A stretch of DNA of 64,000 nucleotides, from the NCBI GenBank assembly GCA_963743855.1, contig CAVURK010000009.1:257956-321955 (forward strand), given 5' to 3'. Made by a program: the position numbers and the translations under genes. The notes below the pieces were generated by a model. That model did no database searches. It was not told the origin of the DNA and saw only the letters and a list, made by a program, of their open reading frames with translations. The DNA comes from an uncultured Chloroflexia bacterium. Lineage in GTDB: Bacteria; Chloroflexota; Limnocylindria; Limnocylindrales; CSP1-4. This document shows positions 1-64,000 of this stretch, one piece after another; position 1 is the first letter of the stretch, and each line of letters opens with the position of its first letter.

Positions 1-837
1 TCGCCGACGCGCAGGCCGGCCTTGGCGGCCGGTCCGGGCTCGAGCAGCTGGACGATCTCGAGACCGCGCGATCCGGCCGAGGCGAGCGGCGACAGCGTCG
101 CCGAGCGGTCGCGTCCCGCCGACGATGCCGAGGAATGCACGGCGGACGCGGCCGTGGACGATCAGGTTGTCGAGGATCGCGCGGGTCGCGGCGTCGATCG
201 GCACGGCCAGCCCGAGACCGATCCCGGCGACCGCGGTGTTGATCCCGACCACCCGGCCGCGCGAGTCGGCCAGCGCCCCACCCGAGTTGCCGGGATTGAG
301 CGCGGCGTCGGTCTGGATGACGTTCTCGACGAGGCGACTCGCTCGCCCGTCCCGCGTCGCCAGCGAGCGGCCGAGGGCGCTGACGACGCCCGCGGTCACC
401 GACCCGGCGAAGCCGAGCGGGTTCCCGATCGCGACGACGAGCTGCCCGACGCGCAGCCGCTCGGCATGACCGAGCGGCGCCGGACGCGGGTTTCCACCCT
501 TGGTCCGGACGACCGCGAGGTCCGACAGCGGATCGCGACCGACGACCTCGAAGGCGAGCTCGGCGCCGTCGACGAAGGTGGCCGTGCCGCGATCCGATCC
601 CGCGACGACATGGGCCGAGGTGACGAGATGCCCGACCGGTTCGATGGCGACGGCCGAGCCTGCGCCGCTTCCGCTCCAGCCGCCGACCTGGCGCGTGACG
701 CGCAGGCTGGCGACCGACGGGATCAGCCGCTCGGCCGCCGTCGAGACGGCGACCGAGTAGGCGTCGAGAGCGTCGTCATCGGCGACGTCGTCGGGGTCGG
801 GGAGCGCCGCGAGACGCGGCGCGGGCGCGAGGGCCAC
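1..837 (-). CDS. HtrA/DegP-like trypsin-fold serine protease with PDZ domain. The 3' end runs off the window, and there is an apparent +1 frameshift near nt 72.
   Basis: Absent from the ORF track because no stop codon lies in the window. Minus-strand translation from GTG at 837 gives ...GHLVTSAHVV...DLAVVR...IQTDAALNPGNSGGAL...VVGINTA. A PDZ-like RGLEIVQLLEPGPAAKAGLRVGD follows in the neighbouring frame. It is a paralogue of the next gene and starts 3 nt after that gene's stop. Confidence 0.8.
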   Translation of the reverse strand, partial: MALAPAPRLAALPDPDDVADDDALDAYSVAVSTAAERLIPSVASLRVTRQVGGWSGSGAGSAVAIEPVGHLVTSAHVVAGSDRGTATFVDGAELAFEVVGRDPLSDLAVVRTKGGNPRPAPLGHAERLRVGQLVVAIGNPLGFAGSVTAGVVSALGRSLATRDGRASRLVENVIQTDAALNPGNSGGALADSRGRVVGINTAVAGIGLGLAVPIDAATRAILDNLIVHGRVRRAFLGIVGGTRPLGDAVAARLGRIARSRDRPAARARTGRQGRPARRR

Positions 838-839
838 GA

Positions 840-1739
840 TCAGGCCTCGCCGGTCGCCGTGGTGCCGCCGCCGACCTGGACGGTCCGCTCGTCGGTCCCA
901 CGGACCAGCTTGACCTCGAACGGGAGCTCGAGCGTGGCGAGGGCCGCGTGCAGGTCGTCCGCGTCGGTGATCGGCTTGCCACCGGCCTCGACGATGAGGT
1001 CGCCGGCCTGGATCCCGGCCGCCGCGGCGAGGCTGTCGTCCTCGACGCCACGGACCAGGATGCCGTCACGCTCCGGGAGGCCGACCGAGCGGCGCATCCG
1101 GCGCGCGACATGCGAGGGAGCGACGGCCACGCCGAGTCGCGGTCGCTGCGGCGACTCGCCACGCCCGAGGGCGTCGATGCGGGCGCGCAGCGCGGCGTCG
1201 GCCGGCAGGGCCAGGTAGAAGCCCTCGCCGATCCGGTTGGTGTTGATGCCGACGAGCTTTCCCGACGCGTCCAGCAGCGCGCCACCGGACGAGCCCGGGG
1301 CGAGGGGGGCGGTGTGCTCGACGCTGCCCTCGATGCGCCGGCCGCCCGGGCCACGGAACGCGCGGGCGACGGCCGAGACGAGACCGAACGTCACGCGGGT
1401 ACCGCCACCATGGCTGGCCCCTGCGCCGAAGACGGCGGTGCCGACGCTGAGCGCCTCACCGTCGCCCCATTCGAGGGGGGCCGCGGCCGCGGTGTCGACG
1501 TCGATCACGGCGAGGTCGCCGTCGCCGTCCCAGCCGGCGACGGTGCCGCGGAGGCTGCGGCCGTCGGCGAAGGTGACGGTGACCTCGTCACCGCGCAGGT
1601 TGTGGGCATTGGTCAGGACCTTGCCGGCGGCGATGACGACACCGGAGCCGCGCGTGCCGCGGCCGATCCCGACGATCGATGGGCCGGCCTGCTCGGCGAT
1701 GGAGGAGACGGCGGTCTGGAGTTCTTCGATGGCGGTCAT
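840..1739 (-). CDS. HtrA/DegP-like serine protease (S1C) with C-terminal PDZ domain
   Basis: Internal ATG (MTAIEEL...) of ORF 840..2015. Motifs: VLTNAHNL, DLAVIDVD, APLAPGSSGGALLD, and a PDZ-like GILVRGVEDDSLAAAAGIQAGD. The upstream part of the track ORF is Arg/Ser-rich and looks non-coding. Confidence 0.9.
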   Translation of the reverse strand: MTAIEELQTAVSSIAEQAGPSIVGIGRGTRGSGVVIAAGKVLTNAHNLRGDEVTVTFADGRSLRGTVAGWDGDGDLAVIDVDTAAAAPLEWGDGEALSVGTAVFGAGASHGGGTRVTFGLVSAVARAFRGPGGRRIEGSVEHTAPLAPGSSGGALLDASGKLVGINTNRIGEGFYLALPADAALRARIDALGRGESPQRPRLGVAVAPSHVARRMRRSVGLPERDGILVRGVEDDSLAAAAGIQAGDLIVEAGGKPITDADDLHAALATLELPFEVKLVRGTDERTVQVGGGTTATGEA

Positions 1740-1873
1740 TCGGTGTGTGCTCCTGGGCATGCTTGCGATGTGGGGATAGACTTGTGACTTGCAATCTACT
1801 ACTGACTGCCAGCGATGACAAGCCCCGATCCGACACCTACCATCGAAGCCATGCCTGAGCCCTCGCCAACTCC

Positions 1874-2286
1874 ATGAGCCCTCGCCACTCGAAGCCGCCC
1901 TCGAGCGGGTCGGCGACCGCTGGAGCCTCCTGCTGGTCGAGGCCTTGTTGGGCGGACCGCGGCGCTTCAACGAGCTGGGCGAGAGCGTGGCCGGGATCGC
2001 CCCCAACATCCTCACCGATCGCCTGCGCCGCCTCGAGCGCGAACGGATCGTGGTCGCGACCCCATACCAGGAGCGCCCGCCCCGGATGTCGTACGCGCTG
2101 ACCGCGGACGGTCACGACCTCGCCTCGGCCCTGCGGCTGCTCGCCGACTGGGGCGCCCGGCGGACCACGGACCACGAGCCGATCCGCCACGGTCGCTGCG
2201 GGACGCCGCTCGAGACGCGCTGGTATTGCCCCACCTGCGGTGTGGCCGTCGAGGACCCCGACGCCGAGGCCACGACCCGCTTCTGA
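1874..2286 (+). CDS. HxlR-family winged-helix transcriptional regulator. The start is unresolved: a probable 1-nt deletion lies just after ATG 1874.
   Basis: The frame containing TTG 1945 reads ...PLEAALERVGDRWSLLLVEALLGGPRRFNELGE...ILTDRLRRLERERIV, which is the HxlR signature. This frame has no ATG/GTG/TTG upstream of the conserved VGDRW block. ATG 1874 is one frame off, and one extra C in the CCC run at ~1879-1881 would join them. Confidence 0.75.
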
Positions 2287-2322
2287 GGGGAGTCGACGCC
2301 CAGTCCCGGTACACTCGCGGCG

Positions 2323-2772
2323 ATGGACGACGAGCGCTGGGAACCGGGGATGCCGGTCCTCGATCGGCAGGCGGTCGGGGTGCCGGCGGTCCCGCGCACG
2401 CCGACCCCGGGAACGCTCCCGCCGAGCCTCCAGGGGCTGCCGCCACGCTCGGTCCCCGAGGTCGCACCGACCCCGCTCCAGCGCCATTACATCAACCTCA
2501 GCGTGATCGTGCTGATCTGCGGGGCGATCGCGATCTCGGCTCTCGAGCTCGGGGCCGGGCTCGGCAGCCCGCTGGTCAAGCTGTGCGTCGTCATCGCCGC
2601 GCCGCTCCTGGTCGTCACCACCGCCGACGCGGTCCTGCGCATCTGGCGATCGGCGTGGGCGTGGATGCCGATCGACCGCGGGAAGGGTCTCTTCCGCCTG
2701 GCCTGGGTCGCGGTCAGCCTGATCGGGCTCGCGGCGCTGGTCGCGGCCGCGGTCCTGGTGATCCTCGCGTGA
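2323..2772 (+). CDS. Hypothetical membrane protein (about 3 TM helices)
   Basis: ORF with high third-position GC. The N-terminus is Pro-rich, followed by hydrophobic segments INLSVIVLICGAIAISAL, LCVVIAAPLLVV and LAWVAVSLIGLAALVAAAVLVIL. Confidence 0.6.
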   Translation: MDDERWEPGMPVLDRQAVGVPAVPRTPTPGTLPPSLQGLPPRSVPEVAPTPLQRHYINLSVIVLICGAIAISALELGAGLGSPLVKLCVVIAAPLLVVTTADAVLRIWRSAWAWMPIDRGKGLFRLAWVAVSLIGLAALVAAAVLVILA

Positions 2773-2800
2773 GCGCGGCATCGCGGCCGGGGCGCGCCTG

Positions 2801-3418
2801 ATGGACCAACGCTTCGAACGCGGTCCGGACGGACGCTCGACGGACCTGCCGTCGGGTCGCGGCGTTCCGGCGTGGCTCGCCGAGTCGCTCAACTTCTGCT
2901 CGCGGTGCGGCGCGCCGCTCGTCTTCGGGGCCATCGAGGGCGAGGACCGCGACCGTCTCCAGTGCGGCGCCTGCGGCCACATCGCCTACGTGAATCCGCG
3001 GCTCGTCGTGACGACCTTCCCGATCACAGACGACGGCGAGGTCGTCCTCATCCGCCGCGGGATCGAGCCGGGCAAGGGTCGCTGGGCGCAGCCGGGCGGC
3101 TTCCTCGAAGTCGACGAGACCGTCCACGAGGCGGCCATCCGCGAGACGCGGGAGGAGACCGGCCTGCTCGTCGAGCCGGGGGAGATCATCGGTCTCTACA
3201 CGCGTCTCGAGGCCAGCGTGGTGACCATCGCCTACGAGGCCCGGATCGTCGGTGGGACCGCGGCGCCCACTCCCGAGGCGAGCGAGATCGTCGCCTACGC
3301 CCCCGAGGAGATCCCGTGGACGGGGCTCGCCTTCAAGACCACGATGTTCGCGCTTCGCGATTGGCTGGCGCTGCGCCGGCCCGATGTCCAATGGCCCGAC
3401 ATCGTCGTGGGCCGCTGA
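2801..3418 (+). CDS. NUDIX hydrolase with N-terminal zinc-ribbon (NudC/ADP-ribose pyrophosphatase-like)
   Basis: Nudix box GGFLEVDETVHEAAIRETREETGL. Two CxxC pairs, CSRCG...CGACG, lie upstream of it. Confidence 0.85.
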   Translation: MDQRFERGPDGRSTDLPSGRGVPAWLAESLNFCSRCGAPLVFGAIEGEDRDRLQCGACGHIAYVNPRLVVTTFPITDDGEVVLIRRGIEPGKGRWAQPGGFLEVDETVHEAAIRETREETGLLVEPGEIIGLYTRLEASVVTIAYEARIVGGTAAPTPEASEIVAYAPEEIPWTGLAFKTTMFALRDWLALRRPDVQWPDIVVGR

Positions 3419-3447
3419 TCCATCGGCGGCCGCCGCCGTGGAGGCCG

Positions 3448-4920
3448 TCAGGTCAGGTCGATGAAGACGTTCTTCGTCTCGGTGTAGAGGTCGAGCGCCG
3501 ACATCCCGAGCTCCCGGCCGATCCCCGACATCTTGTAGCCGCCGAACGGCGCCTCGGTGTGGACCGACGAGTTCGAATTGACGCTGATGACCCCGGCCTG
3601 GAGGGCCTTCGCGGCACGCAGCGCCTTGCCGATGTCGCGGCTCCAGATCGAGCCCGACAGGCCGTATGGCGTCGCATTCGCGAGCCGCAGCGCCTCCTCC
3701 TCGGTATCGAAGGCGATGATCGAGACGACCGGGCCGAAGATCTCCTCGCGAGCGATGCGCATGTCGTTCGATACGCCGTCGAAGACGGTCGGCATCAGGT
3801 AGGCACCATCGGCCAGCGCCGGATCCGTCGGCGCCTCGCCACCGACCACGATCGTCGCGCCCTCGCCCAGACCGATCTCGATGTAGTCGCGAACGCGGTC
3901 GCGCTGCCTGGCGCTGACCAGCGTGCCGACCTCGGTCGCGTCGTCGGCCGGCAAGCCGACCTTGACGTTCCGCGTCGCCGCGGCGAACAGCTCGACCACC
4001 TCGTCGTGCGCGCTCCGTTCGACGAAGATCCGGCTCCGCGCGCAGCAGTCCTGGCCGGCGTTGTCGAAGACGGAATAGGGCGATTCGCGGGCGAACTTCT
4101 CGAGGTCCGCGTCGGCGAAGACGATGTTCGGGCTCTTGCCACCGAGCTCGAGCGAGATCTTCTTCACGTTCCCGGCGGCGAGCCGCATGATCTCCTGGCC
4201 GGTGGTGGTCTCGCCGGTGAAGGCCACCTTGCCGATCCCCGCGTGGCCCGCGATCGAGGCTCCGGCGGAGCCGCCCGGACCGGTGATGACGTTGAGGACG
4301 CCCGGCGGGATCCCCGCCTCGAGTGCCAGCTCGGCGAGCCGGATCGCCGTCAACGGGGAGTAGCTGGCGGGCTTCAGGATCGCGGTGTTGCCCGCCGCCA
4401 GAGCAGGCGCCACCTTCCACGAGGCCATCAGCAGCGGGAAGTTCCACGGCACGATCAGCCCGACAACGCCGATCGGCTCGCGCAGGGTGAGGTCGAGGCC
4501 GGGCTTCGAGACCGGGATCGTCTGTCCGAAGATCTTGTTGGCCGCGCCCGCGTAGTAGTCGAAGACGAGGCTGACGCCGGTGATCTCGCCGCGCGCCCCG
4601 CTGATCGGCTTGCCGACGTTGCGGCTCTCGAGCTGGGCCAGCTCCTCGGTGTGCTCCTTGACCAGCGCGGCGAGCTTGGCCAGCGACCGACCACGTTTGC
4701 CCGCCGCCCAGTTGGCCCAGCCCTTGCGGTCGTCGAACGCGCGCCGCGCTGCCTCGACCGCCCGGTCCACGTCGGCCGGTCCGCCCAATGGCGCGCTGGC
4801 GATCACCTTGCCGGTCGCGGGGTCGACGATATCGAAAGTCTGGCCGTCGGCGGCATCGACGGATTCGCCGCCGATGACCATCTGCGTCGCGGTCACATCG
4901 GCACGGGTATCGGTCGTCAT
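3448..4920 (-). CDS. NAD(P)+-dependent aldehyde dehydrogenase
   Basis: Starts at the internal ATG (MTTDTRADV...). Motifs: VPWNFPL, FTGETTTG, ELGGKSP and DNAGQDCCA (catalytic Glu and Cys), EEIFGPV, PFGGYKMSG. Confidence 0.95.
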   Translation of the reverse strand: MTTDTRADVTATQMVIGGESVDAADGQTFDIVDPATGKVIASAPLGGPADVDRAVEAARRAFDDRKGWANWAAGKRGRSLAKLAALVKEHTEELAQLESRNVGKPISGARGEITGVSLVFDYYAGAANKIFGQTIPVSKPGLDLTLREPIGVVGLIVPWNFPLLMASWKVAPALAAGNTAILKPASYSPLTAIRLAELALEAGIPPGVLNVITGPGGSAGASIAGHAGIGKVAFTGETTTGQEIMRLAAGNVKKISLELGGKSPNIVFADADLEKFARESPYSVFDNAGQDCCARSRIFVERSAHDEVVELFAAATRNVKVGLPADDATEVGTLVSARQRDRVRDYIEIGLGEGATIVVGGEAPTDPALADGAYLMPTVFDGVSNDMRIAREEIFGPVVSIIAFDTEEEALRLANATPYGLSGSIWSRDIGKALRAAKALQAGVISVNSNSSVHTEAPFGGYKMSGIGRELGMSALDLYTETKNVFIDLT

Positions 4921-5017
4921 GGGATGGCCTCTCGGGTGGTCTGACTCGGACCTCGATGATACGCCGGGACCGGTGAGGGACGGCCTGGCGCGGTCGCCGC
5001 CGGACCGCGAGCGCGGG

Positions 5018-5956
5018 TCAGGAAGGGGCGCCCGGGTCGGCCGTGGACGCGTCGCCGGCGGTCGCGCTGACGGCGGACCCGTCGCCGGTGGACGCATCGG
5101 CGGTCTCGGTTCGAGCGGCGGCGGCCGTCTCTTCGATCAGGTAGACCGGCGTCTCGGCCGGCCGGCCGAGCGGCGCCTCGGCCGCGATGATGGCGGCGCC
5201 GATGATCCCCGCGTCGTTGCGCAGGAGGGCCGGGACGACGGCCGTCTGGACGGTCAGCCGCGGCACGAACTTGTCGGCACTCTTGCTGACCCCGCCGCCG
5301 AGGATCATCAGGTTCGGCCAGACGAGCTGGTGGATCCGGTCGAGATGCTCGTCGAGGTCTGCCGCCCAGGCCTTCCACGACAGGCCGCGCCGGATCCGCG
5401 CGGCCGCCGCGGAGCGTTTTTCGGCGGCACGACCACGGATCTCCATCTGGCCGAACTCGCTGTTCGGGACGAGGACACCGTCGTTGAACAGGCCCGACCC
5501 GACCCCGGTCCCGAGCGTCAGGAAGATCACGACGCCGGGCTGGTCCTTGCCGACGCCGAAGCGCATCTCGGCGATCCCCGCTGCATCGGCGTCGTTGATG
5601 ATGAAGACCGGCCGCTTGAGCAGGCGGGACAGCCGGTCGACGACGGGGAAGTCGACCCACGTCGGGTCGATGTTGGCGGCAGTCTTGAGGACGCCGTCGA
5701 TGGCAACGCCGGGCAGGCCGATCCCGACCGGGGTGGCATCCCCGAGCCCGCCCGACTTGGCGAGACGCCGGACAAGCCGGGCGATCGAGGCAAGGATGGC
5801 GTCCGGCGTCGACGGGTTCGGCGTCGCGACGCGCAGCCTTTCCGAACGGATCCGGCCGGCTTCGACATCGACGATCGCCGCCTTGATCCCGCTCCCGCCG
5901 ACATCGATGCCGATGGCGATCCGCCCGCTTGCCATCTCGGTCGCCTCCTCCGTCAT
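5018..5956 (-). CDS. ppgK: ROK-family polyphosphate/ATP glucokinase
   Basis: Starts at the internal ATG (MTEEATEMASGRIAIGIDVGGSGIK). Contains FIINDADAAG, TLGTGVGSG and LILGGGVSK. The C-terminal tail is low-complexity Ala/Thr/Asp. Confidence 0.85.
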   Translation of the reverse strand: MTEEATEMASGRIAIGIDVGGSGIKAAIVDVEAGRIRSERLRVATPNPSTPDAILASIARLVRRLAKSGGLGDATPVGIGLPGVAIDGVLKTAANIDPTWVDFPVVDRLSRLLKRPVFIINDADAAGIAEMRFGVGKDQPGVVIFLTLGTGVGSGLFNDGVLVPNSEFGQMEIRGRAAEKRSAAAARIRRGLSWKAWAADLDEHLDRIHQLVWPNLMILGGGVSKSADKFVPRLTVQTAVVPALLRNDAGIIGAAIIAAEAPLGRPAETPVYLIEETAAAARTETADASTGDGSAVSATAGDASTADPGAPS

Positions 5957-5970
5957 CGGTCCCTCCGGGT

Positions 5971-6738
5971 TCAGAAGTAGTTGACGGTGATGCCGCCATC
6001 GACGACGAGCGACGCGCCGTTGGTCCAGCGCGACTCGTCGGAGGCGAGGTAGACCGCCATGTGGACGATCTCCTCGGGCTTGCCGAACCGGCCGGTCGGG
6101 TTGCGTGCCAGGCGGAGCTGCTTGGCTGCCTCGTCCTTGACCAGCCAGTCCATCAGCAAGGGTGTCTCGACGGGACCCGGGCAGATGGCGTTGGTGCGGA
6201 TGCCCTGCGGCCCGAACTGGACGGCGAGGCTCCGGGTCAGCGACAGGACCGCGCCCTTGGACGCCGTGTAGGCATCCTGGGGGACGCTGCAGCCGAGGAG
6301 CGCCACGAAGCTGGCGATGTTGATGATCGATCCGCCGCCGCCCTCGACCATGGCCGGGATGGCGTACTTGCAGCCGAGGAAGACGCCGCGGACATTGACC
6401 GCCATCACGCTGTCCCATGTCGCGACGTCGGTGTCGGTCACCGAGTGGTCGGCCTCGGGCATGATCCCGGCGTTGTTGTAGAGGGTGTCGAGCCGGCCAT
6501 AGGTCGTCAGCGCGTGATCGACCATGGCCTTCGCGTCCGCTTCCTTGGAGACGTCGACCTTGACGAACGACGCCTCGCCGCCGGCCGCCCGGACGATGTC
6601 GACCGTCTCGGCCCCGGCCGCCTCGCTGTATTCGGCGACAACGACCTTGGCGCCCTGCGCGGCAAACAGCTGGGCGGCGACGCGGCCCATCCCGCCGCCT
6701 CCGCCGGTGATGATCGAGACCTTGCCCTCGAGTCGCAT
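5971..6738 (-). CDS. Short-chain dehydrogenase/reductase (SDR)
   Basis: TGGGGGMG Rossmann motif, NNAG, and YTASKGAV (the YxxxK catalytic motif). It ends 14 nt upstream of ppgK, so the two probably form an operon. Confidence 0.9.
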   Translation of the reverse strand: MRLEGKVSIITGGGGGMGRVAAQLFAAQGAKVVVAEYSEAAGAETVDIVRAAGGEASFVKVDVSKEADAKAMVDHALTTYGRLDTLYNNAGIMPEADHSVTDTDVATWDSVMAVNVRGVFLGCKYAIPAMVEGGGGSIINIASFVALLGCSVPQDAYTASKGAVLSLTRSLAVQFGPQGIRTNAICPGPVETPLLMDWLVKDEAAKQLRLARNPTGRFGKPEEIVHMAVYLASDESRWTNGASLVVDGGITVNYF

Positions 6739-6832
6739 CGCACTCCCTCTCGACGTCCGTCGCGGTCAGAGTACCGCTCGGCAGGTGCCCCCGCGTGGCA
6801 CGATGTCAGCTGACGATACGAAGGAGCAGGCG

Positions 6833-7519
6833 ATGTCGAGCGCGGAACAGGACCTTCTGGACGCGGTCAGCGCCGACGATGCCGCGCGGGTGAGCGAGCT
6901 GGTCGCCGCGGACCCGTTCCTGGCAACGGTCCGCGATCGCGACGGCGTCTCCGCGATCATGCGGTCGCGCTACCGGTTCGACCGCGCCACGACCGACGCC
7001 CTGCTCGCAGTCGATCCCGAGCTCGACGTCTTCGAGGCGACCGCGCTCGGCTATATCGATCGCCTGCGCGAGCGTCTCGACGAGGATCCGGCGCGTGCTG
7101 CCGCCTTCTCCGCGGACGGATTCACGGCGCTCCATTTCGCGGCGTTCTTCGGCAAGGCCGAGGCTGCCAGGGTCCTGCTGACCGCCGGGGCCGACGTCGG
7201 CGTCATCTCCCGCAACGATCTGGCGTGCCAGCCGCTCCACTCGGCCGCGGCCGGTCTGCATCACGAGGTCTGTCGGGTGCTCATCGCGGCGGGCTCCGAC
7301 GTCGACGCCAGACAGAACGGCTCGGGTTCACGGCCGCTCCACGCCGCTGCCCAGCATGGGGACGACGAGCTGGTCGAGCTGCTCCTGTCCGCCGGCGCCG
7401 ATCCGTTCCTCCGCACCGATGCCGGGGATACCCCGGTCGACACGGCCGAGGCGGCGGGTCACGTGGATGTCGCGCGGCGGATCCGCCAGGTTGCCGACGC
7501 GCGGTCAGCGTCGGTCTAG
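6833..7519 (+). CDS. Ankyrin-repeat protein
   Basis: AAGGAG lies 6 nt before ATG 6833. Repeated G.TALH.AA..G....V..LL..GAD units are present (FTALHFAAFFGKAEAARVLLTAGADV; RPLHAAAQHGDDELVELLLSAGADP). Confidence 0.8.
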   Translation: MSSAEQDLLDAVSADDAARVSELVAADPFLATVRDRDGVSAIMRSRYRFDRATTDALLAVDPELDVFEATALGYIDRLRERLDEDPARAAAFSADGFTALHFAAFFGKAEAARVLLTAGADVGVISRNDLACQPLHSAAAGLHHEVCRVLIAAGSDVDARQNGSGSRPLHAAAQHGDDELVELLLSAGADPFLRTDAGDTPVDTAEAAGHVDVARRIRQVADARSASV

Positions 7520-7556
7520 CTCGGCCGCGGCCCGCCGCCCCGGGCGCAGTCGGCCG

Positions 7557-8964
7557 CTAGCCGCGCTCGAGGTAGCGCTCGCGCTCCCAGGGGTGGACCA
7601 CGGAGTCGTACGTCTCCTGCTCGACGCGGGCGGCGTTCAGGTAGTGGTCCACCACGTCCTGGCCGAAGATCTCGACCGCGGCCTCGGACCGCTCGAGCTC
7701 GGCGATCGCCTCGTAGAGCGCGCGCGGCATGCGGGGCACGCCGGTCGCCAGGTAGCCGTTGCCCTTGAACTCGGGCTGAAGCGGGAGCTCGTGCTCGATC
7801 CCGTACAGGCCGGCGCCGATCATCGCGGCATAGGTCAGGTAGGCGTTCATGTCGCCGCCGGGGAAACGATCCTCGACATGGAGCCCCGGCCCGCGCCCGA
7901 CCAGCCGGAAGCCGGTCGTCCGGTTGTCGCGTCCCCAGACGACGTTGACCGGCGCCCATGACAGCGATGCATAGCGCTTGTACGAGTTGATGAACGGCGC
8001 GATGAAGACGGCCAGCTCGCGCGACAGCTGCATCATCCCGGCCACGAAGTGCTGGCCGACCTCGGACAAGCCATATGGGCCTTCCGGGGCGCCCTCCGCC
8101 GCGTGCATCAGGGGCACGTCCTTGACGACGTCCCACAGGCTCATGTGGAGATGACCGGATGAGCCCGTCCAGTGATGGTCGGGCTTGGCCATGAAGGTGA
8201 TCCCCCAGCCGTTGAGGTAGGCGATCTCCTTCGCGCCGTGCTTGAAGACGACGCTGCGGTCGGCGGAGGTCGAGCACGTGGTCGTAGCGGATGTTGACCT
8301 CGTGCTGGCCGTTGGCGGCCTCGCCCTTGCTGAACTCGATCGGCACATCCGCCGCGGTCATCTGGTTGCGCAGCAGCCGGTGGAGCGGCTCGGCCTTGGT
8401 CGCCTGAAGGAGGTGGTAGTCCTCGTTGTAGTGACCGAACGGGCGGGGGACCGGCCAGCCCCGTTCGGCGAGCTCCTCCCAGGAATCCTTGAGCACGTAG
8501 AACTCGAATTCCGAGCCTGCCTTGAGCGCGTAGCCGGCCTTCGCCGCGCGCTCGACCTGGCGCTTGAGGATGGTCCGCGGCGCGACCGGGATCTCGAGCC
8601 CGGTCTCCTCGTCGACCGCGTCGGCGAGGACCATCGCGGTGCCGGGCAGCCACGGGAGGACGCGGAGCTGGTCCCAGACGGGCTCGGCGATCCAGTCGCC
8701 GTAGCCGGTCTCCCAGTTCATCAGCTTGAACCCCTCGGGCGTGTTCATCTCCATGTCCGTGCCCAGCAGGTAGGTGCAGAAGTGGGCGCCGTGGGAGATG
8801 ACCCCGTCGAGGAACGCCTGGCCCTGGACGCGCTTGCCCATCAGGCGGCCCTGCATGTCCGTGATGGCGACGACGATCGTGTCGATCTGGCCGTCGCGGA
8901 CCATCTCCTCGAGCTCGACCAGGCGATGGTGCTTCGCCGCGTGATCGGTGTCGTGGTCGCTCAT
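7557..8964 (-). pseudogene. Glutamine-synthetase-family ligase (GlnA-like, possibly a gamma-glutamyl-amine ligase), frameshifted at ~8268
   Basis: The N-terminal part (MSDHDTDH...GSEFEFYV...GEAANGQHEVNIRYDH) lies in ORF 7516..9165. The C-terminal part (ADRSVVFKHGAKEIA...ITFMAKP...SSGHLHMSLW...NSYKRY...RDNRT) lies in ORF 7557..8348. The span is 3n+1 nt. Confidence 0.85.
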
Positions 8965-9117
8965 GGTGCGGCTGGCCTCCCTCTGCCGAATTGCGATATT
9001 CGCGCGAGATGCCCCTTCGACCGTCGAGAATCGCGTCGAGCGCCGGAGTATGCTCCCGTGATCCCGGCGTCCGCGCGTCCCAAGCGACACATCGTAGCGT
9101 CGTGCAGGAGGGATCCG

Positions 9118-10729
9118 ATGATCGATTCGGAAGCGGTCAGCTCGCGAGACGAAGAGCAGCTCCATCGGCTGGGCTACGCCCAGGAGCTGCGCCGCGGGAT
9201 GAAGACATTCTCCAACTTCGCGGTCTCGTTCACGATCATCTCGATCCTGTCAGGCTGCCTCACCCTGTTCCTGTTCGCGATGAACACCGGCGGGCCGGCC
9301 GTGATGACGCTCGGCTGGCTGTTCGTCGGGTTCTTCGTGACCCTCGTGGCGCTCGGCATGGCCGAAGTCGCGTCCAGCTATCCGACCGCGGGTGGCCTGT
9401 ACTACTGGTCGGCCAAGCTCGCGCCGGCATCGGGCCGGAACCCCGCGACGTGGAGCTGGTTCGTCGGCTGGTTCAACCTCGTCGGGCAGGTCGCGGTCAC
9501 GGCCGGCATCGACTTCGGTCTCGCCCTGTTCACGACCGCGTTCCTGAACCTGGCGTTCGGGGTCACGGTCACGCCGACGATCACGATCGCGGTCTACGGG
9601 GTGATGCTCGTCCTGCACGCGCTGCTGAATACCTTCGGGATCCGCCTCGTCAAGCTCCTCAACGACGTCTCGGTGTGGTGGCACATCGTCGGCGTGAGCC
9701 TCATCGTCGTCGTCTGCGTCCTCCTCAACCAGCACACGACGACGAGCCTCGGAACGGTCTTCTCGACGACCGTCAACAACACAGGCTTCGACGGAAGCCA
9801 GAGCTTCAACCTCCTGTTCCTGGGCATCCCCCTCTACGTCGCCCTGGTCGGCCTGCTCAATGCGCAGTACACCCTGACCGGGTTCGACGCGTCGGCCCAC
9901 ATGTCCGAGGAGACGCACGACGCCGATACCTCTTCACCGAAGGGGATCGTCTGGTCGGTGGTCATCTCGGTGATCTTCGGGTTCATCCTCCTCGTCGCGA
10001 TGAACGTCGGGATCACGCCCGAGAAGATCTTCACCGGGACCGACGGCAGCCAGGTCGACGGCTACACGCACGCGCTCCAGTCGGCGACTGGCGTCCCGCC
10101 GGTCCAGATCTGGATCGATGCCGTCGGCCAGACGCTCGGCATGCTGGTCCTGCTCGTCGTCATCGGCGCGCAGTTCTACTGCGGGATGTCGTCGGTCACG
10201 GCGAACTCGCGGATGATCTACGCCTTCTCGCGCGATGGCGCGGTGCCGGGCAGCAGGTTCTGGCACCGGATCAACAAGCGGACCCGGACCCCGACGAACT
10301 CGATCTGGCTGGCGGCAGTCGGCGCGTTCATCCTGGGCCTTCCCTACCTGTACAGCCCGGTCGCCTACGCGGCGATCACCTCGATCGCGGTCATCGGGCT
10401 GTACGTCGCCTACATCGCGCCCGGTCTTCCTGCGATTGCGTGCCGGCGACAAGTTCCAGGCAGGCCCGTGGAGTCTCGGCCGGTGGAGCCGGCCGATCGG
10501 GATCGTGGCGACCATCTGGGTGGTCTTCATCTTCGTCCTGTTCATGCTCCCGCAGGTCTACCCGATCACGATCCAGACCTTCAACTACACGCCGGTGGTC
10601 TTCCTCGTGGTCCTCGGCGGCGCGGCGATCTGGTACTACGTCTCGGCGAAGCACTGGTTCACGGGCCCGCGGGTCCAGGGCGACCCCGACGAGCTGCGCG
10701 CGATCGAGAAGGACCTCGAGGTCATCTAG
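9118..10729 (+). pseudogene. APC-superfamily amino acid/polyamine permease, frameshifted at ~10421
   Basis: A GGAGGG Shine-Dalgarno sequence precedes ATG 9118. About 12 TM segments are present (AEVASSYPTAGGLYYW, GFDASAHMSEE). The C-terminus continues in ORF 10235..10729 (VFLRLRAGDKFQAGPW...). The junction is at a CCC run and the span is 3n+1. Confidence 0.85.
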
Positions 10730-10778
10730 GGAGCGACCGACCCGTCGGGAGCGACTGACCCTGGGCACGCGCCCTGGG

Positions 10779-11562
10779 TCAGTAGAGCATCGTCGTCCCG
10801 GTCGGGAAGATGAAGGTGAACGCGGCCGGTGGCAGGGGCACGTCGGGCGACAGCTCGACGACCTCTGCGTGCCGGGTGATCGCGCCGCCGATCGTCTCGA
10901 CCAGTCGCAGGATCACTCCGGTGTCGCGATCGACCGCGATCGAGATGTGGAAGTCCGGGCGATCGCCCGACAGCTCGGTCGTCCGCGGATGGTCGCACTC
11001 GACCAGGATCGCCTCGCGCCCGATCACGACCTCGGTGCCGGTCACCATGCAGCGACCGGTGGCGAGCACGTTCTGGCAGTACCCCGCGGGGTGGAGGAAC
11101 GTCTCGGGGAGCGTCTCCGCCGGCAGCGCCGTGACCGGCACGTAGACCTTGGCCGTCCCGGGGAAGTCGTGGTCGCCGAGGCCGCGCGGCCGGTTGCGGA
11201 TCGGCCGTTGCGTGCCGAGCCTGTGGGTGCTCGAGTAGGTCCGGACGATGTCTCCGTCGGAGATCCAGACCTCGTATTCGGTCCGGCGCTCCCTCGCCGG
11301 GCCGCGTCGTGGTGACCTTCGCGTCGCCAGGGTGCCGCAGGACCGTGTCCATCAGCGTCGCCTCTTCGCCGCGCGAGGTCCTGGCGCGCTCCTCGATCCG
11401 CAGCCGGAGCGTCGCGAACCGCAGCTCGGCATCGCGCATGAAGTCGAACAGCTCGCCGACGGTCGGCAGACCGGCCTCGAGGGCGACGATCTCCGGCAGC
11501 CGCGTGCCATCGGTGCGGGCGGGCAGGGCAGCGGCGCGGTCCCACAGGCGGGTCTCGGTCAT
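10779..11562 (-). pseudogene. Hypothetical protein, frameshifted at ~11290
   Basis: The N-terminus (MTETRLWDRAAALPA...LRHPGDAKVTTTRPGEG) lies in ORF 10726..11562. The remainder (EYEVWISDGDIVRTY...VPVTALPAETLPETFLHPAGY...) lies in the frame of ORF 10779..11141. I recognise no family. Confidence 0.6.
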
Positions 11563-11623
11563 CGGGCGGATTGTAGCCGCCGGTCGAGGGCGGCGGACGC
11601 ATCCTCGCGCTCGGCGAGCGTGC

Positions 11624-13034
11624 TCAGCCTCCGGCCGGCCCGCCGCCGAGCCCGGGCTCGGTCATCGCGGCCGGATCGAGCAGCCGGTCGAGCTCGGCCG
11701 GATCCATCCCGCGCTCGAGGGCGAGCTCGCGGATCGTGCGCCCCGACTTGAGCGCTTCCTTGGCCAGCTTGGCTGCCTCGTCGTAGCCCAGCACCGGCGC
11801 CAGCGCCGTGGCGAGCATCAGCCCCTGCTCGACCAGCTGCGGCCCGCGGTCCGTGGCCTCCAGGCCCTCGACCAGGCGGCCGCTCAGGTTCCCGGCCGCC
11901 GCCGCGAGGAGCGAGATCGATTCGAGCAACGCCGCCGATGTCACCGGCAGCATCACGTTGAGCTCGAGCAGGCTGCCGGTCTGCGCGAAGCCGATCGTCG
12001 CGTCGTTCCCGACGACCCGGGCGACCACCATCGTCAGGCTCTCGACGATGACCGGATTGACCTTGCCGGGCATGATGCTCGACCCCGGCTGGGTCTCCGG
12101 CAGGGCGAGCTCGCCGAGACCGGCGCGCGGGCCCATCCCCATCAGCCGGATGTCCGATGCGATCTTCCAGAGGCTGAGCGCGATCGTCCTGATCGCCCCG
12201 TGCGCGGCGATCGCCGCGTCGAGCGTCGCCTGGGCGTGGAAATGGTTGCTCGTCTCGCGGACCGCCAGCCCGGTCAGCGCCGACAGGCGGGCGCAGGCAC
12301 GGAACGCGAACTCCGGGTGCGCGTTGATCCCGGTCCCGACCGCCGTCCCGCCGAGCGGCACCTCGAGCAGCTCGGTCTGGGCGGTCCGCGCCCGACGGAG
12401 CGATTCCTCGACCTGGCCGGCGTAGCCGCGGAACTCCTGCCCGAGCCGGATCGGCGTCGCATCCTGGAGGTGCGTCCGGCCGGTCTTGATGATCGGCCAG
12501 AACGCCTGCTCCTTGGCGACCAGCGCGGTATGGAGCCGCTCGAGGGCGGGGAGCAGCTCCTCCTCGATCGCCACCGCGGCCGACAGCTGGAGCGCGGTCG
12601 GGACAGTGTCGTTCGAGCTCTGGCAGCGGTTGACGTCGTCGTTCGGGTGGACCTTCCGCCCGCCCAGCCGGGCCGACGCGAGATGCGCGACGACCTCGTT
12701 CATGTTGGTGTTGGTCGAGGTGGCCGAGCCAGTCTGGTAGATGTCGATCGGGAACTGGTCGTCGTGGTCGCCGTCGGCGACCGACGCGGCCGCGGCCGCG
12801 ATCGCCCCGGCGACCTCGGGGTCGAGCAGGCCGAGCGCCCCGTTCGCCTCGGCCGCGGCCAGCTTGACCAGCGCCAGCGCCCGCAGGAAGCGCGCGGGCA
12901 TCGGCTGGCCGGAGATCGGGAAGTTGTTGACGGCCCGCTGGGTCGACGCGCCGTACAGGGCGTCGACCGGGACCTGCCATCTCGCCCATCGAATCGCGCT
13001 CGGTTCGGGTGGCCGCGGCCGGTGTCTCGGGCAT
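11624..13034 (-). pseudogene. fumC: Class II fumarate hydratase (fumarase/aspartase family), frameshifted at ~12976
   Basis: Contains the GSSIMPGKVNP signature, HPNDDVNRCQSSNDTVPTA and TGRTHLQDATP. The true N-terminus MPETPAAATRTERDSMGEM is one frame off from QVPVDALYGASTQRA. The span is 3n+1. Confidence 0.85.
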
Positions 13035-13097
13035 GGTCCGATTGTAGGGCGGCGCGCGGACTCGAACGCGTAGAGCGGGGGCGCTAGCATCGACCCG

Positions 13098-13901
13098 ATG
13101 CCCACCATCGACGCGAACGGCCTGTCGATCGCCTACGAGACGGTCGGCGACGGCGAGCCGCTGGTCATGCTCCACGGCGCGTCGACGACGGGGCGCGGCT
13201 CGTTCGGTGCCCAGATCCCGTCGCTCGCCGAGGCGTTCCGCCTCTATCTGCCGGATGCTCGCGGTCACGGCGCGACGCGCTGGGATGCCGCGAACGGGTT
13301 CGAGGCCGGCTGGCTGGTCGACGATCTCGAGGCGTTCGCCGACGCGCTCGGGCTCGCGACATTCCACCTGGCCGGCTACTCGATGGGAGCGATGACAGCG
13401 CTCGGGTTCGCCGTGCGAGCGCCGGCCCGCGTCCGGACCCTGGTCGTCGTGGGGATCACGACGGCCCGCGAGCCGCGCGCGAGCGTCGGTCGCCGGCTGA
13501 TGGATCCCGAGCGGATCGCCCGCGACGATCCGGCCTGGGCGGCCGAGATGGATCGGACGATCGACCCGACGCAGGGAGCCGGAGCCTGGCGACGCCTCCT
13601 GCCGGCGATCGCGCAGGACATCGCCGACCAGCCGCTCCTGACCCCGGGCGAGCTCCGGTCGATCACGGCACCGACCCTCGTGGCCTGCGGCGACCACGAC
13701 CCGCTCGTCTCCGTCGGGCAGGCCTGGGAGCTGTCGCGCCAGGTCCGCGACGGACGCCTCTTCGTCGCCCCCGACAGCGGACATGATGTGCTGACCCGCC
13801 GGCCCGCCCTCGCGCTCGAGGCGATCCGCGGCTTCTACCGCTCGACGACCGGAGCGGCAGCCGCCGCCCGGACCGACCGATCATCGGAGGTACGCCCATG
13901 A
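13098..13901 (+). CDS. Alpha/beta-fold hydrolase
   Basis: HG oxyanion motif (VMLHGAS), nucleophile elbow GYSMGA, and a C-terminal DSGHD. Confidence 0.85.
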   Translation: MPTIDANGLSIAYETVGDGEPLVMLHGASTTGRGSFGAQIPSLAEAFRLYLPDARGHGATRWDAANGFEAGWLVDDLEAFADALGLATFHLAGYSMGAMTALGFAVRAPARVRTLVVVGITTAREPRASVGRRLMDPERIARDDPAWAAEMDRTIDPTQGAGAWRRLLPAIAQDIADQPLLTPGELRSITAPTLVACGDHDPLVSVGQAWELSRQVRDGRLFVAPDSGHDVLTRRPALALEAIRGFYRSTTGAAAAARTDRSSEVRP

Positions 13902-14251
13902 CCACGTTGCTCGCCCTGTTCCGCCGTCCCGAGGGCGGCCCCGACGCGCTGGCGACCTTCGAGCGGCGCTATGCCGCGGAGCACCTGCCGCTCGTCGCGC
14001 AGACACCGGGGCTGCGCGAGACCCGCGTCCGACGCGTCAGCGAGGCGCTCGGTGCCGAGACGGATCTCGTCCTCGTCACGACGATGGTCTTCGACGACCG
14101 AGCGTCGCTCGACGCCGGACTCGGGTCTGATCCGATGCGCGCAGCAGGGCGGAATCTGCGCGAGATCGCTCCCGGGCTGGCCACGCTCATCGTCCTCGAC
14201 GACGCACCGGAAATGGATGCCGCCGCTTCCCGCGGCGTGGATACTGTCTGA
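13898..14251 (+). CDS. EthD-domain protein (Dabb-fold)
   Basis: About 117 aa. FRRPEG...FERRYAAEHLPLV...V.R is typical of the EthD family. Its start overlaps the upstream stop as ATGA. Confidence 0.7.
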   Translation: MTTLLALFRRPEGGPDALATFERRYAAEHLPLVAQTPGLRETRVRRVSEALGAETDLVLVTTMVFDDRASLDAGLGSDPMRAAGRNLREIAPGLATLIVLDDAPEMDAAASRGVDTV

Positions 14252-14272
14252 ACGAACCGTCGAGGAGCCCGG

Positions 14273-15140
14273 GTGACCGACAGCGCGCCGCCGAACGATC
14301 GGCTCCAGGAGACACAGGCCGACGCCGACGCCGTCCTCGTCCGCGTCGAGTACCCGTCGCACGCGCCCCGATCGGCAGCGCCGGACGTCTCACTCGACGG
14401 CGTCGCGCTCGTCACCCTCGACCGGCCGAAGGCCCTCAACGCCCTCAGCTTCGACCTGCTCGACCAGCTCGTCGGCGCGCTCGAGCGGCTCGACGCCGAC
14501 CCGGCCTGTCGCGTGATCGTGCTGACCGGCGCCGGTGACCGCGCATTCGCGGCCGGGGCCGATATCCGCGAGCTCGCGACGCAGACCTCGGCTTCGCTCG
14601 CCGCGGGCGGACGGTTCGGAGCGTGGGACCGGCTGGCCGCGATCGGCCTCCCGCTGATCGCCGCGGTCCGTGGGTTCGCCCTCGGCGGTGGCTGCGAGCT
14701 CGCGATGGTCTGCGACATGGTCGTGGCCGCCGACGATGCCACCTTCGGCCAGCCCGAGATCATGCTCGGGGTCATGCCCGGTGCAGGTGGCACGCAGCGG
14801 CTGACCCGGGCGATCGGCAAGGCACGGGCGATGGACCTGATCCTCACCGGCGGGACGATGACCGCCCAGGAGGCGCTGGCGCGCGGGCTCGTCAGCCGGG
14901 TCGTCCCGGCCGAGGCCACTCTCGACGCGGCGCTCGAGCTGGCCGAGGTCATCGCGGCGAAGCCGCCGCTGGCCGTCCGCGCGGCGAAGGCCGCGATCCT
15001 CGACGCGGCGGAGCGTACCCTGAGCGACGGACTCGACCGCGAGCGCGACGGCGTTCTTCGGGCTCTTCGATACCGATGACCAGGCCGAGGGGATGGCGGC
15101 CTTCACCCAGAAACGCCCGCCCGTCTGGTCGGGACACTGA
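14273..15140 (+). pseudogene. Enoyl-CoA hydratase (crotonase family, PaaF-like), frameshifted at ~15050
   Basis: Contains LDRPKALNAL, FAAGADI and GGGCELAMVCD. The conserved C-terminus FFGLFDTDDQAEGMAAFTQKRPPVW lies in the +1 frame after ...LDRERD. The span is 3n+1. Confidence 0.85.
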
Positions 15141-15166
15141 CCTCGAGCGCGCAGGAGGAGGACGCG

Positions 15167-15958
15167 ATGGAGCGAGATCCCGACGGCGGGACGGATGTCG
15201 GACTCGATCTCGAGCGCGAGCTCAGCGACGACGCGCCCGCGTCGCTCCGTGACGCCGCGCCGAACTACCTCGCGCCGATCGACGAGTCCTCGCCGGTCAG
15301 TGGCCATTCGCCCGCGCCCGAGTCGAGCGGATCACCCGCCGACAGCCCGGAACAGGACTGGACGCATGCCCGCGACATCATCTACCCGGCCTTCCGCCCG
15401 GTCGGGACCCAGGGCCTCTCGATCGAATCGATCGATCGCAACGTGCTCGCGGCACACGCCGCCCAGAGCCACGCCCAGCCGCTGATCGACGTCGGGCCGG
15501 CCGAGCTGCCGATCGTCTACACCATCGACGCCGGCGCCTACGACATCATCGTGAACGGCGACCACCTGCTGTCGTGGGGCGTCGAGCCATCCGAGGTCCA
15601 GGACGCGGCGATGCGCAATCTCGCGCGCTGGTCGGCGACGGCACCGTGGACCGACGAGGTATCCGGCGACCGCCGGCTGATCAGCTCGGACACCGGTCAC
15701 GGCTGGGATGCCGCCCGGATCCTGCTGCCCGATGTCGTCGCCCACCTGACGACCGAGCTCGGGGCGACCGGGCGGATCCTCGTCGGCCTTCCAGAACGTC
15801 ACCTGATGACGGCCGGTTCGTTGCTCCCGGGCGACGACGATTTCGCGACGCTCTTCGCGGAGTTCATCGTCGAGCACTCGGGAGGCGCCGACGAACCGAT
15901 CGACCGGCGCGTCTTCGAGCTCGTCGACGGCCGGCTGGTCGAGTTCGCCGGCGTCTGA
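15167..15958 (+). CDS. Hypothetical protein (acidic N-terminus)
   Basis: Intact ORF with coding-like third-position GC. I recognise no family. Confidence 0.55.
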   Translation: MERDPDGGTDVGLDLERELSDDAPASLRDAAPNYLAPIDESSPVSGHSPAPESSGSPADSPEQDWTHARDIIYPAFRPVGTQGLSIESIDRNVLAAHAAQSHAQPLIDVGPAELPIVYTIDAGAYDIIVNGDHLLSWGVEPSEVQDAAMRNLARWSATAPWTDEVSGDRRLISSDTGHGWDAARILLPDVVAHLTTELGATGRILVGLPERHLMTAGSLLPGDDDFATLFAEFIVEHSGGADEPIDRRVFELVDGRLVEFAGV

Positions 15959-15967
15959 CGCGGCCCG

Positions 15968-16768
15968 ATGACCGCGGACGCACGGCCGGCATTCGCGTCG
16001 CTGCGCTACGAGGTCGCCGACGCGATCGCCACGATCACCCTCGACCGGCCCGCTGCGCTCAATGCGCTGACCGTCCCGCTCAAGCTCGAGCTGCTGGCGG
16101 CGTTTCGGGCGGTCGCGCGCGATCGCGCTGTCCGGGCGGTCGTCCTGACCGGTGCGGGCCGGGCGTTCTGCGCCGGGCAGGACCTCAAGGAACGGCTCGA
16201 ACCGGACGCCGCGCCGCTCGAGGTCGAGGTCCGCGAGCGCTACAACCCGATCATCGCGGCGATGCGCCGGCTCGACCAGCCGATCGTCGGGGCGATCAAC
16301 GGGGTCGCGGCCGGCGCGGGTGCATCGCTCGCGTTCGCGTGCGACATCCGCGTCGCGGCCGAGGGCGCGAGCTTCGTCCTGGCCTTCGGGCGGATCGGGC
16401 TGGTGCCCGACAGCGGCGCGACCTGGTTCCTGCCGCGCCTCGTCGGACCGGCCAAGGCCGCCGAGCTGGCGCTGCTCGGCACGTCCCTGACGGCGGCCGA
16501 GGCGGAGCGGTTCGGGCTCGTGACGCGGGTCGTCCCCGCCGACGCGCTCGCGGCCGAGGCACGAGACGTGGCGGCCACCCTGGCCGGACTGGCCCCGCAG
16601 GCCCTGGCGCTGACCAAGCACGCCCTCGACGCGAGCTGGTCGGCCGACCTCGAAACGACCCTCCGCGATGAGGCGTACCGGCAGGGGATCGCCGGCGCCA
16701 CGGCCGACCACGCCGAGGGTCTGGCCGCCTTCGTCGAGAAGCGGCCGCCGCGGTTCACCGGGGAGTAG
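15968..16768 (+). CDS. paaG: Enoyl-CoA hydratase/isomerase, PaaG-like (1,2-epoxyphenylacetyl-CoA isomerase)
   Basis: Contains LDRPAALNAL, FCAGQDL, NGVAAGAGASLAFACD and EGLAAFVEKRPP. It lies adjacent to paaR-paaABCD. Confidence 0.8.
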   Translation: MTADARPAFASLRYEVADAIATITLDRPAALNALTVPLKLELLAAFRAVARDRAVRAVVLTGAGRAFCAGQDLKERLEPDAAPLEVEVRERYNPIIAAMRRLDQPIVGAINGVAAGAGASLAFACDIRVAAEGASFVLAFGRIGLVPDSGATWFLPRLVGPAKAAELALLGTSLTAAEAERFGLVTRVVPADALAAEARDVAATLAGLAPQALALTKHALDASWSADLETTLRDEAYRQGIAGATADHAEGLAAFVEKRPPRFTGE

Positions 16769-16776
16769 CCCTCGCC

Positions 16777-16805
16777 TTGACGACACGGGCCCGCAGCCGT
16801 AGGCT
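16777..16805 (+). promoter_or_regulatory. Candidate sigma-70-type promoter for paaR-paaABCD...
   Basis: TTGACG (16777-16782), a 17-nt spacer, then TAGGCT (16800-16805), in the 75-bp gap upstream of the TetR gene. Confidence 0.4.
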
Positions 16806-16808
16806 GCG

Positions 16809-16832
16809 CCCCTAACAAGCGTTAGTTAGGGG
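16809..16832 (+). promoter_or_regulatory. Candidate PaaR (TetR) operator palindrome
   Basis: The sequence is CCCCTAACAAGCGTTAGTTAGGGG, with core CTAAC-AAGC-GTTAG at 16812-16825. It sits just downstream of the putative -10, 12 nt before the ATG of the TetR gene. Confidence 0.4.
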
Positions 16833-16843
16833 CATCGTCAGGC

Positions 16844-17446
16844 ATGGTCGAGATCACGCGCCGGCAGGCGATCGAGGACGCCGCCAGCGCGCTGTTCCAC
16901 AAGCAGGGCTACTCGGCGACGAGCGTGCGCGACATCGCGCGCGCGGTCGACATCCAGGGGGCCAGCCTGTACGCCCACGTGGCCTCGAAGCAGGACGTCC
17001 TGTGGTCGATCGTGGCGCACACGGCCACTCGCTTCGAGGAAGCCGCCGAGACGGTCGAGGCCGGCGACCCGGGCGCCCTCGTGTTCGGGCCCGGCGTCCA
17101 GCTCATCTCGCTGGTCCGGGCGCACGTCGGCGTGGTCACCGACGACATCGAGCGGGCCAGCGTCTTCGTCCACGAGTGGCGAGCCCTCGACCGCGTCCAT
17201 CGGGACGAGATCGCCCGCCGGCGCGACGCCTACGAGGCCCGCTTCCGCGCGACGATCGAGCACGGCGTCCAGACCGGTGCCTTCGCCGCGGTCGACCCCG
17301 TCGTGACCGCCGCGTACATCCTGTCCGCCGCGAACGGCCTGGTCGCCTGGTATCGCCCCGGCGGCCGAGTGTCGGCCACGACGATCGCCGAGACCTATGC
17401 CGATCTGTCGCTGCGAGCCGTCCAGGCCTTCGGACCGCGACCATGA
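16844..17446 (+). CDS. paaR: TetR-family transcriptional regulator (PaaR-like)
   Basis: N-terminal HTH FHKQGYSATSVRDIARAVDIQGASLYAHVASKQDVL. Its stop overlaps the paaA start as ATGA. Confidence 0.8.
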   Translation: MVEITRRQAIEDAASALFHKQGYSATSVRDIARAVDIQGASLYAHVASKQDVLWSIVAHTATRFEEAAETVEAGDPGALVFGPGVQLISLVRAHVGVVTDDIERASVFVHEWRALDRVHRDEIARRRDAYEARFRATIEHGVQTGAFAAVDPVVTAAYILSAANGLVAWYRPGGRVSATTIAETYADLSLRAVQAFGPRP

Positions 17447-18430
17447 CCGATCCGCTCGCGCTCGAGCCGATCCTCGGGCCGCTCGAACGCGGCCGTCCGG
17501 CCTTCAACGACGACCTGCCCGCACGACGAGCGCTTCGCCCTGTTCGAGGAGCACATCGCGGCCGGGCTCAAGGTCGAGGCGACCGACTGGATGCCCGACG
17601 AGTACCGGACCGCCGTCCTGCGCTTCGTCGAGATGCACGCGAACAGCGAGCTGATGGGCGTCCTGCCCGAGCGCGAGTGGCTGATGCGGGCACCGACCCT
17701 GCGCCGCAAGCTGGCCCTGACCGCCAAGGTCCAGGACGAGGTCGGCCATGCCCAGCTGCTCTACCGGGTGGCCGAGGACCTCGGCAAGCCACGCGAGGCG
17801 ATGTTCGACGACCTGCTCGCCGGGAAGACCAAGTTCCACAACGTCTTCCACTACCCGACCGTCGGCTGGGCCGACGTCGGGATGATCGCCTGGCTCGTCG
17901 ATGCCGCCGCGATCGTCGCCCAGCAGGCCCTCCGCGACTCGTCCTACGCCCCGTACGCCCGGACGATGCGCAAGATCTGCTGGGAGGAATCGGTCCACAT
18001 CATGCACGGCCGCGACGTGGTCGTGACCATGGCCACCGGCTCGCCGGGACAGCGCGCCGCGATCCAGGACGCGCTCGACCGCTGGTGGGGGCCGTTGATG
18101 CAGATGCACGGCCCGCGCTCACCGCGCGAGAAGGACCGCGACATCCACTGGCGGATCAAGGCCAAGACGTCCGAGGAGCTCCGCCAGGAGTTCCTGACCA
18201 TCTACGTGCCACGGATCCGCGAGCTCGGGCTGGTCATCCCGGACCCGGAGCTCGACTACGACGCCGACGCCCGCGAGTGGCGCTACGCCGAGCCCGACTG
18301 GGACGAGCTCCGGACCGTCGTGACCAACCACGGCCCGCGGTCGCAGGCTCGGCTCGAGTTCCGCAGGCTCGCCCGCGAGGAGACGCGCTGGGTGCGCGAA
18401 TCGATCCTGGGCGTGCCCCGAGCGGCATGA
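17443..18430 (+). pseudogene. paaA: 1,2-phenylacetyl-CoA epoxidase subunit A, frameshifted at ~17519
   Basis: Contains ERFALFEEHIAAGLKVEATDWMPDEYR, HANSELMG, DEVGHAQLLY and EESVH (di-iron ligand motifs). ATG 17443 with MTDPLALEPILG... is one frame off. The junction is at a CCC run and the span is 3n+1. Confidence 0.9.
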
Positions 18431-18762
18431 CCGACGACACGACGACCACCCCCGAGCTCGAGGCCTGGGAGGTCTTCCGCCAGGAGAAGGACGGCGACCC
18501 GATGCGCCACGGCGGCAGCGTCATGGCCCCCGACGCCGAGCTCGCGGTCCACTACGCCCGCGAGATGTACGGCCGCCGCCAGGAGAGCGTCCGGCTGTGG
18601 GTCGTCCGCCGCGCCGATGTCCTCGACCTCGACGACCCGGACCTGCTCCAGCCGCCGCTCGATCGCTCGTTCAAGAAGCCCGGCGGGTACGTGATGCGCG
18701 ACAAGCTGGCCGCGGCGCGGGCGTTGTCGGGCCAGGCCAAGCCGAAGGCCCGTTCGGGATGA
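18427..18762 (+). CDS. paaB: 1,2-phenylacetyl-CoA epoxidase subunit B
   Basis: 111 aa: WEVFRQEKDGDPMRHGGSVMAPDAELAVHYAREMYGRR...LWVV. ATGA overlaps link it to both paaA and paaC. Confidence 0.9.
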   Translation: MTDDTTTTPELEAWEVFRQEKDGDPMRHGGSVMAPDAELAVHYAREMYGRRQESVRLWVVRRADVLDLDDPDLLQPPLDRSFKKPGGYVMRDKLAAARALSGQAKPKARSG

Positions 18763-19532
18763 GCGGGACCGCCGCCATCTCCCCGCCCGCGACCGCGTTG
18801 GCCGAGCTCCTCCTGTCGATGGCCGACGACGAGTTCGTCATCGGCTTCTCCGATTCGGAGTGGACGGGGATCGCGCCGCTCCTCGAGGAGGACGTGGCGA
18901 TGAGCTCGATCGCCCAGGACGAGCTGGGCCACGCTGCCGCGCTCTACGGCCTCCTCGCCACGCTGACCGACAGCGACGCCGACGCTCTGGCCTACGATCG
19001 AGAGCCCGTCGACTACCGCCACTGCCGTCTGCTCGACCACGGCCGCGGCGACTGGGCGATGACGATCGCCCGGCGCTTCCTGTACGACACGGCCGACGTC
19101 GTCCGGCTCGACGCGCTGGTCGGCGGATCGTGGGCGCCGCTGGCCGAGCTCGTCGCGAAGCTGATCCGCGAGGAGCGCTATCACCGGATGCACGCCGGCG
19201 CGTGGCTCGACCGCCTTGCCCGTACCGAGGGCGAGCCGCGTGACAGGCTGCTGGCCGCCCTCGCCGAGCTCGCTCCGGACGCGGCCACGGTCTTCACGCC
19301 ACTCCCCGGCGAGCCGGCACTCCTCGAGGCCGGCATCCTGGCGGCTCCGATGACCGACCTGGAGACCCGCTGGCGCGCCACGATCGACCCGGCGTTCGCG
19401 GACCTCGACCTGCCGATGCCGCCACCTGCCCTCGATCCGGAGCGCGGCCGCCTCGACCATGGCGAGGCCTTCCGCTGGCTGTGGGGCGAGTTCACCTCGG
19501 TCCGCCGATCCGACCCGGGAGCGACCTGGTGA
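18759..19532 (+). CDS. paaC: 1,2-phenylacetyl-CoA epoxidase subunit C
   Basis: Starts at the internal ATG (MSGTAAIS...). Contains LLSMADDEFVIGFSDSEW, IAQDELGHAAALY and EERYHRMH. Confidence 0.9.
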   Translation: MSGTAAISPPATALAELLLSMADDEFVIGFSDSEWTGIAPLLEEDVAMSSIAQDELGHAAALYGLLATLTDSDADALAYDREPVDYRHCRLLDHGRGDWAMTIARRFLYDTADVVRLDALVGGSWAPLAELVAKLIREERYHRMHAGAWLDRLARTEGEPRDRLLAALAELAPDAATVFTPLPGEPALLEAGILAAPMTDLETRWRATIDPAFADLDLPMPPPALDPERGRLDHGEAFRWLWGEFTSVRRSDPGATW

Positions 19533-20095
19533 GCGAGTCCGGGATCCAGATCGGTGTCGCCCGGATCCGGGCAGGCGACGGTCGCGCCGCCGTCCTCCCC
19601 TCGACGAGCCGGCGATCCGCGCCGCCCTGACCGAGGTGATGGATCCCGAGCTCCCGATGCTCTCCGTCGTCGACCTCGGCATCGTCCACCGGGTCTCGGT
19701 CGCCCCCGATGGCGGTCCGATCCGGGTCGAGATCCTGCCGACCTTCGTCGGCTGCCCGGCGCTCGAGCTCATCAAGACGCGCGATCGCGGACCGTCTCGC
19801 GGCCTTCGGGCGTCCGGTCGAGGTCGACGCCACTTTCGAGATCCCGTGGACCAGCGATCGGATCAGCCCGGCGGGGCGCGCGGCGCTGCTCGCGGCGGGG
19901 ATCGCTCCACCGGCTGGACCCGGCCAGGACCGCGTCACCATGAGCACCCTCATCGACCTCGAGCCGCGCGTCCCGTGCCCGCATTGCGGCTCGCGGCGGA
20001 CGTCGATCGAGAACCTGTTCGGCCCGACGCAGTGCCGGACGATCCGCTACTGCGCCGATTGCCGCCAGCCGTTCGAAGCCATCAAGTCGGTCTGA
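19529..20095 (+). pseudogene. paaD: Phenylacetate-CoA oxygenase subunit PaaD, frameshifted at ~19780, with a tentative second shift at ~19598
   Basis: The conserved core IRAALTEVMDPELPMLSVVDLGIVH...PTFVGCPALELIK lies in one frame. AIADRLAAFG...PWTSDRISPAGRAALLAAGIAPP...CPHCGS...CADCRQPFEAIK lies in the next frame. The only coupled start (GTG 19529, a GTGA overlap with paaC) is in a third frame. Confidence 0.8.
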
Positions 20096-21219
20096 TGGGC
20101 GAGCCCGCGCCGGGGTCGTCGGGCGAGGTGCTGCCGGCCGTCGTCGGCATCGTCGGGGCCGGGACGATGGGCGCCGGGATCGGGCAGGTCGCGCTCGAGG
20201 CCGGCTGCGAGGTCGTGCTCTATGACGTCGACGACGCCGCCGTCGAGGGTGGCCGCGAGCGGATCCGCGACGGGCTGACGCGGCGCGCCCGGAAGCTGGA
20301 CCTCGATCCGGTCGGGATCGACACATGGGTGACCGAGCGCCTCGACCGTGTCCGCGACGTTCCGACCGTCGACGCGCTGGCCGACGAGGCCGACCTCGTG
20401 ATCGAGTCTGCGCTCGAGGATCTCGCCTTGAAGCAGGCGATCTTCCGGACGCTCGACGCGGTCGCCGGCGGCGACGTCATCCTCGCCACCAACACGAGCG
20501 CACTGTCGGTCGCCGAGATCGCCGAGGCCACAGAGAAGCCGGATCGCGTGGTCGGCCTCCACTTCTTCAATCCGGCACCGGTCATGGCCCTCGTCGAGGT
20601 CGTCGCGCCGCCGCTCGCGGATCCGCGGATCGTCGCCCGTGCCGCCGCGATCGTGACGGCCTGGGGCAAGACACCGGTCATCTGCGCGGATCGCCCGGGC
20701 TTCATCGTCAACCGGGTCAATCGGCCGTACACGATCGAGGCCCTGCGCATCCTCGAAGCGGGGGCGGCGACGGTGGCCGGGATCGACGCGGCGCTCCGCG
20801 ACGGCAGGCTTTCCCGATGGGCCCCTTCGAGCTCATGGACCTGACCGGCATCGACGTCACGCTGGCGGCGGCGACCGGGGTCTGGGAGGGCCTCGGGCGT
20901 CCCGACCGGCTGCGTCCGTCGCCGATCCAGGAGGGTCTCGTGTCCGCCGGTCACCTGGGACGCAAGACCGGCCAGGGCTTCTACCGGTACGACGACGGCA
21001 CGCGCGGTCGGCGAGGGAGATCTCCCGCCGATCTCCGGCTCGGGCGAGCGCCTGACCGCAGCACAGATCCGGACGCGGATCCTCGCGGCGATCGCCGCGG
21101 AGGCGCGGCTGGCCGCCGCGGAGGGCGTCGCTCCTCCGGATGTCATCGACCTCGCTCTGCGACTCGGCGCGGGACATCCGCGAGGGCCATTCGAATCCGC
21201 GCTCGACGCGCTGCCATAG
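20095..21219 (+). pseudogene. paaH: 3-hydroxyacyl-CoA dehydrogenase (PaaH-like), two frameshifts at ~20805 and ~21014
   Basis: Contains VGIVGAGTMGAGIG, LATNTSALS and HFFNPAPVM. FPMGPFELMDLTGIDV...GRKTGQGFYRY then follows in the -1 frame. The C-terminal repeat ...AEGVAPPDVIDLALRLGAGHPRGPFE returns to the first frame. Confidence 0.85.
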
Positions 21220-21249
21220 CCGCGGCCGACACCCCCCTACAATCGAGTC

Positions 21250-22475
<1,226 letters not shown>

Positions 22476-22477
<2 letters not shown>

Positions 22478-22497
22478 GGCCTCCCGGCGGAGGCCTC
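22476..22497. terminator. Perfect 9-bp GC-rich hairpin between convergent paaJ and the peptidase gene
   Basis: GAGGCCTCC-cggc-GGAGGCCTC overlaps the paaJ stop codon. No U-tract follows, so it is a weak intrinsic-terminator candidate. Confidence 0.4.
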
Positions 22498-22550
22498 AGA
22501 CCAGCCCATCTCGCTTCCGATCGCCGCCTAGCGGCTCTGGGGAAGGCGGA

Positions 22551-23639
22551 TCAGTTCGTCCAGCTCCCGCGTCCGGTGACCAGGTCGTAGCCGGGACGAC
22601 ACGACAGCCCGTTGTTGCCGGACGTGATGTCTCGATAGGTGATGCTGCTGCCGTAGACGTACGAGCTGTTGACGACGACACCGGCGACTGCCGACCGGGC
22701 GGCGATCATCGGCGACGAGGCGCTCGTCCCTCCGACCTGGAACCAGCCGCTTCGGCCCTGGGTGCGAGTGCTGTCATAGACGGAGACACCCGAGTTCGGG
22801 TCGGCGTCGAGCGAGATGTCCGGCGTGCCTCGCTTGTTGCCGCAGGCGACCTGACCGATGCCATAGCCCGCCTGGCCAGATGGCTGGATCTCGTACGCGC
22901 TGCAGCCTCCGCCCGAGCCACTCCAACCCGTCTCAGAGCTGACGGTGCCACCGCTGAAGTGAAGCGTGGTGCCACCCACCGAGATGACGTTGGGCGAGGC
23001 GGACGGGTACTCGGCCGGTGTCCCGGCGTCACCTGATGACACGAAGTAGCTGACGCCTGGAACGGCAAAGTGGCTGTCGTAGGCGTTCTCTCCGCTGAAC
23101 TCGGCGCCGCCCCAGCTGTTCGAGACGTAGCCCGCGTGAGCCCCGGCGTAATCCTCGGCGGCCAGGAGGTCGGTGAAGCTGTTGCTCGTGGCCTCGACGA
23201 GAAGGATCTTGGCACCTGGCGCGATCGCGTGAGCCCACTGGACGTCGAGGCTGATCTCGAGCGCCCAGCCGGCGTTCGTCTTCGGAAGCGCCGTTCCACC
23301 GGTCTGATTGACCTGGTTGAAGCAGCCGTTGGTTTTCGTGCATGCCGGCAGGCCGTACTGGCTGTCGAAGACAGCGAGGTCGGCCTCGGCAGTCGGGTCG
23401 TTGTAGGCATCGACGATGGCGATCGTCTTGCCCGCGCCGGCCGTCAGGCTCGTCGGGAAGGTGTACGCACTCTTGATGGTCGCAGGCGACAGGCCCGTCG
23501 GCGCCTTGGACGCATTCGGCTTCGCATGCAGGGGATGCGAGGCGTAGTGCTCGTGGGCGGAGCCGGCCAGAACGGTGGCCTGTCCGGCGAGGCTCAGGGC
23601 CAGAAAGAGGCCCGCGGCCAGAGCGAGTGGGCGTCGCAC
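22551..23639 (-). CDS. Secreted S8/S53-family (sedolisin-like) serine peptidase
   Basis: GAGGAG lies 8 nt before GTG 23639. The signal peptide is RRPLALAAGLFLALSLAGQATVLA. Motifs: TIAIVDAYNDP, SNSWGG and GGTSASSPM. Confidence 0.85.
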   Translation of the reverse strand: MRRPLALAAGLFLALSLAGQATVLAGSAHEHYASHPLHAKPNASKAPTGLSPATIKSAYTFPTSLTAGAGKTIAIVDAYNDPTAEADLAVFDSQYGLPACTKTNGCFNQVNQTGGTALPKTNAGWALEISLDVQWAHAIAPGAKILLVEATSNSFTDLLAAEDYAGAHAGYVSNSWGGAEFSGENAYDSHFAVPGVSYFVSSGDAGTPAEYPSASPNVISVGGTTLHFSGGTVSSETGWSGSGGGCSAYEIQPSGQAGYGIGQVACGNKRGTPDISLDADPNSGVSVYDSTRTQGRSGWFQVGGTSASSPMIAARSAVAGVVVNSSYVYGSSITYRDITSGNNGLSCRPGYDLVTGRGSWTN

Positions 23640-23943
23640 GCGATGTTCTCCTCGTATACCACTTGGGATCGCAGCTGAAGTAGCGGGATCGTACGCCGCG
23701 GCAGGGGCGATGGCCAGACACGCGGTGCGGCTTGACACCAGGCATTCGTGGCTCCAGCCGACCCCTGTTGGCTCGTCCCTAGGACGCCGTCGGGGAAGGG
23801 CTCGACTGCGTGGTTCTGAAATCGATCTCCCGCTTGGGGTCGGAGTCGCCATCGCGACACGGGGGAAGATGGAACGACGACCTTGCTGCGCGACTCATGA
23901 TGGGTAACGGCGGTCACCGAGGCCACCATGAGCCGGATGTCCG

Positions 23944-24504
23944 ATGCAGCGAGACCTCGTCCTTCGCGCCAGCAACGGTGACCACGACGCCTTCACGGTG
24001 CTCGCGGCCGACGCGTTCGACCGACTGCACCGGACCGCGAGGCTGATCCTGCGAAGCGACGAGCTGGCGGCCGATGCCGTCCAGGAGACGCTCCTTGCCG
24101 CCTGGCTGCATATCCGCGCCGTCCGCGACCCCGATCGCTTCGACGCCTGGCTCCATCGGCTGCTCGTCAACGCGTGCTATCGGGAGGCACGGCGAGGCAA
24201 GCGGCGCAACGTCGTGGAGATCCACATGACGACCCCGCCCGAAGCGCCCGGGGATGGCGACACACAGGACCGCACCGCGACGCGCGATCTGTTGGAGCGT
24301 GGCTTTCGTCGCCTGACACCCGAGCAGCGCGCCGTCCTCGTCGTCCACCATTACTTGAGCCTGTCGGACGCCGAGGCGGCAGTCGTCCTCGACATCGCGC
24401 TGGGCACGTTCAAGTCGAGGCTCAACCGAGCCTCCGCAGCCCTTCGCGCAGCGATCGACGCGGATGAGCGCGCACCGATCGTCGTCAGGGAGTCGATCGC
24501 ATGA
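23944..24504 (+). CDS. ECF-type RNA polymerase sigma-70 factor
   Basis: Region 2 (DAVQETLLAAW...FDAWLHRLLVNAC) and region 4 (LTPEQRAVLVVHHYLSLSDAEAAVVLDIALGTFKSRLNRA). Confidence 0.9.
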   Translation: MQRDLVLRASNGDHDAFTVLAADAFDRLHRTARLILRSDELAADAVQETLLAAWLHIRAVRDPDRFDAWLHRLLVNACYREARRGKRRNVVEIHMTTPPEAPGDGDTQDRTATRDLLERGFRRLTPEQRAVLVVHHYLSLSDAEAAVVLDIALGTFKSRLNRASAALRAAIDADERAPIVVRESIA

Positions 24505-25850
24505 CCGATCACGACGACTTCGATCGGACCCTGGGCGGCTGGTTCGAAGCCGAGGCCTTGTCGCCCGCGCCGCTCGGGGATCTCGACCGCGTCCTCGACG
24601 CCACGCGTCGCCGCCGGCCACGACCCGGGTGGTTGTCCGGTCTCGGGAGCGACTGGGTGGGGGAGGCGCCCGATGCCGCCTCGACCTTCGGCGGGCGCTC
24701 GCTCACGCGAACGGGAATGCCCTGGCCGGTCTTCCTCGTCCTGCTGCTGGTGGTCGCAGCCCTCGTGGGTGGCGCGATCCTCATCGGAGCCCGACTGTTC
24801 CAGCCCTCGCCACTGCCCACGGGAGGGATCGGGCACCTTGCCTATGGCGTCGACGGCGACATCTTCATTTCGGACTGGGATGGCCGGAACCCGGTCAAGA
24901 TCGCGGATGGCGCCTCCGATGGCGGGCCGACGGTATGCGACAGCGACTGGGGTGAAGGTTCCATGTGGTCGCCCGACGGCCGCCATCTCGCCTATCGATC
25001 ATCTTCGGGCGAGCGTTCAGCCTCGGGCGACCCTTGTGGCGGGGTCGTGGTGATCACCGACCCGGTGAACAAGTCGGTTGCCTCATTCCCAGGCGACGGC
25101 TGGCTCGTCTCCTGGTCGCCTGATTCGACCCGCGTGGCCACTTGGGTCGACCTGGGGAAGACCATCGGCATCTACGGGTTCGATGGCGGCCGTCAGGCGC
25201 TGCTCACGGTGCCTACGGGCTGTGCGGACCCGGGCGATTTCGACCCCGTGTGGTCCGCCGATGGGACGTCGCTCGTGATCGCCGGCTGCGTGGTGCCCCT
25301 AGACGGTGGCCCACCAGGTCGCGCACCCGCGAATGACCCACGTTCGCATTGGGACTTGGCTGGTTCCAGCGACGGGTCTCGGTTCGCATACATCGACTAC
25401 CCGGGGTCGGTGTCCCTCGTGATCGCCAAGGCAAGTGGCACCCAGCTCCGAGTCCTTGCTGGAGCCCGAACCCCGGACAGCGGCGGAGGTCCCGGGGCCG
25501 CCTACGAGCACCCGGTGTTTTCCGCGACAGGCGACCGTGTCACGTTCATCTGGAGCCCTGCCCTCTACGACGAGGCGTCAAACCCATCGTTGATCGTCGA
25601 CGAGATCTTCGAAGTCCGCGTGGTCGACGTCGCGACTGGAGAGATGACGACGCTTGCCAGCGCGAGTGGTGGCAACCACCTCGATGTCCTTGGATTTTCA
25701 CCGGAGGGGGACCGCGTCCTTTTCTCCAGATCGGACGTCAACTACCAAGGGACGTCTCTCTGGAGCGCCAAGACGGACGGCTCCGACCCCCAGGAGCTCG
25801 TCACGGGGACCAACTGGGGCGACTGGCAAACGGTGCAGGCCGGGCGGTGA
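24501..25850 (+). CDS. Membrane-anchored anti-sigma-like protein with extracytoplasmic PD40/TolB-type beta-propeller repeats
   Basis: ATGA overlap with the sigma gene. There is one TM helix (WPVFLVLLLVVAALVGGAILIGA) and six repeats: WSPDGRHLAY, WSPDSTRVA, WSADGTSLV, SSDGSRFAY, SATGDRVTF and FSPEGDRVLF. Confidence 0.7.
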   Translation: MTDHDDFDRTLGGWFEAEALSPAPLGDLDRVLDATRRRRPRPGWLSGLGSDWVGEAPDAASTFGGRSLTRTGMPWPVFLVLLLVVAALVGGAILIGARLFQPSPLPTGGIGHLAYGVDGDIFISDWDGRNPVKIADGASDGGPTVCDSDWGEGSMWSPDGRHLAYRSSSGERSASGDPCGGVVVITDPVNKSVASFPGDGWLVSWSPDSTRVATWVDLGKTIGIYGFDGGRQALLTVPTGCADPGDFDPVWSADGTSLVIAGCVVPLDGGPPGRAPANDPRSHWDLAGSSDGSRFAYIDYPGSVSLVIAKASGTQLRVLAGARTPDSGGGPGAAYEHPVFSATGDRVTFIWSPALYDEASNPSLIVDEIFEVRVVDVATGEMTTLASASGGNHLDVLGFSPEGDRVLFSRSDVNYQGTSLWSAKTDGSDPQELVTGTNWGDWQTVQAGR

Positions 25851-26002
25851 CACGTCTGAGGCGGAGCGATGGCGCCTTGCCTGGTACGAGAGTTTCGGCG
25901 CGTACGCTTGTCGAAACCCGTTGTCGTGCGTACGATGTGCGTGCACCGGAGATCCGGAGCCACTGAACGCAGCTTTCCATCCCTCCCGGAGGAGCAAGCC
26001 CG

Positions 26003-26386
26003 ATGATCGAACAGCAGCCGACGACCGTGGTCTCGCTCACCGACGCCGCGATCGGGAAGCTCACCGAGCTCACCCGTGAAGAGACCAATCCGGCGATCGG
26101 GCTGCGCGTCTACGTCTATTCCGGCGGCTGCTCCGGCTTCCGCTACGGGATGATGCTCGAAGACGCCCCGACCCCCGAGGACCGCGTCATGGACGTGAGC
26201 GGGATCAAGGTCTACGTCGACGGCCAGAGCGTCGACCTCCTCAGCGGATCGCAGATCGACTACGTCGACACGCTGATGGGCGCCGGCTTCACGGTCAACA
26301 ACCCGAACGCGGTCGCCGCCTGCGGCTGCGGCTCGAGCTTCCGGACCGCCGACGACGGTGGCGCACCAAAGGGCTGCTCGCACTGA
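26003..26386 (+). CDS. erpA: Iron-sulfur cluster insertion protein (HesB/IscA/ErpA family)
   Basis: Contains GGCSGFRYGM and the C-terminal NPNAVAACGCGSSF. Confidence 0.9.
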   Translation: MIEQQPTTVVSLTDAAIGKLTELTREETNPAIGLRVYVYSGGCSGFRYGMMLEDAPTPEDRVMDVSGIKVYVDGQSVDLLSGSQIDYVDTLMGAGFTVNNPNAVAACGCGSSFRTADDGGAPKGCSH

Positions 26387-26590
26387 CGACCGCCGGCCGG
26401 GAGGCCGGAGCCACGAATGACGACCACGACCCACGAGCCGCCGGGCGACCGGCGGCTTCGTCGTTTCTGGCAGACGCGCGGTGATCGGCAGGACCATCGG
26501 GGCCGCGCCCGCCTGCCGCGACCGGGCTAGACTCCGGTTCGGAGGCCGCCCGGGCCATCCGTCTCATACCGAAGCGCGAGGGGAAGGCCG

Positions 26591-27439
26591 ATGCAGATCC
26601 CGCTCTTCCCGCTGCACACGGTCCTCTGTCCGGGCATCGTCCTGCCCCTCCACATCTTCGAGGATCGCTACCGCGCACTGACGCGCCACTGTCTCGATAA
26701 CGGGGCGCCGTTCGGCGTCGTCCTGATCCGCGAGGGCCTCGAGGCCGGTCCCGGGCGGACGCTCGCGCTGGCCGGTGTCGGAGCCCTGGTCGAGATCCGC
26801 GAAGCGGGCCGTTATCCGGACGGCCGCTACGACCTGCTGGCGGCGGCGACGGGCCGATTCGCCATCGATGCGGTCGATCCCGGGCGTGAGCCCTACCTGG
26901 TCGCCGACGTCACGCCGCTCGAGGACGAGATCGGTGACGAAGCGCGCGCCGAACGCTTGGCAGCCTCGGCCATCCGCCGTTTCGTCCGCTACCTCGAGCT
27001 GATGCGGGCTCGCGACGGCGAGACGACCGAAGCGCTCGACATCCGCGTCGAGGTCGACGCCAGCCGCTCCGACGATGACATCGAATCCGACGACGACGAT
27101 GACGACGCCGACGACGAGTCGATCGTCGATGACGTCCCCGATGACGACGTCGAGGCCCAACCGGGGGCATTGGAGATCGAGTCCATCGGACGGAGCGCCG
27201 GGACGGAACGGCGGAGCGATCTCGTCATCCCCGACGACCCGACCGTGCTGTCGTACCTGCTGTCGGGGATCGTCCAGATCGAGCTGCCGCGCCGCCAGGC
27301 ACTGCTCGAGGCGGCCACGACGGTCGAACGTCTCGGGGCCCTGATCAAGCTCCTCGATCGCGAGGTCCTGCTGCTCGGGAGCCGGCTGCGGTTGTTCGCG
27401 CCTGATCCTCGGCTGCTTCGCGGTGCGCGTCGGAGCTAG
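26591..27439 (+). CDS. LON N-terminal substrate-binding-domain protein with an acidic insertion
   Basis: IPLFPLHTVLCPGIVLPLHIFEDRYR...FGVVLIREG is the Lon-N/PUA-like fold. A tract of about 33 aa rich in Asp/Glu lies at nt 27056-27154. Confidence 0.8.
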   Translation: MQIPLFPLHTVLCPGIVLPLHIFEDRYRALTRHCLDNGAPFGVVLIREGLEAGPGRTLALAGVGALVEIREAGRYPDGRYDLLAAATGRFAIDAVDPGREPYLVADVTPLEDEIGDEARAERLAASAIRRFVRYLELMRARDGETTEALDIRVEVDASRSDDDIESDDDDDDADDESIVDDVPDDDVEAQPGALEIESIGRSAGTERRSDLVIPDDPTVLSYLLSGIVQIELPRRQALLEAATTVERLGALIKLLDREVLLLGSRLRLFAPDPRLLRGARRS

Positions 27440-28224
27440 CGCGCCTCGAACGAGCGCTTGGAGAGGCCGTAGAAGTAGCCCTCGATCGTGAAATCGGGAG
27501 CGTCGTCCGGCTTCGCGACGGCGCCGAGCGTGACGAACAGCGGGGCGAAGTGTTCGACGGTCGGGTGCGCGAACGGCATCCCGGGCGCCTTCTCGCGGAA
27601 GGCGAACAGCTCGTCGATGTCGCCGCGGACAAGCGCCTCGGTCGCCCACTGGTCGAAGTCGATCGACCACTGGGGCGCCCCCGGCTTGCCCATGAAGTAC
27701 TCGTGGACGAACGGCAGCCCGTGGGTCAGGAACCCGCTCCCGACGATCAGCACGCCCTCGTCCCGGAGCGGAGCGAGCCGTCGCCCGACGTCGAACAGGT
27801 GCTGCGGATCGAGGTCGGGCATCGACATCTGGAGGACCGGGATGTCGGCATCGGGGTACATCGCCTTGAGCGGGACCCAGGCGCCGTGGTCGAGGCCGCG
27901 CGTCTCGCGCTCGAGGACCGGCTCATTGGCGGGCATCAGGCCCCGGACCTTGGCGGCCAGGTCGGGCGCGCCGGGCGCGTCGTAGGTCATCTCGTAGTAG
28001 TGCTGCGGGAACCCGTAGAAGTCGTAGACGAGCGGGACCGGCCGCGTTGCGCTCAGGGCGATCGGCGCCGTCTGCCAGTGGGCACTGACGATGAGGATCG
28101 CGCTCGGACGGGGGAGCGAGCCGCCCCAGTCGCCGAGCTCGCCCATCCATTCGGCGTCCTCGAGGAGCGGCGGGGCGCCGTGGCCCAGGTAGATGGCCGG
28201 CATCGGCTTTGTCTGTTCGGTCAT
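27436..28224 (-). CDS. Class III extradiol dioxygenase (4,5-DOPA dioxygenase/YgiD-like)
   Basis: Starts at the internal ATG (MTEQTKPMPAIYLGHGAPP). Contains VSAHWQT, LDHGAWVPL and GSGFLTHG. Confidence 0.85.
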   Translation of the reverse strand: MTEQTKPMPAIYLGHGAPPLLEDAEWMGELGDWGGSLPRPSAILIVSAHWQTAPIALSATRPVPLVYDFYGFPQHYYEMTYDAPGAPDLAAKVRGLMPANEPVLERETRGLDHGAWVPLKAMYPDADIPVLQMSMPDLDPQHLFDVGRRLAPLRDEGVLIVGSGFLTHGLPFVHEYFMGKPGAPQWSIDFDQWATEALVRGDIDELFAFREKAPGMPFAHPTVEHFAPLFVTLGAVAKPDDAPDFTIEGYFYGLSKRSFEAR

Positions 28225-28290
28225 CGCCGTAGTCTGCCAGCAGATCGGACCGAGCGCTCCCGGACCGGCCCCTGCACAGCGCCGCAAACC

Positions 28291-28316
28291 GTTGTCAAGA
28301 ATTTGCATACAATGTT
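28291..28316 (+). promoter_or_regulatory. AT-rich promoter/operator island upstream of the LacI gene (possible leaderless start)
   Basis: The sequence is GTTGTCAAGAATTTGCATACAATGTT. TACAAT (28308-28313) ends 6 nt before ATG 28320. It shares TTGCAT and CAAGAA/TTCTTG cores with the island at 29383-29412. Confidence 0.35.
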
Positions 28317-28319
28317 GGC

Positions 28320-29330
28320 ATGACACGACGGCTTGCAGAGGTGGCGCGCAAGGTCGGGGTGAGCGAGGCGACGGTCAGTCGCGTGCTCAACGGCAAGCCC
28401 GGCGTCGCTGAGCCCACCCGCCAGGCGGTGCTCACCGCCCTCGATGTCCTCGGGTACGAGCGTCCATCCAAGCTGCGTGGCGAGCGGGCCCGACTGGTCG
28501 GTCTCGTCCTGCCCGAGCTGCAGAACCCGATCTTCCCGGCATTCGCCGAGGTGATGGGCGTCGCCCTCGCCCAGCGCGGCTTCACCCCGGTCCTGTGCAC
28601 GCAGACCGCGGGTGGCGTGTCCGAGGCGGACTACGTCGAGCTCCTGCTCCAGCAGCAGGTCTCGGGCGTCGTCTTCGCGGGCGGCCTGTACGCGCAGGAG
28701 GATGCGCCGCACGGCCACTACGCCCGTCTCGCCGAACGCGGTCTGCCGACGGTCCTGGTCAATGCCTCGATCGATGGCCTCGGCTTCCCACGCGTCTCGT
28801 GCGACGATTCGGTCGCCGTCGAGCAGGCGATGGGCCATCTCCTGTCGCTCGGTCATACCCGGATCGGCGTCCTGGCCGGCCCGGCCGACCACATCCCCTC
28901 GCGCCGCAAGCTGGCGGCCGCCCATGTCGTCGCGAAGAAGGCCGGCCTCCCGCTCGGACCGGATCGGATCGCCCATGCCTGGTATTCGATCGAGGCCGCG
29001 CAGGCCGGAGCCGCCCGGCTGATCGACGCGGGGATGACCGGGATCCTGTGCGCCAGTGACCTGATGGCGCTCGGCGCGATCCGCGCGGCGAAGAGGGCAG
29101 GGCGCAGCGTGCCGGGTGACGTCTCGATCATCGGCTTCGACGATTCGTTCCTGATGAACTGCACCGAGCCGCCGCTGACCACGGTCCGGCAACCGATCGA
29201 GCCGATGTCGCGCATGGTGATCGAGCTGCTCGCCCAGCAGGTCGCGGGGCAGGCGATCCAGCACGACGAGCTGCTGTTCGAACCCGAGCTCGTGGTTCGC
29301 GCCTCGACCGGCCCCGCCCCGGCCCTGTAG
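28320..29330 (+). CDS. LacI-family transcriptional regulator
   Basis: HTH LAEVARKVGVSEATVSRVLNGKPGV, followed by a periplasmic-binding-protein-like effector domain (IIGFDD). Confidence 0.9.
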   Translation: MTRRLAEVARKVGVSEATVSRVLNGKPGVAEPTRQAVLTALDVLGYERPSKLRGERARLVGLVLPELQNPIFPAFAEVMGVALAQRGFTPVLCTQTAGGVSEADYVELLLQQQVSGVVFAGGLYAQEDAPHGHYARLAERGLPTVLVNASIDGLGFPRVSCDDSVAVEQAMGHLLSLGHTRIGVLAGPADHIPSRRKLAAAHVVAKKAGLPLGPDRIAHAWYSIEAAQAGAARLIDAGMTGILCASDLMALGAIRAAKRAGRSVPGDVSIIGFDDSFLMNCTEPPLTTVRQPIEPMSRMVIELLAQQVAGQAIQHDELLFEPELVVRASTGPAPAL

Positions 29331-29382
29331 GCGCCCGCCTCTCGCCCCTGTTTGCGGCGGGATTTCTGCCAAGTTTCCCCCG

Positions 29383-29412
29383 GTAAATGTTTAGTTCTTG
29401 CATTGTGTTGTC
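29383..29412 (+). promoter_or_regulatory. AT-rich candidate operator/promoter upstream of the alpha-glucosidase gene
   Basis: GTAAATGTTTAGTTCTTGCATTGTGTTGTC is a conspicuous AT-rich patch in ~70% GC DNA. It shares TTCTTG and TTGCAT with the lacI-upstream island. Confidence 0.3.
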
Positions 29413-29434
29413 GAGTCGTGTACCTTGCCGACCC

Positions 29435-31234
29435 ATGACGACCAGATTGCGGTCCGGTGACGACGGCCGAACGAACAGCCCAGTCGATCGTTCGTCCTCC
29501 GCGATGACCGCCGCCGCGTCCGTCGAGATCGGCCGCCATGAAGCCGTCGGCTCCGTTCGGGACGAGAGCGCCTGGTGGCGTGACGCCGTCATCTACGAGC
29601 TCTACATCCGGAGCTTCGCCGACGGCAACGGGGACGGCATCGGCGACATCGCTGGGGTCCGGTCCCGGCTGCCCTATCTGGCGTCCCTCGGGATCGATGC
29701 CATCTGGTTCACCCCCTGGTATCGCTCACCGTTGGCCGATGGCGGCTACGACATCGCGGATTACCGCGCGATCGACCCGGCCTTCGGCACGCTCGAGGAG
29801 GCGGAGGAGCTGATCGCCGAGGCTGCCGCCCTCGGGATCCGGACCATCGTCGATGTGGTCCCCAATCACGTTTCTGACCAACACCCCTGGTTCCAGGCCG
29901 CGCTCGCGTCTCCTCCCGGCTCTGCCGAGCGAGCGCGGTTCTGGTTCCACCCCGGTCGTGGTCCAAACGGCGACGAGATGCCCACGGGCTGGCCGTCCAA
30001 CTTCTCCGGTCCGTCCTGGACGCGCACCACGAACCCGGACGGCACGCCGGGCGAGTGGTACCTGCACCTGTTCTCGGCGGCCCAGCCCGATCTCAACTGG
30101 GGCCACCCCGACGTCCGTCGCGAACACGAGGAGATCCTGCGGTTCTGGCTGGACCGCGGCGCGGCCGGGATCCGGATCGACTCGGCGGCCCTCCTGGTCA
30201 AGGATCCGGCCCTGCCCGAGATCCCGTCCCAGCCGGGCCCCGGCGAGCATCCCAATACCGACCGCGATGAGCTGCATGACATCTATCGCAGCTGGCGAGC
30301 GATCGCCGACGAATACCCGGGGACCCGCATCCTCGTCGGTGAGCTGTGGCTGCCCGATGCCGAGCGGTTCGCGATGTACCTCCGACCCGGCGAGCTCCAC
30401 ACGGCCTTCAATTTCGACTTCATGTCCCGGCCCTGGGATGCGCGCGGCATGCGCGATTCGATCGACGCGACGCTGGCCGCCCACGCGCCGGTCCGCGCGC
30501 CCGCGACGTGGCTGATCTCGAACCACGACGTCACCCGACCGGTCACCCGATATGGCCAGGAGGACACGTCGTTCGCGTTCGTACGCAAGCGTCGCGGCAC
30601 GCCGACCGACCTCGCCCTGGGACTGCGCCGGGCGCGGGCCGCCGCGCTGCTGGTCGCCGCGCTCCCGGGCTCGCTCTACATCTATCAGGGAGATGAGCTC
30701 GGCCTCGAGGAGGTGCAGGACCTGCCCGAGCACCAGATCGAGGACCCGATGCATTTCCGTTCCGGTGGCGCGGACCCGGGCCGCGACGGCTGCCGCGTCC
30801 CGCTGCCGTGGTCTGGCGACGAGCGGCCGTTCGGGTTCAGCGCGGCGGGCGCCCTGGCCGAGCCGTGGCTCCGCCAACCGGCAGCCTGGAGCGCCACCAC
30901 CGTCGATGTCCAGCTCGGCGATCCGGGCTCGACCCTGAACCTGTATCGCGACGCGCTGCGTATCCGCCGGCTCGAGCGCGACCTCGGGGATGGCCCGTTG
31001 CGCTGGCTCGACGCGCCGGACGGCGTCCTGGCGTTCGCCCGCGGCGATGGCTTCATCGCGATCACCAACCTGTCAGGCGACTGCGTGGAGCTCCCGACCG
31101 GGGGCGACGCCCTTCTCCTGGCAAGCGCTGAGCTCGACGACGGCCGGCTGCCACCCGACGCGTCGGCGTGGCTTCGGCTCGATCCGGACACTCTCGCCCG
31201 ATCGCCCGGGTGGCCGACAAGGGAAGCGGAATGA
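29435..31234 (+). CDS. GH13 alpha-glucosidase (oligo-1,6-glucosidase/trehalose-6-P hydrolase-like)
   Basis: Contains WWRDAVIYELYIRSF, DGNGDGIGD, DVVPNHVS, GIRIDSA, VGELW and SNHD. The start is ambiguous (ATG 29435 or 29504). ATG 29387 lies inside the AT-rich operator, so I did not prefer it. Confidence 0.9.
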   Translation: MTTRLRSGDDGRTNSPVDRSSSAMTAAASVEIGRHEAVGSVRDESAWWRDAVIYELYIRSFADGNGDGIGDIAGVRSRLPYLASLGIDAIWFTPWYRSPLADGGYDIADYRAIDPAFGTLEEAEELIAEAAALGIRTIVDVVPNHVSDQHPWFQAALASPPGSAERARFWFHPGRGPNGDEMPTGWPSNFSGPSWTRTTNPDGTPGEWYLHLFSAAQPDLNWGHPDVRREHEEILRFWLDRGAAGIRIDSAALLVKDPALPEIPSQPGPGEHPNTDRDELHDIYRSWRAIADEYPGTRILVGELWLPDAERFAMYLRPGELHTAFNFDFMSRPWDARGMRDSIDATLAAHAPVRAPATWLISNHDVTRPVTRYGQEDTSFAFVRKRRGTPTDLALGLRRARAAALLVAALPGSLYIYQGDELGLEEVQDLPEHQIEDPMHFRSGGADPGRDGCRVPLPWSGDERPFGFSAAGALAEPWLRQPAAWSATTVDVQLGDPGSTLNLYRDALRIRRLERDLGDGPLRWLDAPDGVLAFARGDGFIAITNLSGDCVELPTGGDALLLASAELDDGRLPPDASAWLRLDPDTLARSPGWPTREAE

Positions 31235-31333
31235 GGAGGAGCCGATGACTTCCGGGTCACCGCGTCGCGATGGACGCGGGGATGCGCCCCAGAATGGTCC
31301 CGCTACGATGCATGGAAAGTGAGTGAACGAGTG

Positions 31334-32776
31334 ATGACAGCCTCCCACCCGCGACGACTCGCGGCCCTCGCCCTCGCGGCGACGGCAGCGATCCTCGTCA
31401 CCGCGTGCGGGTCCACCGCAACCTCGTCGGCCCCGGCGAGCGCCCCAGCGGCGACGTCGGCGGCCGTGGCCAGCCCGTCCACCGACCCGAATGCCGGCCA
31501 TGAGCCGGTGACCATCAGCGTCGGCGTCCTGCGCCCCGGCGCAACCCAGGAAGCGGTCGATGCGCTGAACCTCCAGATCAGCGAGTTCGAGGCCAAGTAC
31601 CCGTGGGTCACCGTGACCCCCCAGGAGTACAACTGGACCGCTCCGACATTCACTGCGGCGCTCGCCGCGGGGACGCTTCCGGTCGTGTTCACGATCCCGT
31701 TCACCGATGGCAAGGGCCTCATCGCCCAGCACCAGATCGTGAACATCAATGACCGTGTCCAGGCGCTTCCCTACGTCGCCAAGTTCAACAAGAACGTCCT
31801 CGTCAACGGGCAGGACGCCGACGGCAAGATCTGGGCGCTCCCGATCCAGGCCTACGGCATGTCCCTGACCTACAACCGGACCCTGTTCAAGGCGGCCGGC
31901 CTCGATCCCGACAAGCCGCCGACCACCTGGGACGAGGTCCGTGCCGATGCCAAGGCGATCGCCGAGAAGACCGGCGTCGCCGGCTACGCCGAGATGGCGA
32001 CCGAGAACACCGGTGGCTGGCAGCTGACCACCGCGACCTATGCCCTTGGTGGGCGGATGGAAACGGTCGGTGCCGACGGCAAGGTCACCGCGACCCTCGA
32101 CAACGCTGCCACCAAGCAGGCCCTCGCCAACCTCAAGACTCTCCGCTGGGATGACAACTCCATGGGGTCGACCTTCGACTACGCGTGGGGCACGATCAAC
32201 CAGGCCTTCGCGTCAGGGCAGATCGGCATCTTCACCGGTGGCTCCGACCTGTACACGGCGATGGTCCAGAACAACAACCTGAACCCCGACGACTACGGTG
32301 TCTCGATCATCCCGCTCGCCAGCGACCCCAACGCGGGCGTCCTCGGTGGCGGCACGCTCGCGGCCGTCAACGTCGTCACGACGGAAGCCCAGCGCGACGC
32401 GGCGGTGCAGTGGATCGACTTCTACTACATGCAGAAGCTGCTGACCGAGGATGGCGCCGTGGCCGATGCCAAGGCTCTCCAGGCCAACAAGCAGCCGGTC
32501 GGCGTGCCGGCCCTGCCGATCTTCGACAAGGCCACCTACGACGAGTCGCAGACGTGGATCAAGGACTACATCAACGTCCCGACCGCCCAGATGACCAACT
32601 TCACGTCGAAGATCTTCGACCAGCCGCTCGTCAACGAACCAACCGTCCATACCCAGGACCTGTACGCCGCGCTCGACCCCGTCGTGCAGGCAGTGCTGAC
32701 TGACAAGAACGCCGACGTCGACGCTCTGCTCAAGGCAGCCAACACCCAGGTCCAGGCCATCCTCGACAAGCCCTGA
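31334..32776 (+). CDS. ABC sugar transporter substrate-binding lipoprotein (CUT1, family 1)
   Basis: The signal/lipobox is RRLAALALAATAAILVTAC. The rest has typical family-1 SBP composition. It lies between the GH13 gene and the MalF/MalG-type permeases. Confidence 0.85.
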   Translation: MTASHPRRLAALALAATAAILVTACGSTATSSAPASAPAATSAAVASPSTDPNAGHEPVTISVGVLRPGATQEAVDALNLQISEFEAKYPWVTVTPQEYNWTAPTFTAALAAGTLPVVFTIPFTDGKGLIAQHQIVNINDRVQALPYVAKFNKNVLVNGQDADGKIWALPIQAYGMSLTYNRTLFKAAGLDPDKPPTTWDEVRADAKAIAEKTGVAGYAEMATENTGGWQLTTATYALGGRMETVGADGKVTATLDNAATKQALANLKTLRWDDNSMGSTFDYAWGTINQAFASGQIGIFTGGSDLYTAMVQNNNLNPDDYGVSIIPLASDPNAGVLGGGTLAAVNVVTTEAQRDAAVQWIDFYYMQKLLTEDGAVADAKALQANKQPVGVPALPIFDKATYDESQTWIKDYINVPTAQMTNFTSKIFDQPLVNEPTVHTQDLYAALDPVVQAVLTDKNADVDALLKAANTQVQAILDKP

Positions 32777-32787
32777 CCGGTGCGGTC

Positions 32788-32820
32788 GGTGGGGTCCCCA
32801 TCCCCCAGGGGGACCCCACC
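32788..32820 (+). other. Intercistronic 12-bp perfect stem-loop after the SBP gene
   Basis: GGTGGGGTCCCC-(9 nt)-GGGGACCCCACC starts 12 nt after the SBP stop and lies upstream of the first permease gene. Confidence 0.5.
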
Positions 32821-32896
32821 ACCGCCGCACGCCGGATCCCGGCCAGCCTGTCATGCTCCGGCCGGCGAGCCCATGGGACAGAGGTGAAGCGACGGG

Positions 32897-33844
32897 ATGG
32901 GTGCATACACTGAGGCAGGAGTGCGAGCGAGAGACGTCGGCAAGCGTCGCTCCCTTCGCTGGCGCGTCTCCCGCGACGGGCTGAGCACGCTCGTCTTCCT
33001 GCTGCCATTCCTGATCGTCTTCGGGGTCTTCGCCTGGTTCCCGATCGTCCGGGCGTTCGTCATGAGCGTCCAGGAGACGAACCTGGTCTCCGCCCCGACG
33101 TTCGTCGGGCTCGACAACTTCGCCCGCGTCCTCGCCGATCCGCTGCTCGGCATCGCCGTTCGGAATACGGCGTGGTTCGCACTTCTTGCGCTGGTGATCG
33201 GCTTTCCGATCCCGATCATCCTGGCCGTTCTCATCAGCGAGACGCGGCGTCATCGCGGGCTCTACAGCGCCCTCGTCTACCTGCCCGTCGTCGTCCCGCC
33301 GGTCGTCTCCGTGCTGCTCTGGCGGTTCTTCTTCAACGCGGCACCGACCGGGGTGTTCAACACGATCCTCGGCTGGTTCGGGATGCACCCGTTGCCGTGG
33401 CTGCAGGAGGCGGGGAGCGCGATGCCGTCGATCGTGATCGAGGCGACGTGGGCGGCGGCTGGCGGGACCGTGATCATCTACCTGGCCGCGCTGTTGAGCG
33501 TCCCGCCCCAGCTGTACGAGGCCGCCGAGGTGGACGGCGCGTCGATCTGGCAGAAGATCTGGCACATCACCCTGCCGCAGATGCGCGCGATCCTGTTCGT
33601 GACGCTCATCCTCCAGCTGATCGCGACGTCGCAGCTGTTCACCGAGCCGCTCCTGTTCACCGGCGGTGGGCCGGCCAACTCGACGATGACGGTCCTGCTC
33701 CTCATCTATCGCTACGCGTTCCAGAACAGCCTGGGCGGCGACTACGGGATGGCGGCCGCGTTCAGCGTCATGCTCGCTGGATTCCTGGCCGTGTTCACCG
33801 CGGTCTACTTCTGGCTGACCCGCTCGTGGAGCACGAGCGCATGA
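32897..33844 (+). CDS. ABC sugar transporter permease (MalF-like)
   Basis: Six TM segments and the EAA loop YEAAEVDGASIWQKIWHITLPQM. Confidence 0.9.
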   Translation: MGAYTEAGVRARDVGKRRSLRWRVSRDGLSTLVFLLPFLIVFGVFAWFPIVRAFVMSVQETNLVSAPTFVGLDNFARVLADPLLGIAVRNTAWFALLALVIGFPIPIILAVLISETRRHRGLYSALVYLPVVVPPVVSVLLWRFFFNAAPTGVFNTILGWFGMHPLPWLQEAGSAMPSIVIEATWAAAGGTVIIYLAALLSVPPQLYEAAEVDGASIWQKIWHITLPQMRAILFVTLILQLIATSQLFTEPLLFTGGGPANSTMTVLLLIYRYAFQNSLGGDYGMAAAFSVMLAGFLAVFTAVYFWLTRSWSTSA

Positions 33845-34764
33845 GGATCCGGCGACGCCGCGGTGGAACGGCCCAACCGAGCGCCGCGGACCGCGGGATG
33901 ATCTCCGCCGCCGACTGGCGCGGTCGACGGTTCCGCTGGACGATGAATGCCATCCATGGCGGATCACCCTCGTCGTCCTGCTGATCGTCGGGCTCGGGCC
34001 GCTGATCTGGATGGCCAAGTCGTCGATCACGCCGACGCAGGACACGCTTCGGGCGCCGATGGCCCTCTTCCCGCACGGCTTCGACCTGGCGAACCTTGAC
34101 ACGGCCTGGTCGCGAACGCACATCGACCGCTACCTGTGGAACACCGTGTTGATCGCGTTCGGCTCGTGGGTCGTCCAGATCACGGTCGCGACGACCGCCG
34201 GGTTCGCGTTGTCGGTGCTCCGTCCGCGCTTCCGGCGGGTGCTGCTCGGGCTCGTGATCGCGACGCTGTTCGTCCCGCCGATCGTGCTGCTCGTGCCGCT
34301 CTACCTGACCGTCGTCGACATGCCGCTCGTCCACGTCAGCCTGATCGACTCGTTCTGGGGGGTCTGGCTGCCGGCCGGCGCCAGCGCGGTGAACATCGTC
34401 CTGATGACACGCTTCTTCGACAGCCTGCCGCGCGAGATCTTCGAGGCCGCGAAGGTCGATGGGGCCGGGCCGTTCCGGCTCTTCTGGTCCGTCGTGCTGC
34501 CGATGTCGCGCCCGATCCTGGGCGTCGTGTCCGTCTTCGCGGTGATCGCCACCTGGAAGGACTACCTGTGGCCGCTGCTCGTGCTCCGCAACCCTGACCT
34601 GCAGCCGCTATCGGTTCGGCTGCCGACCCTCCAGCCGACCACCGAGCTCGACGTCTTCATCGCCGCGCTGACGATCTCGAGCATCATCCCGATCGCCCTG
34701 TTCCTCGTCTTCCAGCGGATGTTCCTGAGCGGCGCGGGATCTCAGCGGCGCCATCAAGGGCTGA
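33841..34764 (+). pseudogene. ABC sugar transporter permease (MalG-like), frameshifts at ~33961 and ~34737
   Basis: ATGA overlap with the upstream permease. The N-terminus MRIRRRRGG...WTMNAIH lies in one frame. The core ITLVVLLIVGLGPLIWMAKSS...EAAKVDGAGPFRLFWSVVLPM lies in the -1 frame. The C-terminus LSGAIKG-stop returns to the first frame. Confidence 0.85.
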
Positions 34765-35492
34765 GTCGTGGGCCGGAGCTCGTCGCGCAGGGGCGACAAG
34801 GCAAGTGGACCCGAGCACCGGAGCGAGCAGGCTTCAAGGCCGTGAGCGAGGAGCGCAGGTCGAACGCAGCCATGTCGTTCCTGCGCGACAGCTTCGCTGA
34901 AGCGTTCCTCTTTCCACGGGTCAGCGTCGTTGTTGTAGCCGTAGCGCTCCCAGAAGCCGAGCTGGTCGTGGTCGAGGAACTCGAGCCCGCGGACCCACTT
35001 GCTGCTCTTCCAGAAGTAGCGCTTGGGGATGAGCAGGCGGAGCGGGTAGCCGTGCTCGAGCTCGAGCGGCGCGCCGCCGAACGTGTCGGCGAGCAGGACG
35101 TCGTCGTCATCGAGGACGGACAGCGGGACGTTGGCGGTGTAGCCCTGCTCGGCGTGCGAGACGACGTGGGTCGCGTTCGGCCGGACGCCGGCCATCTCCA
35201 GGATCGTCTGGATCGGGACGCCTTCCCAGGTCGTGTCGAGCTTGGTCCAGCGGGTGACGCAGTGGATGTCGGTGTTGACGGTCTTGCGCGGCAGGGCCTT
35301 GAACGCGTCCCAGGTCAGGGTGAACGGCGAGTCCACCTCGCCCCACACCTTGAAGTCCCAGGTGGCGAGGTCCGTGTGCGGGACGGATCCGTAGTGGAGG
35401 ACCGGGAACTTGTCGGTCTTGTACTGGCCGGGCGGGATCCGGCCGGCGATGGCGGGATCCTGCTCCTTGGCGCCAAAGAGACGTTCGAACAT
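34608..35492 (-). CDS. Sulfite-oxidase-like molybdopterin oxidoreductase. The conserved core ends at ~34899 and the 3' end is unresolved.
   Basis: Starts MFERLFGAKE. Contains IHCVTRWTK (Mo-ligand Cys context), LEHGYPLRLLIP and FWERYGYNNDADPWKEERF. After that point, third-position GC collapses, yet the frame stays open for 97 more codons and overlaps the convergent permease gene. Confidence 0.7.
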   Translation of the reverse strand: MFERLFGAKEQDPAIAGRIPPGQYKTDKFPVLHYGSVPHTDLATWDFKVWGEVDSPFTLTWDAFKALPRKTVNTDIHCVTRWTKLDTTWEGVPIQTILEMAGVRPNATHVVSHAEQGYTANVPLSVLDDDDVLLADTFGGAPLELEHGYPLRLLIPKRYFWKSSKWVRGLEFLDHDQLGFWERYGYNNDADPWKEERFSEAVAQERHGCVRPALLAHGLEACSLRCSGPLALSPLRDELRPTTQPLMAPLRSRAAQEHPLEDEEQGDRDDARDRQRGDEDVELGGRLEGRQPNR

Positions 35493-35597
35493 GGTGGGCG
35501 TCGTCCTCGAGGGGTGGGCTGCTGCCGAAATCCTCTCACAGACGACGCGACAGTCCCGTGCACAGGGGGCGGCCCGTGCTGCGGTACCCTTCGCGGG

Positions 35598-36368
35598 ATG
35601 CCCACGCCGGAGCCCACCGCCAGCCCGCGTCTCATCATCGTGATGCCGGCCTACAACGCCGCCCGGACCCTCGAGCGGACGTACGCCGATATCCCGCACC
35701 AGCTCGTCGACAAGATCATCCTCGTCGACGACGTGTCGCGCGACGAGACGGTCGAGATCGCCGAGCAGCTCGGGCTCGACGTCATCATCCACAGCCAGAA
35801 CCGCGGCTACGGCGGCAACCAGAAGACCTGCTATGACGCCGCGCTCGCGGCAGGCGCCGACATCGTCGTCATGCTCCACCCGGACTACCAGTACGACGCG
35901 ACCCGGATCCCGGACCTGATCGCTCCGATCGCAGCCGGCAAGCGAGACCTGATGCTCGGCAGCCGGTTCCTGGGCGATCCGTTGGCCGGCGGGATGCCGC
36001 GCTGGAAGTACGTCAGCAATCGCTTCCTGACCGGCCTCGAGAACTTCGCCTTCGGTCTCCACCTGTCCGAGTACCACACCGGGCTGCGGGCCTACAGCCG
36101 GCACCTCCTCGAGACCGTGCCGTACGAGCTCAACAGCGACGACTTCGTGTTCGACCAGGAGCTGATCGCCCAGGTCGTGGCAGCCGGGATGTCCGCCCGG
36201 ATCGGCGAGATCGCGGTCCCGACCCGCTACTTCGAGGAGGCATCGTCGGTCGGCTTCCGGCGCAGCGTCGTCTACGGCTTGTCCACCCTCCGCGTCGTCG
36301 CCCGCTACCTGCTCCACCGGCTGCGCGTCAGGCGGTCGCCGAAGCTGTCCGCCCGCCGCCCGGACTGA
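35598..36368 (+). CDS. GT2-family glycosyltransferase (polyprenol-phosphate glycosyltransferase-like)
   Basis: Contains IIVMPAYNAARTL, ILVDDVSRDET and the NRGYGGNQ motif. Confidence 0.85.
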   Translation: MPTPEPTASPRLIIVMPAYNAARTLERTYADIPHQLVDKIILVDDVSRDETVEIAEQLGLDVIIHSQNRGYGGNQKTCYDAALAAGADIVVMLHPDYQYDATRIPDLIAPIAAGKRDLMLGSRFLGDPLAGGMPRWKYVSNRFLTGLENFAFGLHLSEYHTGLRAYSRHLLETVPYELNSDDFVFDQELIAQVVAAGMSARIGEIAVPTRYFEEASSVGFRRSVVYGLSTLRVVARYLLHRLRVRRSPKLSARRPD

Positions 36369-36372
36369 ATCG

Positions 36373-37365
36373 ATGCGGATCAGCCGGAGCGCGTTGCTGC
36401 GTGGGACGCTCGGCATCGCGATCAGCGTCTTCTCGATCTGGATCCTCATCCATTCGGTCGATCTCGACGCGGCGTTCGCGGTCCTGCGGACCGCCTCGCC
36501 GGCCTGGATCGTGGTGATGCTGGTGACGGCGACGCTCGACATCGCCGCTCGCGGAGCGCGCTGGCGCGCGCCTGCTCGCCCCGATCGCGCCGCTGCCGCT
36601 ACCGGCGCGTCCTCGGCTACACGTACATCGGCTATCTCGCCAACAACGTCCTGCCGGCACGGCTCGGCGAGCTGTACCGGAGCCACGCCCTGGGCGAGAG
36701 CGAGGGGGTCAGCCGGACGACGGTGCTGGGCACGGTCGTCGTCGAGCGGGTCGTCGACACCGTGATGGTCGTGGCGATCGCCGCGGTGGCCGTCCTCGTC
36801 CTGAGCGTCCGGGGCGCGATGAGCAGCGCGGTCCTGCTCGGGCTGGCCTTCGTCGCGCTGCTGGTCATCGTCCTCGGGCTCGGGATCGCGGCACATCGTC
36901 TTCCGGGCGCCGCCCGCGTGACCGAGCTGATCGCCCGGCGCCCGCGGCTCCTCGAGCTCGCTCGTCGGTTGCGCGAGGGCCTCGCCGTCGCCGGTCAGCC
37001 GAAGGTCATCGTCGCCGCGCTGGCGTTCAGCGGCCTCGCCTGGTCCGCCTCGACGCTCACCTTCCTGGCGGCGGGCCAGGCGGTCAACGTCCCAGCTGAC
37101 GGTCGCCCAGGGCGCCCTGCTGACCAGCGGTGTCGCGCTCGCCTCGATCGTCCCGGCCGGGCCAGGGTTCGTCGGCACGTTCGAGCTGACCGTGGTGGCC
37201 ATCGCCGACACCCTCGGGATCCCGCGCGACTCGGCGTTCGCGCTCGGTCTCCTCGTCCACCTCGTGATCCTCGGGACGACCTCGATCGGTGGCGGAATCG
37301 CCATGCTCGCGCGACGCGGCTGGGAGCGAGAGCGGAAGCAGGTCGAGGAAGCCGGGGTCGCCTGA
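36373..37365 (+). pseudogene. Flippase-like / lysyl-PG-synthase-TM-domain (UPF0104) membrane protein, three +1 frameshifts (~36571, ~36598, ~37092)
   Basis: MRISRSALLRGTLGIAISVFSIWIL...ARGARWR, then ALLAPIAPLP, then YRRVLGYTYIGYLANNVLPARLGE..., then LTVAQGALLTSGVALASIVPAGPGFVGTFE.... The segments lie in successive frames, and the net span is 3n. Confidence 0.75.
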
Positions 37366-37366
37366 C

Positions 37367-39359
37367 GTGGCCGCGCAGTTTCCCCACGTCTTCGAGCCGC
37401 TGACGCTCCGCCACAAGACGTTGCGCAGTCGGATCACGTTCGGGGCGCACACCGCGAACATGGCCGAGGACGGCCTCCCCGGCGAGCGCCACATCGGCTA
37501 CTACCGGGAACGCGCGCTCGGCGGCGCCGGGATGATCGTGGTCGAGCCCGTCCCGATCCATCGGACCGGCGTCCTGACCCGGGGCAACTTCCGCCACGAC
37601 GACGACGCGATCATCCCGGCGTTCCGCCGCGTCACCGACGCCTGCCGCGAGGCGAACCCCGACGTCGTGTTGATCCACCAGCTCTATCACGTCGGCCAGC
37701 ACGGGGACGCCGACAACTCGTTCGCGCCGAACTGGTCGCCGTCGGGGCTGCCCTCGTACCACGACGCCGATGGCAGCCACGCGATGACGACCGATGAGAT
37801 CGAGGAGCTGATCGGCGGGTTCGTGGCCGCCGCCGGCCGCGCCCAGGCGTCGGGCTTCGACGGCGTCGAGATCTTCGCCGCGTACCACGCGGTCGTGGAC
37901 CAGTTCTGGACGACCTGGTCGAACCGGCGCACGGACGAGTGGGGAGGCAGCTTCGAGAACCGGATGCGCTTCTCGTCCGAGATCCTGCGCCGGATCCGGG
38001 AGCGCTGCGGGGACGACTTCATCATCGGGCTGGCGATCAGCGCAGACCCCGGCTCGGAGGCCTTCCCGTCGATCGAGGAGCTCGCCGAGATCGTGGCCTG
38101 GCACGACGAGCGGCGGCTGATGGACTACGTGACCTGCGGGACCGGCTCGTACTTCGACTTCCACCAGATCATCCCGCCGTCGCTCTACCCGCAGCGGCTT
38201 GGCGAGCCGTTCGCGGCAGCGCTCAAAGCCGTCGTCCGGCATGCGCGGGTCCAGGCCGAGAGCCACATCCGGACGCCCGAGGCGGCCGAGGCGGTCCTCG
38301 CCGCCGGCCACGCCGACATGGTCAGCATCGTGCGAGGCCAGATCGCGGATCCGCACCTGGTCGCCAAGACCCGTGACGGCCGCGCCGACGAGGTCCGACC
38401 GTGCATCTCGTGCAACCAGCTGTGCTGGGGCCGCCGCTCACGCGACTACTGGATCTCGTGCCTGGTCAACCCGTCGGCCGGGCGCGAGTTCGCATGGGGA
38501 GGCGACCGGTTCGAGCCGGCGGCGACGCCGCGTCGGGTGCTGGTCGTCGGCGGCGGCCCCGCCGGGCTCGAGGCCGCGCGGGTCGCGGCGGAGCGCGGTC
38601 ACGCCGTGACACTCCTCGAACGCGGCGAGGCACTCGGCGGTCAATTCCGCCTCGCCGGGCGACAGCCGTCGCGCGACCAGATCACCGACCTGATCGCCTG
38701 GTTCGGGCGACGGCTCGATGCGCTCGGGGTCGAGGTCCGGCTCGGCGTGGAGGCGAGCGCGGACGAGGTGGCCGCCGCAGCCGCCGACGAGGTCATCGTC
38801 GCGACCGGGTCCCGGCCGGCACGCGCCGGTTTCCAGCGTGCGCTCCCGATGGTCGATCGGCTCCCCGGCGTGGATGGCGCCGACGTCTTCGCGATCCACG
38901 ACGTGCTGGACGGCACGGCCGAGCCGGGCCGGCGCGTCGTCCTCCTCGACGACCTCGGCGACTGGCGGGGTCTCGGGACGGCGCTCCACCTCGTCGAGCA
39001 CGGTCACGACGTGACGCTCGTCACCTCGGCGGCCGTCGTCGCGGGCGGCCTGTTCCACAGTGCGGCCGACGGACCCTTGCGCAAGCGATACGCGCTGGCC
39101 GGTGGCCGGTCGATCACCTCGGCGTCGATCGCGGGCTGGCGGGACGGCATCGCCCTGGTCGTCTCGTCGCCATCGGGCGAGATCACCAGCATCGCGGCAG
39201 ACGCCCTCGTCATCGCCGAGACGCCCGTTGCCGAGACCGGGCTGGCGAGCGCGCTCACCGGAACGTGGCATCGCCTTCCACCTGGTCGGGGACGCTGTCG
39301 CCCCACGGCGGGCCAGCCTCGCCTTCTTCGAGGGCCGCGAGCTCGCCCTTCGCCTCTGA
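37367..39359 (+). pseudogene. FMN (OYE-fold)/[4Fe-4S]/FAD-NAD(P) flavoprotein of the TMADH/2,4-dienoyl-CoA reductase/amine demethylase architecture, frameshifted at ~39260
   Basis: GTG 37367 lies 1 nt after the upstream stop. The OYE N-terminal domain contains GGAGMIVVEP...HQLYHVGQ. The Cys cluster is RPCISCNQLCWGRRSRDYWISCLVNP. The ADP-binding motif is VLVVGGGPAGLEAA. The C-terminus ERGIAFHLVGDAV... lies in the +1 frame. Confidence 0.85.
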
Positions 39360-39428
39360 ACTGCGCGGAGCGCCGTACCATGGGGGCGGCACGATCTCGG
39401 CGCTGGCGCCCGCACCCGAGGAGATCAG

Positions 39429-40976
39429 ATGGCGGTCCCGGACCTCGAACACCCCACGGTGCGGCGCGGCCGGGCCGCGCGCCAGACCGAGCGACTGGCA
39501 CGTCACATGGACACGCTGCCCTTCCTGACGAGGAAGCTGCCGCCGGTCGAAGTCATCGGGGTCGGCGGTCTCGAGCAGATCGAGGCCAACGCCGACACGC
39601 TCCTCGAGCAGGTCGGCATCGAGATCGTCAACTTCCCGGAGGCGACCGAGATCTTCCGCGGCGCCGGCGCGGATGTCGACGGCCAACGGGTCCGCTTCCC
39701 GCGCGGGATGTGCCGCTCCCTGGTCCAGGCCACGGCCCCCCGGATCTTCACCCAGCTCGCCCGCAACCCGGCGCGGAGCGTGGAGATCGGCGACCCGTAC
39801 ATGGTCCTCGTCCCGACCTATGGCTCGCCGTTCATCCACAACCTCGACGAGGGCCGCCGCTACGCGACGATCGAGGACTTCCGCAACTTCGTGAAGCTGA
39901 CGTACACGAGCCTGACCCTCCACCACGGCGGCGGGACGCTGTGCGAGCCCGTCGACCTGCCGGTCAACAAGCGCCATTTCGAGATGGTCTACAGCCACAT
40001 CCGCTACTCGGACCGGGCGTTCATGGGCTCGGTCACCCATCCGAGCCGAGCCCAGGACTCGGTCGAGATGGCGAGGATCGTGTTCGGGGCCGAGACCATG
40101 GAACGCGAGCACGTGATCATGGGCCTGGCCAACGCCAACTCACCGATGTCGTGGGACTTCAACATGCTCGGCTCGGCCAAGGTCTACGCCGAGAACAACC
40201 AGATCATGCTGATCACGCCGTTCATCCTCGGTGGCGCGATGGCCCCGGTGACGGTCGCGGCCCAGGCCACCCAGACGCTCGCCGAGGCACTCGCCGGGAT
40301 GGCGTTCTGCCAGATCGTCCGGCCTGGTGCGCCGGTCATCTTCGGGTCGTTCGCGTCCTCGATGTCGATGCAGTCGGGTGCCCCGACGTTCGGGACCCCC
40401 GAGCCGCAGCTGGTCCTGTTCGTGCTCGCCGCCCTCGCCCGCCGGCTCGGCGTCCCGTTCCGGAGCGGTGGCAACTTCACGGCATCCAAGCTGCCCGACT
40501 ACCAGGCCGCCTACGAGAGCGCCATCAGCTACATGGCCACGATGCAGGCGGGGGTCAACTTCAACCTCCACACCGCGGGCTGGCTCGAGGGCGGGCTGGC
40601 GATCGGCTACGAGAAGTTCATCCTCGACGAGGACCAGGCATCGATGACCGGCGCCTACGTCGGCGGCGTCGACCTGACCGACAACGGCTACGCCCTCGAC
40701 GCGATGCTGGCGGGCGGCCCCGGCCAGCATTTTCTGGGTTCGCCGCACACGCTGGCCAACTTCGAGAACGCCTTCTGGCGCTCCGAGATCTCCAACAACG
40801 ACAGCTTCGAGCAGTGGGAGATCGACGGCGGGCTCGATGCCGCCCAGCGGGCGAACGTCCGCTGGAAGCGCCGGCTCGCCGAGTACGAGATGCCGCCGCT
40901 CGACGAGGGGATCCACGAGGAGCTCCTCGACTGGCTGGGGCGGCGCAGGGCGAGCTTCCCCGATTCGGACGTCTAG
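39429..40976 (+). CDS. MttB-superfamily (trimethylamine methyltransferase family) protein without pyrrolysine: a putative quaternary-amine methyltransferase
   Basis: Intact 515-aa ORF with no in-frame TAG. Family blocks: ITPFILGGAMAPVT, RPGAPVIFGSFASSMSMQSGAPTFGTPE, AAYES and HTAGWLEGGLAIGYEKFILD. GAGGAG lies 5 nt before the ATG. Confidence 0.9.
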   Translation: MAVPDLEHPTVRRGRAARQTERLARHMDTLPFLTRKLPPVEVIGVGGLEQIEANADTLLEQVGIEIVNFPEATEIFRGAGADVDGQRVRFPRGMCRSLVQATAPRIFTQLARNPARSVEIGDPYMVLVPTYGSPFIHNLDEGRRYATIEDFRNFVKLTYTSLTLHHGGGTLCEPVDLPVNKRHFEMVYSHIRYSDRAFMGSVTHPSRAQDSVEMARIVFGAETMEREHVIMGLANANSPMSWDFNMLGSAKVYAENNQIMLITPFILGGAMAPVTVAAQATQTLAEALAGMAFCQIVRPGAPVIFGSFASSMSMQSGAPTFGTPEPQLVLFVLAALARRLGVPFRSGGNFTASKLPDYQAAYESAISYMATMQAGVNFNLHTAGWLEGGLAIGYEKFILDEDQASMTGAYVGGVDLTDNGYALDAMLAGGPGQHFLGSPHTLANFENAFWRSEISNNDSFEQWEIDGGLDAAQRANVRWKRRLAEYEMPPLDEGIHEELLDWLGRRRASFPDSDV

Positions 40977-41006
40977 GCCGCCGCGATCCAGCCGACCGAG
41001 CCCGAG

Positions 41007-43058
41007 ATGACCGCCGGCGATCCGCTGCTCCAGCCGTTCCAGCTGCGGCACCTCACGCTCCGCAACCGGATCATGAGCCCCAGCCATGAGCCGGCCTACG
41101 CCGAGGACGGCAAGCCCAAGCTCCGGTACCAGCTCTACCACGAGGAGAAGGCGAAGGGCGGCATCGCCCTGACGATGTTCGGTGGGTCCACGAACGTGGC
41201 GCCCGACTCGCCGCCGGTCTTCGGTCAGCTGTACGCGGGGGACGACGACATCATCCCGTGGTTCCGCCAGATGGCGGACCGGATGCATGCCCACGGCACG
41301 GCCACCATGGTCCAGCTGACCCATCTCGGGCGGAGGACCGTGGCAGACGATGGCGACTGGCTGCCGACGATCTCGGCGTCATCCGTCCGCGAGCCTGCCC
41401 ACCGGAGCTTTCCCAAGGAGATGGAGGAAGGCGACATCCGGCGCGTCGTCCGCTCCTTCGGAGCGGCGGCCCGTCGCTGCAAGGAGGGCGGCCTCGACGG
41501 CCTCGAGCTGGAGGCCTACGGCCACCTGATCGACCAGTTCTGGTCGCCTCTCGTCAATGCGCGGACGGACCGGTACGGCGGCTCGCTCGAGAACCGGATG
41601 CGCTTCTCCATCGAGGTGCTCGAAGCAGTCCGCAGGGAAGTCGGCGACGAGTTCATCGTCGGCATCCGGATGAGCGGAGCGGAGGACCTGCCGGGCGGCC
41701 TGACCGAGTCCGACTGTCTCGCGATCGCGACGGCCCTTTCGCGGACCGGGATGATCGACTTCATCAACGTCATCAAGGGTTCGATCGCGACCGACGAGGC
41801 GCTGTCCCACGTCATCCCGGGGCTCGGGACGCCGCTCGGGCCGGGCCTCGAGCTGGCCGGACGGTTCCGCGAGCGTCTCGACCTGCCGATCTTCCACGCC
41901 GCCCGGATCGCGGACGTCGCGACCGCTCGATACGCCATCGCCGAGGGGCTGGTGGACATGATCGGGATGATGCGAGCGCACATGGCCGACCCGCACATCG
42001 TCCGGAAGCTGGAGGCAGGGGAGGCGGACCGGATCCGGCCGTGCGTCGGGGCGTCGTACTGCCTCAACCGGATCTACGTCGGTCTCGACGGCCTGTGCAT
42101 CCACAACGTCGCGACCGGGCGCGAGGAGACCGTCCCGCAGCTCACGGTCCCGAGCACGGGTCCGCGCCGGACGGTCGTCGTCGTGGGCGCGGGGGCCGCC
42201 GGCCTCGAGGCCGCCCGGGTCGCGGCCGAGCGCGGCCATCGGGTCATCCTGGTCGAGGCGGCCTCGGATCCGGGCGGGCAGATCCGCCTCGCAGCGCGGG
42301 CGACTCCGAGGCACGCGGATCTCATCGGGATCGTCGACTGGCTCGTCGCGGAATGCCGGCATGCTGGAGTCGAGATTCGCTTCGACACCGTCGCCGACGT
42401 GGCCGACATTCTCGCCCTCGACCCGGACGTCGTGATCGTCGCGACCGGCGGAGTGCCACGGATGCCCGCCCTGACCGAGGGCGAGGACCTGGTCGTGAGC
42501 ACCTGGGACGTCATCGGCGGGGCGGTGACGCCGTCACGTGGCGAGGTCCTGGTGTTCGACGACCACGGCGCCGAGGCAGCGCTGTCGTGCGCCGAGCGGA
42601 TGGCCTCCTCGGGTTCGACGGTCGAGATCGTGACCCCCGACCGCCATGTCGGGCTCGAAGTGACCGGGACCGACTACCCGGCCTACCTCGCCGCGTTCTA
42701 CGCCGCGGGCGTCCGGCTGACCACCGATCACCGGGTGGTCGCCGTGCGCCGGACCGCGGACCGCCGCCTCGAGGTCGACCTGCAGAGCGATTACACCTCA
42801 ACGACGACGCATCGCGTGGTCGACCAGGTCGTCGTCGAGCACGGGACCGTGCCGAACAGCGAGCTCTACCTCGGCCTGCGTCCCGGGTCGTCGAACGGCG
42901 GCGAGCTCGACCTCGACGCGTATCTCGCCGGTCGGCCGCAGACGCTCATGGTCGACGACGCGGGCACTTACCAGCTGTTCCGGATCGGTGACGCAGTCGC
43001 GAGCCGGAACATCCACGCCGCGATGTACGAGGCACGACGCCTCGCGATGGCGCTGTGA
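41007..43058 (+). CDS. DgcA/StcD-like FMN+FAD flavoprotein (N-methyl amino acid demethylase family)
   Basis: Intact 683 aa. The OYE domain contains KGGIALTMFGG and VQLTHLGR. Also present: RPCVGASYCLNRIYVGLDGLCIHN and VVVVGAGAAGLEAARVAAERGH. The length and architecture match StcD/DgcA-type demethylases. Confidence 0.85.
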   Translation: MTAGDPLLQPFQLRHLTLRNRIMSPSHEPAYAEDGKPKLRYQLYHEEKAKGGIALTMFGGSTNVAPDSPPVFGQLYAGDDDIIPWFRQMADRMHAHGTATMVQLTHLGRRTVADDGDWLPTISASSVREPAHRSFPKEMEEGDIRRVVRSFGAAARRCKEGGLDGLELEAYGHLIDQFWSPLVNARTDRYGGSLENRMRFSIEVLEAVRREVGDEFIVGIRMSGAEDLPGGLTESDCLAIATALSRTGMIDFINVIKGSIATDEALSHVIPGLGTPLGPGLELAGRFRERLDLPIFHAARIADVATARYAIAEGLVDMIGMMRAHMADPHIVRKLEAGEADRIRPCVGASYCLNRIYVGLDGLCIHNVATGREETVPQLTVPSTGPRRTVVVVGAGAAGLEAARVAAERGHRVILVEAASDPGGQIRLAARATPRHADLIGIVDWLVAECRHAGVEIRFDTVADVADILALDPDVVIVATGGVPRMPALTEGEDLVVSTWDVIGGAVTPSRGEVLVFDDHGAEAALSCAERMASSGSTVEIVTPDRHVGLEVTGTDYPAYLAAFYAAGVRLTTDHRVVAVRRTADRRLEVDLQSDYTSTTTHRVVDQVVVEHGTVPNSELYLGLRPGSSNGGELDLDAYLAGRPQTLMVDDAGTYQLFRIGDAVASRNIHAAMYEARRLAMAL

Positions 43059-43721
43059 CTACCGGAACGAGATGACGAGCAGGACCAGCGAGAGCGCCAG
43101 AAGGCAGGCGGCCAGCACGGCGGGCAGGACGATCCGGATCGTCAACGATCGCAATCGACTGCCCCCGAAACGCATCCGGTAGTCGGCGTCGAGGGCGAGC
43201 ATGTCCGCCATCGAGCGGATCGGCCGCGGGTCACCGTGGACCGACCGCAGTCGCATCGATCCGGCTCTGTGCGCGTCGACTGCATCGGCGATCGTGGTCG
43301 GGACGATCCGCACCTGGAGACGTGACTGGTCCGTCGGACTCCCGATGGGATGGATGGTGCCGAGCCACATGCCGTCCTCCCAGGCCGAATAGATCCCGGT
43401 CAGGGGAACGCCACCCAGGCCGCCGGCAAGGATCGCGTACGACTCTGCGTCGTCGGCAGCCATGATCCATGCAAAGCGTTCCCCGACAGGAAGATCCAGG
43501 CTGGTCTCACCCAGCTCCCGATAGCCCGCCTCGGTGAGCAGCGCCTGACGATCGCGGATCCCGGCGGGCGCTGCCGGTGCGCGACCCGTCGCGTCGCGCT
43601 GGCGGCGACGCCCGGTGCCTGCGTAGATCTGCCAGCTGCGCACCGCACCCGGACCGAGCCTGAGAAGGAGGATGCCCGACACGATCGCAAGCAACAGAGC
43701 CACGATCCGTTCGATCGGCAT
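43059..43721 (-). CDS. Hypothetical membrane protein (N- and C-terminal TM helices)
   Basis: Intact ORF with TM segments IVALLLAIVSGILLL and IVLPAVLAACLLALSLVLLVI. Its stop abuts the convergent flavoprotein stop. Confidence 0.5.
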   Translation of the reverse strand: MPIERIVALLLAIVSGILLLRLGPGAVRSWQIYAGTGRRRQRDATGRAPAAPAGIRDRQALLTEAGYRELGETSLDLPVGERFAWIMAADDAESYAILAGGLGGVPLTGIYSAWEDGMWLGTIHPIGSPTDQSRLQVRIVPTTIADAVDAHRAGSMRLRSVHGDPRPIRSMADMLALDADYRMRFGGSRLRSLTIRIVLPAVLAACLLALSLVLLVISFR

Positions 43722-43745
43722 GCACCGAATCCTCCTCAGCGCCGG

Positions 43746-44438
43746 TCAGGCGACGGGCCGCTCGTAGATCGCGAGCTGCCAGATCAACGTCGTGCGGTGC
43801 ATCCGTTTCACGAGGCCATGCGCCGCGAGGATGTCATCGACGTCGACAGTGCGATGCACGTAGACGCGGAAGGGTGAACGGACGATGCGGAACCTGGCGT
43901 TCAAGAGCGTGGTGCCGAGCCGGCCGAACCACGAGTCGCGAGGATAGATGAGGCCGAATCGCCGGCGCGCGAGGGTCGCCGAACGACCGACCAGCGACGC
44001 CATGTCCGCGTAACAGCAGACGACGCGATCGAGCGCGACGAGGTCCGCCGTCTGGATCTCGTCTGCAAGCGCGACGAAGTCGCCGGTGACGTATCGGACA
44101 CGATCGCCGTGGCCCTGCGCCTCCGCTTCCTCGCGCGCTACGGCGATGTAGGCACGAGACGCATCGACATCGACTGCGGACGCTGCTCCCGCCAGCAACA
44201 GTCCGAGGTGGACCGCACCGACGCCGGCGCCGATGTCGAGCACGGTATTCCCGTCGACGCCGCCAGCAGCGAGCCCATCGATCAACGCCCTCGTCAGACC
44301 CATCGGGCCATTCTCGCGGTAGGCGCGAAGCTGCCTCGCGGCGTGGCGGTCGTCGAACTGATGGTCGAGCGGGGAGTCGCCGGGCGAGCAGCAATCCATC
44401 TCAACGATCGTAGCAGCAGGTCGGCTGCGGCCGACCAC
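43746..44438 (-). CDS. Class I SAM-dependent methyltransferase
   Basis: Motif I VLDIGAGVGAV and post-I VDVDAS. The start could be GTG 44438 or ATG 44399. Confidence 0.7.
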   Translation of the reverse strand: MVGRSRPAATIVEMDCCSPGDSPLDHQFDDRHAARQLRAYRENGPMGLTRALIDGLAAGGVDGNTVLDIGAGVGAVHLGLLLAGAASAVDVDASRAYIAVAREEAEAQGHGDRVRYVTGDFVALADEIQTADLVALDRVVCCYADMASLVGRSATLARRRFGLIYPRDSWFGRLGTTLLNARFRIVRSPFRVYVHRTVDVDDILAAHGLVKRMHRTTLIWQLAIYERPVA

Positions 44439-44447
44439 GCAACCTCG

Positions 44448-46553
44448 TCAGTCCGGCACGAACTCCGGGTCGGCGAGCGCTGTCGGTTCGTCGGGCCGGG
44501 GCGGCGGTGCCTTGCGCTGGAGGACGCGCAGCTCCTCGAGCGGGATATGGCAGCTCATCAGGTGGCCCGGCTCGACCTCGACCAGCGGCGGCTCGGTCAC
44601 CTCGCACAGGCCGCGGATCACGCGTGGGCAGCGGGTGTTGAAGACGCACCCGCTCGGCGGATTGGCCGGGCTCGGGATCTCTCCCTCGAGGATGATCCGC
44701 TTGCGGTCCTCGCCGTCCACGTTCGGGACCGCGGACAGCAGGGCTTCGGTGTACGGGTGGTTCGGGCCGCGGAAGACGGTCTCGGAGTCGCCGACCTCCA
44801 TGATCCGGCCGAGGTAGAGGACCGCGATCCGGTCGGCGAGGTAGCGCACCACGCCGAGGTCGTGCGAGATCAGCAGGTAGCTCGTCTTGCTCTTGGCCTG
44901 CAGCTCCGAGAGCAGGTTGAGGATCGCGGCCTGGACCGAGACATCGAGCGCGCTGGTCGGTTCGTCGGCGACGACGATCCGCGGGTCGCCCGCGAACGCC
45001 CGGGCGATCGCCACGCGCTGCTTGAGCCCGCCCGACAGCTGGCGCGGCTTGAGGTCGAGATGACGCTGCGTGAGCCGCAGGTCGGCAGCGAGCTTGTCGA
45101 CCCGTTCGTTGACCGCCTTGCCCTTGAGCCCGGTCAGCTTGCTGACCGACCGCTGGAGGATGTGGCGCGCGGTCCAGCCGCGATTGAGCGCCGAATCCGG
45201 GTTCTGGAAGACCATCTGGATCGAGCGCTTGTCGGCCGTCGGCCGGCCCGCCGATCGGGCCGCGAGGGCGTGCTCATCGAGCTCGAGACTGCCCCCGACG
45301 TCCGGGCTCTCGATGCCGAGGATCGTCTTGGCCAAGGTCGACTTGCCGGAACCCGATTCGCCGACCAGCCCGAGGGTCTCGCCATCGAACAGCTTGAGAT
45401 CGACCTTGACCAGGGCGGGGATATCGTGGCCGCTCTGGTGGAAGGTCTTCGACACGTGGTCGACAGTCAGGGACAGATCGCCGTGGACGGTGTCCGTGCC
45501 GACGATCGGCGGCGCCTCGACGAGCTGCCCGAGGCGGTCGCGATGATGGCAGCGCGTCCAGCGACCGCCCCCGACGTCGACGATCGGCGGGATCACGGTC
45601 CGGCACAGCTCGTCGGCCAGCGGGCAGCGATCGACGAAGACGCAGGTCGGCAGGTCCGTCCCGATCTGCGGCAGGTTGCCCGGGATCGTCGACAGCGCGC
45701 GCTCGGTCTTGCGGATGCCGCGACGCGGCAGCGAGCGCAGGAGCCCGAGGGTGTACGGATGCTCGGGATGTTCGAAGACCGCGGCCGCATCGCCCTCCTC
45801 GACGATCTTGCCCGCGTACATGACCCCGACCCGGTCGCACATCGTGCGGATGACGCCGAGGTTGTGGGCGATCAGCAGGACGGCCGCGTTGGTCTCCGCC
45901 TGGAGCGAGCGGACGAGGTCGAGCACGCTCGCCTCGACGGTCGCGTCGAGACCGGTCGTCGGCTCGTCGAGGACCAGCAGCTTCGGGTCCGAGGCGAGGG
46001 CGATGGCGATGACGACGCGCTGCTGCATCCCGCCCGACAGCTGGTGCGGATAGCGCTGCGCGACAGCCTCCGGGTCGGCGATCTGGACGCGGCTGAGGGC
46101 CTTGAGCGCGTTCGCCTCGGCCTCTTTCTTGCCCTGGCCCAGGACGGTGAACGCCTCGACGACCTGCGGCCCGATCTTGGTCGACGGGTTGAGCGCCGCG
46201 CCCGGGTCCTGGTAGACCATCGAAGCGTGATGGATCCGGAACTGGCGGACGGCCTCGTCGTTCATCTTCGTGATGTCGTTGCCGTCGACGAGGATCCGCC
46301 CGCCGGTGATGACGCCGTTACGCGGCAGGTACCGGACGGCGGCGTATGCGGTGGTCGACTTGCCGCAGCCGGACTCGCCGACCAGCCCGTACGACTCGCC
46401 GGGCCGGACCTCGAACGAGACGCCGCGCAGGACCGGGCGCCGGATGCCGCGGACGACATAGGCCAGCGACAGGTCCTCGACCTTGAGTGCGGCGGGTGGT
46501 GTCGGCGGCTCCGAGGGGGGCGGCCCGCCGGTCGGCGCGATCGTGGTCGTCAT
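44448..46553 (-). CDS. Fused double ATP-binding subunit of an Opp/Dpp-type ABC transporter (DppD-DppF fusion)
   Basis: Two Walker A motifs (GESGCGKST; GESGSGKST), two LSGG signatures (LSGGMQQR; LSGGLKQR) and C-terminal oligopeptide-type extensions (HPYT...). ATGA overlap with the permease gene. Confidence 0.9.
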   Translation of the reverse strand: MTTTIAPTGGPPPSEPPTPPAALKVEDLSLAYVVRGIRRPVLRGVSFEVRPGESYGLVGESGCGKSTTAYAAVRYLPRNGVITGGRILVDGNDITKMNDEAVRQFRIHHASMVYQDPGAALNPSTKIGPQVVEAFTVLGQGKKEAEANALKALSRVQIADPEAVAQRYPHQLSGGMQQRVVIAIALASDPKLLVLDEPTTGLDATVEASVLDLVRSLQAETNAAVLLIAHNLGVIRTMCDRVGVMYAGKIVEEGDAAAVFEHPEHPYTLGLLRSLPRRGIRKTERALSTIPGNLPQIGTDLPTCVFVDRCPLADELCRTVIPPIVDVGGGRWTRCHHRDRLGQLVEAPPIVGTDTVHGDLSLTVDHVSKTFHQSGHDIPALVKVDLKLFDGETLGLVGESGSGKSTLAKTILGIESPDVGGSLELDEHALAARSAGRPTADKRSIQMVFQNPDSALNRGWTARHILQRSVSKLTGLKGKAVNERVDKLAADLRLTQRHLDLKPRQLSGGLKQRVAIARAFAGDPRIVVADEPTSALDVSVQAAILNLLSELQAKSKTSYLLISHDLGVVRYLADRIAVLYLGRIMEVGDSETVFRGPNHPYTEALLSAVPNVDGEDRKRIILEGEIPSPANPPSGCVFNTRCPRVIRGLCEVTEPPLVEVEPGHLMSCHIPLEELRVLQRKAPPPRPDEPTALADPEFVPD

Positions 46554-47440
46554 TCGTTGAGCACCGATTGCAGGCTGTCGGCGATGAGGTTGACCGCGAT
46601 GACCGTGCTGGCGATGGCCAGCGCCGGGAAGAGGGTCGGCCACCAGATCCCGGAGATCATGTTCGTGTATTCCTGGCTGACGCTGAGGCCCCAGTCGGGC
46701 GATGGCGGCTGGAGGCCGACGCCGAGGAACGACAGGGTGGCGACGGTGAAGATCGCGTAGCCGAAGCGGACCGTCATCTCGACGACCGTCGGCCCAAGGA
46801 CATTCGGGAAGATCTCGCGCGACAGGATGAACAAGCCCGACTCGCCGCGCAGCTTGGCCGCGGTCACGTAGTCGAGCTCACGCTCGGACAGGACCGCCGA
46901 ACGCACCGTCCGGGCGACGATCGGCGTGAACAGGATCCCGACGACCGCCACCACGACGAGTGGCGAGGTGCCGAGGACGACGAGCGTCAGCAGGGCGACG
47001 AGGACGACCGGCAAGGCCAGGAAGGCCTCGATGATCCGGCCCAGGACGTCATCGACCTTCCCGCGGTAGTAGCCCATCGTCAGCCCGAGGAGGGTTCCGC
47101 ACGTCACGCCGAGGAGTGCCGCCAGCGGAGCCACGATCAGCACGTCCCGCGAGCCGACCATCACTCGCGACAGGACGTCGCGCCCGATCCGGTCCGTTCC
47201 CATCCAATGCTCCGGGCTCGGCGGCAGGTGTCCCGTGGTGAAGTAGTTGAACGGGTCGTACGGCGTGATCCGCTGGCCGAGGACCGCGCAGATGATCCAG
47301 CCGATGATGATGATGTTGCCGATGATGAACGCCGGGCGGTGGAGCAGGAGCCGGATGGTCTCGCGGCGCGCCTGCGACCGCTCCGAGACGGGTGCTGCCA
47401 CGGTGGGTCCGAGCGGGGTCGGCTCGACGATGACGTCCAT
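46550..47440 (-). CDS. Opp/Dpp-type ABC transporter permease (DppC-like)
   Basis: Starts at the internal ATG (MDVIVEP...), overlapping the upstream stop as TGATG. Contains the HWMGTDRIGRDVLSR motif and six TM segments. Confidence 0.9.
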   Translation of the reverse strand: MDVIVEPTPLGPTVAAPVSERSQARRETIRLLLHRPAFIIGNIIIIGWIICAVLGQRITPYDPFNYFTTGHLPPSPEHWMGTDRIGRDVLSRVMVGSRDVLIVAPLAALLGVTCGTLLGLTMGYYRGKVDDVLGRIIEAFLALPVVLVALLTLVVLGTSPLVVVAVVGILFTPIVARTVRSAVLSERELDYVTAAKLRGESGLFILSREIFPNVLGPTVVEMTVRFGYAIFTVATLSFLGVGLQPPSPDWGLSVSQEYTNMISGIWWPTLFPALAIASTVIAVNLIADSLQSVLNE

Positions 47441-48393
47441 CAGCCTTGGGTATCGAGCCGGATCCGCGGGTTCATCCATGCCGTGATCAGGTCGGCCGTC
47501 AGGGTCGCCAGCATGTAGACGACCCCGATGACGATGACGCCCGCGGTGAGCATCGGCAGGTCCTTGTGCTGGGCGGCCTGCAACATCGTCGCGCCCATCC
47601 CGTTGTAGTTGAAGATCTTCTCGACCGCGATGATCCCGCCGAACAGGTAGCCGATCTGGACGGCGATGACCGCGATCGTCGGGACCAGCGCGTTACGCAG
47701 GACGTGGCGCCGCATCGTCTGGCTCGTGGTCAGCCCTTTCATCGTGGCCGTCCGCGTGTAGTCGGACTGGAGCGCCTCGATCGCGCCGGCGCGGGTCATC
47801 CGGGCGATGTAGCCGAAGTAGACGATCGCCATCGCGATCGCCGGCATCAGCAGGTAGCGGACCTGGGTCGGGATGTCCGCGTTCGGCGGCGGCGTGGCGA
47901 GCACGGGTAACCAGCCGAGCTGGACGCCGACGACCACGACGAGGATCGTGCCTGTGATGAACTCCGGGATCGACGACGTGGTGACCCCGAGCAGAACGAT
48001 CGCCCGATCCGCCTTGCGGTCACGCCGTCTCGCGGCATAGAGCCCGGCGATGATGCTGAGCGGGATGGTGATGAGCAGGGCCAGGAAGGCCAGCTTGGCC
48101 GATCTCCCGACCGCGCCCAGGATCTGCGGCAGGACATCCTGCTGCGAGGCAAACGATTCGCCGAAATCGAGCGTGACCAGGCGGCGCATCTGGTCGACGT
48201 ACTGGACGATGAGCGGCCGGTCCGTTCCGAGCCGCTGGTTCAGGGCGTCGACGCTCTCCTGCGGCGCGAACGGGCCCAGGATCGTCCTGCCGACGTTGGA
48301 CGGCAGCATGTTCGTGATGACGAAGACGATCGAGGCGAGCAACCACAGTGTGACCAGGGACAGGGCCAACCTGCGCGCAAAGTAGCGGGTCAT
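47440..48393 (-). CDS. Opp/Dpp-type ABC transporter permease (DppB-like)
   Basis: Begins MTRYFARRLALSLVTLWLLASIVFVI. The EAA-type loop is DYTRTATMKGLTTSQTMRRHVLRNAL. Confidence 0.9.
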   Translation of the reverse strand: MTRYFARRLALSLVTLWLLASIVFVITNMLPSNVGRTILGPFAPQESVDALNQRLGTDRPLIVQYVDQMRRLVTLDFGESFASQQDVLPQILGAVGRSAKLAFLALLITIPLSIIAGLYAARRRDRKADRAIVLLGVTTSSIPEFITGTILVVVVGVQLGWLPVLATPPPNADIPTQVRYLLMPAIAMAIVYFGYIARMTRAGAIEALQSDYTRTATMKGLTTSQTMRRHVLRNALVPTIAVIAVQIGYLFGGIIAVEKIFNYNGMGATMLQAAQHKDLPMLTAGVIVIGVVYMLATLTADLITAWMNPRIRLDTQG

Positions 48394-48425
48394 GCCCCCA
48401 CCAAAGCGGGCCGCGCGACGTCAGG

Positions 48426-48451
48426 CATGGGGCGCTGGCTGGCGCCCCATG
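48426..48451 (-). other. Intercistronic 10-bp perfect stem-loop between the SBP and permease genes
   Basis: CATGGGGCGC-tggctg-GCGCCCCATG lies in the 68-nt gap downstream of the SBP stop (48462). Confidence 0.5.
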
Positions 48452-48461
48452 CCGTGGTCGT

Positions 48462-50199
48462 TCAGGCTGTCTTGGACGCGGACGACAGGAACATCTGCCC
48501 GAGCGCGGACGTGTAGACGCCGGTGAACGTCTTCGCGTTGCCGGACAGGTAGTTGTAGTAAGTAGGCGATCCCGGCCGGGACGTCTTCGTTCATGATCGG
48601 CTCGATCTTGGCGCAGGCCGCCTTCTGGGCGTCGACGCCGACCGCCGTCTGGAACTCCGTGAACGCCGCGTCGAACGCGGGCGAGGAGTACTGCGACGCG
48701 TTCCAGACGCCATGCGTCTTGAACGCCGAGTTGAGGAAGACGTCCGGGGTCGGCCGGTGGCCGTAGTCGACGATGCCGAACTCGGCGGCTCCGGAGCACG
48801 GCGGATCCTTGGGGGTGTCCGGGCACCACTGCGCCCCGTAGAAGGCGCCGTTGTCCATGCCCTGGGGAGTGATCGTGATCCCGGCCGGTGCGGCCTGGCT
48901 CTGGAGCAGGACGGCGAGGTCCGGGATCTCGTTGAGCTGGCCGTACTGGAGCGTCACCTTGAGGTCCGTCACGCCGGCCGCCGACAGGAGCGACTTCGCC
49001 ATGTCGATGTTCTGGGCACGCTGCGGGACCGTGTCGCTGAAGTACGGGTAGAACGGGGCGATGACGTGGTCGTTGGCGAGGACCGCCTTGCCCTTGAACA
49101 GCTGCGTGATCAGGGCCGGGCGATCGATCGACAGGGCGAAGGCCTGGCGCACGCGCTTGTCGGCGAACGCGCCCTTGTCGCAGCGCATCCAGATCTGGCG
49201 GTGGTTGGTGGTCGGCGTCTCGACGACCGTGAAGTTCGCGTCGGTGAAGAGAGCCGCGCCCGACAGGACGTCGAACTGGACGAGGGCGTCGATCTGGCCG
49301 CCCTGGTAGGCGGTGACCATCGCGCCGGTGTCGTCGAAGAACGTGAATTCCACGCCGTCGAGCGGGGTCTTGCCGCCCCACCAGGCGTCGTTCCGGACGA
49401 ACGAGGCGCCCGATGCGACGTCGTACTTGGTGAGCTTGAACGGACCGGTCCCAGCGGGCACCTTGTCAAGGGTCGTCCCGGCCACGTACGCCTTCGGCGT
49501 GATGAGCGATTGGGCGTTGAAGACCGACACGAGGTACGGGAAGTTGCCGTTCGCGCTGACCAGCGTGAAGGTGACCGTGTTCGCGTCCGTGGCGACCGCC
49601 GATCCGGAGGCGATGACGCCCTTCAGGCCCGAGTTCCCGGCCGTGACCAGGCGCTCCATCGTGGCCACCACGTCGTCGGCGGAGAACGGCGTCCCGTCGT
49701 GCCAGGTCACGCCCTGGCGGAGCTTGAAGGTCCAGACCTTATTGGTGCTGTCCGGTGTCCAGGAGAGCGCCAGCCCGGGCGCGATGTCCGAGGCGTTCGC
49801 GCTCAGCGTGCACAGGAACTCGAGCGACTGGGCGGTGATCCCGTAGCTCGACAGGTCGACCATGGCGACCGGGTCGAGAGCGCCCTTGGGGCGCTGGGCA
49901 GCGACCCGGATCGTGCCGCCCGTGATCCCGCCGCCCGAGGCGGCTGCGCTCGCGCTTGCCGCCGCCGACCCGCCGGCCGAGGCCGGGGGCGCACTGGCCG
50001 CGACCGTCGCGCTCGGGCTCGAGGAGGTGCTGCTGCAGGCCGCGATGACCATGCTGACCGACGCCATCGACAGCCCGACGACGGTCGCCCGCTTGATGAA
50101 TTCGCGGCGGCCGATCCGGCCGCTGGCGAAGGCCTCGACCGTGTCGAGTTGGAGTGGCGTTGTCTCTCGGCGAACCTTGTCCAGCTGGGAATAGTCCAT
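48462..50199 (-). pseudogene. Family-5 (Opp/Dpp/Nik-type) substrate-binding lipoprotein with Tat-like signal, frameshifted at ~48560
   Basis: A GGAGGA Shine-Dalgarno sequence precedes the start. The signal is RREFIKRATVVGLSMASVSMVIAAC (twin-Arg plus lipobox). The C-terminus YNYLSGNAKTFTGVYTSALGQMFLSSASKTA-stop lies in the +1 frame. The span is 3n+1. Confidence 0.85.
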
Positions 50200-50320
50200 C
50201 GTCCTAGTTCCTCCGGGCGAGACCACCTGACGGCGACGAGCACCTTTGACGGCATCGATCGCGAATGCACCACGCCGCCCGGACACCGATTCCTCCAGCC
50301 GGGCAACGGGATGTCTCGGA

Positions 50321-50349
50321 ACGGTACTGGCGGCCCGTTCGACTGTCAA
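50321..50349 (-). promoter_or_regulatory. Candidate promoter for the Opp/Dpp-type operon
   Basis: The minus strand reads TTGACA (50349-50344), a 17-nt spacer, then TACCGT (50326-50321). The -35 is embedded in the inverted repeat GTTCG...CGAAC. Confidence 0.3.
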
Positions 50350-50367
50350 CGAACCCCCGGGTTGCGC

Positions 50368-50382
50368 CTGAGTGATACTCAG
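50368..50382 (+). promoter_or_regulatory. Inverted repeat CTGAGT-gat-ACTCAG immediately upstream of the enolase-family gene
   Basis: Perfect 6-bp arms with a 3-nt spacer, ending 3 nt before GTG 50386. It is a possible operator or translational element. Confidence 0.3.
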
Positions 50383-50385
50383 CAC

Positions 50386-51495
50386 GTGCGCATCACCGGC
50401 ATCCGGCTCGATCGGCTCGTGGTCCCGCTCGACCCCGCCTTCCCGGCCGCCTGGGACCCGGTCCCGCGGCGCTCGTTCGGGGCGACGGTCGTCAGGGTCG
50501 AGACCGACGAGGGCGTCGTCGGGATCGGTTCGGGCGACACGATGGACGGCTTCGAGGCCTACCAGCACCTGTTCGTCGGCGGCGATCCACTGGCCATCGC
50601 CCGGCACGTCCGCGCGCTCGAGACGATCGATTTCCACGCCGGCCGCTACTGGCCGCTCGAGGTCGCCCTGTGGGACATCCTCGGCCAGGTCGCCGGGCTG
50701 CCGGTCGCGACGCTTTTCGGCGGAGCGAGCGAAGGGATCGCTGCGTATGCCTCGTGCGGGATGCTCCTGCCGCCGACCGCTCGCGCGGAGTCTGCGCTCC
50801 GCCTCCGCGCCGAAGGGTTCGGCGCGCTCAAGATCCGGATCGATCCGCGACAGCTCGAGGACGGGCTCGCCGCGGTCGCGGCCACGCGCGATGCCGTCGG
50901 CGACTCGATGGCGATCATGGTCGACCTCAACCAGGGCTGGCGGATGGCCGGCGACACGACCCGCTCGCTCGACCCGGTCGCTGCCCGTGAGATCGCCGTC
51001 CGGCTCGCCGAGTTCGGCGTCCTGTGGGTCGAGGAGCCGCTGGCCGGCACGGACCTGCAGGGGCTGGCGGCGTTGCGGGCGTCCGCGCCGGGCATCCGGA
51101 TCGCCGGCGGCGAGATGACCCGGACATTCGCCGAGCTCGTCGCGGCGGTCGAGGCGGACGCGTTCGACGTCCACCAGCCCGACGTCGTCCTGGCCGCAGG
51201 GATGCTCCGGACGCGGACCGTCGCCGAGCTCGCGCTTGCGCGGAACCGCTGGTTCACGCCGCACACGTGGACCAATGGCATCGGGCTGCTGGCCAACCTG
51301 CATGTCGCGGCCGGTGTCGGTGGCGGGCCGTTCATCGAGTTCCCCTACGATCCGCCCGGCTGGACCCCGGAACGTCGCGACTTCATGCTCGCGGAGCCGG
51401 TCCGGCCCGGACCCGACGGGATCCTGCGCGTGCCGTCGGCGCCGGGCCTCGGGATCGTGCTCGACGAGGCCGCCGTGCGGCGGTACGCGGCGTGA
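50386..51495 (+). CDS. Enolase-superfamily enzyme (mandelate racemase/muconate-lactonizing family; epimerase, racemase or dehydratase)
   Basis: Starts at GTG: MRITGIRLDRLVVPL. Contains WDILGQVAGLPVATLFGG, LKIRI, VDLNQGW (metal Asp), WVEEP (Glu) and HQPDV. It is divergent from the ABC importer. Confidence 0.85.
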   Translation: MRITGIRLDRLVVPLDPAFPAAWDPVPRRSFGATVVRVETDEGVVGIGSGDTMDGFEAYQHLFVGGDPLAIARHVRALETIDFHAGRYWPLEVALWDILGQVAGLPVATLFGGASEGIAAYASCGMLLPPTARAESALRLRAEGFGALKIRIDPRQLEDGLAAVAATRDAVGDSMAIMVDLNQGWRMAGDTTRSLDPVAAREIAVRLAEFGVLWVEEPLAGTDLQGLAALRASAPGIRIAGGEMTRTFAELVAAVEADAFDVHQPDVVLAAGMLRTRTVAELALARNRWFTPHTWTNGIGLLANLHVAAGVGGGPFIEFPYDPPGWTPERRDFMLAEPVRPGPDGILRVPSAPGLGIVLDEAAVRRYAA

Positions 51496-53019
51496 CGAGC
51501 GGGGCGACCGGCGGAGCCGCCAAGCCGACGGCCGCCGACTGGCTCGCGCGCGCGGCGGCCGTCGACCCGCGGACCGAGCTGTTCATCGATGGGGCGTTCG
51601 TGCCTGCCGCGTCGGGCCGGACCTTCGACGACATCGCCGGGCGCGACGGCTCGCGGATCGCGCAGGTCGCCGAGGGCGACACGGAGGACGTGGAGCGGGC
51701 GGTCGCGGCGGCCCGTCGTTCGTTCGACGACAGACGCTGGAGCGACCAGCCGCCGATGGCGCGCAAGAAGGTCCTGCTCAGGCTCGCCGAGCTCGTCCGC
51801 GAGCATCTCGACGAGCTCGCGCTGCTCGAGTCGCTCGATGTCGGCAAGCCGATCCGCGACGCCTTGAACGTCGACATCCCGAGCGCCGCGACGACCCTCC
51901 AGTGGTACGCCGAGACGATCGACAAGGCGTACGGCGAGATCGGCCCGACCGGACCCGATGCCCTGTCGCTCGTGACCCGCGAGCCGATCGGCGTGGTCGC
52001 CGCGATCGTGCCCTGGAACTACCCGATGATCATCACCGCCTGGAAGCTGGGCGCCGCGCTCGCGACGGGCAATTCGGTCGTGCTCAAGCCTGCCAGCCAG
52101 TCGCCGCTGACCGCGCTCCGTCTTGCCGAGCTGGCCGCCGAGGCCGGTCTCCCCGACGGCGTGCTCAACGTCGTCACCGGTCCGGGCGCCGTGATCGGCG
52201 ACGCCCTGGCCCGTCACCCGGGCGTCGACAAGATCGCCTTCACCGGGTCCACCGAGGTCGGCAAGTCGCTCCTCCGCGCCGTCGGCGGATCGGACGTCAA
52301 GGCGATCTCGCTCGAGCTCGGCGGCAAGAGCCCGCAGGTCGTCCTGGCCGATGTCGGCGACCTCGAGGCGGCGGCCTCGGCGATCGGCTGGGGGATCTTC
52401 TACAACAGCGGCCAGACCTGCAACGCGGGCTCACGGCTCGTCGTCCACAGCTCGGTCCGCGAGGAGCTCGTCGAGCGGATCGCGGCGCTCGGCCGAAAGC
52501 TCGCCCCGGCGAGCCGCTCGATCCGCGGACACGCCTCGGCTCGATCGTGGACGACCGCCAGATGGCCAAGGTCCTCGGCTACGTGGACCTCGGGCGGCAG
52601 GAGGGCGCGACCGGTCGTCTCAGGCGGCGAGCGGGTGCGCGAGGACTCGGGCGGCTATTTCATCGAGCCGACGATCCTCGACGGCGTCGCGAACACCATG
52701 CGGGTCGCGCGCGAGGAGATCTTCGGGCCGGTCCTGACCGTCACCGAGTTCGACGATGAGGACGAGGCGATCGCCATCGCCAACGACACGCCCTACGGCC
52801 TCGCGGCCGGCGTGTGGACCCGCGACGTGAACCGGGCCCACCGGCTGTCGCGACGCGATCCGGGCCGGGATCGTCTATGTGAACACGTTCGACACCGCCG
52901 ACATCACCGTGCCGTTCGGTGGCTACAAGCAGTCGGGCTTCGGGCGCGACAAGAGCCTGCACGCGCTGGACGGCTACACCCAGCTCAAGACGACCTGGCT
53001 CGACCTGTCCGGTCGCTGA
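51492..53019 (+). pseudogene. NAD(P)+ aldehyde dehydrogenase, three frameshifts (~52505, ~52613, ~52853)
   Basis: GTGA overlap with the enolase-family gene. Contains VPWNYPM, FTGSTEVG, ELGGKSP and GQTCNAGSR. GEPLDPRTRLGSIVDDRQMAKVLGYV lies in the -1 frame. The sequence then returns to the first frame (YFIEPTIL...EEIFGPV) and finishes in +1 (AIRAGIVYVNTF...PFGGYKQSGFGRD). Confidence 0.85.
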
Positions 53020-53127
53020 AACGTGCAGGCCCGTCGAGGGTTCACGCGGCCGAAGCACTGAGGCGTACACTCGTCGTCCGCAAGAGGCCGATTCGCTGTC
53101 TTGCGACGAGGTCCAGGGGTGGGTGAC

Positions 53128-53538
53128 ATGACAGATCCAGCGCCCAAGGCGTCGGCGGACGCCGGGATGGCAGGGACCGATCCGCTCGAGCCGACGCAGG
53201 CCGAGATCGACGCGTGGGTCGCACGCGAACGGAAGCGCCGCCAGGAGTGGCTCAACGGCCCGTCCGACGAGGAACGGACCGCGTACGCGCATGGTCTTCG
53301 CCACCGTCGCCTCGCCGACGCGTTCGACGAAGGCGAGAGCCGGATCCAGGAGGGCGTCCGGACCGGCGTTCGCTACGGTCGCGAGAGCCAGCTGGCCGCC
53401 GAGGGGGCGGTGAGCCTGTTCTATCGCTGGTCGCGCCGGACGATGGCCGAGCTGGTCCGCGCGGGCCGAGAATGGGAGGAGGAGACCTCGCTCCCGAACC
53501 GCCGCCGCCGCGTCTCCATGGATGACGAGGGATCCTGA
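53128..53538 (+). CDS. Hypothetical protein
   Basis: ORF with coding-like third-position GC. I recognise no family. The start could be TTG 53101 or ATG 53128. Confidence 0.45.
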   Translation: MTDPAPKASADAGMAGTDPLEPTQAEIDAWVARERKRRQEWLNGPSDEERTAYAHGLRHRRLADAFDEGESRIQEGVRTGVRYGRESQLAAEGAVSLFYRWSRRTMAELVRAGREWEEETSLPNRRRRVSMDDEGS

Positions 53539-53631
53539 GGGCTCCAGTCCTGCGAGTGGGATCCGGGTAGCGCTCGAATCCCGGCCCCCGACCTGGCGGC
53601 ACCGCGATGTCGCTGATCGGGTCGGTGCCGG

Positions 53632-55341
53632 ATGAGAACGCTGTTCCGACACCCGCGCCGGGTTTGGCACGTCCTCTCCGTCTTCTTCACATTCTTCATC
53701 GCCCCGGCCCTCCACCTGCCCGGTGGCGACCGGCGCCCCGGGCCGGTCCGACTGCGGCTCGCCTTCGAGCGCCTGGGCGGCGCCTGGATCAAGTTGGGCC
53801 AGATGCTGGCCCTTCGCTTCGACCTTCTGCCGGCCGCCTACTGCGACGAGCTGTTCAAGCTCCTCAACCAGGTCGAGCCGTTCTCGTACGACGAAGTCCG
53901 GCTGATCATCCAGCAGGAGCTCGGAGCCGACCCGGAGACGATCTTCCAGTCGTTCAGCCACGCGTCATTCGCGGCCGCGTCGATCGGCCAGGTCCATCGC
54001 GCGGTGCTGCACAGCGGCGAGGCAGTGGCGGTGAAGGTCCAGCGTCCGGGGATCCGAACGACCCTCGCTGCCGATATCGCGCTGATGTATTCGACGACCC
54101 GGATCCTGGACTGGACCCACGTCTTCGGGGCGACGCGCAGCCGCGAGGTCATCGACGAGTTCGCGCGCTGGACCGCCGACGAGCTCGACTATCTCGTCGA
54201 GGCGCGCCAGGCCGTCCTGCTCTACCAGAACGCCCAGGGCGCACAAGGGCGAGCGCATCGCCCGCGTCCACCGCGACTACACGACGTCGCGCGTCCTGAC
54301 GACCGAGCTGATCGTCGGCATCCCGCTGATCGACATCATGATCGCGAAGCGCGAAGGCAACACCGCCTATCTCGAGGCGCTCGCGGCACAGCGGCCACGA
54401 CCTGGACCGGATCATCCGCACCCTCGACTGGAACATGCTCAACCAGGTCTACGTGTTCGGCTACTTCCACGCCGACCTGCACCCGGCCAACCTGTTCGTC
54501 CTGCCGGGCGACGCGATCGGCTACGTCGACTTCGGGATCGTCGGCCAGCTGCCCGACCGCGTCCGGGACTCGCTGACCCGCTACAGCTGGCTGCTCTTCC
54601 GGGGCGAGGTCGAGTCCGCCGTCCTGGAGCTGATGCGCTGGCTGGCGCCCGGGCCTGCGACGGACATCGGGACCACGCGCTGGCAGCTGATCCGCGTCCA
54701 CCAGGCGTTCCTGTACGACACCGTCGCCGACCGGCTGCGGACGACGACCGAGGCCCCCGGCCCGGCTCGACACGCGGAGAACCCGTATTCGAAGCTGGCG
54801 GTCGACATCCTCGACACGATCCGCGTCCAGCAGCTGACGATGTCGTCGAGCATCGTCGGCTATCTCAAGATGCTGGTCACGCTCGGCACGCTGCGCCACT
54901 CGCTCGCCGTCGACTACGACCTGCAGGACAACGTCCGGCGCTTCGTCCGCCGCCTGGCGCGACAGCAGGGGATGGCGTTGCTCGACCCGCGCCGGACGTT
55001 CGACCGGCTGTACGCCGGCACCGGGCGCATCTCAGCGCGCGCTCGAGTTCATGGAGTTCATCGAGGCCCAGGAGCCGGTCATCACCGAGGCGACGACCAT
55101 GCTGTTCGGCTACCGGAACCGGATCCGGCGGGTCAAGCAGCGCTTGATCGGGTTCGGGACCGCGGTCCTGGTGGTCGGCGGCCTGCTCTACCTGGTCCTC
55201 GTCTTCCCGGACGACACCCGGCGGATCATGCCGCCGGAGGTGGACTACACGTGGTTCCAGCTGGGCCTTCTGGCGGTCCTCCTGGTCCTGATCGTCAACC
55301 TCATCCGGAACATGCGGAGCATGGGCGGGCCCGGCGATTAG
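53632..55341 (+). pseudogene. ABC1/UbiB-family atypical kinase with C-terminal TM helices, three +1 frameshifts (~54241, ~54392, ~55035)
   Basis: Contains WIKLGQMLALRFDLLP, AAASIGQVHRAVL..GEAVAVKVQRPG, HKGERIARVHRDYTTSRVLTTELIVG, FHADLHPANLFV and GYVDFGIVG. The terminal block is MEFIEAQ...LLAVLLVLIVNLI. Segments lie in successive frames, and the net span is 3n. Confidence 0.8.
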
Positions 55342-55403
55342 GCCTTCCTCGGCCGACCCGGTCGCGAAACGCGGTTCCCGCTAGAGTTGGCCGGGTGACG
55401 GAC

Positions 55404-56961
55404 ATGGACACGACGGCGGGCGAAGGGCTCCGTCGTCGCCGGGGTGGCGGCCGCGAGGGCCATGCCCGGAACGCCGCCCCACAGCAACCGCCGTGGGCGC
55501 AGCCGCGGATGCGCTACCGGCCGACGGAGATCATCTCGGCCGATGAGCTCGAGTCGATCCATCTCGGCTCGCTGCGGGTCCTGTCCGAGATCGGGATGGA
55601 CTTCCTCGACGCCGATGCGCGCGAGGTCCTGCGCGCGGCCGGGGCGCAGACTCGAGCCCGATTCGCAGCGGGTTCGATTCGACCCGGCGATGGTCACCGA
55701 GCTGATCCGGACGGCGCCGGCGAGCTTCACCCTCCACGCCCGCAACCCGGCCTATGACGTCCAGCTGGGCGGCGACTGGGTCGCGTTCGGGACCGTCGGC
55801 AGCCCGCCCAACGTGTCCGACCTCGATCGCGGCCGACGGATCGGCAACCGGGCCGACTACCAGAACCTGTTGCGGATCGCCCAATCGCTCAACGCCATCC
55901 ACTTCCTGTCGGGCTACCCGGTCGAGCCGGTCGACCTCCACCACGGCGTCCGTCACCTGTGGGCCACCTACGACGCGCTGACCCTGATGGACAAGGCGAT
56001 CCATTGCTACAGCCTCGGCCGCCAGCGCAACGTCGACGTGCTCGAGATGGTCCGCATCGCCCGCGGCGTGGACGCCGCGACGATCGACCGCGAGCCGTCG
56101 GTCTTCACGGTCGTCAACTCGAGCTCGCCGCTCCGGCTCGATGCGCCGATGCTGCAGGGGATCATGGAGTTCGCGGCCCACAACCAGGTCGTGTGCATCA
56201 CGCCGTTCACCCTCGCCGGGGCGATGGCTCCGGTCACCCTCGCCGGCGCGCTCGTCGAGCAGAACGCCGAGGCACTGGCCGGGATGGTCCTGACCCAGGC
56301 GGTCAATCCCGGGGCGCCGGTGATCTACGGCGGCTTCACCTCGAACGTCGACATGCAGTCGGGTGCGCCCGCGTTCGGGACCCCGGAGTACATGCGGACT
56401 GCGATGATCGGCGGCCAGCTCGCCCGGCGCTATGGCGTGCCGTATCGGTCGTCGAACGTGTGCGCTGCGAACGCGCTCGACGCGCAGGCCGCCTACGAAT
56501 CGGTCTTCTCGCTGTGGGGCGCGATCATGGGCGGTGTCAACCTGCTGATGCACGGCGCCGGCTGGATGGAGGGCGGACTCCACGCCAGCTACGAGAAGAT
56601 GATCCTCGACGCCGAGCTGCTCGGGATGGTCGCCTCGTTCCTCGACCCGGTCGTCGTCGACGAGGAGACCGTCGCGTACTCCGCGATGCAGGAGGTCGGA
56701 CCGGGCGGCCACTTCTTCGGCGCCGAGCACACCCAGTCGCGCTACCGCACTGCGTTCCACAAGCCGATGCTCAGCGACTGGCGCAACTACGAGACCTGGG
56801 AGGAGGCGGGCTCGCCCGAGCTGCCGGCCAAGGCCAACCGGATCTGGAAGGAGCTGCTCGCGGCCTACGAGCCGCCGCCGATGGACCCGGCGATCCACGA
56901 GGAGCTCGAGGCGTTCGTCGCGCGCCGCGTCGCCGAGGGCGGCGTCCCGACCGACTATTGA
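55404..56961 (+). pseudogene. Second MttB-superfamily protein without pyrrolysine, frameshifted at ~55649
   Basis: The N-terminus MDTTAGEGLRRRRGGGREGHARNA...YRPTEIISADELESIHLGSLRVLSEIGMDF...AAGAQ lies one frame off from LEPDSQRVRFDPAMV.... Blocks ITPFTLAGAMAPVT, NPGAPVIYGGFTSNVDMQSGAPAFGTPE and HGAGWMEGGLHASYEKMILD are present. There is no in-frame TAG. Confidence 0.85.
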
Positions 56962-56989
56962 GGCGACCTCGGTCGCGGAGGGGAGCTGG

Positions 56990-59458
56990 ATGAAGTCTTC
57001 GGCCCAGGTCGTGGTCATCGGCGGAGGCGTCGTCGGTGCCAGCGTGCTCTACCACCTGACGAAGGCCGGCTGGACCGACGTCATGCTGCTCGAGCGCCGC
57101 GAGCTGACGGCCGGATCGACGTGGCATGCCGCGGGCGGGATGCACACCCTCAACGGCGACCCGAACGTCTCCAAGCTCCAGCAGTACACGATCAAGCTGT
57201 ACGAGGAGATCGAGCGGATCTCCGGCCAGGACTGCTCGATCCACCTGCCCGGCGGGCTGATGCTGGCCGACACCGAGGTCCGGATGGACTTCCTGCGGAT
57301 GGCCGTCGCGCGCGGCCGCTATCTCGGGATGGACCTCGAGCTGATCAGCGCCCGGGAGGCAGCGGACCTCTTTCCGTTGATGGATCCGCAGTACTTCGTC
57401 GGGGCGCTGTACGACCCGGTCGAGGGCCACGTGGACCCGACCGGTGTCACGCGCGCGTACGTGAAGTGTGCCCAGCTGGCCGGCGCGGAGGTCCACCAGC
57501 ACACGCCGGTCGTCGGGCTGTCGCAACGCGCCGACGGGACATGGGACGTGCGAGTGGAGTCGGGCGACGTCATCCACGCGGAGCACGTCGTCAACGCCGG
57601 CGGACTGTGGGCGCGCGAGGTCGGGCGGATGGTCGGCATCGAGCTGCCGGTCCTCGCCATGGAGCACATCTACCTCATCACGCAGGACATGCCCGAGGTG
57701 GCCGCCCACGTCGCCTCCACCGGCCACGAGATGCCGATGGCGCTCGACTTCGGCGGCGAGATCTACATCCGCCAGGAGGGCGGGGCCATGCTGCTCGGCA
57801 CGTACGAGCAGGCCTGCGTCCCGTGGTCGCCGCGCGAGACGCCGTGGGACTTCGGGTCGCAGCTCCTCAAGCCGGACATGGATCGGATCACGCCGGAGCT
57901 CGAGGTCGCCTTCCGGCACTACCCGGCGATGGGTACGACCGGGATCCGCCGCATCGTCAACGGGCCGTTCACGTTCTCACCTGATGGGAATCCGCTCGTC
58001 GGCCCGGTTCGCGGCCTGCGCGGCTTCTGGGTCGCCTGCGGGGTGATGGCCGGGCTGTCGCAGGGCGGCGGCGTCGGGCTCGCACTGGCGACGTGGATGA
58101 CCGCCGGCGATCACGGCGACTCGGGGATGGATGTCTGGGCGATGGATGTCGCGCGCTACGGCGACTACGCGACGCTCGCCTATACGAACGCCAAGGTCCA
58201 GGAGAACTACCGGCGTCGGTTCCGGATCACCTTCCCGAACGAGGAGCTGCCGGGCGCCCGGCCGCTGCTCACGACGCCGATCTATGACCGGCTGACCGCG
58301 GCCAACGCGGTCTGGGGCGCGACCTTCGGCCTCGAGCATGCGCTCTGGTTCCAGGAGCCTGGTCTCGAGCCCAAGGAGGACGTGACGTTCCGGCGGTCGA
58401 ACGCGTGGTCGCAGGTCGCAGCGGAGGTCGCGGCGGTCCGCGAGCGGGTCGGCATGACCGAGATCTCCAACTACGCCAAGTACCGGGTGACCGGTCCGGG
58501 CGCCGAGGCATGGCTCTCGTCGCTGCTGACCGCGCGGATGCCGGCCCCCGGCCGGATCACGCTGACCGCGATGCTCAATGACGCCGGTCGGATCGTCGGC
58601 GAGTTCACGGTCGCGCGTGCATCCGAGGCCGATGAGTACTTCCTGTTCGGGTCACTGCCCGCCGAGGTCCACCACTCGCGCTGGTTCCGCCACCATCTGC
58701 CGGCCGACGGCTCGGTGCGATTCGAGGTCCTGGGGCTTGGCCTGGTCGGGCTGTCGGTGGCCGGGCCGCGATCGCGCGACGTGCTCCAGGCGGTCGCACC
58801 CGACCTGGACCTGTCGACCCAGGCGTTCCCGTTCATGACCTTCCGCCAGGTCGACCTGGGCATGACGCCCGTCCACCTGGCCCGCATCAACTACGCCGGC
58901 GACCTCGGCTACGAGCTGTGGGTGAGCCCCGAATACCAGCGCGAGCTGTTCGATCGGATCGTTGCCGCGGGCGAGCCCCACGGCCTTCGGCTCTTCGGCA
59001 TGCGGGCGCTGATGTCGCTCCGCCTCGAGAAGTCGTATGGGACGTGGTTCCGCGAATACCGGCCGATCTACACGCCGCTCGAAGGCGGGATCCCGCGCTA
59101 CCTGAAGCTCGACCACGAATTCATCGGGCGCGCGGCGCACGAGGCGGAGGCAGCGGCAGGTGGCCCCGCCCGGCGGCTCGTCGCGTTCGTCGTCGACCCG
59201 GACCCGGACGACCCGGCCGATGTCATCGGCGACGAGCCGATCTGGCATGACGAGGCGGTCGTCGGCTGGGTGACCTCCGGCGGGTACGGGCATCACGTCA
59301 AGCAGTCGATCGCGCTGGGATACGTGCCGACCGAGCTCGCCACCCCGGACGGTCCCGGCGGGAGCGGCTTCGAGATCGAGATCATCGGGCGGCGACGTCC
59401 GGCGCGGCTCCAGCCCGAGCCGTTGTTCGACCCGGGTGGTCTCCGGATGCGCGCGTGA
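56990..59458 (+). CDS. Dimethylglycine/sarcosine dehydrogenase-family enzyme (FAD oxidoreductase fused to a GcvT folate-binding domain)
   Basis: Intact 822 aa. Contains VVVIGGGVVGASVLYHL and GSTWHAAGG (covalent-FAD His context). The C-terminal aminomethyltransferase-like domain contains YAGDLGYELW and LRLEKSY. Confidence 0.9.
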   Translation: MKSSAQVVVIGGGVVGASVLYHLTKAGWTDVMLLERRELTAGSTWHAAGGMHTLNGDPNVSKLQQYTIKLYEEIERISGQDCSIHLPGGLMLADTEVRMDFLRMAVARGRYLGMDLELISAREAADLFPLMDPQYFVGALYDPVEGHVDPTGVTRAYVKCAQLAGAEVHQHTPVVGLSQRADGTWDVRVESGDVIHAEHVVNAGGLWAREVGRMVGIELPVLAMEHIYLITQDMPEVAAHVASTGHEMPMALDFGGEIYIRQEGGAMLLGTYEQACVPWSPRETPWDFGSQLLKPDMDRITPELEVAFRHYPAMGTTGIRRIVNGPFTFSPDGNPLVGPVRGLRGFWVACGVMAGLSQGGGVGLALATWMTAGDHGDSGMDVWAMDVARYGDYATLAYTNAKVQENYRRRFRITFPNEELPGARPLLTTPIYDRLTAANAVWGATFGLEHALWFQEPGLEPKEDVTFRRSNAWSQVAAEVAAVRERVGMTEISNYAKYRVTGPGAEAWLSSLLTARMPAPGRITLTAMLNDAGRIVGEFTVARASEADEYFLFGSLPAEVHHSRWFRHHLPADGSVRFEVLGLGLVGLSVAGPRSRDVLQAVAPDLDLSTQAFPFMTFRQVDLGMTPVHLARINYAGDLGYELWVSPEYQRELFDRIVAAGEPHGLRLFGMRALMSLRLEKSYGTWFREYRPIYTPLEGGIPRYLKLDHEFIGRAAHEAEAAAGGPARRLVAFVVDPDPDDPADVIGDEPIWHDEAVVGWVTSGGYGHHVKQSIALGYVPTELATPDGPGGSGFEIEIIGRRRPARLQPEPLFDPGGLRMRA

Positions 59459-60696
59459 CCATCGCGATCCGCTGCGGCAGCCTCATCGACGTCGAGGCCG
59501 GAAGCACTGCCGCCGACCGGATCATCCACGTCGACGATGCCGGCCGGGTCACAGGTATCGGCACCGGTTCGGATGGGGTCCCGGACGGGGCCGTTGTCGT
59601 CGACTTGTCGGGGCTGAGCGTCTTGCCCGGGCTGATCGACACGCACACCCACCTCGTCGGCGACATCCAGACAGCATTCGTCCCCTCGGTCACGACCTCG
59701 GCCGCGGAGGAAGTCCTGGTCGGAGTCCGCCATGCCCGGCAGACGCTCGAGGCTGGGTTCACGACCGTCCGCGACCTCGGGTCGTTCCGGGCCTTCACCG
59801 ACTGCGCCCTGCGCGACGCGATCGACCGCGGCGACGTCATCGGCCCGCGGATGCGCTGCGCGGGCGCCTTCATCACCGCGCCGTGGGGCGGCGGCGATGT
59901 CGTCGGACTGGCGCGGGACGTCACCCTGCCCGAGGACCTTCGGTTCGGTGTCGTCCGGTCGCCAGACGAGGTGCGCGAGCGGGTCCGTCGGCTCCTCATC
60001 GGCGGCGCGGACGTCATCAAGTGCATCGGGACCGGGGCAGTGCTGACTCGCGGTGGCGTCCCGGGCGCGCCGGAACTCTCCGCGGCCGAGCTCCGGGCGG
60101 CCGTCGAGGAAGCTGCCTGGTACGGCGCGTTCGTCGCCGTTCACGCCCATGCCGCCGAAGGAGCCAAACGGGCGATCCGGGCAGGCGTCCGATCCGTGGA
60201 GCACGGGTCATACCTCGACGCCGAGGCGATCGCGATGCTCGCCGACACCGGGACGTACTTCAGCGTCGACCTGTATGACGGGGAGTGGGCGCTCGAGCAC
60301 GGCGCCCTGGAGGGCTGGCCTGCCGAGACCATGCGCAAGCTCGAGGAGTCGCAGGTCGGCGCGGAGGCCGTCGTGCGTTCAGCGGTCGAACAGGGTGTCC
60401 GGATCGTCTTCGGGACGGACAGCGGCGTCTACCCGCATGGCTTGAACGCCCGCCAGTTCGCCTGGTATCTCCGCTGCGGGATGTCGCCGCTCGCGGCGAT
60501 CCGGAGCGCCACGGTCGTCGCGGCGGACTGCCTCGGCTGGGCCGATCAGGTCGGGACGCTCGCGCCCGGACGGTTCGCCGACCTGGTCGCGGTCGACGGT
60601 GACCCACTGTCGGATCCGACCATTCTCGAACGGCCCGTCGTCGTCGCGAAAGGCGGCTCCGTCGTCATCGAGCGACGCCGAGACCGCGCGGCATGA
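59455..60696 (+). CDS. Amidohydrolase-superfamily metallohydrolase
   Basis: GTGA overlap with the upstream gene. Contains PGLIDTHTHL, VAVHAHA, SVEHG and the FGTDSGV metal-ligand pattern. Confidence 0.85.
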   Translation: MTIAIRCGSLIDVEAGSTAADRIIHVDDAGRVTGIGTGSDGVPDGAVVVDLSGLSVLPGLIDTHTHLVGDIQTAFVPSVTTSAAEEVLVGVRHARQTLEAGFTTVRDLGSFRAFTDCALRDAIDRGDVIGPRMRCAGAFITAPWGGGDVVGLARDVTLPEDLRFGVVRSPDEVRERVRRLLIGGADVIKCIGTGAVLTRGGVPGAPELSAAELRAAVEEAAWYGAFVAVHAHAAEGAKRAIRAGVRSVEHGSYLDAEAIAMLADTGTYFSVDLYDGEWALEHGALEGWPAETMRKLEESQVGAEAVVRSAVEQGVRIVFGTDSGVYPHGLNARQFAWYLRCGMSPLAAIRSATVVAADCLGWADQVGTLAPGRFADLVAVDGDPLSDPTILERPVVVAKGGSVVIERRRDRAA

Positions 60697-62953
60697 CTGC
60701 CGAGGTCGGGCTCGGGGCCGACGCCGCCACCATCGACGGGCGAATCGTCGTCGACGGGTCGCCGGTCGCGTTCGAGGCGGGGGACTCGGTCGCCGTCGCG
60801 ATCCTCCGGGGCGGGAAGGTGCCGGGGCGCGGCGGGACGCTGTGCCTGGCCGGCGACTGCGGGAACTGCCTCGCCGAGGTCGATGGCATCTCCTACCTCA
60901 GGACGTGCCAGACCGCGGCCCGACCGGGGTTGCGAGTCGTGCGGCATCCCGCTGGCGCGAACCCGCCACTCCCAGTTGTGGCCGCCACGGACCTGACGGC
61001 GACGCCGCTCGCGACGACCGTGCCGCTGCACCACCTCGAGATCGATGTCGCGGTGATCGGCGGCGGTTCGAGCGGGCTGGCCGCGGCCGCCGAGGCAGAA
61101 CGGGCGGGCAAGCGCGTGCGCGTCCTGGATGCGCATGCGGGCGAGGAGGTCGTCGCCATCTACGCCGGCCCGATGATCGTGGTCCGAACCGCGCACGGCA
61201 TGCTCCACGTCCATCCACATGAGATCGTCATCGCCACGGGGGCGGCGGAGATCCACCCGGTCGTTCCAGGCAATCGACTGGCCGGGATCGTGACAGCACG
61301 AGCCGCCCAGAAGCTGCACGCGGCAGGTGTGGAACTCGGTCGGGTCGTCGCAGTCGGCACGGCCCCCGCCGGCGTCCCGGCGACCTCGGTCGGCGGACTG
61401 ACTCGTCCGCTTCGAAGGTGAGGACGGCCGGGTTCAGGCGGTCGTCACCGCGGATCCCGCGACGGGCGCCGAGACGACCACCTCAGCCGACACCGTCGCG
61501 GTCGGCCTCGGCCTGGCCCCGCGCGATCTCCTTGCCCGGATGGCCGGCGAGGTGCCCGTCACCGTGGTCGGCGACGCGGCCACCGAACAACCCCTTCCTC
61601 CTCCACCGACCGACGGCGTCGTCTGCGGCTGCATGGGCACGACCGTCGCCGATCTCGCCGACGCGTGGGACCGTGGCTTCACCGAGCTCGAGCTGCTCAA
61701 GCGAGCCAGCCAGGCCTGTCTCGGCACGTGCCAGGGCGGTGCCTGCCTGCCGCAGGTCCGCTCCTGGATCGCCGCACGGACCGGCGAGGTGCCCGCGCCG
61801 TTCACTGCCCGGCCCGCCTCGCGCCAGATCACGCTCGCCGAGGCCGCCGCCGACGGCTACGTCGACGCATTCCGTCGGACCCCGCTCCACGACGAGCATC
61901 TCGCGGCGGGCGCCCGGATGGACCGGTTCGGTGGCTGGTGGCGGCCGTGGCATTACGGCGATGCCGTGTCGGAATACTGGGCGGTCCGCGAGGGCGTCTC
62001 GATCGGCGACGTGTCGACGCTCGGCAAGCTGGTCGTCTCCGGGCCTGACGTCGTCGAGCTCCTGGAGCGCCTCTACCCGTGCCACGTGGCGGACATCAAG
62101 CCCGGGCGCTCGCGCTACGCGCTCCTCCTGAACGAGCGCGGCCACGTGATGGACGACGGCATGATCCTGCGCGAGAGCGAGACGCGGTTCGTCCTGTCGT
62201 TCACGTCCGGTGGCGCCGCGAATGCCGAGATGTGGCTGCGCGACTGGATCGAGGTCTGGGGCCTCCGCGTCCATGTCCTCGACCGGACGATGTCGCTCGC
62301 CGCGATCAACGTGACGGGGCCCCTGGCACGGAAGCTGATGATCCGAGCCGGCGTTGCCGAGCCGCCTCGGTTCCTCGGGCATCTCCACGCGGACGTCGCC
62401 GGCGTCCCGTGCCACGTCATGCGCCTGTCGTTCACGGGCGAGGCGGCCTTCGAGCTCCACCACCCGGTCGATCGCTCGGTCGAGCTATGGCGCGCGCTCC
62501 TCCACCTCGGCGCCGACCTCGGGATCCGGCCGCACGGCCTCCAGGCCCTGTTCGGGTGTCGGCTCGAGAAGGGCCACGTCATCATCGGGATGGATACCGA
62601 GCTCGACACGACGCCGCGCCGTCTCGGGATGGACTGGGCGGTGCGGATGGAGAAGCCGCGCTTCATCGGCCGCGGCGTCGCTCGAACGGACGGCGAAGCT
62701 GCCCGATGAGCGACGCTGGCTCGGCTTCTCGATGGACGGTCAGGCGCCAGCCGAGGGAACGCCGATCTGGAGCGGCGGCGACGTGGTCGGCAACGTGACG
62801 GGGAGCTGGACCTCCCCGCTGCTCGGGAAGGCGCTGATGCTCGGCTGGCTGCGGCGGACGCCGTTCCCGGAACGGGTCGAGATCGATGGTCGCGAGGCGG
62901 TCGTCACGCCGACGCCGTTCTACGACCCGGAGGGCCTCCGTGCCCGCGCTTGA
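60693..62953 (+). pseudogene. soxA: Sarcosine-oxidase-alpha-like subunit with a Cys-containing N-terminal 2Fe-2S-type domain, two +1 frameshifts (~61401, ~62677)
   Basis: ATGA overlap with the upstream gene. Contains CLAGDCGNCLAEVDG...C, VAVIGGGSSGLAAA, the BFD-like CGCMGTT...CLGTCQGGAC, and a GcvT domain (HLAAGARMDRFGGWWRPWHY...GDVSTLGK...LRLEKGH). The segments lie in three successive frames. Confidence 0.85.
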
Positions 62954-63314
62954 GCCGTTGCATGGACTGCGGGTCGTCGCCGATCCGGCGGCGCTCGACG
63001 CCGCGCGCTGGGGCGGCACCGACGTGACCGTGCTCCGCCTCGCGCCCGATGACGCGTTCGCGATCGGGGCCGATGGTGTCGACGTCGACGACGCCGACGC
63101 GATCGTCGAATCGGAGGTCGGCTTCTCGGGCGGCTGGGTCGCCATCGAGGAGGTCGCTCATCACGTCGAGTGGTCGATCCCCGTCGAGCGCCCGGTCCTC
63201 GCCCAGGGATCGATCGCGAGCGTGCCCGCCAAGCTCTGGCTCCCCGACGATCGCGAGGCACTCCTCCTCACCGCCACCGCGTACGCGGACGAGCTCGCGA
63301 GTCGCCTCCGATGA
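62940..63314 (+). CDS. soxG: Sarcosine-oxidase-gamma-like small subunit
   Basis: It sits between the soxA-like and soxB genes, and the GTG start overlaps the end of soxA. The sequence VLRLAPDDAFAIG...AQGSIASVPAKLW is consistent with the SoxG family. The start (62940 or TTG 62958) is uncertain. Confidence 0.6.
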   Translation: MPALEPLHGLRVVADPAALDAARWGGTDVTVLRLAPDDAFAIGADGVDVDDADAIVESEVGFSGGWVAIEEVAHHVEWSIPVERPVLAQGSIASVPAKLWLPDDREALLLTATAYADELASRLR

Positions 63315-64000
63315 GCGCATACACCGACACGCTCCCCGAGATCCGCTGGCCCGACGCGCCGAAACGGAGCTACGACGTCGTGATCATCGGCGGCGGCGGG
63401 CACGGGCTCTCGACCGCGTACTACCTGGCGACCCGCCACGGGATCACCAACGTGGCCGTCCTCGAGGCCGACTACATCGCGTCGGGCAACACCGGCCGGA
63501 ACACGACGATCATCCGTGCCAACTACGGCATCCCGGAGGCGATCCGCTTCTACCAGCACTCCCTCGAGCTGTACCAGGGTCTCGAGGCGGAGACCGGCGC
63601 CGAGATCCTCCACCAGACCAAGGGCATCTTCTGGATCGCCCATACCGAGATGGCGATGCGCACTGAACGCGCGCGCTGCCTGATGAACACGGCCTGCGGC
63701 GCGAAGACGTTCATGGTCACCCCCGCCGAGCTCAAGGAGATGGTCCCGCAGGTCGACCTCACCGGTGGCGGCCGGTATCCGGTGCTCGGTGCCTCGCACC
63801 ATGTCGAGGGTGCGACGGCCCGGCACGACCGGGTCGCGTGGGCGTTCGCATCGGGCGCCGCCGCGCGCGGCGTCGACATCGTCCAGCACACGCCGGTGAC
63901 CGGCCTCCTTCGCGACGGCGAGCGCGTGGTCGGCGTCGAGACCGCCGGCGGCCCGATCGCCGCGGGTGTCGTCCTGTCTGCGGTCGGTGGCAGGGTGACC
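63311..64000 (+). CDS. soxB: Sarcosine oxidase beta subunit (FAD-dependent), 3' end beyond the window
   Basis: Absent from the ORF track because no stop lies in the window. ATGA overlap with soxG. Translation gives MSAYTDTLPE...YDVVIIGGGGHGLSTAYYLATRHGITNVAVLE...SGNTGRNTTIIRANY. Confidence 0.9.
   Translation, partial: MSAYTDTLPEIRWPDAPKRSYDVVIIGGGGHGLSTAYYLATRHGITNVAVLEADYIASGNTGRNTTIIRANYGIPEAIRFYQHSLELYQGLEAETGAEILHQTKGIFWIAHTEMAMRTERARCLMNTACGAKTFMVTPAELKEMVPQVDLTGGGRYPVLGASHHVEGATARHDRVAWAFASGAAARGVDIVQHTPVTGLLRDGERVVGVETAGGPIAAGVVLSAVGGRVT

Follow-up and report, generated by a model that had tools for sequence, protein, structure and literature searches.

A probable betaine N-demethylation cluster of soil Limnocylindrales and the variable position of its amidohydrolase

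Does an amidohydrolase gene that is packed between the genes for two demethylating flavoenzymes imply that the pathway hydrolyses a C-N bond, and that its substrate is an unusual one? This question is raised by one end of a stretch of 64,000 nucleotides from an uncultured member of the Limnocylindrales (we call the whole stretch the window). Bacteria of this order are abundant in soil and uncultured, and soil organic nitrogen includes a sizeable pool of quaternary amines. We put the probability at about 0.6 that the locus is a cluster for N-demethylation of a betaine (likely glycine betaine), that the amidohydrolase has been relocated into it, and that its frame breaks are assembly errors.

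Layout of the gene block and its frame breaks

The genes discussed here are as follows:

50386..51495, + strand: MR_MLE gene (enolase superfamily; Pfam MR_MLE_N/C)
51492..53019, + strand: aldehyde dehydrogenase gene (Aldedh), PuuC/BADH-like; GTG start; 1-nt insertion near 52859
53632..55341, + strand: ABC1/UbiB-type kinase gene, between Aldedh and MttB-2; about 3 frame changes
55404..56961, + strand: MttB-2; TGA stop at 56959-56961; ~518 amino acids after removal of an extra base near 55650
56990..59458, + strand: DMGDH/SARDH-family flavoprotein gene; ATG start at 56990; 822 amino acids, intact
59455..60696, + strand: amidohydrolase gene (COG1228 / MEROPS M38, Cc2672-like); 413 amino acids, intact
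60693..62953, + strand: short soxA-like gene (alpha subunit); ~752 amino acids after removal of 2 extra bases near 61401 and 62683
62940..63314, + strand: mini soxG (gamma subunit); GTG start at 62940; 124 amino acids
63311..64000, + strand: soxB (beta subunit); first 229 codons only, cut off at the window end

Checking the sequence directly, we recovered the gene order, the 28-nt spacer, and all of the start/stop overlaps that an earlier note on this DNA had described, and the genes do form a dense same-strand block, in keeping with the tight, operon-like packing that it claimed. The spacer between MttB-2 and the DMGDH-like gene carries GGAGG. The DMGDH-like gene's stop overlaps the start of the amidohydrolase gene at GTGA (59455-59458), and the amidohydrolase gene's stop overlaps the start of the soxA-like gene at ATGA (60693-60696). 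The GTG start of soxG lies 14 nt inside the soxA-like gene (whose stop is at 62953), with GGAGG just 5' of it, and soxG and soxB overlap at ATGA (63311-63314). That MttB-2 heads the operon, as the note also had it, is not established: the MR_MLE, Aldedh, and ABC1 kinase genes lie upstream on the same strand, a GTGA overlap couples the MR_MLE stop to the GTG start of Aldedh, and both of these genes are linked to MttB in relatives. The ABC1 kinase gene is probably outside the pathway because its slot varies among relatives. A promoter and terminator scan of 50-64 kb of the window found no sites, and scans of the window gave no Rfam or tRNA hits.

The relatives that carry the cluster are all soil Limnocylindrales (Chloroflexota). 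Their fuller cluster runs MR_MLE–(Aldedh)–MttB–DMGDH–(amidohydrolase)–soxA–soxG–soxB–soxD–Fe-ADH, with MR_MLE as the first gene, and the order DMGDH-soxA-G-B-D-FeADH is kept in at least 20 species loci. In three of these loci (L001, L003, and L004), the MR_MLE gene lies before MttB and is 79-83% identical to that of the window, and the window's DMGDH-like protein is 80-88% identical to its orthologues. In L001, L003, L004, and L073, soxD (PF04267/TIGR01374) is directly 3' of soxB; here, soxD and Fe-ADH would lie beyond the window end. L001 and L003 have genes for an OpuA-type betaine ABC transporter (OpuAC, ABC_tran+CBS) beside the cluster, and a Dpp-type transporter replaces it in the window and in L004. 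Elsewhere in the window is a second MttB gene with its own demethylase-like partners.

Although the genes described in the note stand as to order and overlaps, they are not all intact: MttB-2 is broken once and the soxA-like gene twice, by one extra base each. The first ~82 codons of MttB-2 (from the ATG at 55404) are in a different frame from its body (ORF 55444-56961), with positions 1-73 of PF06253 in frame 0 and 74-500 in frame 1. The soxA-like gene occupies three frames (60693-~61400, ~61402-~62682, and ~62684-62953). Aldedh is split over two frames by tblastn, with a 1-nt insertion relative to 4 loci, and a profile search and frame plot divide the ABC1 match of the kinase gene over frames. 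All of the breaks are +1 insertions when compared to 4-7 homologous loci (5 loci for the MttB-2 insertion and 6-7 for those in the soxA-like gene). Across the 64 kb there are at least 11 single-base +1 shifts, which also affect unrelated genes (thiolase, enoyl-CoA hydratase, 3-hydroxyacyl-CoA dehydrogenase, and glutamine synthetase as well as the ABC1 kinase). Soil contigs of relatives (at least 85% identity) lack one base at 52856 in Aldedh and at 54242 and 54388 in the ABC1 kinase gene, and the MttB-2 and soxA sites are covered by contigs with a single gap. A search for a sequencing run that contains the window gave a best run sharing 11% of words.

The breaks in MttB-2 and the soxA-like gene are most probably long-read assembly errors and not gene decay, because the extra base is absent from a 95%-identical Illumina contig (L074) at the only site that this contig covers: L074 has exactly one indel relative to the window, at soxA ~62683, and its frame is intact. 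If the frameshifts were instead real, then the betaine pathway (MttB-2, soxA-like, and Aldedh) would be decaying into pseudogenes in the window organism. Three or four genes of the cluster are interrupted. We nevertheless think that decay is highly unlikely, given that housekeeping-type genes across the window have the same +1 events, that all of the events go in the same direction, that there are no in-frame stops or deletions, and that, in the segments 3' of each break, GC3 stays at ~0.9 and protein identity to orthologues at 74-80%. Furthermore, sister long-read MAG contigs from this lineage are fragmented in the same way but at other positions, and the short-read contig is intact. We also considered programmed frameshifting and rejected it, since no slippery motif is common to the sites and many unrelated genes are affected. 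A more general caution is that breaks in long-read MAG sequence can make genes look like pseudogenes.

The demethylating enzymes and their likely substrate

The domain content agrees with the earlier note's claim that the locus encodes two independent FAD/THF-dependent (GcvT-domain) N-demethylating enzymes and a binuclear-metal amidohydrolase. The DMGDH-like protein has the DMGDH/SARDH architecture (Pfam DAO (FAD), FAO_M, GCV_T, and GCV_T_C) and is similar over its full length to human and rat DMGDH (E ~1e-161) and to Arthrobacter DMGO (E 2.6e-93).

The second enzyme would be a sarcosine-oxidase-like complex. The soxA-like protein contains, in order, Fer2_4 with a Cys4 motif, a short FAD/NAD Rossmann region, a BFD-like Cys4 motif, SO_alpha_A3, GcvT, and GcvT_C. 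The C-terminal two thirds are similar to TSOX alpha (E ~1e-50), and the THF-binding module expected at the C-terminus of the alpha subunit is present (GCV_T+GCV_T_C). TIGR01372 is matched only at ~166-201 and 525-995, and we did not find an alpha subunit of ~965 amino acids with a complete N-terminal dinucleotide-binding region; intact orthologues have 715-742 amino acids. Both Cys4 motifs (Fer2_4 and BFD-like) are conserved among orthologues, which suggests that SoxA may bind [2Fe-2S] clusters. SoxB retains the histidine ('ARHDR'; motif 'A(K/R)HD') that aligns with the conserved histidine of TSOX beta, to which FMN is covalently linked. The SoxB fragment matches TIGR01373 (soxB) at 235 bits and TSOX beta (1VRQ_B) at E 3.6e-59 over 229 amino acids, and a full-length orthologue matches sarcosine oxidase beta at E ~1e-97. 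The mini SoxG has no match in Pfam, NCBIfam, or PDB sequence and profile searches. An AlphaFold2 (AF2) model of it that was built from an alignment has a pLDDT of 94 (36 for a single-sequence model), and its top Foldseek matches are the TSOX gamma chains 2GAG_C and 1VRQ_C (TMq 0.69-0.74). The note's identification of soxG thus holds by the predicted fold only; sequence alone cannot detect it. The short SoxA with two Cys4 motifs and the mini SoxG are variant features of an otherwise known pathway.

MttB-2 belongs to the non-pyrrolysine MttB superfamily: PF06253 is matched over its full length, with no internal stop or UAG in either segment. Its PDB matches are 4YYC (E 4e-111) and MtgB (9YCE/2QNE; E ~1e-100). 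The carboxylate-binding residues R312 and H348 of Desulfitobacterium hafniense MtgB correspond to R348 and H383 of MttB-2, the cation-pi pair of MtgB (Y97 and F356) is replaced by glycine at both positions, and the motif 'GW[ML]EGG' is common to MttB-2 and 4YYC. As far as can be judged from sequence, these residues are compatible with a carboxylated betaine and are not diagnostic of glycine betaine. MttB-2 groups with 4YYC, a protein without an assigned substrate, and not with MtgB, and glycine betaine is not proven.

A cobalamin-dependent route from glycine betaine via dimethylglycine and sarcosine to glycine was described in 2025 for aerobic marine bacteria (PMC12478193). In Ruegeria, aerobic catabolism of glycine betaine begins with a PF06253 methyltransferase and continues with demethylation of dimethylglycine and sarcosine, and the partners MtgC and MtgD can be encoded elsewhere in the genome (PMC12478193). 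We found no B12-binding, pterin-binding, or RamA-type domains in the scanned ORFs of the window or within ±10 kb of the clusters in L001, L003, and L004; because these genes are dispersed in Ruegeria, their absence nearby does not exclude them.

Our cluster is a variant of this known pathway. It appears to be a conserved catabolic unit of soil Limnocylindrales that would strip N-methyl groups from a carboxylated quaternary amine, most likely glycine betaine. Going by its family, MttB-2 would move one methyl group from betaine to a corrinoid protein, from which a pterin-binding methyltransferase would pass it to THF; the window encodes neither of these partners. Domains and homology suggest that the DMGDH-type flavoprotein would then oxidise the tertiary amine and that the SoxA/B/G(/D) complex would oxidise the secondary amine. 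Each would hand a one-carbon unit to THF via its GcvT domain, and the end product would be glycine. Choline might be the source of the betaine, with the conversion carried out by the flanking Fe-ADH and aldehyde dehydrogenase. Scores for the assignment of these two to choline oxidation are below the equivalog cut-offs (the Aldedh orthologue from L001 scores 612 bits for PuuC and 521 bits for BADH, both under cut-off).

The substrate could instead be another quaternary amine, such as proline betaine, a carnitine-type betaine, or trimethyl-lysine or another amino-acid betaine, with MR_MLE as a racemase or epimerase and the flavoenzymes demethylating the tertiary and secondary amines. We regard this as possible but not likely. 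The missing MtgB aromatic pair, the enolase-superfamily gene conserved at the head of the cluster, and the Dpp-type rather than OpuA-type transporter in the window and L004 would fit such a substrate, and the second MttB with its own partners suggests diversification of substrates; a genome can hold up to seven PF06253 paralogues, probably for different methylated compounds (PMC12478193). On the other hand, a set of three demethylation enzymes suits a small-backbone trimethylammonium compound, the downstream enzymes are most similar to DMGDH and sarcosine oxidase, and the clusters of L001 and L003 have OpuA-type transporters at their flanks. Nor is MR_MLE similar to HpbD (proline-betaine/hydroxyproline-betaine epimerase), a candidate function that we rejected: it is matched best by galactarolactone cycloisomerase and acid-sugar dehydratases (top PDB match 4GGB, E 1.6e-31), its NCBIfam matches are weak and only to dehydratases, and its resemblance is to acid-sugar dehydratases and cycloisomerases. 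The textbook betaine route has no role for this gene.

As the cluster indicates, soil Chloroflexota probably share the cobalamin-dependent MttB route with marine bacteria, where it was demonstrated recently; here, its partner is a structurally reduced sarcosine-oxidase-like complex with probable Fe-S clusters.

The amidohydrolase

The amidohydrolase (Pfam Amidohydro_1) is similar over its full length to PDB 3MTW (E 1.3e-88). The ligands of the binuclear metal center (HxH, carbamylated Lys, two His, and Asp) align with those of 3MTW (DTHTH, IKC, HAH, EHG, and GTDSG) and are invariant in 21 homologues. It belongs to a part of COG1228 (Cc2672/'Xaa-Pro dipeptidase') whose characterised members split off the C-terminal residue of dipeptides or N-acylated amino acids, and it is predicted to be a Cc2672-like (COG1228/M38) metallo-carboxypeptidase or aminoacylase. 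It scores 430.9 bits against NCBIfam XaaProDiPepCaul (NF051886), under the equivalog cut-off of 500; it belongs to the same subgroup, but the specificity of the Caulobacter enzyme cannot be transferred to it.

The earlier note had taken the amidohydrolase as a sign that the pathway includes a C-N hydrolytic step, and had suggested that the substrate might be a creatinine-, hydantoin-, or amide-type compound. Our data support neither claim, and the circumstances that the note said would count against it, a prolidase-like family and a neighbourhood that varies in relatives, are largely what we found. The models for D-hydantoinase, allantoinase, and dihydroorotase give only 19-33 bits (D-hydantoinase, 19.7 bits against a cut-off of 393), there is no Pfam match to creatininase, and there is no likeness to the creatininase, hydantoinase, or N-carbamoylsarcosine amidase families. 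Of 65 species loci, 6 have the amidohydrolase gene inside the operon, ~19 have it three genes downstream, and 36 have it in an unrelated neighbourhood. These scores and the variable synteny speak against a pathway-dedicated enzyme of the creatininase, hydantoinase, or N-carbamoylsarcosine amidase type. Furthermore, no alignment column separates the in-operon copies from the others: in-operon and downstream copies are 76% identical, compared to 77.5% among in-operon copies. In a neighbor-joining tree, which is distorted by frameshifted MAG sequences and shows clade grouping only, the in-operon and downstream types form one clade that is sister to the type from unrelated contexts.

In most of the 11 loci with a downstream amidohydrolase gene and a visible sox cluster, DMGDH directly abuts soxA, and an 'empty slot' is visible in genomes with the in-operon gene. 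Nearly all of these genomes have the gene. It lies between DMGDH and soxA, with 4-nt overlaps, in one sub-lineage, to which the window organism belongs; sister species hold the same orthologue three genes downstream, beside a MerR regulator and a DNA ligase gene. Because of this downstream orthologue in sister species, the presumed co-transcription of the amidohydrolase is best read as a lineage-specific relocation; the enzyme would be at most an accessory feed-in and not a defining hydrolytic step. The core does not need an unusual substrate, since MttB, DMGDH, and Sox add up to the three textbook steps of betaine demethylation (PMC12478193). The mobility of the amidohydrolase with respect to the operon also shows that tight overlap of genes, taken alone, is no proof of membership in a pathway.

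It is rather unlikely, in our judgment, that the amidohydrolase is a true pathway step, which would split an amide-bound precursor (for example N-acyl-sarcosine, a peptide of the Xaa-Sar type, an N-methylated amide, or a betaine in acylated or amidated form) and so release a methylated amino acid for demethylation by the neighbouring enzymes. The 4-nt overlaps on both sides of the gene recur in the window and in L001, L003, L004, L007, L011, and L070; such overlaps in 6-7 independent species, together with downstream copies that are within ~4 kb of sox, could reflect a functional link, and the gene is near the sox cluster in ~25 of the 65 loci. Relatives in the family hydrolyse tertiary amides (Xaa-Pro, N-acyl-Pro, and N-acetyl-pipecolate), which are chemically similar to N-acyl-sarcosine, and a 52%-identical homologue is near solA (an N-methyl amino-acid oxidase gene) on two Streptomyces plasmids. 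Against this stand the many species with the gene outside the operon or in unrelated contexts, the MerR and DNA ligase neighbours of the downstream type, the lack of any residue that marks in-operon copies, the dissimilarity to the creatininase-like families, and the closest characterised enzyme, which is an Arg/Lys carboxypeptidase. Quite unlikely are two further ideas: that the in-operon copy was recruited to free an N-methyl amino acid, sarcosine or another, from tertiary-amide conjugates of the N-acyl or peptidyl kind (compare Xaa-Pro), or that the whole cluster, with its MR_MLE, an MttB without the aromatic pair, and an Fe-S-type SoxA, targets an undiscovered soil betaine. Recruitment of the amidohydrolase would, if true, open the betaine route to methylated amino acids held in amide linkage.

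Comparison with known systems

The canonical order of sarcosine oxidase genes is B-D-A-G, in contrast to A-G-B-D here. The likeness to heterotetrameric SoxBDAG (Corynebacterium sp. U-96, 1VRQ/3AD7; Stenotrophomonas maltophilia, 2GAG) is that beta is highly similar, that alpha has SO_alpha_A3, GcvT, and GcvT_C at its C-terminus, that the gamma fold is present, and that relatives have SoxD. However, alpha is ~715-750 rather than ~965 amino acids, is without most of the N-terminal dinucleotide-binding region, and carries two conserved Cys4 motifs, and gamma has 124-134 rather than ~190-195 amino acids and is unrecognisable by sequence. The DMGDH-like protein shares its four-domain architecture and full-length similarity with mammalian DMGDH (5L46, 4PAA) and with Arthrobacter dimethylglycine oxidase (1PJ5); unlike the mammalian enzymes, it is bacterial.

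The amidohydrolase has full-length homology, aligned metal ligands, and a size of ~410 amino acids in common with the L-Arg/Lys carboxypeptidase Cc2672; its other COG1228/M38 kin include Sgx9359b, Sgx9355e, the Sgx9260b/c prolidases, ochratoxinases, and N-acyl amino-acid acylases. It differs from Cc2672 in being embedded, in a subset of species, in a demethylation operon.

As a whole, the cluster can be compared to the MtgBCD route of Ruegeria pomeroyi (PMC12478193), an aerobic heterotroph which also combines PF06253, DMGDH-type, and sarcosine-oxidase-type enzymes, whose corrinoid and pterin partners need not adjoin, and whose later demethylation genes are often co-located. In contrast to that system, the host here is a soil Chloroflexota, no mtgC, mtgD, or ramA is seen nearby, MttB-2 is closer to 4YYC than to MtgB and does not have the MtgB aromatic pair, and the cluster adds MR_MLE, aldehyde dehydrogenase, Fe-ADH, and, in some species, the amidohydrolase.

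Gene order and reading frames

Six genes lie on the + strand from 55.4 kb to the end of the window (G+C about 70%), and two genes of the cluster found in relatives lie further upstream.

Cluster genes in the window
50386-51495, +, MR_MLE gene, placed as in relatives
51492-53019, +, aldehyde dehydrogenase gene (Aldedh), coupled to MR_MLE by GTGA
from ATG 55404, main ORF 55444-56961, +, MttB-family gene (MttB-2)
56990-59458, +, DMGDH-type gene, 822 aa
59455-60696, +, amidohydrolase gene, 413 aa
60693-62953, +, soxA-like gene
62940-63314, +, small soxG-like gene, 124 aa
from 63311, +, soxB, first 229 codons in the window

The junctions described in the earlier note are all exact in the sequence. 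The ATG of the DMGDH-type gene is preceded by a 28-nt spacer containing GGAGG, the gene-to-gene overlaps after this gene are GTGA, ATGA, and ATGA, and the small gene starts 14 nt within the soxA-like gene. The same note did not report that MttB-2 and the soxA-like gene are discontinuous: MttB-2 begins at ATG 55404, but its initial ~82 codons are out of frame with the remainder (ORF 55444-56961), and the soxA-like gene occupies three frames. Compared with 4-7 aligned homologous loci, the window has one surplus base at each break.

Extra bases in the cluster
near 52859, +, in Aldedh
near 55650, +, in MttB-2
near 61401 and 62683, +, in the soxA-like gene

We put the probability that the frame breaks are assembly errors at roughly 85%; real pseudogenisation is quite unlikely. 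Assembly error is favored because the breaks run in one direction in unrelated genes, because soil contigs lack the extra bases, because an Illumina contig is intact, and because sister contigs are similarly fragmented. Specifically, there are at least 11 frame breaks in 64 kb (~8300, ~15030, ~20830, ~22370, ~52859, ~54240, ~54388, ~55000, ~55650, ~61401, and ~62683), all of them +1, with a single inserted base at the sites checked. They include about three in the ABC1 kinase gene and others in genes for enoyl-CoA hydratase, thiolase, 3-hydroxyacyl-CoA dehydrogenase, and glutamine synthetase. Soil-metagenome contigs (at least 85% identical) have one base fewer at 52856, 54242, and 54388, and single-gap contigs span the break sites in MttB-2 and soxA. 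In an Illumina contig that is ~95% identical to 62285-63420, the only indel relative to the window is at the surplus base near 62683; the frame of its soxA is intact throughout. The source organism itself was not found in the sequencing runs searched. Related long-read MAG contigs are fragmented likewise, at different positions. The gene calls of a close relative, L073 (ERZ25039542 contig_4530), are heavily fragmented or fused, with Amidohydro_1 and Fer2_4 joined in one product of 574 aa and an MTTB fragment of 91 aa, which illustrates the same assembly noise. The +1 pattern across the window suggests long-read consensus errors, so every gene model in the window needs frame checking.

Two other ORFs on the + strand probably each fuse adjacent genes through further artefactual indels: 33819-36368 joins an ABC permease to a family 2 glycosyltransferase, and 19354-20844 joins a PaaD-like FeS_assembly_P domain to 3HCDH_N. 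We also noticed a phenylacetate or β-oxidation-type cluster at 13-22.5 kb (+), which is unrelated to the operon (alpha/beta hydrolase, two enoyl-CoA hydratases, a TetR regulator, PaaA-family genes, 3HCDH, and thiolase).

A candidate route for glycine betaine demethylation

Apart from three with other phylum labels, which are probably binning errors, the nearest proteins and the 65 species-level loci are all from soil Chloroflexota that carry the label Candidatus Limnocylindrales. In relatives with intact genes, the order is MR_MLE–(Aldedh)–MttB–(MFS or EamA)–DMGDH–amidohydrolase–soxA–soxG-like–soxB–soxD–Fe-ADH, and soxA encodes 715-742 aa. Most likely, soxD and Fe-ADH lie just past the end of the window. 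The earlier note had placed MttB-2 at the head of the operon. Because MR_MLE and Aldedh of the relatives' cluster lie upstream in the window, followed by the ABC1 kinase gene and then MttB-2, the unit probably begins before MttB-2. A divergent Dpp/Opp-type ABC transporter (44448-50200, - strand; SBP_bac_5, two permeases, and a fused ATPase) lies upstream of the cluster in the window and in the related locus L004; two other relatives (L001 and L003) instead have an OpuA-type transporter there (OpuAC, ABC_tran+CBS). Genes for OpuA-type betaine transporters often flank the cluster in relatives.

In Ruegeria pomeroyi, genetics and proteomics recently identified an aerobic, cobalamin-dependent route in which a PF06253 methyltransferase acts on glycine betaine, followed by demethylation of dimethylglycine and sarcosine; the genes for its corrinoid partner (MtgC) and its pterin-binding partner (MtgD) can lie at other places in the genome (2025; PMC12478193). 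The core of the cluster encodes the same series of enzymes, and by this analogy it most likely represents a PF06253-type glycine betaine route, with three enzymes that fit three successive demethylations. MttB-2 would transfer a methyl group from the substrate to a corrinoid, and the DMGDH-like enzyme and then the Sox complex would each pass a one-carbon unit to THF. Betaine could be formed from choline by Fe-ADH and Aldedh, both of which score under the equivalog cut-offs. We found no corrinoid, pterin-binding, or RamA-type genes among the window ORFs scanned or within 10 kb of the cluster in three relatives. The protein encoded by MR_MLE is similar to cycloisomerases and acid-sugar dehydratases, not to betaine epimerases, and has no role in the textbook route.

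With its frames joined, MttB-2 (518 aa) is a full-length, non-pyrrolysine PF06253 protein; among known structures it is closest to 4YYC (E = 4e-111) and to the glycine betaine methyltransferase MtgB (E ~ 1e-100). It keeps both carboxylate-binding residues of MtgB (R312 and H348) and not the aromatic pair (Y97 and F356). These residues fit a carboxylated betaine and do not prove glycine betaine. The window's other MttB (MttB-1, 39429-40976, within the region 37289-43058, +) is intact and ~40% identical to MttB-2. On either side of it is one of two ~680-aa oxidoreductases that combine OYE/FMN and FAD/NAD domains, whose top NCBIfam match, "mycofactocin system FadH/OYE 2," is under its cut-off and whose domain architecture we take to be like that of trimethylamine dehydrogenase and N-methylproline demethylase. 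This region may be a second betaine demethylation module with different downstream demethylases.

Along its entire length, the 822-aa protein is similar to DMGDH of human and rat (E ~ 1e-161). SoxB matches the β subunit of heterotetrameric sarcosine oxidase (TSOX; E ~ 1e-97 for the intact orthologue from a relative) and has the histidine that aligns to the FMN-linking residue. The C-terminal two thirds of the soxA-like protein match TSOX α (E ~ 1e-50), and its N-terminus is ~230 aa shorter than that of the canonical subunit. In the window (60693-61400 and 61402-61700) and in three relatives (L001, L003, and L004), two Cys4 motifs are conserved in full, the first in a Fer2_4 domain (CLAGDCGNC...x12...C) and the second in a BFD-like domain (CxC...31...CQGGAC). 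These motifs suggest that the Sox complex contains Fe-S, in which case it is possibly a dehydrogenase, not an oxidase.

Sequence searches detected no family for the small gene. An alignment-based AlphaFold model of its product (pLDDT 94) has two TSOX γ chains, 2GAG_C and 1VRQ_C, as its top PDB matches, so the predicted fold bears out the earlier soxG call, as a shortened SoxG. Its 880 homologues are all annotated as hypothetical and lack a Pfam domain; they form an unannotated mini-γ family.

The amidohydrolase

The earlier note had proposed that the amidohydrolase implies a C-N hydrolytic step in the pathway, and had named as counter-evidence a grouping with a housekeeping family whose neighbourhood varies in relatives. 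We scored its position across the 65 species loci.

Position of the amidohydrolase gene
6/65 loci, between DMGDH and soxA
~19/65 loci, three minus-strand genes downstream of Fe-ADH, next to genes for a MerR regulator and a DNA ligase
36/65 loci, in an unrelated neighbourhood (ArsR/SRPBCC, HhH-GPD, ApbE, two-component genes)
4/65 loci, contig too short to place it

The gene is also within the operon in the window, L004, L070, and L073. The sox cluster is visible in 11 downstream-type loci, and in most of these DMGDH directly adjoins soxA. The downstream slot is empty in the in-operon genomes, which implies that one orthologue moved ~6 kb. In-operon copies are 76% identical to downstream copies and 77.5% identical to each other, and no alignment column separates the two groups. 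Because the position varies and no column is group-specific, the proposed pathway step is largely contradicted. The exact 4-nt coupling, found in 6-7 species, and the way the gene stays near the sox genes leave a minority possibility, namely that the enzyme supplies the pathway with a methylated amino acid released from an amide.

By family, the protein belongs to COG1228 / MEROPS M38, whose characterised members act on dipeptides or N-acyl amino acids and split off the residue at the C-terminus, with specificities that include Arg/Lys, hydrophobic residues, Pro, Phe (ochratoxin), and pipecolate. Its best NCBIfam match is the Caulobacter "Xaa-Pro dipeptidase" model (431 bits; cut-off 500). The closest structure is the L-Arg/Lys carboxypeptidase Cc2672 (E = 1.3e-88), with which all of the metal ligands align. 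Homologues on two Streptomyces plasmids (NZ_CP116354.1 and NZ_CP030074.1; 51-52% identical) adjoin a gene for either an FAD oxidoreductase or an ABC substrate-binding protein. Nearby, at a distance of a few kb, lie solA (N-methyl-L-tryptophan oxidase) and a gene resembling Glu/Leu/Phe/Val dehydrogenase; one plasmid also has 5-guanidino-2-oxopentanoate decarboxylase there. These neighbours hint at a context of Arg release or of N-alkyl amino acids.

Relation to known systems

We consider it unlikely that the amidohydrolase was recruited to hydrolyse N-acyl- or peptidyl-sarcosine, or that the substrate is an unknown soil betaine. The core belongs to a pathway type already known, from which it varies in its A-G-B-D gene order, its short SoxA with Cys motifs, its mini SoxG, and an amidohydrolase of peptidase type whose insertion is lineage-specific. 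None of these four features requires a new kind of system.
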